Shown here: positions 1-29,852 of the stretch, piece after piece
Layout: the number at the start of each line of letters is the position of its first letter
Position numbering within the stretch: the first letter of the stretch is position 1
Source of the DNA: Anaerolineales bacterium
Lineage (GTDB): Bacteria > Chloroflexota > Anaerolineae > Anaerolineales > JABWBV01
NCBI GenBank assembly: GCA_035293165.1
Contig: DATDOR010000159.1
Coordinates: 1-29,852 of the forward strand
DNA length: 29,852 nucleotides
Direction: 5' to 3'
Position numbers and translations under genes: made by a program
Notes under the pieces: generated by a model
Seen by the model: only the letters and a program-made list of their open reading frames with translations
Told to the model about the DNA's origin: nothing
Databases searched by the model: none

Positions 1-2286
1 ATTCGAATTGTGGAATCGGATGGGACTGTCCTCGGGACGCCTTTTTTGGATATTTCCTCCAAAGTCCTATCGCCGGGAGAACCTGGAGCCAGTGGATATG
101 AACAGGGCTTGTTAGGGCTGGTTTTTGATCCCAATTACGCCGTCAACGGCTACTTTTATATCAACTACACGCGCGACGCGTCAAGCTCTGCAAATGATGG
201 CGACACGGTGATCGCCCGTTATTCGGTTAGTGGAAACCCGAATGTTGCTGATTTGAATAGTGAGACGATTATCATGGTCGTTGAGCAGCCTTACAGCAAC
301 CACAACGCCGGCGATTTGAACTTTGGCTCAGATGGTTATTTGTATGTCGGGCTGGGGGATGGGGGCAGCGGCGGAGACCCCGGCAACCGAGCGCAAAATG
401 GGATGGAATTGCTTGGTAAGATGCTCCGGTTAGATGTACATGGCGGCGGGCAGGCTCCTGACTGTTACCCTGCCGGACAGTACACCGTCCCGGCGGACAA
501 TCCCTTTGTCGGCACGGCAAATACCTGTGATGAAATCTGGCACTTTGGCTTACGGAATCCCTGGCGGTTCAGTTTCGACAGTCTGACCCATGACATGTAT
601 ATTGGCGATGTAGGGCAGAATCTCTGGGAGGAGGTAAATTTCCAACCGGCTTCCAGCAACGGTGGGGAAAATTGGGGGTGGCGCTGCTATGAAGGAACTC
701 ATGAATATGATCCGTTTGGGTGTGGTCTCATCGGTGATTATGACTTCCCATTTTATGAATACCCTCATAGTGGCGGGAGTTGCTCGGTAACAGGTGGGTA
801 TGTTTATCGCGGCGATTTATATCCGGTCTTCTACGGGCATTACATCTTCACCGATTATTGCAGCGGACAGACCTGGACGGCGGATGGAAATTTGACAGTC
901 ACGGCACAGGGTGATCTGGGGGGTTCGTTTACCTCGTTTGGCGAAGATGTGGACGGAGAAATCTACCTCGCTTCCAGCAATGGCACAATCTATCATGTCA
1001 TTGAGAACACCATTGTCCAAACCCCTACACCCACCTCCCTTCCAACGACTCTAACCCCTACACCCACCTCCTCCCCAACGCCAACTCCGACATCCACTTC
1101 CAAAGTTCATGTCCAACCCGTTGCAACCGGATTTTCCGAACCTGTGGATGTGGTCAACGCGGGGGATGAACGATTGTTTGTGGCAGAGCGAACCGGGCTG
1201 GTCTACGAAGTTTCCGGCGAAGGGGCCGTGATCCCCGAGCCTGTGTTGGTGATTACCGACCGCGTGGGAACGGATTTCTGGGAACAAGGTCTGCTCAGCA
1301 TTGCTTTTCACCCGGATTTTGCAAACAACCCTTATCTGTATACCCAATACACGGATTTGAACGGCGACATTGTCATTTCTCGGTTTACCGTTTCCGGGAC
1401 GATTACCACGACCGTCCCTTTGCAACCGATTGACACAACAACCGAATGGATCATTTTGCAGATTGATCACCCGGATGACTCGCTTGAAAATAATGGGGGT
1501 GAGTTGGCCTTTGGCCCTGATGGGTATTTGTATATCTCTGTGGGGGATGGCGGCAACCACACTGAGGGGCAAGATATACAATCGCTTCTGGGAAAAATCC
1601 TACGCGTTGACGTAAGTATTACGGGAAGCGGCGGTATTTCCGGCGGCGCTGTCGTTCCCGATTGTTATCCCTCCGGGCAGTATACAATCCCGGCTGATAA
1701 CCCCCTGGTTGCCGAACCCAATGCCTGTGATGAAATCTGGGCAGTCGGGTTCCGCAATCCCTGGCGGTATAGTTTCGACAGCCTGACCGGGGAACTGTAT
1801 ATTGGGGATGTGGGGGAAGATTCCTATGAGGAGATCAGCCTGCAACCGGCGGACAGCACGGGGGGCGAAAACTTCGGGTGGAGTTGTTATGAGGGCAGCC
1901 ACCCCAGCCCGCATTTTGATGCGAATACTTGTACAGACACCTATGTCAATCCCATTCATGATTACGATCATGGTGTCGGTAGGACCGTTGTGGGCGGATA
2001 TGTGTATCGCGGGTGCCAATATGCTGATATGGTGGGCAAATATTACTTCGCCGATTATGTGTATGGGAACCTCTGGAGTCTCGAATCGGATGGTTCAGGC
2101 GGCTACAACGTGGAGGAGCTACTGGTTTCATCCCAGCTACAGTTTAGTTCTTTCGGTGAGGGGGTAGATGGCGAGCTATATCTTTTAGAATACAGTAATG
2201 GCACGCTGTTTCACTTGACAGGAAATCAATGGGGCGAATGTTTTGTGCCGTATAACCTGTGGATACCTGTTATATTCAACCCCTAA
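1..2286 (+). CDS. PQQ-dependent sugar dehydrogenase (GSDH/sGDH family) with two tandem beta-propeller domains; 5' end lies outside the window
   Basis: Frame is open from position 1 (IRIVESDG...PFLDI). Two copies of the family motifs (GLRNPWRFSFD / GFRNPWRYSFD, DVGQ / DVGE, G.NWGW / G.NFGW, VTGGYVYRG / VVGGYVYRG) are separated by a Pro/Thr linker at about 1015-1100. Confidence 0.88.
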   Translation: MRIVESDGTVLGTPFLDISSKVLSPGEPGASGYEQGLLGLVFDPNYAVNGYFYINYTRDASSSANDGDTVIARYSVSGNPNVADLNSETIIMVVEQPYSNHNAGDLNFGSDGYLYVGLGDGGSGGDPGNRAQNGMELLGKMLRLDVHGGGQAPDCYPAGQYTVPADNPFVGTANTCDEIWHFGLRNPWRFSFDSLTHDMYIGDVGQNLWEEVNFQPASSNGGENWGWRCYEGTHEYDPFGCGLIGDYDFPFYEYPHSGGSCSVTGGYVYRGDLYPVFYGHYIFTDYCSGQTWTADGNLTVTAQGDLGGSFTSFGEDVDGEIYLASSNGTIYHVIENTIVQTPTPTSLPTTLTPTPTSSPTPTPTSTSKVHVQPVATGFSEPVDVVNAGDERLFVAERTGLVYEVSGEGAVIPEPVLVITDRVGTDFWEQGLLSIAFHPDFANNPYLYTQYTDLNGDIVISRFTVSGTITTTVPLQPIDTTTEWIILQIDHPDDSLENNGGELAFGPDGYLYISVGDGGNHTEGQDIQSLLGKILRVDVSITGSGGISGGAVVPDCYPSGQYTIPADNPLVAEPNACDEIWAVGFRNPWRYSFDSLTGELYIGDVGEDSYEEISLQPADSTGGENFGWSCYEGSHPSPHFDANTCTDTYVNPIHDYDHGVGRTVVGGYVYRGCQYADMVGKYYFADYVYGNLWSLESDGSGGYNVEELLVSSQLQFSSFGEGVDGELYLLEYSNGTLFHLTGNQWGECFVPYNLWIPVIFNP

Positions 2287-2299
2287 TCTTCAAGCACGG

Positions 2300-2305
2300 T
2301 ATAAT
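2300..2305 (+). promoter_or_regulatory. Candidate sigma70 -10 box for the S10 peptidase gene
   Basis: Perfect TATAAT at 2300-2305, AGGAG RBS at 2328-2332, ATG at 2338. Confidence 0.55.
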
Positions 2306-2337
2306 CACCCCGCCAATCATCTCTATCAGGAGTCATC

Positions 2338-3837
2338 ATGTCCGAGCAAGATAAACCTACCAACGATAAAGAAAAGACGGATGCGCCCGAACCAGTGGAC
2401 AATTTGGTCGAGACGAAACATGCTCTCGTCATCAATGGGGAAGAAATCCACTACACGGTGACCACAGGGACGATTGTTTTGAAAGAGGAGGAGGTTGATC
2501 GGGAAAAAGAAGCCGAAGGCCACAAACCAAAAGCCGAGATTTTCTTAATTGCGTATACGCGGGATGGGGTGGAAGACCGCACAAAACGCCCGTTGACCTT
2601 CTCGTTCAACGGCGGGCCAGGATCATCGTCAGTCTGGCTGCACCTGGGTGTACTTGGTCCGCGCCGGGTCTATAACCTGGAAGATGGTTCAATGCCCCAG
2701 CCTCCTTTTAGATTGGTAGATAACGATTATTCCTTGTTGGACAAGACCGATCTGGTCTTCATTGATCCGGTCAATACGGGATACAGCCGGGTGGTCAAAG
2801 GGGAGAAATCCAAACCGTTTCATGGCTTCAAGAAAGATATTGAGGCGGTAGGTGAGTTTATCCGTCTGTATACGTCTCGTTATAAACGATGGTTGTCGCC
2901 TAAGTTTTTGATCGGCGAAAGCTATGGGACGACGCGTGCGGCTGGTTTATCCGGGTATTTGCAAGAACGGTATGGCATGTACTTAAACGGGATCATGCTG
3001 GTTTCGGTTATATTGAATTTTTCAACAGCCCGGTTTGCGCCCGGACATGATTTGCCTTACATTCTTTATCTTCCTGGTTATGCGGCGACGGCGTGGTATC
3101 ACAAAAAATTAGCGCGCCGGTTACTGAACCGAGCGCTCAGATACACATTGGACGAGGTTGAAAAGTTTGTACTGAACGAATATATCCCGGCCCTTTTCAA
3201 AGGGGATAAAATGTCCAAACGGGAACGCAACCGGATCGTCGAGCGGGTAGCTTATTACACCGGCCTGTCCCAGGCATACGTCGAACGCACGAATTTGCGA
3301 ATAGGGGATCAGCGGTATTTCAAAGAGCTTTTGCGAGATGAAGGACGCACAATAGGCCGGTTGGATAGTCGCTTGAAGGGTATTGATCTGGACTCTGCCG
3401 GTGAAATACACGAATACGATCCGATGTTGACGGAAATTATGGGAACGTATACAGCCACGTTCAACGATTATGTCCGGAGCGAACTGAATTACGAGAATGA
3501 TCTGCCCTATGAGATTTTGACCGCAAAAGTGCAGCCCTGGAGCTATGAAGAATTTGAAAATCAATACCTCAATGTTGCAGAAACTCTGCGAAAAGCGATG
3601 ACGATCAACCCCTATTTGAAAGTGTTGGTTGCCAACGGGTATTATGACCTGGGCACGCCATACTACGCGACAGAATATACCTTTAACCATATGGGATTGG
3701 ATGCCAGCTTGCAGGGGAACCTCACCTACACCTATTATGAAGCCGGACATATGATGTACATGCACCTGCCTTCACTGGCGCAGATGAAGGATGATCTGGC
3801 GAAGTTTATAGAAGGGGCATTACCGGGGGAAATCTAA
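2338..3837 (+). CDS. Serine carboxypeptidase, peptidase family S10
   Basis: FNGGPGSSS, FIDPVNTGYS, nucleophile motif GESYG, YYDL (Asp) and EAGHMMY (His); RBS present. Confidence 0.92.
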   Translation: MSEQDKPTNDKEKTDAPEPVDNLVETKHALVINGEEIHYTVTTGTIVLKEEEVDREKEAEGHKPKAEIFLIAYTRDGVEDRTKRPLTFSFNGGPGSSSVWLHLGVLGPRRVYNLEDGSMPQPPFRLVDNDYSLLDKTDLVFIDPVNTGYSRVVKGEKSKPFHGFKKDIEAVGEFIRLYTSRYKRWLSPKFLIGESYGTTRAAGLSGYLQERYGMYLNGIMLVSVILNFSTARFAPGHDLPYILYLPGYAATAWYHKKLARRLLNRALRYTLDEVEKFVLNEYIPALFKGDKMSKRERNRIVERVAYYTGLSQAYVERTNLRIGDQRYFKELLRDEGRTIGRLDSRLKGIDLDSAGEIHEYDPMLTEIMGTYTATFNDYVRSELNYENDLPYEILTAKVQPWSYEEFENQYLNVAETLRKAMTINPYLKVLVANGYYDLGTPYYATEYTFNHMGLDASLQGNLTYTYYEAGHMMYMHLPSLAQMKDDLAKFIEGALPGEI

Positions 3838-4361
3838 TTTCTATGGATTTCTAAAATCTCCACTGAAATTACCTCACACCCCCACAGAACCATCCCCTCC
3901 ACCAACCGGTTTTTAAGTTCAGACTCAATCCTCGCCCGGTCATGGATGATATCTCCGTAGGTCAGGCTGCCAATGATGGATTTCAGCCGGTTGCGGGTGG
4001 CCTCACGCACGGAGGTTGTCAAATCGGGGACGTTCAATATGCTCTTTTCCGGTTCAACGATACGATATCCGAGGCTCATCTGCACATTGACCCGCGCGTT
4101 GTCTTGAGTGGAGACTTCAGTATTGATCGTTTCCTTTTGCTCGCGCAAATCCACCTGAATGCCCCGATCAACAAAAGGCAACAGGAATATCAATCCTGGC
4201 CCTACAACTCGGACAAACCGCCCCAACCGGAAAATCGCCATCCGTGCATACTCCGGGACGATGCGGATGGCAATTGTGATAGCCAGGAGTATGACCCCCA
4301 GGAGAATCACTATCATACAAACCATCACAAGATAGGGTGCGTCAAAACCTGATAAACTCAT
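3834..4361 (-). CDS. SPFH/Band-7 (stomatin-like) membrane protein, short form
   Basis: N-terminal hydrophobic helix, then IVPEY.R..IFRLGRF..V.GPGL.FLLPFVDR...VDLRE and TQDN motifs. Ends right after the SPFH domain. ATGA overlap with the upstream ORF. Confidence 0.8.
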   Translation of the reverse strand: MSLSGFDAPYLVMVCMIVILLGVILLAITIAIRIVPEYARMAIFRLGRFVRVVGPGLIFLLPFVDRGIQVDLREQKETINTEVSTQDNARVNVQMSLGYRIVEPEKSILNVPDLTTSVREATRNRLKSIIGSLTYGDIIHDRARIESELKNRLVEGMVLWGCEVISVEILEIHRN

Positions 4362-4570
4362 ATGTTTTCATCCAGATCGGATTGCTCCCCACTTTGGATT
4401 GGAGGAGCATCTTTTTGCTGATATTCCTCACATTCCAACACTGGCAAAGGCGGGTATTTGGGAAGCCGAGGGTTGAGCTTGCTCGCCTCGCACAACCAAA
4501 ACACGCTTCCCCGGTCATTTTGTATTGTCCGGGCATGGGTGCAGGAGGCGCAAAGGCCGGGGGTTGTCAT
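4358..4570 (-). CDS. Small four-cysteine conserved hypothetical protein (70 aa)
   Basis: MTTPGLCASCTHAR...RGSVFWLC...PKYPPLPVLEC pattern (CxxC...C...C). ATG at 4570 preferred over the TTG at 4618 because the upstream part is heptamer-repeat DNA. Confidence 0.65.
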   Translation of the reverse strand: MTTPGLCASCTHARTIQNDRGSVFWLCEASKLNPRLPKYPPLPVLECEEYQQKDAPPIQSGEQSDLDENI

Positions 4571-4571
4571 C

Positions 4572-4604
4572 GGGAATTTGAAATTGGGTATTGGGAATCG
4601 GGGA
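4572..4604. repeat. Heptamer short tandem repeat (GGGAATT-like)
   Basis: gggaatt tgaaatt gggtatt gggaatc gggga. Confidence 0.55.
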
Positions 4605-4650
4605 TGACGGATCAGCAAGTAGGGTAACGATTGGGGAAATTGATTCTTGA

Positions 4651-4685
4651 TTCCTACTTCCGGCTTCCTTCTTCCTACTTCCCAA
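4651..4685. repeat. Heptamer short tandem repeat (TTCCTAC-like) overlapping the pepF stop codon
   Basis: ttcctac ttccggc ttccttc ttcctac ttcccaa (five units). Confidence 0.6.
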
Positions 4686-6486
4686 TCACTTCTTCCAATC
4701 TTTCCACTACCTCCTCCAACCCTGCGAAGGCTGCTTCCACCGGTTCCGGGCTGGTGAGATCGACCCCCGCCATTTTCAGGGCATCGAGGGGGTACATCGA
4801 ACCGCCTGCTTTCAGGAAGTCCAGATATTTCTTCGCCGCACCTTTTTTGCCAGACAGAACGCCATCGGCCAGCGCTTGCGCACCAGAAATGCCGGTCGCA
4901 TACTGGTACACGTAAAAGTTTGCATACAAATGCCCAAACTGTGCCCAGGTGATGCCGAGCCGGTCGTGGTCGAATACCACCTGATCCCCATAGCCCTCAG
5001 CAAACAGATCGGCACAGAGTTGGATAAGGGAATCCGCGCTGATAGGTTTCCCCTGTTCCACCCGTTCGTGGATTTCCAACTCAAACCGCGCCAGGGTAGG
5101 CATGATGAAGAAATAACGATGGTAATTGGACATGGCTTCTTCAATCAAAGTGATCTGAAAATCCGGGTCAGGGTTATTTTTGAACAGGTAGGCGCGCGTC
5201 ATCGCCTGGTTGAAATTGGATGCGACTTCGGCAACGAAAAGCGAGTAATCGGCATACACAAAAGGTTGGGCCTTGCGGGAATAGTAGGAATGCAGCGAGT
5301 GGCCGAGTTCGTGGGTGAGGATACTCAGGCTGTAGAGATCATCATTAAAACTCATCATAATATACGGATGCGTGTCGTAAACCCCGCTGGAGAAGGCTCC
5401 GGCTCGTTTGCCTTTGTTGAGCGCCCAATCCACCCAACGATCTTTCAAACAGCCTTTCTTCAGGACTTTGGCATAATCTTTTCCCAGGGGCGTCATCCCC
5501 TCCGCGATCCACTCCACAGCTTGTTCGTAAGAGACAACGGGCGGATTTTTCGCGAGAGGGGCCTTGATGTCGTACTCGTGCAGTTTCTTATATCCCAACG
5601 CTTTTTTGCGTATTTTCCAATAACGATGCCAGGTGGGCAGGTTTTTCTTGAAGACCTCTATCAAATTATGGAAGACTTCAACCGGGATATGGTTGGGGGC
5701 CAGCGACGCTTCCAGGGAGGAGCCATACCCCCGGCTTCGAGCATAGAAGACATCCCGTTTGACAGCAGTGACGAGCGTGTTCGTCAGTGTATTTTTGTGG
5801 GTGAGATAGCCGTCTGCGTAATTGCGCCAGGCTCTCCGGCGGATTTTCCGTTCATCATGGCTGATCAGCGCACCAATCGTGCTGTGGGTGACATCCAGCG
5901 GCTTCCCTTTTTTATCCCGCGCGGGGTTAAATCGCATATCGGCATTGGTCAAAATGTTATATGTTGCCATGGCAGTTCCGAGGGGGTCGGAAACAGCGGC
6001 CATCATTTCCTCGACTTCGGCAGAGCGAACATGTCGCTGGCGCTTTTCTAACTGGTCAAAATAGTGAGCGAACAAGGCCAGACGCGGTTCCTCCTCCATC
6101 CATTTCTGCAAGGCGTCGAACCCAAGCGCCATTAACTCCGGTTCGACAAAGGAAGTGGCTGCCCGCAGACGTGAAGACAGGCTGCGCGCCTGCCCCGATT
6201 GTGCTGTTGCCATCTGATCGGTGGAGTCCACCGCTGATTTCAAAATGGCATACACGAACACTTTTTCTGCCAGACGCATCACTTTTTCTGCTGCGTCAAA
6301 ATAGTCTGCCAGAGTCTGCGGGCTTTCGCCTAGTTTTGTTTTATATTCGCTCAACGCGGGGATTTGCGCCTCGACTTCTTTGAATGAGGCCTCCCAATCT
6401 TCAAAGGTAACAAAAATGCTCTCCAAATCCCAGGTTTGTTCTATTGGGACTTCACCGCGGAGGGGCAGGGTTTTAGATTTTTTCAT
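4675..6486 (-). CDS. pepF: Oligoendopeptidase F (peptidase M3B)
   Basis: N-terminal TWDLESIF, GKRAGAFSSG, zinc motif HELGH, EVASNFNQ, HLYANFYVYQYATG, LKAGGSMYPLDALK.AGVD. Start taken at MKKSKT (6486), with GGAG upstream. Confidence 0.93.
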   Translation of the reverse strand: MKKSKTLPLRGEVPIEQTWDLESIFVTFEDWEASFKEVEAQIPALSEYKTKLGESPQTLADYFDAAEKVMRLAEKVFVYAILKSAVDSTDQMATAQSGQARSLSSRLRAATSFVEPELMALGFDALQKWMEEEPRLALFAHYFDQLEKRQRHVRSAEVEEMMAAVSDPLGTAMATYNILTNADMRFNPARDKKGKPLDVTHSTIGALISHDERKIRRRAWRNYADGYLTHKNTLTNTLVTAVKRDVFYARSRGYGSSLEASLAPNHIPVEVFHNLIEVFKKNLPTWHRYWKIRKKALGYKKLHEYDIKAPLAKNPPVVSYEQAVEWIAEGMTPLGKDYAKVLKKGCLKDRWVDWALNKGKRAGAFSSGVYDTHPYIMMSFNDDLYSLSILTHELGHSLHSYYSRKAQPFVYADYSLFVAEVASNFNQAMTRAYLFKNNPDPDFQITLIEEAMSNYHRYFFIMPTLARFELEIHERVEQGKPISADSLIQLCADLFAEGYGDQVVFDHDRLGITWAQFGHLYANFYVYQYATGISGAQALADGVLSGKKGAAKKYLDFLKAGGSMYPLDALKMAGVDLTSPEPVEAAFAGLEEVVERLEEVIGK

Positions 6487-7270
6487 TCGGTTCTCCTTTG
6501 TACTCTTCAACGAATTTCAGCCGCATCACCAGTTCCCCGTCGTCTTCTTCCCCTGTATAGACAAAGCCCATTCTCTCGTAAAACGGACACGGGCTGCCCT
6601 CGCTGGGGACACAACTGGTGAGTAATTCTTTTGCGCCGGGGCGGGTTTTGATATAGGCGATCACCTGTTCCATAGCCCTTCGTCCAAATCCCATGCCCTG
6701 ATAGCGTGCGTCGATCATATACCGCCACAGGAAATATTCCGGTTCATTGGGATTATCGAACAGCATCACAAACCCGACAGGCGTATCCCCCGCATGCACG
6801 GCACGAAACCAGGCTTTTGGCTCGAAATGGGCCTGGGCGATGGAAACCGCGTTCGGCGCAACGAATTTCCGCTGTCCCTCGGCCACTTGCAGCCTGCACA
6901 CCGCCCGCACCATTTCTTTCGTCACCTCTCGAAGGGTAACAGGTGATTCGGGTGTCACTCCTGGTTCGGGAAAGCGCGGTTCGTGCAGGGTAAAGGTATT
7001 GCCATGCCCTTTGCGCGCAAACATCTCCTGCCCCAGCGCCGTTTCCTTCCACTTCAAAAAATGTTCCGTTTGGAAGTGCGCGTCGCGGGCCTCCTGGTCA
7101 CGGTATATCTCCAGCAAACTAAAATGGGTGGGATCTTCTGTATCTTGAAATACTTCATAACGTAAAAACCCCGGTTCTTTACTCGATTTTTCGACGTTTT
7201 CTAACGTCGCCGTGCGATACGCCTCGACAAATTCTGGTTTCAAGTAGTGGTGAAATTGAAAAACGAGCAT
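6473..7270 (-). CDS. Fusion of an ABM/LsrG-like monooxygenase domain and a GNAT N-acetyltransferase (BltD/SpeG-like)
   Basis: N-terminal EN...S.KEPGFLRYEVFQD..DPTHFSLLEIY......AH..T.HF..W; C-terminal FVAPNAVSIAQA, YFLWRYMIDARYQGMGFGRRAM (acetyl-CoA motif). ATG 7270 with GGAG RBS. Confidence 0.82.
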   Translation of the reverse strand: MLVFQFHHYLKPEFVEAYRTATLENVEKSSKEPGFLRYEVFQDTEDPTHFSLLEIYRDQEARDAHFQTEHFLKWKETALGQEMFARKGHGNTFTLHEPRFPEPGVTPESPVTLREVTKEMVRAVCRLQVAEGQRKFVAPNAVSIAQAHFEPKAWFRAVHAGDTPVGFVMLFDNPNEPEYFLWRYMIDARYQGMGFGRRAMEQVIAYIKTRPGAKELLTSCVPSEGSPCPFYERMGFVYTGEEDDGELVMRLKFVEEYKGEPNEKI

Positions 7271-7294
7271 TTTTGTCTCCGAAAGGTTTGCTGT

Positions 7295-7302
7295 ATTATA
7301 AT
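7295..7302. promoter_or_regulatory. Overlapping back-to-back -10 boxes (TATAAT on both strands) in a 39-bp divergent intergenic gap
   Basis: ATTATAAT: plus-strand TATAAT at 7297-7302 and minus-strand TATAAT at 7300-7295. Confidence 0.55.
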
Positions 7303-7309
7303 GCACTGC

Positions 7310-8134
7310 ATGGAGCAAATCCTGGAAAAACCTGTTCCAAAACGGAAATCCCTGGCATGGCTCGTTTATCTTGCGGTTGCTATCGTCCTCTTCGGTTGGC
7401 TGTGGAATACACCCGAAGGCCTACTTGGAAAAGCGGATGCGATTGGGTACGCCGTCTGCCACCGGATTGATGTCCGTTCTTTCCATTTGGGAGATCGCCC
7501 GATGTCCCTCTGCGCACGCTGTACGGGAATGTACCTGGGCGCGTTGCTCGGACTGGCCTTTCAGGGGATTACCGCCCCCCGCCGGGGAAAATATCCGCCA
7601 AAACGCGTGATCGCTATCTTGACCGGATTGTTTCTCGTTTTTGGCGTGGATGGGTTGAACTCATTCGCTCACCTATTCCCTGGCGCCCCCGGAATTTATG
7701 AACCCAACAACATCCTCCGTATCTTAACAGGAACCGGATTGGGCATCGTCATGGCCGCTGTTGTTTACCCGGTGTTCAGCCAAACTGTTTGGACACACTG
7801 GGATGAACGCCCGGCTTTGCCTGGGATACGCCAATTATTGGTGATTCTCCTTCTGGGGTTAGGGGTCGATCTCCTGGTCATGACCGAAAACCCAATTGTG
7901 CTTTACCCGCTCGCTTTGTTGAGTGCTGCGGGCGTGCTGGTCATTCTGAGCATGGTTTATGCCATGCTCTGGTTGATCGTCCTCCGAGCCGAAAATCGTT
8001 ATAACCGTGCCTGGCAATTGATCACCCCGTTGGTGGGTGGTTTCGCGATGGGGCTGCTTCAAATCGCCCTCCTGGATCTGGGCCGTTATGCCCTCACCGG
8101 AACCTGGGAAGGGTTTCATGTGTTATTAGGATAG
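7310..8134 (+). CDS. DUF2085-family multi-pass membrane protein
   Basis: VCHRIDVRSF...LCARCTGMYLG signature, DG..S motif and about six hydrophobic segments. Start at ATG 7310 inferred from the -10 box 7 nt upstream (ATG 7301 is the alternative). Confidence 0.8.
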   Translation: MEQILEKPVPKRKSLAWLVYLAVAIVLFGWLWNTPEGLLGKADAIGYAVCHRIDVRSFHLGDRPMSLCARCTGMYLGALLGLAFQGITAPRRGKYPPKRVIAILTGLFLVFGVDGLNSFAHLFPGAPGIYEPNNILRILTGTGLGIVMAAVVYPVFSQTVWTHWDERPALPGIRQLLVILLLGLGVDLLVMTENPIVLYPLALLSAAGVLVILSMVYAMLWLIVLRAENRYNRAWQLITPLVGGFAMGLLQIALLDLGRYALTGTWEGFHVLLG

Positions 8135-8154
8135 AGATTGGAGAATGGAGATTG
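8134..8154. repeat. Heptamer short tandem repeat (GAGATTG-like)
   Basis: gagattg gagaatg gagattg immediately after the DUF2085 stop. Confidence 0.4.
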
Positions 8155-8238
8155 GTGAGACGGTAAAGAATTATTCCCGTAAATAAAATTAACCATTCCC
8201 CGCTTCTCCTTTTCCCTTTTCATAATCAGGAGTTTCCT

Positions 8239-8811
8239 ATGAACCTTCTTACCGGTATCCTTTCCGCTTTTGGCCTTTCTGCCAGCGCGGGGTTGAACGC
8301 CTACATACCCTTGTTGACCGTTGCCTTATTGGCTCGATTCACCGATCTGATTCAACTCTCCGATCCCTGGAACACCCTGGAAGACTGGTGGGTGATTGGC
8401 ACGTTGATTGTCCTGTTGTTCATCGAATTTTTTGTTGACAAAGTTCCTGCAATCAATCATATCAACGATGCCATACAAACCTTTGTTCGTCCTGCAGCGG
8501 GCGCAATTGCTTTTGCAGCCAGCGCAGGTGTTGTAACCGATGCCAGCCCAGTTCTATCACTCATTTTAGGGTTGGTTGTAGCTGGGGGGGTACACGCGAC
8601 GAAATCCCTGGCGGTCCGCCCGGCAGTTACCGCGACCACGGGCGGGGCAGGGAATATTCCGGTCAGTATTTTGGAAGATGTGATCTCGACCGTCATGTCT
8701 ATCCTGGCGATCATTATTCCCATTTTGTTTGCAGCAATTACCATTGTTGTCACAGCCTGGTTTGTATGGTGGTTATGGCGTCGCGCAAACCGGGCTTCGG
8801 CGACGACGTAG
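8239..8811 (+). CDS. DUF4126-family membrane protein
   Basis: FGLSASAGLNAYIPLL, EFFVDKVP.I.H.ND...TFVRP.AGA, PVSILED motifs; AGGAG RBS. Confidence 0.88.
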   Translation: MNLLTGILSAFGLSASAGLNAYIPLLTVALLARFTDLIQLSDPWNTLEDWWVIGTLIVLLFIEFFVDKVPAINHINDAIQTFVRPAAGAIAFAASAGVVTDASPVLSLILGLVVAGGVHATKSLAVRPAVTATTGGAGNIPVSILEDVISTVMSILAIIIPILFAAITIVVTAWFVWWLWRRANRASATT

Positions 8812-8830
8812 TTAAATCAACTCGCTTTCT

Positions 8831-8891
8831 CATAACTACTCTGCCCAGAGTAGTTATGCCCCGATTCGTCTTCTTTATTTTGAGCAGTTAC
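8831..8891. repeat. Degenerate copy of the GTAACTRCTCAG inverted-repeat family, with an internal perfect hairpin
   Basis: cataactactctg-cc-cagagtagttatg (13-bp perfect stem, 8831-8858) and right end ttgagcagttac (8880-8891). Confidence 0.55.
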
Positions 8892-8900
8892 AAATTCTCT

Positions 8901-8950
8901 GGTTCTTTGGGAATCGGCAGGGAGGCAACCACGTCAAATCCCAAAGAGCC
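8901..8950. mobile_element. 50-bp MITE, copy 1
   Basis: Termini GGTTCTTTGGGA...TCCCAAAGAGCC (11/12 inverted match); exact 8-bp direct repeat AATTCTCT at 8893-8900 and 8951-8958; 47/50 identical to 21413-21462. Confidence 0.88.
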
Positions 8951-9030
8951 AATTCTCTTTGGGTCTGCCGTAATAAACAGGGTGGGAGTATTTCCCGCTA
9001 AAAATGGAAGAGCCTTCTCTTTGAATTTCG

Positions 9031-9039
9031 TGGTATCAT
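9031..9039 (+). promoter_or_regulatory. Extended -10 promoter element
   Basis: TG-g-TATCAT upstream of a GGAGG RBS (9060-9064) and ATG 9073; flanked by a 7-bp inverted repeat aatttcg/cgaaatt. Confidence 0.45.
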
Positions 9040-9072
9040 CTCCTCGAAATTTTAGGACTGGAGGATGTCCCT

Positions 9073-9183
9073 ATGTCTATTTATCCTGGTTCTGAACAAC
9101 AACCCCCATCTTATTATGCCCCACCCAATAGTACAATGGCAGTTGTCAGCCTCATTTCGGGCATTTTGGGCTGGTCGGACTAA
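9073..9183 (+). pseudogene. Truncated DUF4190-like membrane protein (36 aa remnant)
   Basis: MSIYPGSEQQPPSYYAPPNSTMAVVSLISGILGWSD*: Pro/Tyr-rich leader plus first TM motif (A..SL..GILG); stop codon supplied by the repeat remnant starting at 9177. Confidence 0.6.
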
Positions 9184-9213
9184 TCCCCTTCCCCTTCCCA
9201 GCTAAGTAGTTAC
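9177..9213. repeat. Half copy of the GTAACTRCTCAG inverted-repeat family
   Basis: ggactaatccccttccccttcccagctaagtagttac matches 11430-11460 (gggctaatccccttcccagttgagtagttac) with one extra cttccc. Confidence 0.75.
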
Positions 9214-9243
9214 ATTCAAAATTTATTATCCGAGGAGAATAGC

Positions 9244-9402
9244 ATGAACGATCAATCTTTTGGTGAGCAGCCAAAAAACAACCGCAACATGATTATTATT
9301 GGTGTTGTTGTCGCAGTTTTGTTATGTTGTTGCTGCGTTACCGTGTTAGGCGCCTGGTATTATGGAGACCAGATTCTCCAGGCTCTTGGTATAACCTTCT
9401 AA
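9244..9402 (+). CDS. Small single-pass membrane protein (52 aa) with a CCCC motif; absent from the ORF track
   Basis: GAGGAG RBS at 9232-9237; MNDQSFGEQPKNNRNMIIIGVVVAVLLCCCCVTVLGAWYYGDQILQALGITF*. Confidence 0.7.
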   Translation: MNDQSFGEQPKNNRNMIIIGVVVAVLLCCCCVTVLGAWYYGDQILQALGITF

Positions 9403-9465
9403 TCCAGCCATTGTAAAATCCTACAACTGAATAGCCGGTTCCCTGATTGGGTGAACCGACATTTT

Positions 9466-10980
9466 TTATGGACTGACCCAAAACGCGCCGATTCCAAAAA
9501 CCCCCTCCCCTACCAACTGCGGCGCAAAATCGGGGGAGTGAGCGACATACAAGCCTTCCTGAGCAACAAAAAATAATGTCTCGCTTTCGGGACTCCATAC
9601 CGGTAGGGAAGCGGAGGACGAAAAAATATGTACGGGCGGCCCATCCAGCGCCCCCACCCACACGCCCGAAGGCAACGCCCATGCGAGGCGCTCACCCCAT
9701 CGAGATGCAGAGGGGAGAACGGGTGCAGGAGCCTCTAACTGGATGATGGAAAACACATCGAGGCTATCCTGCCGGAAGGCGTAAACATTTTCTGTTGTAC
9801 GGGCAAAGAATAATTGGCTTACCTGATCCCATACAGGTAAAAAAACTTCCTCGCTCAAAAGTACAAGCGGGGCAGGATAATCTGGTCCAAACAAGAGAAA
9901 TAACCCTGGCCCCACGCTTCCCTGACAGTGAGCAGAATACTGATCCACGGAAATCAACAAGGCTCCATTCCCCAACTCAGGTACAAAAGCTACGCCATTG
10001 AACGCCCCTTCCCAGATCATGTGTGTTTCTCCACTGGGTATGTCTACTGATAGGAGGCGTTCGTTTCCACACACGGGCGACCAGGAATGAACGAGAAAGG
10101 TATCCTCATCCTGCCAGCCGATAAACGTTTCTGCGGCACTCTCTTCGGGAGTATATAATTCCAACACGGCGCCTGTTTCCGTATCTACGGCCCACACACC
10201 AGCCATATCATACCCTGCGCCTGTTCCAAGCGTATTCACCCCGGCATGCAAAATATACCGCCCATCTGGTGACCAGGAAGGAGAAATCGCCTGGCTGGGA
10301 CCATCTGTCCAGCGGGTAATACCTGATTCTACCTGTTCTGGGTTCACGCCCCAAAAATTAACCATTGAAAAGGTGTACAAATCCGAACTCGGTCCTTCCC
10401 GCATCCCCATAAAAGCCAGTTGGCTGCCACCGGAGGACCAGGCGAAACTGGTTCGTTCAACGACGGCGCGCGCCGCTTCCATTTCGGGATCACCAGGGGA
10501 AGAATCTTCCAGGGGTTCATATTCTGGAGCAGTGAGTGGGATGGTCAGGGCAAGGGCACGTGGGAGCGTGAGGAGGTTCAGCGTCAGGTTACGCAGACGG
10601 GAATCCCCGGTGATAAACGCGGCGAATCCCCCTGCCGGGGCAGGCATAACCGAAGCATCCTGCGGGGCGAGGATGTGCCCATCATACACTTTTGTTAACC
10701 CTGTTCCATTCGGGCGAATCGTCCAAAGTGAGTCAGGAGTGATGATCACTAACCAGGGTCCGGTTGCGTCAGGAGAATCAGTCTGAGCCCCGGCAGGAGT
10801 GGGTGAACTGTCTACGGGCGGAGTCTGGGTGAGAGTGGGAGCCGTTGTTGATGATGGAACGGGTAGAGGCGTCTCCGTTAAGAGTAGGGAAACTTCCCCG
10901 GCCGGCGTGGGAAAAGAGGCGCATCCCGTGCTGGCGAAAAGAACGAGGATTGGGAGAAGAAAGCGCAACGGGTGGTTCAT
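9466..10980 (-). CDS. Putative lipoprotein with Pro/Thr linker and TolB-like (PD40) beta-propeller
   Basis: Signal peptide ending ...FASTGC, PT-rich stretch, FAWSSGGSQLAF, PSWSPDGRYILH, PVWSPESETLFF. Confidence 0.75.
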   Translation of the reverse strand: MNHPLRFLLPILVLFASTGCASFPTPAGEVSLLLTETPLPVPSSTTAPTLTQTPPVDSSPTPAGAQTDSPDATGPWLVIITPDSLWTIRPNGTGLTKVYDGHILAPQDASVMPAPAGGFAAFITGDSRLRNLTLNLLTLPRALALTIPLTAPEYEPLEDSSPGDPEMEAARAVVERTSFAWSSGGSQLAFMGMREGPSSDLYTFSMVNFWGVNPEQVESGITRWTDGPSQAISPSWSPDGRYILHAGVNTLGTGAGYDMAGVWAVDTETGAVLELYTPEESAAETFIGWQDEDTFLVHSWSPVCGNERLLSVDIPSGETHMIWEGAFNGVAFVPELGNGALLISVDQYSAHCQGSVGPGLFLLFGPDYPAPLVLLSEEVFLPVWDQVSQLFFARTTENVYAFRQDSLDVFSIIQLEAPAPVLPSASRWGERLAWALPSGVWVGALDGPPVHIFSSSASLPVWSPESETLFFVAQEGLYVAHSPDFAPQLVGEGVFGIGAFWVSP

Positions 10981-11075
10981 TGTTCGTGGGGGATGAGCGA
11001 GATGACAGTTCCGCGAGAGGCGGCAGCAATATTCGTGTCCGGGCGCTGGGCAATGATCCGTCGAATGGCTGCTCC

Positions 11076-11315
11076 TTACGATGCTATCCCTGGTTTATAA
11101 GTATGTGACCACCCTGCTCCGTCGCAGATTTTGCAGCGATCTTGCGTTTTTTCGTCGTAGCCGCGTCCCTCACACCAGGGGCATTTCTTAGCTGGCTGTG
11201 CGGCGAGCACGCTGCCATTTCCACGGCAAACGTGGCAAACCTGGTTGAGGTATTTCCCGGTGCCTTCGCACCAGGCACATTCTTCAGGCGCAAATTGGAT
11301 GAAGGGCGTAACCAT
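11076..11315 (-). CDS. Stand-alone DnaJ-type zinc-finger protein (79 aa)
   Basis: Four CxxCxGxG repeats: CAWCEGTG, CHVCRGNG, CPWCEGRG, CKICDGAG. GGAGG RBS before ATG 11315. No J domain. Confidence 0.82.
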   Translation of the reverse strand: MVTPFIQFAPEECAWCEGTGKYLNQVCHVCRGNGSVLAAQPAKKCPWCEGRGYDEKTQDRCKICDGAGWSHTYKPGIAS

Positions 11316-11354
11316 GAAATCCTCCAATGAGTTGAATTATGAAGCGTAGAGGTA

Positions 11355-11363
11355 ATCATAGCA
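11355..11363 (-). promoter_or_regulatory. Extended -10 element for the zinc-finger gene
   Basis: Minus strand TG-c-TATGAT, about 40 nt upstream of the start codon. Confidence 0.5.
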
Positions 11364-11404
11364 CAATCCCCCCTTTTATCGCCAGTTGATCAGGTAACTT
11401 TATT

Positions 11405-11460
11405 GTAACTGCTCAAGCTAAGAAAGAAAGGGCTAATCCCCTTCCCAGTTGAGTAGTTAC
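11405..11460. repeat. Complete 56-bp inverted-repeat element (GTAACTRCTCAG family)
   Basis: GTAACTGCTCAA (11405-11416)...TTGAGTAGTTAC (11449-11460), 11/12 inverted match. The cyclase TAA stop (11457-11459) lies within the terminal repeat. Confidence 0.8.
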
Positions 11461-14400
11461 TCTTTGTTCATGATCTCCGCGTGAACCCGGATATTTTCCA
11501 GATAAGAATGCCATAGCGCATCGTCTTGGATGCGATTGCCGATTTTTTGTAACAAGACGCGGGCGGTTTCAAGCACCATCCTCGCGCGGGGATCATTCGC
11601 CGAAGATAACACTTGATAACACGTCCAATAGACCTGAAAAGGATGTTTTGTGCCAAATAGCCGGTGTTCGCTGGCATCTTGTGGATTTGCCCATGCCGGT
11701 TCAAGATGCTGGATGACGGGAGCGATTTTTTCAAGTGCCAGAGAATGTTTTCCTTGCACCATCAACAAATGCGCTTGTGCGGTGTAGGTTTCCATCAACA
11801 CGTTTGTCGCTGCGTTTTCTTTGAAGATGTGTTCCGCTTGCGCGAGGGCTTCGTCCGCTTTCTGATATTGCCTCTGGCATGTATAAGCCTGTCCGGCAAC
11901 CAGCCATGCTGCACCCTCTGTGGGAGGATCACGCCATTTTTGGACGTGGGCAATGGCGGCCTCGGCTTGTTGTAACGCCGTTTCCAGTTTTTCTTCACGC
12001 AAGGCTAAATAACCGCTGTTGAGGTAAATATGTCCAATGCCGCGATGGTCGTTGATTTCTGTGTAAATGGACAGCGCGCGGTCATAATAACCTTTTGCAG
12101 TATTGTATTGCCCCAGGCTGGTTGCGATCTGACCGAGATGGTTTTGTGCATGTCCCTGTCCATGCCGGTCACCGGTTTCCAGCACGAGAGAGAAAACGCG
12201 TTGAAACGTCTCAATCGCCAAAGGATAATCCCCACGGCTGGCGGCGAACCCGCCCAAATTGGCGAGCGTGTTCCCCTCGCCTTGCCGGTCCCCTGCTTTT
12301 TGATAGACCTCAATCGCTTCCTGGTAATGTGCTTTCGCCTGGTGGTAATTTCCTCGATCTTGCTCCAGAATTCCCAGGTTATTGATGCAAGCCGCTTCAC
12401 CCCGCATATCACGGCTTTCTGGCGCGCGGCAAATGTTCAAGGAGCGCCGGTAACGATTTTCGGCAGCCTCCAGGTTCCGTAAGAACCAAAACACCACGCC
12501 CAGGTTACGCCAGATTTCTCCAACCAGTTTGTGATCCGTGAAGTCCTTCGCCCGCGTTAATTCCAAGGCCCTCTCCAACTGATCTTTGGACTCATCGTAG
12601 TGGCCCTGCAACCACAGGGTATGCCCCAGGCGAACGTAGGCGGATGCTTCCAGGTTGGGATGGCGACCTTCGACGAGCGCAATACATTGTCTGGCAGCTT
12701 TGACGGTTTGGGGGTAGTCGTTGATCGCCCGGTAGTAGTAGGCAAACTGGAGGGCAGCTTCTGCCTGGGACAAGGGATCGTCTAACCCTTGGGCGAGGTC
12801 TTGCAGCGTTTGGCAGGCTGTTTTTTGGGAGTCGCGTTTGCCTTCCAGGTCGTAAATTTTCTCCATCGCCAAGGTAAGGCGGAAGCGTGTGGCAAGATCG
12901 CCTGCTGGAGCTAAAGTCATCGCGCGGGAGTAGTAATCCAGGGCGCGCGCATTTTGGTAGTCATAAGCCGCGGCGTCTCCGGCCTTTTCGATATAGAGAA
13001 GCGCTTTTACGGGAAATCCGGCCTGTTCGTAATGATAGGCCAATTCCCCAAAATGTGCGCTGATCCCGGCGGATTGCAATTTTTCCAGACTCTCAGCCGC
13101 GAGTGTGTGCAGTTCTCGGCGTCGAGAGAGCAATTGCATGTTGTAGGCCGTATCACGGAGCAACGCGTGCCTGAACAAGTATTGCAGTTGGTTGAGTGCA
13201 GACCAGATCGCCGCCTGAGATGCCTGATCCACTTTTCGCATCAGGTCGTGGTCTTCTTGCAGCATTTGGGCCAGAACAAGGATTTCGAATTCCCGACCTA
13301 AAACAGACGCAGTTTGAACGACCGTTTTCACTTCCTGCGTCAGGCTGTCGAGGCGGGCAGTGAGAATGGCGCGCACGTCTACGGGCAGGAATTCGGTCTC
13401 GATTTCGTCAGACAGAGAGAGGCCGGTTTCGGTTTCGATCAGCAGGTCGTTTTCTTCGAGGTAGAGCAGTATTTGTTCGGCGAAAAAGGGGTTGCCCTCT
13501 GCGCGGTCATAAAGGAAGTCAATCAGCGCGGGGGTGGCGGGCTGGTGGAGAGTTTCCTCCGCGAGTTGAACCAGCCCTGGCCGTGTCAGCGGTGACAGGG
13601 TTAATGTCTGGCGAGGTCCCGCGCTATTCTTGAGCACGTCCCCGCGCGCGCGGGTAGTGATGAGCATCCCGATGGGGTAGGTTTCAATGTTCCGGGTCAG
13701 ATATTCGAAGAACAACTGGCTATCTTCATCCAGCCATTGGGCGTCCTCGACAAAAACTACCAGAGGCTGGCGCAGACTTTCCGCTTTTAGGAGGGCTTTC
13801 AAACCCAGTAGGGTGTTTTGGAAGCGTCCTTGCGGGTCTAGTTGTTCATAATGTGAGCCAGGCCACCGCAGGCCGATGAGCGCGCCAAGACAAGAATAAG
13901 TCAGGCTGAGTTCGCTTTGTAATTGCAAATCGCCCCTATCAATCAGGGCGCGGAGTTGGGTCATGAAGTGTGTCTGGTTGGTGGATGCACTGGGTGCATT
14001 ACTCGTTTGCTGAAAATACTGGCGTAGGAAAGAGCGAATGGGGGCAAAGGAAGTGTTTTGCGTTTGATCAGACTGAAACGTGAAGAACCGGCAGCCTGGC
14101 AAGCGCTTTTGCAGGGTGTGAACGAGGCGGCTCTTCCCGATGCCCACTTCCCCCTCGATGACAGTGGTTCCAGAAAAACGGCCTTCGAAAATCGGTTGCA
14201 AATACCCGGCGAGTTCTCCAAGTTCACCTTCGCGCCCGACCAATTCGCCCTCGTAAAAGACTTCTTTCGGCTTTTGACGATGGCTCAAGCGGAAAACGGG
14301 AAGTTCATTGCCAAATCCTTTGAATTGCAGATGGCCTACCCATTCCAATTCGCACGATGGGGGGGCGCGACGGGCAACTTGCTCATCCACCCAAACTTCG

Positions 14401-15530
14401 CCCCACGGTGCAGAGGCCATACACCGGGCCGCCAGATTGACCCCGCGCCCGTAACAGGCGTAATTGGTTTGAATTGCCGCGCCAATAAAGCCCGTATACA
14501 TGAACTGATAGGTCATTCCGCCACGAATAGGAAAGGGTAAAGCTGCCTGCAAGGCCAGGGAAAAATACATCGCTCGCTCCAGGTCGTTTTCGTAGCTGGT
14601 AGGGGTGCCCCAGTAGAGTAGGATATGGCAGCCTTTATCGCCAAACAGGACGCCATTTAAATAACCGCCGTATTGAGCTTGCAATACAAAGACCTTTTGC
14701 AGGGTGTTGTCCAGCCGCCCGGCAAGATGGCTTTCTGGCAGGTTGATCATGAGCGAGACAACCTGGCGAAACTCGCCTCGAACCGTCTGGTTGCGGATCG
14801 CGGATGGGATAAGCTGCGCGATGATTTCCGGGGTGATAGGGAAGGACTCCGTTGAAGGGGGAGGGGGTGCATCTTTCCGCGAAGGTTTCGTGGGGAATTT
14901 GAGGGCACGGATGCGGAAAAAATAGGGAGACCCAATTGTCTCAATCGTCACCGTTGCCCGAAGGATCTGCAACACTTTCGTGCTGATAATAATTTCTCCG
15001 GGCCGGGCCATGTTTTCGGCAATGGTGCTATCTTCGATGGCCGAACCATGAAAATAGTATGCAGCTACACGTTCGTGATCCCCCTTTTCGTCTGGCAATA
15101 CAATCCCCCACTCGACTTCTCCAAAGGCGATCCCCAGCTTGATCTCAAACCGGAAAGTTGCGAATGGTGTGGTCTGTTCAGGGTTTGCGAGCATGTGTCT
15201 ACGAATGCCCGACGCGGCGTTCACAGCATTCTGGCAAACCTGGAAGTGTTCTCCCGGAAACAGCGCGTAGAACGCATCCCCTGCAAACCCGGTGACAAAA
15301 CCGCCAAACGCGTAGATTTGTTCGATCAAGGGATCAAAAACAGCCTGAATCGTATCGGCCAGCACTTCGGCCCCAGCCGCGCCCCTTTCAAGCAGCGTTT
15401 CCGTTAATGCTGTAAAACCGGAAATATCAACGAACAAACTGGCAGCATCAAAATTCCCGTGCAATTCGTTTTCTGCCAGTTTGTCCAGGATAAATCGAGG
15501 AACAAGCGTCTGTGACCAATGTTCTTGCAC
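11457..15530 (-). CDS. Class III nucleotidyl cyclase (tandem domains, sAC-like) - STAND/AAA ATPase - TPR protein
   Basis: FVDISGFTALTE and FAGDA (metal Asp), second domain GDKG and VNLAAR, Walker A GEVGIGKS, Walker B VFVEDAQW, GNPFF, then many TPR-like helices. GTG start. Confidence 0.9.
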   Translation of the reverse strand: MQEHWSQTLVPRFILDKLAENELHGNFDAASLFVDISGFTALTETLLERGAAGAEVLADTIQAVFDPLIEQIYAFGGFVTGFAGDAFYALFPGEHFQVCQNAVNAASGIRRHMLANPEQTTPFATFRFEIKLGIAFGEVEWGIVLPDEKGDHERVAAYYFHGSAIEDSTIAENMARPGEIIISTKVLQILRATVTIETIGSPYFFRIRALKFPTKPSRKDAPPPPSTESFPITPEIIAQLIPSAIRNQTVRGEFRQVVSLMINLPESHLAGRLDNTLQKVFVLQAQYGGYLNGVLFGDKGCHILLYWGTPTSYENDLERAMYFSLALQAALPFPIRGGMTYQFMYTGFIGAAIQTNYACYGRGVNLAARCMASAPWGEVWVDEQVARRAPPSCELEWVGHLQFKGFGNELPVFRLSHRQKPKEVFYEGELVGREGELGELAGYLQPIFEGRFSGTTVIEGEVGIGKSRLVHTLQKRLPGCRFFTFQSDQTQNTSFAPIRSFLRQYFQQTSNAPSASTNQTHFMTQLRALIDRGDLQLQSELSLTYSCLGALIGLRWPGSHYEQLDPQGRFQNTLLGLKALLKAESLRQPLVVFVEDAQWLDEDSQLFFEYLTRNIETYPIGMLITTRARGDVLKNSAGPRQTLTLSPLTRPGLVQLAEETLHQPATPALIDFLYDRAEGNPFFAEQILLYLEENDLLIETETGLSLSDEIETEFLPVDVRAILTARLDSLTQEVKTVVQTASVLGREFEILVLAQMLQEDHDLMRKVDQASQAAIWSALNQLQYLFRHALLRDTAYNMQLLSRRRELHTLAAESLEKLQSAGISAHFGELAYHYEQAGFPVKALLYIEKAGDAAAYDYQNARALDYYSRAMTLAPAGDLATRFRLTLAMEKIYDLEGKRDSQKTACQTLQDLAQGLDDPLSQAEAALQFAYYYRAINDYPQTVKAARQCIALVEGRHPNLEASAYVRLGHTLWLQGHYDESKDQLERALELTRAKDFTDHKLVGEIWRNLGVVFWFLRNLEAAENRYRRSLNICRAPESRDMRGEAACINNLGILEQDRGNYHQAKAHYQEAIEVYQKAGDRQGEGNTLANLGGFAASRGDYPLAIETFQRVFSLVLETGDRHGQGHAQNHLGQIATSLGQYNTAKGYYDRALSIYTEINDHRGIGHIYLNSGYLALREEKLETALQQAEAAIAHVQKWRDPPTEGAAWLVAGQAYTCQRQYQKADEALAQAEHIFKENAATNVLMETYTAQAHLLMVQGKHSLALEKIAPVIQHLEPAWANPQDASEHRLFGTKHPFQVYWTCYQVLSSANDPRARMVLETARVLLQKIGNRIQDDALWHSYLENIRVHAEIMNKE

Positions 15531-15536
15531 CCTGGT

Positions 15537-15542
15537 AGTATA
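15537..15542 (-). promoter_or_regulatory. -10 box placed for a leaderless cyclase transcript
   Basis: Minus-strand TATACT, 6 nt, then GTG at 15530; no SD sequence. Confidence 0.5.
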
Positions 15543-15549
15543 TCGAAAT

Positions 15550-15879
15550 TTATGTGGGTTTGGGATTGTTATTACTTAATAGCAACGGAAATAAACAGGT
15601 GCGGTAACTTCTCAGCCCAGAGTTGAAATAACCCGAAAAAAGGTGTGCTTGGGGGTGCACACCCCCAAGCGCACTGATGACGGCGTCCGCGCCCGCGATG
15701 GCCTCCACCACTTTCCCAACCTCGGTGATTTCGCCCTGCACCACGTGCAGGTTTTCGTGCTTATACCTCAATTTTGCAGGGTTGCGAACGTACGCAGTCA
15801 CATTATGCCCTGCATCCAGCGCCTGCTCGACGAGATACCGGCCGGTTCGTCCAGTCGCGCCAAAAATCGTAAGTTTCAT
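15550..15879 (-). pseudogene. Truncated NAD(P)H-binding protein (flavin reductase / BVR-B-like SDR)
   Basis: IFGATGRTG Rossmann motif through ADAVISALG (native part about 15664-15879); the remaining ORF is translated repeat and intergenic DNA. Confidence 0.8.
15604..15674. repeat. Partial composite element: GTAACTTCTCAG end plus most of the CCCGAAAAAAGG...GGGGG hairpin
   Basis: Same layout as 29720-29831: terminal repeat at 15604-15615, then cccgaaaaaaggtgtgcttgggggtgcacacccccaagc; the right part is missing. Confidence 0.72.
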
Positions 15880-15903
15880 AATCGTTTCTCTTTTACAAAA
15901 GCA

Positions 15904-16329
15904 TCAAGGACAATCATTTAAATCTTTCAGCCCTTGCAAGGTCTCAGCGCTTTCGGAATCTTTGATGTAATCAAAATCATTGATAGCTATTGTCAGTCCA
16001 TCACACCAGGCTTTGTTCGGCCCGGTCTGTTCCAGAGCACTTGTCAGCCCGTTGTAGCCGTCCGAATAACTATCCAGCAAATTCCGCAGACGGCTCACCT
16101 GGTCTTGGGTAAGTTCCCATTCAGTTTTGGTCGGGGCAGGCGTTCTTGTCGCCGTTGGTTCTATGGCAGGTGTTTCCGACGGCAACTCGACAGGGGATTC
16201 AGTGACCTGAGTTGTTGGTTCGGCAGTGGGTGCGGGAGGGGGAGGTGTCAAAGTTGGAGGTGGAACAGACGTGGCTGGAACACATGCCGCCAGGAAACAT
16301 AGAATCAGAATGATCCATCGCTTCATCAT
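15904..16329 (-). CDS. Hypothetical lipoprotein with Pro/Thr-rich linker
   Basis: MKRWIILILCFLAAC lipobox; PT-rich segment; AGGAG RBS overlapping the upstream stop. Confidence 0.75.
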   Translation of the reverse strand: MMKRWIILILCFLAACVPATSVPPPTLTPPPPAPTAEPTTQVTESPVELPSETPAIEPTATRTPAPTKTEWELTQDQVSRLRNLLDSYSDGYNGLTSALEQTGPNKAWCDGLTIAINDFDYIKDSESAETLQGLKDLNDCP

Positions 16330-16332
16330 AAA

Positions 16333-17445
16333 CTACTCCTTGTTGAATTTCGATACATCCTCCTCCGTGAATACCTGAATTGAACCCGGTTCCAACTGCA
16401 ACCGGACGGAATCTCCTTCCCGCGGCAATTGTACCCCCGCAGAAAAATCAAACACCAACGCAATCCCATTTATTGTCATCCCCAAGCGCTGAACGCTTCC
16501 CCGAAAAGAAATTTCCCCGGCAACTCCCTCCAACTGAAAAGTCTCCTGTTCCCTTGTCAAACGAACCCTGTCCGGGCGGATCAACACCGTAACCTCTTCT
16601 TCCTCAAACCGGGGAGGGTCGCTGTTTACCAAAAATTCACCCACCCCCGTCATGATCCGCCACCCCTGTCCCGAACTTTGCACCGTCCCCTCCAAAAGAT
16701 TCCCAAACCCTAAAAACCGCGCCACGAACGGACTTGCCGGATTCTGGTAAATTTCTTGCGGCGCCCCGATTTGCTCTACCTGCCTCGCTCGCATTACGAC
16801 CACTCGATCCGCAATCGCAAACGCCTCCTCCTGATCGTGCGTCACATAAATCACCGTCTGCTCAAGCTGGCGCAGAATCCCGCGCACCTCCACCATCAAA
16901 CGCTCTCGCAGCCCCCGGTCCAGCGCGCCCAACGGCTCATCCAGCATCAACAACCGCGGCTTCGGAGCCAGTGACCGCGCCAGCGCCACCCGCTGTTGCT
17001 CCCCGCCTGAGAGGGTAGAAACGTCGCGTTTCTCGAAACCTGGCAAGCCGACGAGATGCAGGAGTTTCTCTACCTCCTCCCCCCTCTCCCAATGAGAGAG
17101 GGGAGCGAAGCGCTGCTTCGCTTGGGGGTGAGGGAGAAACCGCAACCCAAACGCCACATTTTCCCCCACATTCATATGCGGGAACAACATGTAATCCTGA
17201 AACATCAACCCAAACCTGCGTTTGTGTGTCGGCATTCCGGCAAGCGAATGGCCCTCCCAAAGAATCTCCCCTCCGTCCGGCGCCTCCAACCCGGCGATCA
17301 GGTTCAACAGCGTGGACTTCCCGCACCCACTCGGCCCCAACAACGCGACAATTTCTCCCCGCGCGACATCAAACGAAACGCCATCCAGCGCGCGGGTTTC
17401 GCCAAATGATTTTTGAACATTCCGTAAAGAAAGAACTGGATTCAT
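16333..17445 (-). CDS. ABC transporter ATP-binding subunit (PotA/ThiQ/FbpC-like, C-terminal TOBE region)
   Basis: Walker A GPSGCGKS, Q-loop FQDY.LFPHM.V.ENVAFGL, LSGGEQQRVALAR, LLMLDEP, VTHDQEEA. No permease or binding-protein gene is adjacent. Confidence 0.9.
   Translation of the reverse strand: MNPVLSLRNVQKSFGETRALDGVSFDVARGEIVALLGPSGCGKSTLLNLIAGLEAPDGGEILWEGHSLAGMPTHKRRFGLMFQDYMLFPHMNVGENVAFGLRFLPHPQAKQRFAPLSHWERGEEVEKLLHLVGLPGFEKRDVSTLSGGEQQRVALARSLAPKPRLLMLDEPLGALDRGLRERLMVEVRGILRQLEQTVIYVTHDQEEAFAIADRVVVMRARQVEQIGAPQEIYQNPASPFVARFLGFGNLLEGTVQSSGQGWRIMTGVGEFLVNSDPPRFEEEEVTVLIRPDRVRLTREQETFQLEGVAGEISFRGSVQRLGMTINGIALVFDFSAGVQLPREGDSVRLQLEPGSIQVFTEEDVSKFNKE
17077..17136 (-). repeat. GC-rich palindromic repeat lying in frame inside the ABC ATPase gene
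   Basis: Minus strand ctccctcacccccaagcgaagcagcgcttcgctcccctctctcattgggagaggggggag; hairpins agcgaagc/gcttcgct and cccctctc/gagagggg; translates as LPHPQAKQRFAPLSHWERGE. Confidence 0.7.
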
Positions 17446-17468
17446 GTCACAAAACCAAACAGCTAATC

Positions 17469-17483
17469 GTCATAAGTTATGAC
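17469..17483. promoter_or_regulatory. Perfect palindrome, possible operator
   Basis: GTCATAA-G-TTATGAC in the divergent gap, just downstream of a minus-strand TATAAT (about 17493-17498). Confidence 0.35.
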
Positions 17484-17589
17484 CGTGATTATAACGACAA
17501 TCTCCAATCCTTCGGCTTCTCTCAGGACAAGTCTCTAATCTCAAATCAACAAATCAGCGATTTCAAATACACAATCAAAGGAGTTTAAA

Positions 17590-18353
17590 ATGACCCCCAC
17601 CCTCCTCATCACCGGCGGCTCCGGCAACTTAGGCCGCAAACTCATCCCCCATCTGCTTAAAGAAGGCTATTCTGTCCGCGTTTCCAGCCGCAGCGACCGC
17701 AAACCCAACTTCTTTCCTGAAGCAGAATGGGTACGCGCTACCCTCGAAACCGGCGAAGGACTGGCCGAAGCGGTGCGCGGTGTTGATACGATCATCCACG
17801 CGGCGTCGGACGTGATGAACGCAAAAAAAATAGACGCAGTGTACCTGCTCCGGGAAGTGTTCGACTACGAATATGCCGAAATCGCCAAAATTGTAGACAA
17901 AACCGAAGACAACTGCCACCAGGTCTTCAGCCGTGCCAAACACTACATCACCCAACGTCGCCCGCGCTTTAAACCCAATCCCGAAGAGGAGCACCGTCTC
18001 GTCGAGCAGTTCCTGGAAACCCTCAATGGTGGAAACATGGATGACCTGCTCGAAATCCTGGCCCAAGACATCGTCGTCTACTCGGACGGGGACGGGAAAG
18101 CGTTTGCGGCCAAGAAACCGGTCGTGGGGATTGAACTGGTCGCCCGGTTCTTCTTCGGCATCGTCAAACAGGCTCCTCCCAGTTTGGAGGTGAGATTTGC
18201 CGGCTCGAATGGCCTGCCATCATCAACTTTATTGACGGGGTTCCCCACAGCGTGCTGGCGTTCCAGATTTTCGACGGGCGGATTCAGAATGTGTTTGCGG
18301 TGTTGAACCCGGATAAGTTGAGGAATGTTCGTTTTTACACGACAAACGACTAA
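17590..18353 (+). pseudogene. Chimeric remnant: 5' end of an NAD(P)-binding SDR gene joined in frame to the 3' part of an ECF41/SigJ-type sigma factor gene, with a later frameshift
   Basis: aa 1-82 ITGGSGNLG...VDTIIHAAS; from 17836 AVYLLREVFDYEYAEIA...NCHQVFSRAK (sigma region 4) and YSDGDGK (SnoaL-like, DGGG-type motif). The frame from 18219 gives IINFIDG...IQNVFAVLNPDKL to TAA at 18351-18353. Confidence 0.8.
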
Positions 18354-18361
18354 TCTTCCTG

Positions 18362-20176
18362 CTAGTTTGAAATGGGCCAGAGAAATAAGGCCATTAACAC
18401 GACGATGATCGCAACGAGAATCGTTAGAGGAGTACCTACTTTTAGAAAGTCGTTAAACTGATACCGCCCAGGGCCATATATCAATAAATTTCCGTGATGT
18501 CCAATGGGGGTTAGAAAGGAAACGACAGCTGCCATGGCTACGGCAATTACATAAGGTTGGGGAGATTGGTCGAGCGCCAAAGCGAGAGAAACCGCGACCG
18601 GCCCAAGCAAAGCAGTTGTCCCTGCATCAGACATCAACTGAGTGATAATTGCAGAGATGACAAATAAAATGAGTAAAACAAGAAAAGGGGGCCATCCAGC
18701 GACTATCGTTTGCAACCAACTGGCGATTAATTCAGATAGCCCGGTTTTCACCATAGCTAACCCCAAAGGAATCGCACCTGCAATAAATACATAAATGCGT
18801 GTATCTATGGATTTATATGCCTGTTGAAGCGATATACACCTGGTCAGGATCACGGCAGTTGCTCCCGCTAACAAAGCAATGTCCACCGGAAGCAGATTGA
18901 ATGCTGCCGCCAGAACGGTCACAATCATAATGCCCCCGACTAACCCGGCCTTATAGCGGCGCTGGGGTTCTCCATGAAATGGAGCGAGCATGAGAAAAGC
19001 ACGGGTTTCATTTAACCGGCTGATGGCTGCTTTATCTCCCATCAGCACCAGAACATCTCCGGGGCGCAATGCCACGCGGGAAAGTTCTGCGCGCATCCAC
19101 CCTTTTTGCCGCCATATTCCAACGACTAATAAACCATATCGCCGTCGAAAGTCTAATTTTGCCAGGGTTTGCCCCACCAGTTCAGAACTGGGGGCAACGA
19201 CTGCCTGCACAAGCTGTTTTTGACCATTATCATCGTCCTTCTCGGTGCCATTCCCGTTTTCCTGGTACTTTACGACAGGATGCAAGGCCATTCCTGGTGC
19301 TTCCTGGATGGCGGCCAATTCCTCCGGTGTCGTCCGTACCGTGAGCACATCTCCTTCCCGGACCTTTCGCGAGCGGAACGGTTTGGGTGTAATACGGCCG
19401 AACCGCAGCCACGTGACTACTTTAAAATGGTGGCTATCTTCATTCTCTATTTCCTCAATGGTTTTTCCGATAAAGTCCGAACCAGTCAAAACCAGGATTT
19501 CTGTGTAATATCCATCCAGACGAAAACTTTCCCCATCTATATCGCCCGCTGGCCGATCAGGGAGAAGGAAGCGGCCTGCCAGAAGCATAAACAGGATACC
19601 GGCAACGGATATAACCAACCCAATGGGAGCAATAGAAAATATCCCCAACCCCGATTGCCCGGCTTGTTTGAGCAGGCTATCCGCAATGAGGAAAGCGGGT
19701 GCGCCCAGGATGGTGATCGTGGTTCCCAGAGAAGCTGCAAAGGACATTGGCATGAGCAATCGAGAAGGAGAAATGTTTTGCTCCCGGCAAAGTTTAAGGG
19801 TGACGGGGAGCATTATGGCTGTAATCGTTACGTGATGTGTAAAGGCGGATAGGGCCGCGACGGCCAACATCATCACGACCATGACCCGGTTGTAGCCTTG
19901 CCCCGCAACTTGAACGATCCAATTCCCAATGTGGTCAGAGAGACCTGTAGCGTAGAAAGCCCCACTGAGAACAAAGATCGCCGCAATTACAATCGCCGGT
20001 TCACTACTGAACCCAGATAAAGCCTCTTCTGGCCCCAAAATTCCTGAAACCGCCAGGGCGACGATGATTATAACAGCGGTCAAATCCACCCGAATTTTTT
20101 CGGTTATTAGAAGGAAAAAAGCCGCGATGAGGATGAGAATCAATAATACCTGATGAAGATCAAGGGGAATGTTCAT
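18362..20176 (-). CDS. SLC13/DASS (CitMHS-like) permease with two TrkA-C domains
   Basis: TEKIRVDL, ALSGFSSE, MPMSFAASLGTTITILG, two soluble TrkA-C-like repeats, FLTPIGHHGNLLIYGPGRYQFNDFLKVG. Confidence 0.9.
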   Translation of the reverse strand: MNIPLDLHQVLLILILIAAFFLLITEKIRVDLTAVIIIVALAVSGILGPEEALSGFSSEPAIVIAAIFVLSGAFYATGLSDHIGNWIVQVAGQGYNRVMVVMMLAVAALSAFTHHVTITAIMLPVTLKLCREQNISPSRLLMPMSFAASLGTTITILGAPAFLIADSLLKQAGQSGLGIFSIAPIGLVISVAGILFMLLAGRFLLPDRPAGDIDGESFRLDGYYTEILVLTGSDFIGKTIEEIENEDSHHFKVVTWLRFGRITPKPFRSRKVREGDVLTVRTTPEELAAIQEAPGMALHPVVKYQENGNGTEKDDDNGQKQLVQAVVAPSSELVGQTLAKLDFRRRYGLLVVGIWRQKGWMRAELSRVALRPGDVLVLMGDKAAISRLNETRAFLMLAPFHGEPQRRYKAGLVGGIMIVTVLAAAFNLLPVDIALLAGATAVILTRCISLQQAYKSIDTRIYVFIAGAIPLGLAMVKTGLSELIASWLQTIVAGWPPFLVLLILFVISAIITQLMSDAGTTALLGPVAVSLALALDQSPQPYVIAVAMAAVVSFLTPIGHHGNLLIYGPGRYQFNDFLKVGTPLTILVAIIVVLMALFLWPISN

Positions 20177-20232
20177 AACGGTTTTCGCTTTATACAGTTT
20201 TCAGAAAAATTACTTGGGCTCGCAGTTACATT

Positions 20233-20946
20233 CTATACAGGCAAATTTACCGAAACACAGTAATTGAAATTCTCTGTTTCCTCAAATTTCATTTCCCCTT
20301 TATGCGCGAGCACAATCCGATGGGCTAACACGATTCCAAACCCAAGTCCCTTTCTCAGGCGAGGATGGTTTTCAAAATTCTGTTTCGTTGTTTCCAGAGT
20401 ATCATCAAGAAGAATGAATGGATTGATTTTAGGGCCAGAATCAAACAATCTAATCTTGACAACCCTGCCCTCCCACAGCGTTTCCACCATAATCTTCGAG
20501 GATGGCGGAGAACATAAGATACTGGCGTAAATGAGATTACCTAAGGCTTGAGCGAGTCGATCTGGATCAGCATAAATATCTGACAGATTTTCACTAAAAT
20601 GGAGTTTCCATTGGAGCTTTTTTTCTGGGGCAATTTCTTGCCAGGTAGCCAAAATGGTTGTTAACCATTTAGAAAGATTGATTTTACGGCGGCTAAGTTT
20701 GATTTTCCCCGTTCGAATGCTTTGTAACAGAATCCAGTTTTCAAATAGATAGCGAAGGTAACGAAGTTCATTATCCATTCCGCCAAGCAGGTCACGGCGC
20801 AGTTCAGGATCCTGAACTGCGCCGTTCAATAGGGCCTGGTTTGCAGAAAGCGTTCCCCCCAATGAACTGCCAATATCTGTAACAAGGCTGGGTAACAACA
20901 ATTTTTCCATGTTTTCCAGGAATGTATTCACGTCAACCTGCCCCAT
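20233..20946 (-). CDS. Histidine-kinase-like protein lacking the phospho-acceptor His (pseudo-kinase)
   Basis: HisKA-like helix LVTDIGSSLGG...GAVQDPELRRDLLGGMDNE; ADPDRLAQALGNL; degenerate boxes DSGPKI and GLGFGIV...IVLAHKG. AAGGAG RBS. Confidence 0.75.
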   Translation of the reverse strand: MGQVDVNTFLENMEKLLLPSLVTDIGSSLGGTLSANQALLNGAVQDPELRRDLLGGMDNELRYLRYLFENWILLQSIRTGKIKLSRRKINLSKWLTTILATWQEIAPEKKLQWKLHFSENLSDIYADPDRLAQALGNLIYASILCSPPSSKIMVETLWEGRVVKIRLFDSGPKINPFILLDDTLETTKQNFENHPRLRKGLGFGIVLAHRIVLAHKGEMKFEETENFNYCVSVNLPV

Positions 20947-20989
20947 TTGATCATTGGTCGTAACTCCTTTTGAAAGCTAATCCTAACAA

Positions 20990-21280
20990 CTACCGTCTCA
21001 GGTATATAACTCTACGCCGGAGCAGAAGGCTGGCAATTCCCGTAAAGATGGCCGAACCGAGGGTTGCCCATACGATGGGAATCGTTTGACCTTCAACGGT
21101 GACAGGAAGCAGGAGGGGTAATCCAAAAGATTGGGCCATCCATTGGCCGATAATCGCACCAATGAAGCCCACGACCATGGAGACCAGACATCCCCCGAGC
21201 GTGTATCCTGCAATTGCCTGTCCTAAAGCCCCAACGACGGCAACGATCAAAAGGTAGATGAGAAATCCAACGAGTGTCAT
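20990..21280 (-). CDS. GlsB/YeaQ/YmgE-family (transglycosylase-associated) small membrane protein
   Basis: Three hydrophobic Gly-rich helices, GCLVSMVVGFIGAIIG; GGAGG RBS before ATG 21280. Confidence 0.85.
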   Translation of the reverse strand: MTLVGFLIYLLIVAVVGALGQAIAGYTLGGCLVSMVVGFIGAIIGQWMAQSFGLPLLLPVTVEGQTIPIVWATLGSAIFTGIASLLLRRRVIYLRR

Positions 21281-21307
21281 ATTGCACCTCCAATGCGAAT
21301 TTACATT

Positions 21308-21373
21308 AGGGTAGCAAAGATTTTCGTCGGATGCCTTAAGTTTGGCTTTCCGCAACCTTAAGGAAGGCTTAAG
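21308..21373 (-). promoter_or_regulatory. Regulated promoter P1: phased CTTAAG boxes plus extended -10
   Basis: CTTAAG at 21368, 21357 and 21335 (11 and 22 bp steps), 21-nt spacer, TGc-TACCCT at 21316-21308. Confidence 0.75.
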
Positions 21374-21412
21374 GGAATCGTCTGATGTGCGCTGAACTCT
21401 CGAAAAAAGTTC

Positions 21413-21462
21413 GGTTCTTTGGGAAACGGCGGGGAGGCAACCACGGCAAATCCCAAAGAGCC
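21413..21462. mobile_element. 50-bp MITE, copy 2
   Basis: Same terminal inverted repeats as copy 1; exact 8-bp direct repeat AAAAGTTC at 21405-21412 and 21463-21470. Confidence 0.88.
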
Positions 21463-21478
21463 AAAAGTTCTATTCAGT

Positions 21479-22180
21479 TTATGAGTCAAAGTGTGGAATG
21501 AATTTGTACCCTTTCCCCCGTACCGTGATGATCCGCTCAGGATATTTTGGATCATCTTCAATTTTTTCTCGTAACCAACGGATATGGACATAGACAACCT
21601 GAGGTTGCCCTTCATATTCTGCGCCCCATACCTGATTGATGAGGGAGTCGACCGAAACGACTCGTTCGGGTTCTATGGCCAACGCGTGGAGCAAATCAAA
21701 CTCCCGAGGCGATAAGTTTAGCTCTTCTCCGCGCAAGGTTGCAACAAAACGGATTGGGTTAATCTCTAAATCTCCTACGGAGATGGGGGTATGGATGGCT
21801 GCTTCAGCGGGGTTTTTGATGCGTCGAAGAACCGCTCGGATCCGGGCAATCAAAATGGGCAAATCAAATGGTTTGGTGATGTAATCATCTGCGCCAAGCT
21901 CCAACCCTAGAGCCTCGTCGAATTCACGGCGTCGCGCCGTTAAGAAGATGACGGGAAATGTATGTTGGGTTTTTAATTTTCGTAAAGCTTCGAGGCCATC
22001 CATCCCTGGCAGACCAATATCCATGAGAACCAGGTCTGGTGGATCACGCCGGACGATCTCCAGGGCATCTTCGGCATTTGAGGAGGAAGTGACTTGATAG
22101 CCAGCTTGTTCCAGATTAAATGCAAGACTGCGGCGTAAGAGTTTTTCATCTTCGACCAATAAGATATGATCAGCCATCAT
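21479..22180 (-). CDS. OmpR/PhoB-family response regulator (REC plus winged helix)
   Basis: LLVEDE, phospho-Asp in DLVLMDIGLP, FLTA, ADDYITKPF, LSPREFDLL, VYVHIRWLREKIE, ITVRGKGY. Confidence 0.95.
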   Translation of the reverse strand: MMADHILLVEDEKLLRRSLAFNLEQAGYQVTSSSNAEDALEIVRRDPPDLVLMDIGLPGMDGLEALRKLKTQHTFPVIFLTARRREFDEALGLELGADDYITKPFDLPILIARIRAVLRRIKNPAEAAIHTPISVGDLEINPIRFVATLRGEELNLSPREFDLLHALAIEPERVVSVDSLINQVWGAEYEGQPQVVYVHIRWLREKIEDDPKYPERIITVRGKGYKFIPHFDS

Positions 22181-23495
22181 TCACATCCTTTGTTGGGGGA
22201 AATAGAGGCAGGATGAAGGTAAATGTTGCTCCTTTTCCCGGATTATTTCTGGCCCAAATTTCTCCCCCATGGGTCTGAACAGCCATCCGACAAAAAGCCA
22301 GTCCTAATCCACTTCCGCTTTCTTCCTGTAATCCGGCGGAAAATTTTTCAAAAAGACGGGTTTCAATTTCAGGAGGAATCCCTGTGCCCGAATCTTTGAT
22401 AGAAATCAACACAAACTGATCCTGCGGAAGATGGGAGACTTCCCTTTCCAAATTCCCCTTCGTATCCAGGCATTTTGCACTCATCATCACGCGTCCCCCC
22501 TCTGGCGTAAACTTGAGGGCATTATCAATCAGGTTTTGTAACACGCGCTCTATTAACCGGATATCCCCTTCAATGGGTGGAATATCGCGGGAGATACGCC
22601 TGGATAGATGTATGTTTTTTTCCTGAGCCAATGGAGTCTGCGCCTTAATCACTTTTTGAACCAACCTTGAAATTGAAAATGGCTTAGGCTCAAGCGGTAC
22701 TCCTTCCCGTTCTAGTTTATGTACATCCAAAATATTATCCACTAACCGCGTCATTTTTCTTGCCCCAAGATAAGAGAACTCGATCATTGCAGATTGGTAA
22801 GGGGACAAGTTTTTCGTCTCATTGTAGAGCAACCCACTCAATGAGGACCGGATCGTCGCAAGTGGGTTGCGTAAATCATGAATGAGCGCATGGACCAACT
22901 CATCCCGCAAATTTTCCAGTTTTTGGATTTCCGCGATTTTCTGTTCAAGCGTTTTGTCTTTTTCTCGTAAGGCATCGAGAACTTGAACAAGTTCCTGATT
23001 TTGCTGGAGAATTTCTTCCAGCAAGGAGAGGGGCATCTCACTTGTGAGCGTCTCACGCCATTCCTTCACATCCTCTTTTGTCACATAGGATGTCCAGGAA
23101 GGAAACGGTTGCGCAAGCACAACCCCAATAGGTTTTCCTTCTTCAGCCTGAATTGAGAATCGGGTTGCAAGATTTTGTGTGCTACCCAGCCACTTTAGTA
23201 AATCTGGTCTGGATAAGGGGGGCTGTTGGCGTTGATCAACGGACGGAATGAAGTTTTTGGACTCTCGAAGGGTAACTTGAAGCCATTGTTTTTCCTCCTC
23301 ATCATGGATGTCGTAAGAAATATGAACACATTGACAGTAATAGTGCAGGCTTTGTGCGATTTGAGAGACTGCCGTAGTAAGTCGAGCATGATTCCCGATG
23401 GACAATTTGACCAGACGGGCAAGTTTTTGTGTCCATTGGCGAGCCAATTGAACCTCTTGCTGATTTTGGATCCATAGTTCTCCAATGTGGATCAT
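22170..23495 (-). CDS. Cytoplasmic sensor histidine kinase with a degenerate RsbT-like N-terminal domain
   Basis: H-box IHDLRNPL, N-box NLIDNALKF, DSGTGI, LFEKF, GSGLGLAF; no TM segment. N-terminus EVQLARQ...LARLVKL....ARLTTAVSQIA resembles RsbT. Confidence 0.88.
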   Translation of the reverse strand: MIHIGELWIQNQQEVQLARQWTQKLARLVKLSIGNHARLTTAVSQIAQSLHYYCQCVHISYDIHDEEEKQWLQVTLRESKNFIPSVDQRQQPPLSRPDLLKWLGSTQNLATRFSIQAEEGKPIGVVLAQPFPSWTSYVTKEDVKEWRETLTSEMPLSLLEEILQQNQELVQVLDALREKDKTLEQKIAEIQKLENLRDELVHALIHDLRNPLATIRSSLSGLLYNETKNLSPYQSAMIEFSYLGARKMTRLVDNILDVHKLEREGVPLEPKPFSISRLVQKVIKAQTPLAQEKNIHLSRRISRDIPPIEGDIRLIERVLQNLIDNALKFTPEGGRVMMSAKCLDTKGNLEREVSHLPQDQFVLISIKDSGTGIPPEIETRLFEKFSAGLQEESGSGLGLAFCRMAVQTHGGEIWARNNPGKGATFTFILPLFPPTKDVNDG

Positions 23496-23501
23496 ATTCT
23501 A

Positions 23502-23510
23502 AATATAACA
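23502..23510 (-). promoter_or_regulatory. Extended -10 placed for a leaderless kinase-regulator transcript
   Basis: Minus strand TG-t-TATATT, 6 nt, then ATG 23495; no SD sequence. Confidence 0.5.
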
Positions 23511-23593
23511 TATCAATTCGGTTATTGAAACAACGAGTTTTCAATGAAAAAGCAACGGAAATCCCTTAAGGTTGTTTTGGTCAACAGTAGTAT

Positions 23594-23624
23594 GTACACC
23601 CCCAAACACACCTTTTTTTCGGGA
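23594..23624. repeat. Right arm only of the CCCGAAAAAAGG hairpin repeat
   Basis: gtacacccccaaacacacctttttttcggga matches the arms at 15632-15670 and 29779-29802. Confidence 0.65.
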
Positions 23625-23664
23625 ATCTCGTTGTTCACACTTTCGTTGACGAATACAGAAATCC

Positions 23665-23730
23665 CTTAAGGTCGCCTTAAAGTGAATAAAAGGGTGAGTT
23701 AAGGACATGCAAAGTTGAACTTGTTATCAT
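23665..23730 (+). promoter_or_regulatory. Regulated promoter P2: phased CTTAAG boxes plus extended -10
   Basis: CTTAAG 23665, CTTAAA 23676, GTTAAG 23698, 21-nt spacer, TGt-TATCAT at 23722-23730. Confidence 0.75.
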
Positions 23731-23763
23731 CAGGATCAAAACCCGAAAGCAGATGCAAAATTC

Positions 23764-23853
23764 CAAGTGCCAGGGCTGAGTTGGGAAATGCTTAAAAGTC
23801 CTGTGGCGAAGAATGCCCTAGCCTCCTCTTCTACATAGCAGCCCTGGCACTTG
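23764..23853 (+). other. Long-range hairpin in the predicted 5' leader
   Basis: Perfect 15-bp inverted repeat caagtgccagggctg (23764-23778) / cagccctggcacttg (23839-23853), followed by a T6 run. Confidence 0.6.
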
Positions 23854-23913
23854 TTTTTTCGAAATGCTGAATTCGAGAATCAATCCCTATTCAGTAACAC
23901 CAAGGAGATAAAC

Positions 23914-24465
23914 ATGGATACCACGACTTTAATTATTACACTTGCAACCATCGTCATTGTCATCGTCGGATTACCTCTGGCATTTGTATTTATCCGCAGG
24001 CAACGGACGCAGCAGTTACAAAAAGCGTTCGGCCCTGAATATGACCGCATGAGCCATGAAATGGGGAACCAACGGCAAGCGGAGAAAGAACTAGAAGAAC
24101 GGCGAAAAAGAGTTGAGTCTTTACAACTACGGACACTAACCACGGATGAGAGTCAACGTTTTCAAAGGGACTGGATTCAAACACAAACCGAGTTCGTAGA
24201 TAACCCAAGTAGGGCAGTAGAAAAAGCTCATCACCTGGTCGTCGAAGCCCTTTTAGCGCGCGGCTATCCGAACAGCAAATATGAAGATCGGGTCGCGGAT
24301 ATCTCTGTGGATTATCCTGAATTGGTTTCAAATTATCGTAATGCCCGCGCCATCAGGAAGCATGACCAACAAAACGGAGCAACCACGGACGAACTCATGT
24401 TGTCGTTTACCCAATATCGTAGTTTGTTTGAAGAGTTGATACAGCCTGAAGAAAATGGAAGTTGA
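23914..24465 (+). CDS. Conserved hypothetical membrane-anchored protein
   Basis: AAGGAG RBS; N-terminal TM helix, then FGPEYDR, FVDNP..AV..A..LV....L.ARGYP, ADISVDYP, Y..LFEEL, a pattern I recognise from an uncharacterised family. Confidence 0.8.
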   Translation: MDTTTLIITLATIVIVIVGLPLAFVFIRRQRTQQLQKAFGPEYDRMSHEMGNQRQAEKELEERRKRVESLQLRTLTTDESQRFQRDWIQTQTEFVDNPSRAVEKAHHLVVEALLARGYPNSKYEDRVADISVDYPELVSNYRNARAIRKHDQQNGATTDELMLSFTQYRSLFEELIQPEENGS

Positions 24466-24492
24466 TTTCCATTTCTTCGAAGGAGCTATTGA

Positions 24493-25347
24493 ATGTACAA
24501 ATTTAAAGTTCTCTCCAAATCAAATTGGGAAGGCAAGGATGATTTTTACGCGATTCAAACTTGTGCGATGTCTGTTCGATGTCAGCAGAAACCAACAAAC
24601 GAAGATTTCGTCTTTCACCGGGCAACTCAGATGCCCAGTGGACATCCCATTGCCTTGTTGGTCGTGTGTGATGGCATGGGCGGCTACCAGGTTGGAAGTT
24701 TTGCAAGCGAGTTGGCCACGCATATTGTGACGACAGAGATTGGGAAATTATTTCCCCATGAAGACTTCCTCCATACCCATATCGAACAGCCCACTATTCC
24801 CAGGGCTAGTAAATTGCAAACCTGGCTAAAGGAAACTGTCCAAGAGGCCAATCGCCTGATCTTTGAATACGCAAGTAACCAGCCGGAAATCAGGCATTCC
24901 GGTACCCGGATGACACTCGCTTTAATACAATGCAGGACAGCTTATATTGCCCATGTTGGAGACACGAGGGCGTATTTGTGGCGAAATTTTGAATTAACCC
25001 AAATCACAGAGGATCATTCCATCGCAGCCGAGTTGGAGAAAGGGGGGATTCTGGAACCAACTAAAGCTCTAAATCATCCCTTCCGAAAAATTCTTTTCCG
25101 GTCAGTTGGAACCCAACCAGAAGTCAAGCCAGAAATCTACACCATCTCCCTACGGCCTGGGGACAAATTGATGCTTTGCTCGGATGGACTGTGGAACGCG
25201 TTTGATGATGTTCATCCCTTAGCGGATATTTTGGAAAATGATTTTCACCCAAACAATCTTAGTGCCATGCTCATTGATGAAGCACGAGTCCGAAATAACC
25301 GGGATGATATTAGTGTCGCACTGGCATGTGTAAATACCCTTTCTTGA
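24493..25347 (+). CDS. PP2C/PPM-family Ser/Thr protein phosphatase (PrpC/Stp-like)
   Basis: NED, VVCDGMGG, AHVGDTRAY, TEDHS, LMLCSDGLW, RDDISV; AAGGAG RBS. Confidence 0.92.
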   Translation: MYKFKVLSKSNWEGKDDFYAIQTCAMSVRCQQKPTNEDFVFHRATQMPSGHPIALLVVCDGMGGYQVGSFASELATHIVTTEIGKLFPHEDFLHTHIEQPTIPRASKLQTWLKETVQEANRLIFEYASNQPEIRHSGTRMTLALIQCRTAYIAHVGDTRAYLWRNFELTQITEDHSIAAELEKGGILEPTKALNHPFRKILFRSVGTQPEVKPEIYTISLRPGDKLMLCSDGLWNAFDDVHPLADILENDFHPNNLSAMLIDEARVRNNRDDISVALACVNTLS

Positions 25348-25374
25348 GATTGAACGATATGGAGGATAAGGTCG

Positions 25375-27999
25375 ATGACAACATACTCGAACGATGATCA
25401 AATGCCCTTTCTTGCAGAGCTCGATATGCAAGAGTGGTTCGTTACTCCTGGCAAGTCCACCTACATTCCTGTACAGTTGGCTAACCAGGGGACCGCCACA
25501 AAAATTTTACAGTTGTCAGTCAGCGGGATCCCAGCCCATTGGTTGGAAATGGTTCCCGAAAAAGTGGTTGTCTTGCCAGGCGAGCAAAAAGAGGTCGCGT
25601 TGGTTGTCCAACTGCCCGATGCCCCCATGACGAAGACAGGACGCTACCCCATTCAAGTCACGGTGATGCAAGCGGAGAACGACAGCGAAAAAGTCGTTTT
25701 AAAAGGCACTTTGACAGTAGCAGCGTATGAAGTCCAGGGCAGGATTGCCATCCTGATGGACGCTCTCCACTTTTCAGTCGCCCCCGGGGCTGCGGTTATC
25801 GTGAACATTAAATTGATCAACCAGGGTCTTGAAGAAGATACATTCCAGTTGGCAGTGGATGGCATACCGGCAGCCTGGGTTTCCACCGCAACTCCATCGC
25901 TACGATTACGTCCTGGAGAACAGAAACCTGTTTCCATCCTTATTCGGCCAGCGCGTCACTTTCAAAGTCGGGCGGGACGGCATCCGTTCAAGTTGCGGAT
26001 CGTCAGTCAACTGAACCCTTCTGAAGCTGCAGTGGTGGATTGTGTCTTAACCATTGAGGCTTACTCCGAATTTAAGAGTCAACTCATACCCGAAAAAGTG
26101 CTAATAGGGGAAAACGTTCAGATGGTCATTGAGAACTCAGGGAATATCCCTGATTCCTATTCCTTGACCTGGGCCAGCACAAACCAGGACTTGGGATTTG
26201 AATGGACGGGTGATTATCTTTCAGAAAATAACCCCCAAATAGACGAAGAAGGCGCTGTAAAAGTACGAATCCCACCTGGAGATAAGGCTGTACTCCATTT
26301 CCAGCCCAAACTTCAAACCGGGCTTAATCTGATAGGCAATCTTGTTTATCCATTTAAAGTCAATGTTGAGGCGACGAATAGCGTTGTTCAGTCCCACGCA
26401 GGGGAAGTGGTCAGCCGGGGATTGATCCCCGTATGGGTTGTTCAGGTGGGAATAATGGTGCTACTGGGCACAATGTGTTTGGCTGGTTTTTTCCTCGCTC
26501 GCGGTAACCTGATTTCTACTCAAGCCACGGAAACAGCCCTTGCGGCTATAGCCGGTTCTACCCAAACCGTCGAATTCTCCGCATCTCAAACCGCGGCTGC
26601 AACCCAAACCGCGTCCGCCAATATGACTCAAGCTGCTGAAGCTGGCCAAGAGGATTCAGATGGCGATGGATTGACTAATGATCAAGAAGCGGAATTCGGA
26701 ACCGATCCGTTGCTTGCAGATACGGATAACGATGGATTGTTCGATGGTGTTGAAATTGCCGGGATGACAAATCCATTGAATCCCGACACAGATGGGGATA
26801 CCCTGACGGATGGCGACGAGGTGCAGCGTGGTACGGATCCCCGTAGTCAGGACACGGATACAGATTCACTTTCCGATGGGCAAGAAATCCAACTTGGAAC
26901 AAATCCGCTCAACCCCGACTCGGATGCCGATGGTCTTTCGGATGGAAGTGAAACACCCCCCTGTCCTGATCCACTCAACCCGGACTCCGATAATGACGGT
27001 CTCATTGATGGGCAAGATTTTGAACCTTGCGATCCCAATAATCCATCTTTGACGGAGACAGCTATTGCTGCGAGCCCCACAGAAACGCCTGTCCCTCCTG
27101 CTGAAACCCCGACAGAAGCTCCAACCGATGTGCCTACCGAGTTACCCACTGAGCCCCTGGAACCAACTTCCACTTCTGAACCACAAATTCCTCCATTGGA
27201 TGGGGTCATGGCTTTGATCTCCACTCGGGATGGTAACCCGGAAATTTACACTTTGCACCTTGCTGATAACAGTTTGACGCGCTTAACCATTGATCCTGCG
27301 GTAGAAGCCCAACCATCCTGGTCGCCAGATGGCAGTCAGATTGCTTTCGCTACCAATCGGGATGGTAATTTTGAAGTCTATTTGATGAATGCGGATGGAA
27401 CTGGTTTGGTAAACCTGACCAATAATGGCAGTGATGATTTTGACCCGGCCTGGTCACCGGACGGAACACAAATCGCTTTCGCTTCGAATCGCGATGGGAA
27501 CAATGAGATCTACATCATGAATGTGGATGGAACCGATCCACATAATGTGACTAGCAACCCTGCGGATGATTCTCAGCCGAGCTGGTTCATTAAAGGTGGA
27601 CTACTTCCAACCGTCCGAATCGCATTCACGTCGGATCGAGACGGGAATCAAGAGATTTACTCGATGAATCCGAGTGGGGTAGATCAAAATAATCTGTCCA
27701 ATAACCCGGCAGATGATCATTCACCGGCTGGATTATCCGATCTTGGATTAATCATTTTCACCACGAATCGAGATGGGAATCAAGAAGTTTATGTCATGTC
27801 GGATGATGGCTCATCTCAATCAAATTTAACACACCAACCTGCTGAGGATTGGGCACCGACATGGGCTAATGCAGAATGGGTCGCATTTGTTAGCACTCGA
27901 GATGGAAATCAGGAGATTTATATTGTAAATGGTGATGAGCAGTATAACCTTACTGCCAACCCTGCAGACGATTACGATCCAGGCTGGTTTACGCCATAA
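25375..27999 (+). CDS. Large single-pass membrane protein: Ig-like domains, TM helix, Ca-binding (TSP3-like) repeats, PT linker, TolB-like PD40 propeller
   Basis: Three beta-rich N-terminal repeats (N.G...D.F/Y.L); TM VWVVQVGIMVLLGTMCLAGFFLA; six D.D.DGL.D..E repeats; repeated P.WSPDG.QIAF.S/TNRDGN.EIY units. Confidence 0.82.
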   Translation: MTTYSNDDQMPFLAELDMQEWFVTPGKSTYIPVQLANQGTATKILQLSVSGIPAHWLEMVPEKVVVLPGEQKEVALVVQLPDAPMTKTGRYPIQVTVMQAENDSEKVVLKGTLTVAAYEVQGRIAILMDALHFSVAPGAAVIVNIKLINQGLEEDTFQLAVDGIPAAWVSTATPSLRLRPGEQKPVSILIRPARHFQSRAGRHPFKLRIVSQLNPSEAAVVDCVLTIEAYSEFKSQLIPEKVLIGENVQMVIENSGNIPDSYSLTWASTNQDLGFEWTGDYLSENNPQIDEEGAVKVRIPPGDKAVLHFQPKLQTGLNLIGNLVYPFKVNVEATNSVVQSHAGEVVSRGLIPVWVVQVGIMVLLGTMCLAGFFLARGNLISTQATETALAAIAGSTQTVEFSASQTAAATQTASANMTQAAEAGQEDSDGDGLTNDQEAEFGTDPLLADTDNDGLFDGVEIAGMTNPLNPDTDGDTLTDGDEVQRGTDPRSQDTDTDSLSDGQEIQLGTNPLNPDSDADGLSDGSETPPCPDPLNPDSDNDGLIDGQDFEPCDPNNPSLTETAIAASPTETPVPPAETPTEAPTDVPTELPTEPLEPTSTSEPQIPPLDGVMALISTRDGNPEIYTLHLADNSLTRLTIDPAVEAQPSWSPDGSQIAFATNRDGNFEVYLMNADGTGLVNLTNNGSDDFDPAWSPDGTQIAFASNRDGNNEIYIMNVDGTDPHNVTSNPADDSQPSWFIKGGLLPTVRIAFTSDRDGNQEIYSMNPSGVDQNNLSNNPADDHSPAGLSDLGLIIFTTNRDGNQEVYVMSDDGSSQSNLTHQPAEDWAPTWANAEWVAFVSTRDGNQEIYIVNGDEQYNLTANPADDYDPGWFTP
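26653..27020 (+). repeat. Coding repeats: six Asp-rich calcium-binding motifs
   Basis: DSDGDGLTNDQE, DTDNDGLFDGVE, DTDGDTLTDGDE, DTDTDSLSDGQE, DSDADGLSDGSE, DSDNDGLIDGQD; end coordinate approximate. Confidence 0.8.
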
Positions 28000-28024
28000 A
28001 TACTTGGAGGAAGGAGAAATAAAA

Positions 28025-28132
28025 ATGAAAATCCCCCGCAAACTTGGAACTTTATTGCTTGCGATATGGCTGATCCTGATCGGATTATCGGGATTTGTGA
28101 GCCTGGGTGATCTGGCCAGGATTAAGGAGTAA
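28025..28132 (+). CDS. Very small hydrophobic protein (35 aa)
   Basis: Strong GGAGGAAGGAG RBS; MKIPRKLGTLLLAIWLILIGLSGFVSLGDLARIKE*; its 3' end contains the RBS of the next gene. Confidence 0.6.
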   Translation: MKIPRKLGTLLLAIWLILIGLSGFVSLGDLARIKE

Positions 28133-28137
28133 CTTTT

Positions 28138-29232
28138 GTGAATCAATACCTTCAGTCCAACCTGGACCTCGCCCAAATTTTAGAAAGCCACCGGGGAGAG
28201 TGCCACGTGATTGTGTTGCATGACTTCCCCGATCCGGATGCCATCGCCTGTGCCTTTGCACACCGACAGATCAGCAAAGAATTCGAGATTGAAGCGGATA
28301 TTATATACACCGGGGAGATCAGTCACCAGCAGAACCTGGCCCTGGTCAAATTACTGGATAACGAATTGTTTGTGTATGAGGAGTCGATGGACATGGGGAA
28401 ATATCAAGCGGCGATTTTTTTAGATCATCAAGGAGCAACGGTTGAGGAGGTTATTTCTGCATTGGAAAAGGCGAATGTTCCCATCCTTCTTGTTGTGGAT
28501 CATCATAAACCTTATGATCGTTTGACCCCAAAATTCAGTGAAATCATTGAAACTGGGTCAACTGCCACGATATATGCCTATTTCCTGGAAAGAGGGGTGA
28601 TAGAACTGGATAAAACGGATACGAACCTTACCTTAATGGCAACATCTCTTTTGCACGGTATCCTGACAGATACAGGTGGTTTTATTCAGGCAGATGCCCA
28701 GGATTTTCATGCGGCAGCCTTCTTAAGTCATTACCGGGATGCAGATATTCTGAACCAAATTATGAGTCAGGAACGAACCAAACATGTCCTGGATGTCATT
28801 CAAAGCGCCCTGGAAAATCGGGAAACTATCGAGAATTTCTCTGTTGCAGGGATTGGGTACGTCCGAGCAGGGGATCGTGATGTTATTCCGCAGGCTGCAG
28901 ATTTTCTCTTGACGGAAGAAAATGTCCATACGGTGGTTGTCTATGGGATAGTAAAAGATGATGAGCATGAGGAGACTTTGGTAGGGTCTTTACGGACATC
29001 CAAATTTATCCTGGATCCGGATAAATTTATTAAGGACACTTTCGGCAAAGGTGTTGATGGTATGTATTTCGGCGGGGGGCGCAAATCTGCAGGCGGGTTT
29101 GCCATCCCGGTCGGGTTTTTATCCAATGGCTCCAGTGAAGATTTCCAGAAACTAAAATGGAAAACTTATGACGCACAAATCAAGCACAAGATTTACGCGA
29201 AAATCGGTGTCAACGATGAGAATGATTTTTGA
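28138..29232 (+). CDS. DHH-family phosphoesterase (NrnA-like oligoribonuclease / pAp phosphatase superfamily)
   Basis: HDFPDPDAI, FLDH, VVDHH, GSTATI, GILTDT, C-terminal GGGRKSAGG; GTG start with AAGGAG RBS. Confidence 0.9.
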   Translation: MNQYLQSNLDLAQILESHRGECHVIVLHDFPDPDAIACAFAHRQISKEFEIEADIIYTGEISHQQNLALVKLLDNELFVYEESMDMGKYQAAIFLDHQGATVEEVISALEKANVPILLVVDHHKPYDRLTPKFSEIIETGSTATIYAYFLERGVIELDKTDTNLTLMATSLLHGILTDTGGFIQADAQDFHAAAFLSHYRDADILNQIMSQERTKHVLDVIQSALENRETIENFSVAGIGYVRAGDRDVIPQAADFLLTEENVHTVVVYGIVKDDEHEETLVGSLRTSKFILDPDKFIKDTFGKGVDGMYFGGGRKSAGGFAIPVGFLSNGSSEDFQKLKWKTYDAQIKHKIYAKIGVNDENDF

Positions 29233-29272
29233 CGATATCCGATAAAAACGGAAGAATCGAACTCTAAATAAC

Positions 29273-29318
29273 ACAGACCACAAATAGGCTCGCCAGGACA
29301 ACCTGATTTGTGGTCTGT
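29273..29318. terminator. Hairpin between convergent genes, candidate terminator
   Basis: 13-bp perfect inverted repeat acagaccacaaat / atttgtggtctgt followed by a short T run on the plus strand; the 20-nt loop is long for a classic terminator. Confidence 0.5.
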
Positions 29319-29371
29319 TTTGTTACATCTTCTGATAAAAATGTATGATGGTTCCTTTGTTATTTTCCCGT

Positions 29372-29530
29372 TTAGTTGCCCAAACAACGGCTTAAGACAG
29401 CGCCAAAGATCATGATCAGGAGGATGAAACCTAGAAACCTTCTTCGCCGGAATCTTCTAAGTCGGTTAGGCCATAACGGTGAGGCACCTAATAACAACAA
29501 TGCTAAAACGATGAGTAATATGATGCCCAT
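29372..29530 (-). CDS. Small two-helix membrane protein, DUF3309-like (52 aa)
   Basis: AAGGAG RBS; MGIILLIVLALLLLGASPLWPN resembles the DUF3309 start (ILLI.L.LLL.GA.P.WP), followed by an Arg-rich loop and a second helix. Confidence 0.65.
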   Translation of the reverse strand: MGIILLIVLALLLLGASPLWPNRLRRFRRRRFLGFILLIMIFGAVLSRCLGN

Positions 29531-29632
29531 AAAAATTCTCCTTTTTTCCCTGGGGGTCAACATTCCAAGGGGTCCAGTTATAGTGGCGGTGCAAGGCAAT
29601 TTCCTTCTCGCGGGAACTGGTGCTACTTCTAA

Positions 29633-29698
29633 AGTATATCAGCTTACTTTTGCTTCGTCCTTAAGAAGTCCCGCGTTTTTCTTTAAGATGACCTTAAA
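29633..29698 (-). promoter_or_regulatory. Regulated promoter P3: phased CTTAAG boxes plus -10
   Basis: On the minus strand TTTAAG (29698-29693), CTTAAA (29687-29682), CTTAAG (29665-29660), 21-nt spacer, TATACT (29638-29633). Confidence 0.75.
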
Positions 29699-29719
29699 CC
29701 TCCATTTAATAGAAAAAAT

Positions 29720-29831
29720 GTAACTACTCAGCCGGCGAGGGGATTAGCCCGAAAAAAAGGTATGCGTGGGGGTGTAGACCCCACGCATACCTTTTTTTCG
29801 GGAAACCTTCTCTCTTAGCCTGAGCAGTTAC
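29720..29831. repeat. Complete 112-bp composite element: 56-bp GTAACTRCTCAG element with a 56-bp hairpin insert
   Basis: GTAACTACTCAG...CTGAGCAGTTAC ends; flanks align with the reverse complement of 11405-11460; 24-bp perfect stem 29748-29771 / 29779-29802 with a 7-nt loop. Confidence 0.85.
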
Positions 29832-29852
29832 GAACAAATGATGATATATCCC

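Follow-up and report, generated by a model that had tools for sequence, protein, structure and literature searches.

A species-restricted family of very short MITEs with ISL3-like ends in an uncultured Anaerolineales bacterium

Two 50-bp repeats between genes

The window that we analyzed is a stretch of 29,852 nucleotides (contig DATDOR010000159.1 of assembly GCA_035293165.1) from an uncultured member of the Anaerolineales (Chloroflexota). It contains two copies of a 50-bp repeat, both of which lie between genes (Table 1). Copy 1 is 89 nt past the stop codon of a DUF4126 gene (8809-8811) and 122 nt ahead of a small conserved ORF on the + strand that starts at 9073. Copy 2 is flanked by two minus-strand genes: it follows the stop codon (21479-21481) of an OmpR-type response regulator at a distance of 8 nt, and it lies upstream of a Transgly_assoc gene (20990-21355), 49 nt from the longest start that this gene could have. 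The copies are 47/50 identical (94%), with mismatches at three of the 50 positions. The 12-nt terminus reads GGTTCTTTGGGA at one end and, on the opposite strand, GGCTCTTTGGGA at the other, with complementarity at 11 of 12 positions. A sequence-only reading of this DNA had described two such repeats, each with 12-bp terminal inverted repeats (TIRs) and its own exact 8-bp duplication, and this description was correct to the base.

Table 1. Repeat copies and target-site duplications in the window.
Feature	Positions	Strand	Remarks
MITE copy 1, 50-bp class	8901-8950	+	2 substitutions relative to the commonest 50-mer; TIRs 8901-8912 and 8939-8950
Left target-site duplication of copy 1, AATTCTCT	8893-8900		Exact repeat of 8951-8958
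Right target-site duplication of copy 1, AATTCTCT	8951-8958		Read from sequence
MITE copy 2, 50-bp class	21413-21462	+	1 substitution relative to the commonest 50-mer; TIRs 21413-21424 and 21451-21462
Left target-site duplication of copy 2, AAAAGTTC	21405-21412		Read from sequence
Right target-site duplication of copy 2, AAAAGTTC	21463-21470		Read from sequence

If up to one mismatch is allowed, the terminal 12-mer has six matches in the window (0.5 expected), and none of 100 shuffled sequences reached six. When folded as single-stranded DNA, copy 2 forms a 12-bp terminal stem (-13.8 kcal/mol, z of -4.3). A domain search of the larger ORFs in the window identified no transposase domain, in agreement with the sequence-only reading. 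That reading had also placed copy 2 between the regulator's stop codon and a promoter (P1). The stop codon is indeed adjacent, but a scan for the sigma-70 consensus found nothing at P1. Simple scans for promoters and terminators gave no hits within or next to either copy, and an Rfam search of site 1 matched no family. We regard the element at both sites as most likely a neutral passenger between genes.

A genome-wide family restricted to one species

We located other copies by using BLAST to search for the element's ends in the bacterium's own genome assembly (a MAG of 4.58 Mb in 759 contigs, 85.5% complete). This search, which the sequence-only reading had suggested, identified about 188-189 left ends and 193 right ends, including 145 paired copies. 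The paired copies fall into size classes of 50 bp (n = 56), 57 bp (n = 15), and 110 bp (n = 58), along with singletons that span 45-111 bp. The pattern of the terminal 12-mer has 345 matches in the genome, and all but 13 of these are inside the MITE ends that were defined by BLAST. The other 13 are mostly further diverged MITE ends; one belongs to an ISL3 IS (described below), and we saw no other IS among them.

Both flanks are available for 141 copies. An exact 8-bp duplication surrounds 79 of these (77 distinct 8-mers), and another 25 have duplications with one mismatch, so that 104 of 141 are duplicated with at most one mismatch. The remaining 37 copies have no recognizable duplication. As a control, we displaced the right 8-mer, and this gave no duplications at all. 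The duplicated 8-mers are A+T-rich (78% versus 47% for the genome), and the insertion points are biased toward intergenic DNA: 43% of them are inside open frames of at least 150 amino acids, as compared to 89% of random sites. HIP1 (GCGATCGC) is not enriched in this genome (43 occurrences versus about 70 expected), which led us to discard a cyanobacterial source; relatives of the window and of the IS indicate Chloroflexota (Anaerolineales).

Searches of 40 relatives and of 185,579 species genomes did not recover the family. Its distribution is restricted to one species.

Filled and empty sites

For three members of the family, we found both the insertion and its empty site, with a single 8-mer. 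First, a metagenome contig from JGI (L108:673-722) has a 50-bp copy between two occurrences of CATCTTTT, where contig C205 of our genome (about 4567-4574) has just one; the flanks are 98.7% identical. Second, a 110-bp copy with the duplication AGAATATT (C97:165-274) has an empty counterpart with a single AGAATATT in the same assembly (C702:10229-10340), and the flanks are 97-98% identical. Third, a 50-bp copy with the duplication AAAAAAGG (C42:3417-3466) is inserted in a copy of another abundant repeat, and about 100 intact paralogs of that repeat each have one AAAAAAGG. The difference between filled and empty sites is exactly the element plus 8 bp.

We found no empty form of the two sites in the window, either in relatives or in contigs from public runs. 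Site 1 is present in its filled form in contigs from three public runs, although contigs show presence only. At site 2, the contigs from public runs break at the element. Across positions 8000-22000, no contig from four public runs (which, again, show presence only) had a joint that skipped either copy. At site 1, a genome from the same genus (G001) shows synteny but does not provide a clean empty site: the intergenic region there is shorter by about 175 bp and could not be aligned. No ortholog of the spacer at site 2 was recovered among five relatives. More broadly, when we reconstructed the empty sites for copies in our genome, none had an empty counterpart among 48 metagenome contigs.

Overall, these repeats are short and non-coding, have TIRs, are flanked by duplications of fixed length but differing sequence, are dispersed in many copies, and occur in filled and empty pairs. 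This confirms that the two repeats in the window are real, recently active MITE copies. The proposal that they arose by independent transpositions is borne out by the roughly 190 copies, by the diversity of the exact duplications (77 distinct 8-mers), and by empty sites in which the 8-mer is present just once. The extreme shortness that was remarked on from the sequence is also real, yet the family includes 110-bp elements with a long central palindrome, and the 50-bp form is the shortest of their derivatives. In a large survey, the median size of prokaryotic MITEs was 104 bp (PMC11602168). The 50-bp subfamily is at the lower size limit for MITEs, and it is mainly this shortness that makes the family notable.

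The ends match those of an ISL3 element

Our genome contains a single match to the DDE domain of ISL3 transposases, on contig C654 (L001). At L001:452-1742 there is a 1291-bp IS with the domains Zn_ribbon_ISL3, HTH_Tnp_ISL3, and DDE_Tnp_ISL3. The terminal 12-14 nt of this IS are identical to the ends of the MITE, and overall, 18-19 of 25 nt match. This copy of the IS is decayed, with an in-frame TAG at 680-682 and no duplication. L001 is a 3.2-kb binned contig without the repeats that are characteristic of the genome; its flank has a 69% match to a genome from the same family, which is similar to what we see for the window. Because the MAG is 85.5% complete and fragmented, repeats are probably under-assembled.

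Intact relatives of the IS, with the same ends, are present in MAGs of Anaerolineales and in metagenomes (1291-1293 bp). One of these (L027:215-1505) has an exact 8-bp duplication, GTATATAT, and another (L023:1429-2720) has a duplication that matches at 7 of 8 positions (GTAAAAGA and GGAAAAGA). The duplications of these ISL3 elements are A+T-rich and 8 bp long, so they share both their length and their target bias with the MITE. In a collection of plasmids, matches to the IS were limited to 79 nt of the transposase genes of ISPpu12-type ISL3 elements.

Past the terminal 12-16 nt, the ends of the IS and the MITE diverge, with mismatches at 6-7 of 25 positions. The true partner of the MITE may therefore be a cousin of this IS. 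The sequence-only reading had called for a full-length IS with these ends. We found none with the exact ends among the internal unpaired ends or the contig-edge ends of the assembly, nor among 80 ISL3 loci of other genomes and 48 metagenome contigs; what we did find is the ISL3 IS that shares the terminal 12-14 nt.

Taken together, the TIRs, the 8-bp duplications, the A+T-rich targets, the intergenic bias, the empty sites, the one-species range, and the ISL3-like ends argue that this is an ISL3-derived MITE family, a non-autonomous DNA transposon of a known kind. We consider this very probable.

We propose that the element retained just ~25 bp from each end of an IS of this type. An ISL3 DDE transposase (presumably that of this IS or of a close relative) would act in trans by binding these ends and inserting the element. 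The A+T-rich target would be cut with an 8-bp stagger, whose repair would leave the 8-bp duplication. The long form of the family is the 110-bp element with its perfect central palindrome of 54 nt, and loss of the palindrome may have given rise to the 57-bp form and then to the 50-bp form, each of which would have amplified independently. On this view, the 50-bp form would itself be mobile as a unit.

Shortening in place and other alternatives

This last point might be wrong even if the family is a real ISL3-type MITE. The 50-bp copies might be immobile as such, with copies of 110 or 57 bp inserting and then shortening in place, either because the palindrome is deleted or because other short copies serve as donors in gene conversion. 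Some resizing does appear to occur. A site with the duplication AAAAAAGT has a 57-bp form in L149 and a 99-bp form in C286 of our genome, and another site has 57 bp in L143 and 50 bp in C33 of our genome. Unless these are assembly chimeras, different size forms at two shared loci indicate that resizing in place or gene conversion also takes place. Singletons of 45, 46, 48, 53, 56, 60, 67, 98, 99, and 102 bp show that the palindrome is deleted in place, and a G/A polymorphism at position 9 of the element is found in several size classes. Also, circular intermediates have been reported for ISL3 elements (bioRxiv 10.1101/2023.06.07.543989), and a double-stranded circle of 50-58 bp seems to us sterically implausible.

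Against shortening in place, all 55 of 55 50-bp copies share one compound junction (GGAGG followed by CAACC, versus GGAGGTCGGCATTAACC in the 57-bp form). This junction requires at least two events, so its identical recurrence is improbable. The in-place deletions that are actually seen are heterogeneous single copies. Two master 50-mers account, without any mismatch, for 33 of 55 50-bp copies. For gene conversion, no more than 25 bp of homology would be available per side. Finally, exact duplications are about as frequent around 50-bp copies (31/55) as around 110-bp copies (34/55). We view shortening in place as an unlikely source of the 50-bp copies.

If, instead, the 50-bp form of this ISL3-type MITE was amplified independently, this suggests that ~25 bp per end suffices for an ISL3 transposase. 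It is conceivable, though doubtful, that the 50-bp form (at least 56 copies) is an efficient substrate by itself and represents the minimal cis requirement of the transposase. A circle of 50-58 bp would presumably be too small to close, so an efficient 50-bp substrate would conflict with a free double-stranded circular intermediate, the presumed route for ISL3, and independent amplification of the 50-bp form calls into question whether ISL3 elements need such an intermediate. The 50-bp element would then have to move by another route, such as cut-and-paste or the pairing of ends from different copies. Across the assembly, we found no abutted junctions of a right end with a left end (spacer of at most 20 nt).

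The sequence-only reading had suggested the IS6 or IS1595 family as the source of the element. Members of both families generate 8-bp duplications, and GGTTCT or GGCACT is found at the start of some IS6 ends. However, neither PF13610 (DDE_Tnp_IS240, for IS6/IS240) nor PF12762 (for IS1595) has any matches in our genome, while the controls were positive for both; as the genome is only 85.5% complete, a missing transposase is no proof. The termini fit the 1292-bp ISL3 IS (12-14 nt identical, 18-19/25 nt overall). An origin from either IS6 or IS1595 is disfavored, and we think that it is very improbable.

A structured repeat that is not a transposon (a REP/REPIN-like element moved by a RAYT, or a selected regulatory hairpin) would be in keeping with the element's hairpin, its mostly intergenic locations, and the lack of an Rfam match, but the duplications and the empty sites refute this reading, which has almost no chance of being correct: REP-type elements make no target duplications, whereas 104 of 141 copies here have duplications with at most one mismatch, in 77 different sequences; filled and empty sites differ by exactly the element plus 8 bp; and the ends match those of an IS.

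Besides changing the assigned family of these repeats to ISL3, our analysis documents a recently active and species-restricted burst of MITEs in an uncultured lineage of Anaerolineales. A literature search found no paper that describes MITEs in this group. The repeats break the assembly, as many contigs end inside copies, and insertion polymorphisms of the family mark differences between strains. Copies are also located next to regulatory regions; in the window, one such region lies downstream of the response regulator.

Comparison with known systems

Elements of the IS6 family (such as IS26 and IS257) share 8-bp duplications and ends that start with GG, but the similarity of the ends stops after about 6 nt, and no IS6 transposase was found in our genome. 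To our knowledge, IS6 elements move by cointegrate formation, and no MITEs are known to derive from them.

The ISL3 elements of 1291-1293 bp from Anaerolineales have in common with the MITE their terminal 12-14 nt, their 8-bp A+T-rich duplications, and their presence in the same genome and lineage. They differ in being autonomous, with an OrfA of 154 amino acids (Zn ribbon and HTH) and an OrfB of 265 amino acids (DDE), in 6-7 of 25 subterminal positions, and in lacking the central palindrome of the MITE. A conserved A7 run might allow frameshifting to a fused OrfAB.

The Correia/NEMIS elements of Neisseria (PMC2229807) are also high-copy intergenic MITEs whose mobile unit was established from filled and empty pairs, and they too come in size classes, with or without an internal segment (about 155 versus 107 bp). 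They have other ends and another target duplication, their shortest form is twice as long, and their parent transposase is unknown or different.

A precedent is a 187-nt MITE from Microcystis aeruginosa PCC 7806, with GGCTCTTCG ends and 8-nt duplications, that was attributed to ISL3 (PMC11448079). Like our family, it is non-coding, with TIRs that start with GGCTCTT and 8-nt direct duplications, and ISL3 transposases with matching ends are present in the same genome. However, it is nearly four times longer, it is from Cyanobacteria rather than from Chloroflexota (Anaerolineales), and the sequence similarity stops after the first 7 nt. Unlike the Microcystis MITE, the family described here has discrete subfamilies of 110, 57, and 50 bp.

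Two copies in the window and the duplication signature

The sequence-only reading described two copies of a 50-bp MITE, each between exact 8-bp target-site duplications, and the window sequence bears out all of its coordinates (see table). The two copies have 3 mismatches in 50 positions. Their ends are GGTTCTTTGGGA and, on the opposite strand, GGCTCTTTGGGA, and the terminal 12-mer has 6 matches in the window (at most one mismatch) versus 0.5 expected. Copy 2 does lie just past the regulator's stop codon, with a gap of 8 nt, on the near side of a putative promoter (P1), and, as that reading also held, no transposase was found in the window. The MITE is predicted to fold as a stable hairpin and may thereby affect transcripts.

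Features around the two MITE copies, and chimeric copies elsewhere in the genome
Feature	Coordinates	Strand	Remark
DUF4126 gene	8239-8811		left neighbour of copy 1
Copy 1	8901-8950		AATTCTCT at 8893-8900 and 8951-8958 (window sequence)
Small ORF	from 9073	+	right neighbour of copy 1; conserved in a same-genus genome (G001)
Transgly_assoc gene	20990-21355	minus	copy 2 upstream of it
Copy 2	21413-21462		AAAAGTTC at 21405-21412 and 21463-21470 (window sequence)
OmpR-type response regulator gene	21479-22180	minus	stop codon next to copy 2
Chimeric copies	own genome (G000) C675:3111, C668:4604, C404:4567, C268:6495, C181:988

Across the genome, exact 8-bp direct repeats flank 79 of the 141 copies with both flanks, in 77 different sequences, and another 25 have repeats with one mismatch. 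If the right 8-mer is shifted by 8 nt as a control, there are no matches. The duplicated 8-mers are 78% A+T (versus 47% for the genome), with an A-rich first half and a T-rich second half. Long open frames are avoided: 43% of insertion points are inside frames of 150 aa or more, as compared to 89% of random points. The MITE family is real, recently active, and of the ISL3 type.

The family in its own genome and in others

The assembly that includes the window (as contig C159) has 4.58 Mb in 759 contigs and is 85.5% complete. BLAST with the two halves of the element identified 189 left and 193 right ends. When paired, these give 50-bp (n = 56), 57-bp (n = 15), and 110-bp (n = 58) copies, and singletons of 45-111 bp. 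In the 110-bp form (e.g., C315:26501-26610), the same ends flank a 54-nt perfect palindrome, which is lost stepwise in the 67-, 57-, and 50-bp forms. Nineteen 110-bp copies are mutually identical, and 33 of 55 copies in the 50-bp class match one of two master sequences. The terminal 12-mer pattern matches the genome 345 times, and all but 13 of these matches are inside the MITE ends found by BLAST; the 13 are mostly more diverged MITE ends, one is an ISL3 IS, and no other IS was seen among the 345.

With at most 2 mismatches, the left-end 25-mer has 188 matches in this genome and none in 40 relatives, one of which is the same-genus genome; the exact 25-mer is absent from 185,579 species genomes. 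By these counts, and within the genomes searched, the family is confined to this species or strain cluster.

Shorter degenerate relatives with GGCTCTTTAGGA ends are present at C501 ~5183-5218 (~36 bp) and C259 ~4233-4272 (~50 bp). There is also an unrelated second repeat family with GTAACTRCTCAG-type ends (in the window at 8831-8892 and 29720-29831, and genome-wide), with 358 exact 12-mer matches versus about 1 expected. It often surrounds an A7-hairpin-T7 module resembling a bidirectional terminator. Several of its members carry inserted MITE copies, and copy 1 is directly 3' of such a stretch. Nearly the same hairpin makes up the palindrome at the center of the 110-bp MITE, and several chimeric copies run from the MITE's left half through the hairpin to the T-run of the other family and its CTGAGYAGTTAC end, which suggests recombination between the families or a common mobile hairpin module.

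Empty sites and strain variation

Sites with a single 8-mer were found for other copies of the family and not for those in the window. C97:165-274 (110 bp, duplication AGAATATT) matches C702:10229-10340, where AGAATATT occurs once and the flanks are 97-98% identical; these overlapping contigs are probably strain variants. The 50-bp copy at C42:3417-3466 (duplication AAAAAAGG) splits a copy of another abundant repeat, and about 100 intact paralogs of that repeat have one AAAAAAGG each. A scan of JGI metagenomes gave 48 contigs with the MITE, with flanks 97-100% identical to this genome and the same size form at 11 sites. In one of them, L108, a 50-bp copy (673-722) is bracketed by two CATCTTTT; the matching place in own contig C205 is empty, with a single CATCTTTT. 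No empty form of either window copy was found: contigs from three runs, each of a different study, have the element at the copy 1 site, and the same-genus genome is syntenic there, with intergenic sequence too diverged for alignment.

Two other differences were seen. In metagenome contig L107, a 50-bp MITE without a duplication replaces 220 bp of other-family repeats (C616:1525-1746), which suggests a MITE-associated deletion or rearrangement. Contigs from two runs join window position 11431 to 15632, omitting a 1357-aa cyclase/AAA/TPR gene (11457-15530). On each side the match is just 24-25 nt long, and both ends are within repeat copies. The join is probably an artefact between repeats, although a deletion allele could also explain it.

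The probable parent transposase family

An IS6 or IS1595 origin, as first guessed, is not borne out: a Pfam search of the whole genome (85.5% complete) found neither transposase (PF13610 or PF12762), and the ends match those of an ISL3 IS. The genome has exactly one ISL3 DDE domain (Pfam), on contig C654 (L001), where a 1291-bp IS (452-1742) encodes Zn_ribbon_ISL3, HTH_Tnp_ISL3, and DDE_Tnp_ISL3 domains. This IS starts with GGCTCTCTGGGATTTGG and, read on the opposite strand, with GGCTCTTTGGGATTAAG. The final 14 nt of its right end are the same as in the MITE, with 18-19 matches over the full 25 nt. Close relatives, 87-92% identical at the protein level, come from Anaerolineales MAGs and from soil and other metagenomes, and are 1291-1293 bp with the same ends; an exact 8-bp duplication, GTATATAT, flanks one of them (L027), and another (L023) has a 7/8 duplication. 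In a published precedent, a Microcystis MITE of 187 nt, which has GGCTCTTCG ends and is flanked by 8-nt direct repeats, was assigned to ISL3 (PMC11448079). Given the matching ends, the sole ISL3 DDE domain, the lack of IS6 and IS1595 hits, the 8-bp duplications of the IS, and this precedent, we assign the family to ISL3.

The search for a full-length IS yielded an ISL3 element that shares terminal nucleotides, and none with the exact MITE ends among internal unpaired ends, contig-edge ends, 80 ISL3 loci, and 48 metagenome contigs. The sole assembled IS copy has an in-frame TAG (680-682) and no duplication. Its contig is short, binned, and without the genome's signature repeats; the flank matches a same-family genome at 69%, the same level as the window. 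The IS and MITE ends diverge past the terminal 12-16 nt, so the MITE's actual partner may be a related IS that is extinct or missing from the assembly.

In all of the close relatives (L022, L023, L024, L026, and L027; compare L001:930-990), two ORFs encode the transposase, OrfA (154 aa, with the Zn ribbon and HTH) and OrfB (265 aa, with the DDE domain), whereas the usual ISL3 layout is a single ORF. In this 1292-bp IS, the two overlap by ~52 nt at a strictly conserved GGGCAAAAAAACGACGG, which looks like programmed frameshifting or transcriptional slippage.

Probable mobility of the 50-bp form

The 50-bp copies have one common compound junction, which requires at least two events from the 57-bp form, while the in-place deletions elsewhere are each a different single copy. 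The fraction with exact duplications is similar in the 50-bp and 110-bp classes, and 50-bp insertion polymorphism exists (L108 versus C205). If this is an ISL3 MITE, the 50-bp form very likely amplified autonomously. Resizing in place or gene conversion also occurs, unless the contigs are assembly chimeras, since the size form differs between strains at two sites (57 versus 50 bp at one, and 57 versus 99 bp, with a shared duplication, at the other).

Circular intermediates are listed for ISL3, among other IS families (bioRxiv 10.1101/2023.06.07.543989); at 50-58 bp, such a circle seems to us too small. The chief interest of the family is that its 50-bp subfamily is at the lower size limit of MITEs; the median reported size of prokaryotic MITEs is 104 bp (PMC11602168).

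Follow-up and report, generated by a model that had tools for sequence, protein, structure and literature searches.

A probable compact two-component regulon in a soil Anaerolineales bacterium

We analysed a 29,852-nt stretch of DNA (hereafter, the window) from an uncultured soil Anaerolineales bacterium and found an 11-kb unit (positions 18362–29698) that combines one kinase-regulator pair with three neighbouring promoters. Taken together, its components, control, outputs, evolution, feedback and input probably make up a compact, conserved two-component regulon. The module represents ordinary two-component signalling in a tidy, conserved form and does not take the place of a general stress response. 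Genes, layout and synteny all agree with the original prediction, which had proposed a self-contained module of about 11 kb run by an OmpR-type pair through three promoters of the same layout. The source assembly (4.58 Mb, 759 contigs) is 85.5% complete and the window's contig stops 154 bp past promoter P3, so further sites or genes could be missing.

Gene content and conservation

All eleven genes are present where they had been predicted (basis of each identification in brackets):

18362–20176, minus strand: CitMHS/TrkA_C/Na_sulph_symp permease of the SLC13/DASS type, 604 aa (Pfam and NCBIfam)
20233–20946, minus strand: pseudo-histidine kinase with DHp and CA domains, HATPase_c match only, 237 aa (Pfam, alignment)
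20990–21280, minus strand: GlsB/YeaQ/YmgE-type small membrane protein, 96 aa, three transmembrane (TM) segments (Pfam, TM scan)
21479–22180, minus strand: OmpR/PhoB-family response regulator, 233 aa (Pfam Response_reg and Trans_reg_C)
22170–23495, minus strand: soluble histidine kinase, HisKA/HATPase_c, 441 aa (Pfam)
23911–24465, plus strand: single-TM protein, 184 aa (TM scan)
24493–25347, plus strand: PP2C Ser/Thr phosphatase, 284 aa (Pfam, NCBIfam)
25375–27999, plus strand: Ig/TSP3/PD40 protein, 874 aa (Pfam, NCBIfam, sequence, TM scan)
28026–28133, plus strand: hydrophobic peptide ORF, 35 aa (sequence)
28138–29232, plus strand: DHH/DHHA1 phosphoesterase, 364 aa (Pfam)
29372–29533, minus strand: DUF3309-like ORF behind P3, 53 aa, two TM segments (Pfam below cut-off, TM scan)

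Gene spacing is compatible with the proposed operons, the gaps being 4–27 nt under P2 and 43 and 56 nt under P1. Synteny also bears the module out: the kinase, response regulator and pseudo-kinase genes are kept in all nine related loci, most of which add GlsB, PP2C, the PD40 protein or the SLC13 permease, and the DHH gene recurs as well. Where DNA of these loci was available, the same promoters stood at the same places. No orthologue was found in G001, a genome of the same genus (94% complete).

Promoters and other upstream elements

The upstream elements are as follows:

21308–21373, minus strand: P1, CTTAAG / CTTAAGG / (GGAAAGC) / CTTAAGG, -10 TACCCT at +60 (55.4 bits)
23502–23510, minus strand: conserved extended -10 (TGTTATATT), 6 nt before the kinase ATG (conserved in relatives)
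23564–23571, no strand assigned: lone CCTTAAGG palindrome, some 70 bp upstream of the kinase gene
23665–23730, plus strand: P2, CTTAAGG / CTTAAAG / (TAAAAGG) / GTTAAGG, TG-n-TATCAT at +60 (53.8 bits)
23758–23857, plus strand: conserved long-range helix within the leader of P2 (AAAUUCCAAGUGCCAGGGCUG ... CAGCCCUGGCACUUGUUUU); the interior varies and the tail is U-rich
29633–29698, minus strand: P3, TTTAAGG / CTTAAAG / (ACGCGGG) / CTTAAGG, -10 TATACT at +60 (32.9 bits)

P1, P2 and P3 are superimposable: TTAAGG-type repeats lie at 0, +11 and +33, with a degenerate copy at +22, and an extended -10 follows at +60, 20 nt separating the last repeat from TAnnnT. The bit scores come from a position weight matrix trained on 14 sites from other genomes, with the window's own sites left out. 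Over the assembly, this matrix ranked P1–P3 at the top; since the next site, at 12.4 bits, is at the level of shuffled background (maximum 12.9), the regulon appears strictly local. The full promoter pattern matched three times in the whole assembly, even with two mismatches, and a loose layout pattern likewise gave three matches, against none for the reversed control. The core CCTTAAG occurs nine times in the window, compared with 2.7 ± 1.7 expected.

The same layout was found in two further genomes (G002 and G005) and in three metagenome lineages. P1-equivalent sites follow the response regulator gene in L058–L063, G002 and G005, and P2-equivalent sites are divergent from the kinase gene in L058–L063 and G005. 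Among the same-layout sites, information content is limited to the repeats, positions +24 and +26, and TGnTAnnnT.

We propose that two dimers of phosphorylated regulator would bind the four 11-bp-phased (C)TTAAGG half-sites, the third being degenerate, at roughly -72 to -33, just upstream of the extended -10, and activate transcription as PhoB/OmpR-type class II activators do. The standard layout for activation of this type has head-to-tail repeats with 11-bp phasing that end near -33 and a poor -35, and P1–P3 share it. The repeats might instead be operators at which the regulator, perhaps unphosphorylated, represses three constitutive extended -10 promoters by covering -35. The proximal repeat does overlap the -35 position, and the TGn extended -10 of all three promoters is able to work without a -35, so they might fire without an activator and repression is possible. 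However, the distance from repeats to -10 is invariant over 17 sites, which suggests contact with RNA polymerase, not simple occlusion; with the activation-type arrangement also against it, we judge repression distinctly unlikely. It is highly improbable that the boxes belong to another regulator or sigma factor encoded elsewhere, the kinase-regulator adjacency being coincidental. The pairing of regulator and boxes is indeed a prediction from sequence, but in every genome examined the boxes occurred solely beside this regulator clade or in the same genomes, and a related site, with WTAAG repeats in the same layout, adjoins the operon of the regulator's relatives. Tandem 11-bp repeats also suit a winged-helix regulator, and the -10 resembles those of sigma-70 rather than ECF promoters.

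The kinase-regulator pair would be transcribed from its own promoter. The arrangement ATGTTATATTTAG-N3-ATG is kept in the window, L058, L061 and L063, and no conserved repeat box was present at the kinase-gene promoter in any of these. The closeness of this conserved extended -10 to the kinase ATG suggests a leaderless transcript that is independent of the regulator. The CCTTAAGG palindrome was not conserved in relatives and is probably without function. The P2-leader helix was present after every P2-type promoter examined; over five sequences, its 14 pairs include none that is broken and six with compensatory changes, and the leader has a minimum free energy z-score of -3.4. The helix had no Rfam match, and its 5' arm is unique in the genome.

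Kinase, regulator and pseudo-kinase

The kinase gene overlaps the start of the regulator gene by 11 nt, and the catalytic residues of both proteins are intact. In the regulator, D11, D54 and K103 never vary and T81 is almost invariant. The kinase (AF2 model, pLDDT 86), in which the TM scan found no TM segment, consists of a decayed RsbT/RsbW-like GHKL domain (residues 1 to ~150), a coiled coil, and intact HisKA and HATPase_c domains. The RsbT-like domain had been predicted, and both fold and profile matches confirmed it as RsbT/RsbW-like, although it is too decayed for detection by Pfam. The top 16 Foldseek matches of the N-terminal domain were SpoIIAB, RsbW and UsfX, and its profile matches (E-values down to 2.6e-15) were HATPase_c_2-HisKA kinases encoded behind RsbR-RsbS-RsbT. 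In place of the catalytic Glu and Asn found in kinases of this fold, it has TAVSQIAQS. The signal may enter the kinase by protein-protein contact at this domain. No RsbR/S/T or SpoIIE-type gene is adjacent to the module, and a search of the 85.5%-complete assembly yielded no RsbRD_N domain.

The regulator belongs to a family that is widespread in Anaerolineales and is normally followed by a TM-HAMP kinase. In the regulator tree, the module regulators and those preceding these 'parent' membrane kinases form one clade (95/99). The parent kinases (TM-HAMP-HisKA, 480–520 aa) stand directly after regulators that are 55–67% identical to the module regulator; in G086 and G062, they are followed by a same-layout site and then by HtrA-like and S41 protease genes. 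No parent-type kinase was found in any of the three module-carrying genomes.

The pseudo-kinase is a truncated, catalytically dead descendant of this TM-HAMP kinase, still positioned after the regulator gene. Its nearest relatives are full-length membrane histidine kinases (31–38% identity, E down to 7e-40). Alignment with active relatives showed Thr in place of the H-box His and Ser in place of the N-box Asn; the F box is lost, and there is no sensor. The original assignment as a pseudo-kinase held in all six orthologues read, which lack both His and Asn (T/T/S/T/P/P at the His position).

We infer that the protein may still dock on the receiver domain of the regulator and, once induced, damp or shape the response. 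A fold model of the pseudo-kinase dimer with the receiver, built on alignments made for this analysis, scored 0.70 against 0.03 for the best control; 58 of 80 solved complexes, and 2 of 110 mismatched pairs, score at least this high. The modelled interface is the canonical DHp/alpha1 contact, and the score may reflect just this generic, well-known kinase-regulator interface. A different target is conceivable, namely the kinase, through a DHp heterodimer, as RetS acts on GacS, or a DivL-like scaffold; the gene might also be decaying and have no role. The pseudo-kinase DHp keeps the parent-family sequence and has not converged on that of the present kinase. Known pseudo-kinases such as DivL regulate another kinase (PMC9430884). 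However, the protein descends from a kinase that partnered this very regulator family, and the model places it on the receiver. Decay is argued against by the DHp, the best conserved part over six orthologues whose overall identity falls to 35%, and by a frame intact in every locus. We regard these alternatives together as rather unlikely.

Outputs, physiological role and known systems

By position, the outputs of P1 would be GlsB, the pseudo-kinase and probably the DASS permease. GlsB (Pfam Transgly_assoc, 26.6 bits; cut-off 25.3) is the first gene after P1, and its orthologues lie behind same-layout promoters in G002, G005, L061 and L063. The permease, with CitMHS and two TrkA_C/RCK_C domains and eleven hydrophobic segments, is probably the last gene of this operon. 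No hairpin was seen in the 56-nt gap that separates it from the pseudo-kinase gene; its orthologues follow that gene in L061 and L063, and a remnant stands behind a same-layout promoter in G005. P3 would drive the DUF3309-like peptide (18.5 bits, below the 22.3 cut-off). The regulon of the relatives includes another classic stress family, a PRC-barrel protein.

P2 would drive the remaining five genes. The 184-aa protein has one N-terminal TM helix and a helical domain and had no Pfam match; it falls in an uncharacterised family, labelled 'secreted protein' and most frequent in Actinomycetota (Atlas clusters, score 0.95, TM 0.9). The other module loci lie on short contigs, and no counterpart of this protein, of the 35-aa peptide or of the DUF3309-like ORF turned up in them; the 184-aa protein is predicted to be specific to this lineage of the module. 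The PP2C phosphatase, with its metal-binding motifs present, matches Pfam PP2C at 1.2e-16 versus 4.4e-06 for SpoIIE, and NCBIfam Stp1_PP2C_phos at 186.7 bits, under the 230-bit cut-off. In L058, L061, L063 and two more loci, the gene directly following P2 encodes its orthologue. The 874-aa protein is bitopic and has no signal peptide: three Ig-like domains are followed by a TM helix (355–373), TSP3 Ca-binding repeats, a Pro/Thr linker and a TolB-like PD40 propeller. In G002, G005, L058 and L061, its orthologue is preceded by a promoter of the same layout. The DHH enzyme keeps its DHH motifs, has GGGR, not GGGH, as its DHHA1 motif, and gave weak NCBIfam matches; its orthologue in L058 is 72% identical.

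The nearest relatives of the regulator precede an HtrA-type protease gene and the TM scan found TM segments in 7 of the 11 products, which together point to membrane or envelope stress. The cue would thus be of this kind, possibly osmotic or desiccation stress, not general stress. The module had been predicted to be a general-stress-like regulon under an OmpR-type system; the OmpR-type pair, the RsbT-like domain and the stress families stand, but 'general' does not. We consider it unlikely that the module stands in for a sigmaB/EcfG-type general stress response, with PP2C and RsbT-like parts acting as in partner switching. GlsB, the DUF3309-like protein and, in G002, PRC-barrel and YeaQ-type proteins do belong to families usually called stress proteins, and the kinase input has distant kin in RsbRST operons. 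Against this, the assembly holds just three sites, all local; the phosphatase is of the Stp1/IreP type, not the RsbU/SpoIIE type; no STAS gene was found on the contig; the RsbT-like domain has lost its catalytic residues; and the ancestral target of the regulator family is an HtrA-type protease. Furthermore, the genome retains at least four ordinary STAS/HATPase_c_2 pairs elsewhere, and nothing suggests that the module replaces a sigma-factor pathway.

Among the closest known systems are the envelope and secretion stress pairs with a neighbouring protease target: MprAB-pepD of mycobacteria, CssRS-htrA of Bacillus and CpxAR-degP. Like these, the module has an OmpR-family regulator and a small, largely local regulon, and the regulator's closest Anaerolineales family has the order regulator, TM-HAMP kinase, same-layout site, and HtrA-like and S41 proteases. 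Unlike in these systems, all that remains of the membrane kinase is a dead DHp-CA protein, and phosphorylation of the regulator is predicted to fall to a soluble kinase from another lineage. The module has no HtrA gene; its targets comprise small membrane proteins, a permease, a TolB-like protein, PP2C and a DHH enzyme.

For stressosome output modules, the two-component genes behind the Vibrio vulnificus stressosome provide a comparison (PMC9237108). The module kinase shares its order (RsbT/W-like domain, coiled coil, HisKA, HATPase_c) with the HATPase_c_2 kinases behind RsbR-RsbS-RsbT, but its input domain has decayed and it lacks their neighbours. Induced feedback proteins are known in SaeP and SaeQ of SaeRS, whose regulator SaeR recognises GTTAA direct repeats that recur every 11 bp (PMC5083920), and in MgrB of PhoPQ (PMC7808668). 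The pseudo-kinase, under the regulator's own promoter, has the predicted wiring of such feedback and, like DivL and RetS, is a catalytically dead DHp-CA protein. Unlike all of these, the putative feedback protein is a relic of the regulator's former cognate kinase, neither a small membrane protein nor a paralogue that has a sensor of its own. SypE of Vibrio fischeri is a REC-RsbW-like regulator. TciR of Vogesella is another (PMC12826045). Like them, the module kinase fuses two-component and partner-switching parts; in those response regulators the RsbW-like domain serves as output, whereas in the module it is the input domain of a kinase, and its catalytic residues are gone.

Gene content and promoters

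The host assembly comprises 4.58 Mb in 759 contigs and is 85.5% complete; the window is one entire contig of it (C159), and DNA near-identical to it was found in soil and sediment metagenomes. A search for RNA sequencing runs listed only DNA runs, from soil and sediment. The module (18362-29698) contains 11 genes in four units. Its genes and three same-layout promoters, P1-P3, are arranged as follows.

18362-20176, minus strand: CitMHS/TrkA_C permease (SLC13) gene
20233-20946, minus strand: gene for the 237-aa HATPase_c-only protein (pseudo-kinase)
20990-21280, minus strand: GlsB gene, past a gap beyond the regulator gene
21308-21373, minus strand: promoter P1
21479-22180, minus strand: OmpR-type regulator gene
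22170-23495, minus strand: kinase gene, overlapping the regulator gene by 11 nt
23665-23730, plus strand: promoter P2
Divergent unit opposite the kinase gene, plus strand: genes for a 184-aa single-TM protein, a PP2C phosphatase, an 874-aa protein (large PD40 protein), a 35-aa hydrophobic peptide and a DHH/DHHA1 protein, with gaps of 4-27 nt
Far end of the module, minus strand: 53-aa two-TM ORF, weakly DUF3309-like
29633-29698, minus strand: promoter P3

Left of 18362 lie genes for an ABC ATPase, peptidases and a large AAA/TPR protein, which bear no relation to the module. We also observed upstream a second PD40-repeat protein (504 aa, 9466-10980) and a 1357-aa protein with cyclase-like, AAA_16 and TPR domains (11457-15530); no motif ties either of them to the module.

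TM segments were found in 7 of the 11 module products. The GlsB protein, with three TM segments, scored 26.6 bits against Pfam PF04226 (Transgly_assoc), above the gathering score of 25.3, and its assignment to the small multi-TM GlsB/YeaQ/YmgE proteins was thus upheld. The 53-aa ORF reached 18.5 bits against PF11752 (DUF3309), below the cut-off of 22.3 (E 0.0023, 46 of 50 profile positions). The PP2C, in which the metal-binding motifs are present, matched PF00481 (PP2C) and NCBIfam Stp1/IreP (186.7 bits) best, while SpoIIE matched the C-terminal third only (4.4e-06); judged from these matches, it is closest to Stp1/IreP phosphatases rather than RsbU or SpoIIE. The 874-aa protein lacks a signal peptide; its three Ig-like domains are accompanied by a single TM helix (355-373), calcium-binding TSP3 repeats and a TolB-like propeller. 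The DHH protein keeps the DHH motifs and matches no characterised subfamily, and the family of the 184-aa protein, most frequent in Actinomycetota, has no name. NCBIfam returned nothing informative for these last two proteins, GlsB or the DUF3309-like ORF.

P1, P2 and P3 are superimposable, with (C)TTAAGG-type repeats at 0/+11/+33 and, after 20 nt, TAnnnT at +60. A strict pattern of this arrangement, with 2 mismatches permitted, matched the assembly three times, at P1-P3. Since this initial pattern missed sites whose proximal repeat is TTAAAG, a looser layout pattern and a weight matrix were used instead. The layout pattern gave three matches in the host genome and four in each of two same-family genomes, G002 and G005, and its reversed control gave none in any of the three. 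The matrix was trained on 14 sites from other genomes or contigs only, and the entire assembly was scanned with it. P1, P2 and P3 scored 55.4, 53.8 and 32.9 bits, against 12.4 for the next-best site and a maximum of 12.9 in 2 Mb of shuffled sequence. The pattern counts, the reversed control and this ranking confirmed the three shared-layout promoters of the original prediction.

Information content was limited to the repeats, two A positions (+24/+26) and TGnTAnnnT. The +24/+26 signal reads as a degenerate fourth half-site at +22, which would give four 11-bp units per promoter. At PhoB/OmpR-activated promoters with a poor -35, two dimers of the winged-helix regulator touch RNA polymerase, an arrangement like that of P1-P3. 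The 11-bp-phased repeats with four half-sites co-occur with the regulator clade, and binding by the regulator is predicted; we infer that it activates P1-P3.

A long-range helix was present 3' of every P2-type promoter examined (23758-23857 in the window), conserved at its flanks and variable inside. All 14 pairs were kept in five sequences, six of them with compensatory changes. Three loci have a good U-rich tail and two a poor one. The helix had no Rfam match, and an Rfam scan of 18000-29852 at relaxed thresholds returned only chance-level microRNA-type matches. That it might be a dispersed repeat was rejected because its 5' arm occurs once in the genome. The P3 leader showed no significant structure (z = +0.5).

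Other hairpins were observed between genes. Palindromes of the form CCCGAAAAAAAGG...CCTTTTTTTCGGG recur in intergenic regions, both in the window (23600-23640, between the kinase promoter and P2, and 29735-29810, just past P3) and in a related module locus, L063 (1330-1390 and 4965-5010); they look like bidirectional terminators. The regulator stop codon and P1 are separated by a further hairpin (21413-21462), whose arms read GGCTCTTTGGGA / TCCCAAAGAACC. Between the convergent DHH and DUF3309-like genes (29260-29330), a hairpin CAGACCACAAAT ... ATTTGTGGTCTG followed by TTTTG is probably a terminator common to both.

Conservation in related loci

Of six same-family genomes, two yielded a kinase orthologue, G005 (53% identity) and G002 (49%); none was found in the same-genus genome G001. 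The N-terminal part of the kinase had only 11 relatives in a collection of 5.8 billion proteins. Nine loci were compared, namely those of six of these 11 relatives, G002, G005 and the window. The order kinase, regulator, pseudo-kinase was kept in all nine. In related loci, the GlsB gene usually sits between the regulator and pseudo-kinase genes, and the divergent operon usually begins with the PP2C gene, followed by the large PD40 protein and DHH genes. A same-layout promoter occupied the P1 and P2 places wherever DNA was available. As the module genes recur in this way, the proposed co-occurrence passed the synteny check for the core. The other loci, whose contigs are short, showed no counterpart of the 184-aa protein, the 35-aa peptide or the DUF3309-like ORF.

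The permease gene lay 3' of the pseudo-kinase gene in two loci, with a remnant in G005. In that genome, an 86-aa ORF (L036 4731-4991, contig C162) matches only positions 1-65 of the CitMHS profile and, by this match, looks like what is left of the SLC13 permease gene; a same-layout promoter precedes it and the large PD40 protein gene follows. The regulon of G002 is spread across three contigs, where same-layout promoters precede, one for each, genes for a PRC-barrel protein and a YeaQ-type protein, the GlsB orthologue gene and the beginning of the large protein gene. In G005, a same-layout promoter by the kinase gene (L036 5599-7675) drives a YGGT-like membrane protein, a HisKA_3 kinase and a NarL-type regulator. 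The divergent operon of another relative (P0012 locus) consists of PP2C, HisKA_3 kinase, NarL regulator and PRC-barrel genes. The G005 and P0012 operons indicate that, in some lineages, the module controls a second two-component system.

Kinase, regulator and pseudo-kinase

The regulator consists of a receiver and a Trans_reg_C winged helix (Pfam 3.5e-30 and 2.1e-27). Among 59 relatives, D11, D54 and K103 never vary and T81 hardly does; the acidic pocket, phospho-acceptor Asp, Thr/Ser and Lys of an OmpR/PhoB-type receiver are thus all present. The kinase has HisKA and HATPase_c domains with intact boxes (IHDLRNPL, QNLIDNALKFT, DSGTGI and GSGLGLA), as expected of a cognate kinase, and no TM segment was found in a TM scan. 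The kinase-regulator transcript appears to start at a conserved TGTTATATT; because this lies only 6 nt 5' of the kinase ATG, the transcript is probably leaderless. No repeat box conserved among the compared loci was found in the kinase promoter. Autoregulation through a lone CCTTAAGG upstream of the kinase gene was rejected because three related loci (L058, L061 and L063) have not conserved this box.

A Pfam scan of kinase residues 1-195 gave nothing meaningful even at E<=5, so fold and profile searches were required. An AlphaFold model built from 14 sequences had a pLDDT of 86, and its top 16 Foldseek matches were SpoIIAB, RsbW and UsfX (E 9e-5 to 4e-3). When 1.84 billion representatives were searched with a profile of residues 1-152, 271 proteins matched at E<=1e-3 (best E 2.6e-15). 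The best matches were kinases with the Pfam-confirmed architecture HATPase_c_2-[PAS]-HisKA-HATPase_c-[REC-Hpt]. Two of three such distant kinases examined directly follow genes for RsbR (RsbRD_N+STAS), RsbS, RsbT and a HATPase_c_2-SpoIIE phosphatase. Upstream of the third, whose contig spans 3.9 kb, there is only a gene for a SpoIIE-type phosphatase. The fold, the profile matches and the RsbRST-operon context of these kin bore out the RsbT-like domain of the original prediction and established the kinase as a decayed, orphaned member of the stressosome-output class. On two metagenome contigs (L074 and L076), we observed the order RsbR-RsbS-RsbT, HATPase_c_2-SpoIIE phosphatase, HATPase_c_2-HisKA kinase and then receiver or GGDEF-EAL proteins, with an RsbT-like N-terminal domain on both output proteins, phosphatase and kinase. 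We know of no functional study of this architecture.

Partner switching of the sigmaB type, of which RsbT-like domains and PP2C phosphatases are parts, did not hold for the module. The kinase N-domain reads TAVSQIAQS in place of the catalytic Glu and Asn of kinases with the RsbW/SpoIIAB fold, escaped detection by Pfam HATPase_c_2 and does not qualify as an active RsbW/RsbT-type Ser kinase. The PP2C is likewise not of the RsbU/RsbX/SpoIIE type. PF01740 (STAS) had 11 matches across the assembly and none on C159; STAS genes were also missing from the gene tables of related loci, and RsbRD_N from the 85.5%-complete host assembly. At least four HATPase_c_2/STAS pairs are encoded on other host contigs.

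Residues 10-237 of the pseudo-kinase align with full-length kinases of 480-520 aa at 31-38% identity. In six orthologues, the H-box His position is occupied by T, T, S, T, P and P. The N-box Asn, missing in all six, and the F box are lost. The DHp is nevertheless highly conserved, and the frame is intact in the six orthologues down to 35% identity. With DHp and CA homology, a maintained reading frame and neither phospho-acceptor His nor ATP-binding residues, the protein is a pseudo-kinase, as had been claimed. When two pseudo-kinase chains were modelled with the regulator receiver domain, the score was 0.70, against 0.03 for the best control. Among solved complexes, 58 of 80 reached this level, and among mismatched pairs, 2 of 110. 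The modelled interface is the canonical DHp-alpha1 contact, and the model shows a likeness to known kinase-regulator complexes, not proof that the pair binds.

The related full-length kinases (parent-type) have the architecture TM-HAMP-HisKA-HATPase_c, and their genes lie directly 3' of regulators 55-67% identical to that of the module. In the regulator tree, the module regulators form one clade (100/99), nested in a 95/99 clade with the parent-type regulators. A parent-type full-length kinase was absent from all three module-bearing genomes and present in G003, a family member without the module. Same-layout sites occurred in three of eight parent-type loci. In two genomes, G086 and G062, such a site, with WTAAG repeats, lies 3' of the full-length kinase gene, and genes for an HtrA-like protease and an S41 protease come after it.

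Function and comparison with known systems

The self-contained signalling module of the original prediction was not only retained but strengthened by the regulator, the kinase, the three local promoters and the recurring core, and its pseudo-kinase and RsbT-like domain stood as well. The general-stress side of that interpretation did not hold. A general stress regulon would have many dispersed promoters, whereas the 85.5%-complete assembly holds three sites in all, within 8.4 kb, and the next matrix score equals the shuffled background. The module most likely mediates a local response, with induced feedback, to membrane or envelope stress.

On the simplest reading, the module descended from a regulator-kinase pair for envelope stress. 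The old kinase would have lost its sensor and catalysis, retained its position after the regulator gene and come under the regulator's promoter as the present pseudo-kinase, while a soluble kinase from another lineage would have replaced it. It is possible, though we would not rate it probable, that the module is a stable intermediate of this replacement, in which an envelope-stress regulator has moved to a soluble kinase of stressosome-output origin and the dead original kinase, driven by the regulator's promoter, is a feedback element. Under kinase replacement, the pseudo-kinase would act on the regulator as an induced decoy, a phosphatase-like brake or an insulator. The RsbT-like domain might still sense one of the genome's STAS proteins, which would join partner switching to an OmpR-type output.

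Of greatest interest are this replacement, with the old kinase kept as a dead accessory induced by the regulator, and the orphaned stressosome-type input domain. Such a sensor swap is relevant to the evolution of specificity and insulation, and if a superseded cognate kinase has indeed been kept for feedback, this would be a new route to feedback and insulation in a two-component pathway. To our knowledge, few Chloroflexota signalling pathways have been characterised; here, a fully delimited regulon, with kinase, regulator, predicted binding-site architecture and all targets, lies in 11 kb, and a clone of the whole module could serve as a test bed. The module also adds the conserved structured leader at P2.

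Like the HATPase_c_2-HisKA kinases of the stressosome output class, the module kinase carries, by profile, Pfam and fold, an RsbT/W-like N-domain followed by HisKA-HATPase_c. Unlike them, it has no RsbR-RsbS-RsbT/SpoIIE-type neighbours, either in the window or in any module locus. It extends this little-studied class of kinases with RsbT/RsbW-like input to a version outside the stressosome operon; the module leaves current understanding in place and adds an instructive variant to it.

Follow-up and report, generated by a model that had tools for sequence, protein, structure and literature searches.

Three promoters within a 29,852-nucleotide contig from an uncultured soil Anaerolineales bacterium (the whole of this stretch is referred to as the window) carry the same array of TTAAG-type direct repeats; judging from sequence, the response regulator of a two-component system encoded alongside very probably docks there. 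It is likely that this regulator binds the arrays as two tandem dimers and activates a local regulon of three transcription units. The three-promoter array is well supported, and as a bacterial switch it is of an ordinary type.

Read on the transcribed strand, the three promoters (P1, P2, and P3) share the layout YTTAAR-N5-YTTAAR-N16-STTAAG-N21-TAnnnT. P1, on the minus strand, reads CTTAAG-ccttc-CTTAAG-16-CTTAAG-21-TACCCT (21373..21308), and its operator array (21335..21373) comprises box 1 at 21373..21368, box 2 at 21362..21357, a weak box 3 at 21351..21346, and box 4 at 21340..21335. P2, on the plus strand and divergent from the kinase gene, reads CTTAAG-gtcgc-CTTAAA-16-GTTAAG-21-TATCAT (23665..23730), with an array (23665..23703) of boxes at 23665-23670, 23676-23681, 23687-23692 (weak), and 23698-23703. 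P3, again on the minus strand, reads TTTAAG-gtcat-CTTAAA-16-CTTAAG-21-TATACT (29698..29633); the boxes of its array (29660..29698) lie at 29698..29693, 29687..29682, 29676..29671 (degenerate), and 29665..29660. These sequences are exactly those of the original prediction, which had described a box-box-gap-box-21nt-(-10) layout at the three promoters, and the 11-bp register and degenerate third position that it had claimed are also found: boxes start at 0, 11, (22), and 33, an 11-bp periodicity of direct repeats that extends to the 20 sites compared, and the third-position boxes of the P1/P2/P3 set are GGAAAG, TAAAAG, and ACGCGG. In a matrix of the 20 sites the half-site is asymmetric (yTTAArsT), with sT following boxes 1 and 2 and no conservation preceding them, and the third half-site is weak (nnaAAG); both the asymmetry and the weak third half-site are features outside the selection of the sites. 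The asymmetric box flanks indicate a direct-repeat (head-to-tail) orientation, as expected of the OmpR/PhoB family. Comparison of the arrays across sites revealed no conservation between box 4 and the -10 that would correspond to a fifth half-site. The four 11-bp-phased positions, the third with its residual AAG, fit the suggestion of two tandem dimers.

The extended -10 motif TGnTAnnnT is located 21 ± 1 nt past the proximal box in 19 of the 20 sites and is likewise a feature outside the selection. The claim that the proximal box abuts the -35 region agrees with a partial -35 (GACA), at 17-nt spacing, that adjoins box 4 and is conserved in the 20-site matrix, again outside the selection. As in OmpR/PhoB operators, the site is placed next to the -35 of a sigma-70-type promoter at a fixed distance. 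The extended -10 of P1 (TGcTACCCT, 21308..21316, minus strand) follows box 4 by 21 nt, giving a predicted start at ~21301; its TACCCT is kept in four close lineages, and the others have TAnnnT at 21 nt. The P2 core promoter (23702..23730, plus strand) consists of the partial -35 AGGACA, a 17-nt spacer, and TGtTATCAT, with a predicted start at ~23737, and was recovered, TG included, by a consensus promoter scan. P3 has TGaTATACT (29633..29641, minus strand) and a predicted start at ~29626. Box 4 was also considered as the -35 of an alternative-sigma promoter and rejected, as the spacer would be 20-21 nt.

Extended -10 promoters are able to function without an activator, so activation by the regulator is probable rather than certain. 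A regulator that binds the arrays and represses, or acts dually, would hinder polymerase by binding at -39..-34 of promoters that are active alone. The TGn element at 19 of 20 sites, which can make a promoter work without a -35, is compatible with this, as is the position of box 1 in four lineages, where just 7-14 nt separate it from the -10 of the divergent kinase promoter and binding could repress. However, the array is entirely upstream of the core promoter and goes no further than the -35, and the -10 hexamers (e.g., TACCCT) are weak. Activator sites typically keep a constant phase to the -10, as the arrays do at 21 nt, whereas a repressor would have no need of it. We, therefore, regard repression as unlikely and favor activation.

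The strict layout has three matches in the 4.58-Mb assembly, all in the window, with 0.00034 expected from hexamer frequencies. Two checks put forward with the original prediction, a weight-matrix scan of the genome and a comparison with shuffled DNA, gave the same picture: only three sites score above 12 bits (P2 53, P1 46, and P3 37 bits), and TTAA-N7-TTAA-N18-TTAA has three matches in the window versus none in 100 dinucleotide-preserving shuffles. CTTAAG is palindromic, short words rich in AT turn up repeatedly between genes, and a small inverted-repeat element lies near P1, all of which could suggest that the similarity arose by chance or is a remnant of duplicated or mobile DNA without a regulatory role. 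The shuffles and the genome-wide expectation (0.0003) argue against chance, the non-box positions of P1, P2, and P3 are only 18-34% identical, which indicates that the three sites are not duplicated DNA, and the layout is kept across clades with randomized spacers; this explanation is effectively refuted. The array had also been expected to provide a precise motif for regulon mapping. The motif is indeed unique, but the regulon that it delineates is just these three promoters in an assembly that is 85.5% complete, and because of this completeness and because the window is an entire contig, additional sites may exist.

Eight Anaerolineales lineages have orthologues of the kinase/regulator pair, with N-terminal identities of 43-89% for the kinase. 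Searches with the kinase N-terminal domain returned, from genome contigs, only the two loci already known and, from metagenomes, four more. The strict pattern had no match in 40 relatives; it is too strict for them because their proximal box is often TTTAAR, and their sites were recovered by a looser pattern together with the search for kinase orthologues. Among 41 related genomes scanned with the looser pattern, 11 of the 14 matches fall in the three genomes with a kinase orthologue, and the 38 genomes without one have 0-1 match each, similar to a reversed-pattern control. All orthologous loci with enough flank bear the array at two syntenic places with the same spacing to the -10. One, the counterpart of P2, is divergent from the kinase gene, between it and the PP2C operon; the other, the counterpart of P1, is directly downstream of the regulator gene and occurs in eight lineages. 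When distant clades are compared, identity is 66-67% at box edges, another feature outside the selection, versus 24-34% in spacers, although the lineages are related and hence not fully independent. The 100% conservation of the relatives' TTAA cores is partly ascertainment, as these cores were found by pattern search.

The sole DNA-binding protein common to all cassettes is the proposed binder, a regulator (21479..22180, minus strand) that has the domain composition of the OmpR/PhoB family, namely a Response_reg receiver (PF00072, 104.8 bits) and a winged-helix Trans_reg_C domain (PF00486, 95.4 bits), and that scores below every NCBIfam equivalog cut-off. Its recognition helix, QPQVVYVHIRWLREK, and its wing are invariant in eight orthologues that are only 67-90% identical overall, and this helix is absent from all other regulators of the assembly. 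The co-travel of the array with the cassette in eight lineages and the invariant, genome-unique helix support the proposal that the arrays are sites of the adjacent regulator. Adjacency and co-occurrence are the sole grounds for this role, and a NarL-type regulator is encoded in the P2 operon of some lineages, so a different transcription factor, encoded elsewhere, might bind the arrays and the neighboring regulator might have other targets. We consider this quite improbable: the motif is found only beside the kinase/regulator cassette and only in genomes with the cassette, the window and the majority of lineages lack the NarL-type gene, direct repeats in an 11-bp phase are the hallmark of OmpR/PhoB winged helices, and the recognition helix has stayed constant together with the motif. 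The adjacent regulator is co-transcribed with a soluble histidine kinase (22170..23495, minus strand) that contains HisKA and HATPase_c domains and a 190-aa N-terminal domain; a resemblance of the latter to HATPase_c_2-like proteins, from Atlas, is a lead only.

The first P1 gene (20990..21280, minus strand), preceded by a GGAGG ribosome-binding site, encodes a 96-aa small membrane protein of the Transgly_assoc (GlsB/YeaQ/YmgE) type (PF04226, 27 bits). The second (20233..20946, minus strand) encodes a 237-aa protein with a HATPase_c domain alone and no Pfam match to HisKA, and this is the one P1 target found in all eight lineages. A 604-aa CitMHS/TrkA_C anion transporter identified with Pfam (18362..20176, minus strand) is, based on strand and spacing, probably encoded by the third gene of the operon, and the same gene order is repeated in L024. 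The P2 operon (23914..29232, plus strand) has four products, a 183-aa membrane-anchored protein followed by a PP2C phosphatase (24493-25347), an 874-aa TolB/PD40/TSP3 protein (25375-27999), and a DHH protein (28138-29232); in relatives the operon starts with PP2C. A search of the window against Rfam gave no match at the gathering threshold, and the P2 leader gave noise only. The P3 gene (29372..29530, minus strand) encodes a 52-aa small membrane protein that is DUF3309-like, its PF11752 score of 18.5 bits being below the cut-off of 22.3.

In the mechanism that we propose, the soluble kinase, encoded just upstream, would phosphorylate the regulator, which would then bind head-to-tail, probably as two tandem dimers, to four half-sites that follow one another every 11 bp along one helix face between ~-72 and -34, the third being weak and the others strong. 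Bound at the proximal half-site, which adjoins the partial -35 (GACA), the regulator would recruit or stabilize a sigma-70-type RNA polymerase at the extended -10 promoter (TGnTAnnnT). The predicted outcome is a small and strictly local regulon of three transcription units: the P1 unit with the GlsB-type membrane protein, the His-less kinase-like protein, and the anion transporter, the P2 unit with the PP2C phosphatase operon, and the P3 unit with the DUF3309-like membrane peptide. The conserved core, in which PP2C and the His-less kinase-like protein flank the kinase/regulator pair, hints at built-in feedback. A broader reading, which we put forward only tentatively and think rather doubtful, is that the cassette is a self-contained general-stress circuit of Anaerolineales in which a two-component system replaces the alternative sigma factor. 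The soluble kinase, its N-terminal domain taken as RsbW/RsbT-like, would drive the regulator; the induced PP2C and His-less kinase-like protein would act back on the sensor by partner switching; the regulator would also induce stress-type membrane proteins (GlsB/YeaQ-type, DUF3309-like, and, in a relative, PRC-barrel); and a conserved leader hairpin would provide a second layer of control on the PP2C operon.

To our knowledge, transcriptional regulation has scarcely been mapped in the uncultured Chloroflexota of soil and sediment. For an uncharacterized two-component system of this group, the arrays supply an operator precise enough to be tested, together with a full candidate regulon. The regulon is unusually compact, with three promoters at most 8.4 kb from the regulator gene.

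The motif class, which includes the CiaR, PmrA, BqsR, and SphR boxes, is well known and the mechanism is conventional, and there is precedent for the binding of TTAAG-type direct repeats by the OmpR/PhoB family (PMC3091779, PMC4358008, PMC10570014, PMC1906773). The CiaR box of streptococcal CiaRH, NTTAAG-N5-TTTAAG, is a single pair 10 nt from the -10 (PMC3091779). Its half-site and 11-bp direct repeat are almost identical to those found here, and CiaR is also an OmpR-family activator of a small, motif-defined regulon; however, the arrays have four phased positions, the proximal one 21 nt away, the phylum differs, and the recognition helices have only 5 of 13 residues in common (VVEVYVSKVRKKL versus VVYVHIRWLREKI). 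In sequence, boxes 1 and 2 match the CiaR box; however, the -10 follows box 2 by 43 nt and box 4 by 21 nt, a geometry that led us to reject this assignment.

The original prediction had likened the boxes to those of the PmrA/QseB type, and the resemblance of the motif stands, but the regulator is not a PmrA equivalog (NF007928, 144.7 bits versus a cut-off of 330). The pmra-box of PmrA/BasR, XTTAAY-N5-XTTAAY, takes the place of the -35, and the amide residue N188 of PmrA contacts AA (PMC10570014). The two share a TTAA direct-repeat core with a period of one helical turn, recognized by an OmpR/PhoB winged helix, and in a hand alignment only, the regulator apparently has Gln at the position equivalent to N188. 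In contrast to the pmra-box, the strong pair (boxes 1-2, ~-72..-56) lies ~43 nt upstream of the -10 and does not replace the -35, which is abutted by a single box, and the targets are unrelated to those of PmrA; an assignment to the pmra-box was rejected. The BqsR/CarR box of Pseudomonas aeruginosa, TTAAG-N6-TTAAG, which was bound in gel shifts and overlaps the -35 region (PMC4358008), has the same pentamer and spacing as the arrays, but BqsR differs in its single dimer site, membrane Fe(II) sensor, and larger, dispersed regulon.

The Pho box of cyanobacterial SphR is built from three or more 8-bp CTTAACCT repeats in tandem, joined by 3-bp linkers (PMC1906773), and resembles the arrays in its 8-bp YTTAA unit, its 11-bp register, and its need for more than two repeats. 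Unlike in the Pho system, the targets include no pst/pho genes, nor is the kinase PhoR-like. Both a PhoB equivalog (TIGR02154, 197.4 versus a cut-off of 296.2; NF007546, 160 versus 471) and, by its targets, a Pho box were rejected, as small membrane proteins, PP2C, a HATPase-only protein, a transporter, and a TolB-like protein do not represent phosphate acquisition. Activation by tandem dimers is familiar from OmpR at ompF/ompC. PhoP of Mycobacterium tuberculosis likewise activates transcription as tandem dimers, in tetramer and hexamer activation complexes (PMC11825685). Although the binding sequences of PhoP and OmpR differ from the arrays, and the stoichiometry proposed here is derived from site layout only, the likeness would lie in the placement of at least two head-to-tail dimers, in contact with polymerase, on phased direct repeats that extend as far as the -35.

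Three promoters in the window carry arrays of TTAAG-type boxes: P1 (array to -10, 21373..21308, minus strand), P2 (23665..23730, plus strand), and P3 (29698..29633, minus strand, with the contig ending 154 nt past it). Read on the transcribed strand, they share the layout YTTAAR, 5 nt, YTTAAR, 16 nt, STTAAG, 21 nt, TAnnnT, and the sequences and spacings given in the original prediction match exactly. Strong boxes start at 0, 11, and 33 in each promoter, which leaves a fourth, empty-looking position at 22; we number the boxes 1, 2, 3 (weak), and 4 (proximal to the -10). The three-site pattern exceeds chance. TTAA-N7-TTAA-N18-TTAA matches three times in the window, and the concern that shuffled DNA might yield it as often was set aside by 100 dinucleotide-preserving shuffles without a match. 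Across the assembly (4.58 Mb, 759 contigs, 85.5% complete, of which the window is the entire contig C159), the strict pattern has three matches, all in the window, where 0.00034 are expected from the hexamer frequencies of the genome itself. Outside the boxes, identity among P1–P3 is 18–34%, and thus the three sites are not duplicates of a single segment. The host is an uncultured member of the Anaerolineales (Chloroflexota); its nearest relatives and the sequence-bearing runs point to soil or sediment as its habitat.

P2 is divergent from the gene for a histidine kinase with HisKA and HATPase_c domains (22170-23495, minus strand), and P1 lies downstream of the gene for an OmpR/PhoB-type response regulator (21479-22180, minus strand) on the same strand. 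P1 precedes genes for a 96-aa Transgly_assoc (GlsB/YeaQ/YmgE-type) membrane protein, a 237-aa HATPase-only protein, and a CitMHS/TrkA_C transporter; P2 precedes genes for a 183-aa membrane-anchored protein, a PP2C phosphatase, an 874-aa TolB/PD40/TSP3 protein, and a DHH protein; and P3 precedes a gene for a membrane peptide of 52 aa with a sub-threshold likeness to DUF3309. The best NCBIfam matches of the regulator are YycF, MtrA, PhoB, and CseB, all below cut-off, and because it misses the cut-off of every NCBIfam equivalog, we rule out that it is PmrA, PhoB, or an equivalog of any other named family. Residues 1-190 of the kinase match no Pfam family and, read by eye, contain no obvious membrane segment. 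Language-model features of residues 1-185 (22929-23495, minus strand) adjoin HATPase_c_2 (RsbW/RsbT/SpoIIAB-like) clusters at a score of 0.92 and with 185 shared features, a likeness that we treat as a lead only.

We then asked which features are conserved outside the cores used for site selection, using a matrix of 20 sites. The half-site is yTTAArsT, conserved 3' of the core and not 5', and thus the repeats have a direction although the core is palindromic. Box 3 retains nnaAAG, whose fifth base is A in 18 of the 20 sites. The base after the proximal box is always G, usually followed by aCa, which creates a partial -35 element, xxGACA, exactly 17 nt from the -10. TG stands one base ahead of the -10 in 19/20 sites, and the distance from the proximal box to TAnnnT is 21 nt in 18 sites, with single sites at 20 nt and 22 nt. 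Between distant clades, identity is random in the spacers (24–34%) versus 66–67% at the box edges, and reaches 100% at the TGnTAnnnT positions of P1-type sites.

Among 40 related genomes, only G005 and G002 encode full-length kinase orthologues (49–53% identity); metagenome and protein-collection searches added six further lineages (loci L020-L023 and L024-L029). Synteny is conserved, with the PP2C operon in one direction and the kinase, regulator, and HATPase-only genes in the opposite direction. In every locus whose flank is long enough, a P2-type array separates the PP2C operon from the kinase gene and a P1-type array directly follows the regulator gene, both with box-N5-box-N16-box spacing, in lineages that are related to one another and in which TTAA cores were located through a pattern search. 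In G005, the contig of this locus holds two extra arrays, one ahead of a GlsB-type gene and one ahead of a truncated transporter gene. G002 has two on other contigs, before a 79-aa GlsB/YeaQ-type gene (L030, G002:C33, 962-1341) and a 254-aa PRC-barrel gene (L031, G002:C347, 1047-1891), revealing that regulon content varies while its stress-protein flavour stays. Across 41 genomes, TTAA-N7-TTAA-N18-TTAARG has 14 matches, of which 11 are such arrays in the three genomes with a kinase orthologue and one is a stray match in the window's own assembly; the 38 genomes lacking the orthologue have 0–1 match each, two in total, close to what the reversed pattern gave as a control. The original prediction proposed a matrix scan: with the 20-site matrix, over 9.1 million positions of the own assembly, only P1–P3 exceed 12 bits (P2 at 53, P1 at 46, and P3 at 37 bits). 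The arrays located by pattern in relatives track the kinase orthologue.

The eight regulator orthologues are 67–90% identical overall and invariant from NQVWGAE through QPQVVYVH[IV]RWLREK (loop and recognition helix) and in the wing RGKGYK. This recognition helix is absent from every other OmpR-type gene of the assembly. The only near relative there is a decayed paralogous OmpR-type fragment (contig C598, ~2100-2655) that is missing the first part of the receiver domain, resembles the regulator as far as QVWGAEFSGQ, and is cut before the recognition helix.

Several further elements were observed near the arrays. The 15-mer GAAATCCCTTAAGGT occurs twice on the plus strand, 100 bp apart: the copy at 23658-23672 contains P2 box 1, and that at 23558-23572, which was not seen in L024, stands alone as a single box in the interval separating P2 from the kinase gene. 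An extended -10, TGTTATATT (23502-23510, minus strand), ends 6 nt ahead of the kinase ATG (23495), before which there is no Shine-Dalgarno sequence; five other lineages conserve this element, and three more have TATAAT 10–16 nt ahead of the ATG, suggesting that the kinase/regulator mRNA is leaderless or nearly so. The gap between box 1 of the P2-type array and the -10 of the divergent kinase promoter is 170 bp in the window and just 7–14 nt in four lineages (L016, 12606-12676; L027, 3715-3778; L023, 611-673; L029, 1489-1555), which would allow the same array to autoregulate the kinase/regulator operon there. A 12-bp inverted repeat, GGCTCTTTGGGA ... TCCCAAAGAACC, followed by a T6 run (21401-21462, minus strand) separates the regulator stop codon from P1 and could terminate the kinase/regulator transcript. 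A leader hairpin (23764-23853, plus strand), located downstream of the P2 start and ahead of the first P2 gene, is also conserved in L022, L025, L016, L027, L023, and L024. Its 14-bp stem, around a variable interior of 36–127 nt, shows compensatory double changes at 6 of 14 pairs in six lineages with no pair broken. It has no Rfam match; with the T-run that follows it in the window and its three closest lineages it looks like an attenuator or terminator, and it may add a further level of control to the PP2C operon.

The original prediction assigned the boxes to the adjacent regulator, probably as two tandem dimers activating transcription. That assignment gains support from the arrays accompanying the cassette in relatives and from the invariant recognition helix, and we consider it highly probable that the P1–P3 arrays are activating operators of this regulator. 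With the -10 set at -12..-7, the boxes lie at about -72..-67, -61..-56, (-50..-45), and -39..-34. In the most likely model, whose stoichiometry, activation, and signal we infer, the phosphorylated regulator would bind as two head-to-tail dimers on one DNA face. The upstream dimer, on two strong half-sites, would cooperatively aid a downstream dimer on one weak and one strong half-site, whose downstream protomer would adjoin sigma region 4 or alpha and assist a promoter whose -35 is poor and whose weak -10 hexamer carries a TG extension. Visualised precedents are activation by tandem dimers of M. tuberculosis PhoP (PMC11825685) and activation by a PmrA dimer (PMC10570014).

Several OmpR/PhoB regulators read TTAAG-type direct repeats: CiaR (NTTAAG-N5-TTTAAG, 10 nt from the -10; PMC3091779), BqsR (TTAAG-N6-TTAAG; PMC4358008), PmrA (XTTAAY-N5-XTTAAY; PMC10570014), and SphR (at least three CTTAACCT units with 3-bp linkers; PMC1906773). 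P1–P3 share the half-site and register with these boxes; however, their phased positions number four, the third of them weak, their proximal box is one helical turn farther from the -10 (21 nt versus ~10), and, unlike in the known systems compared, the promoter they accompany is of the extended -10 type.
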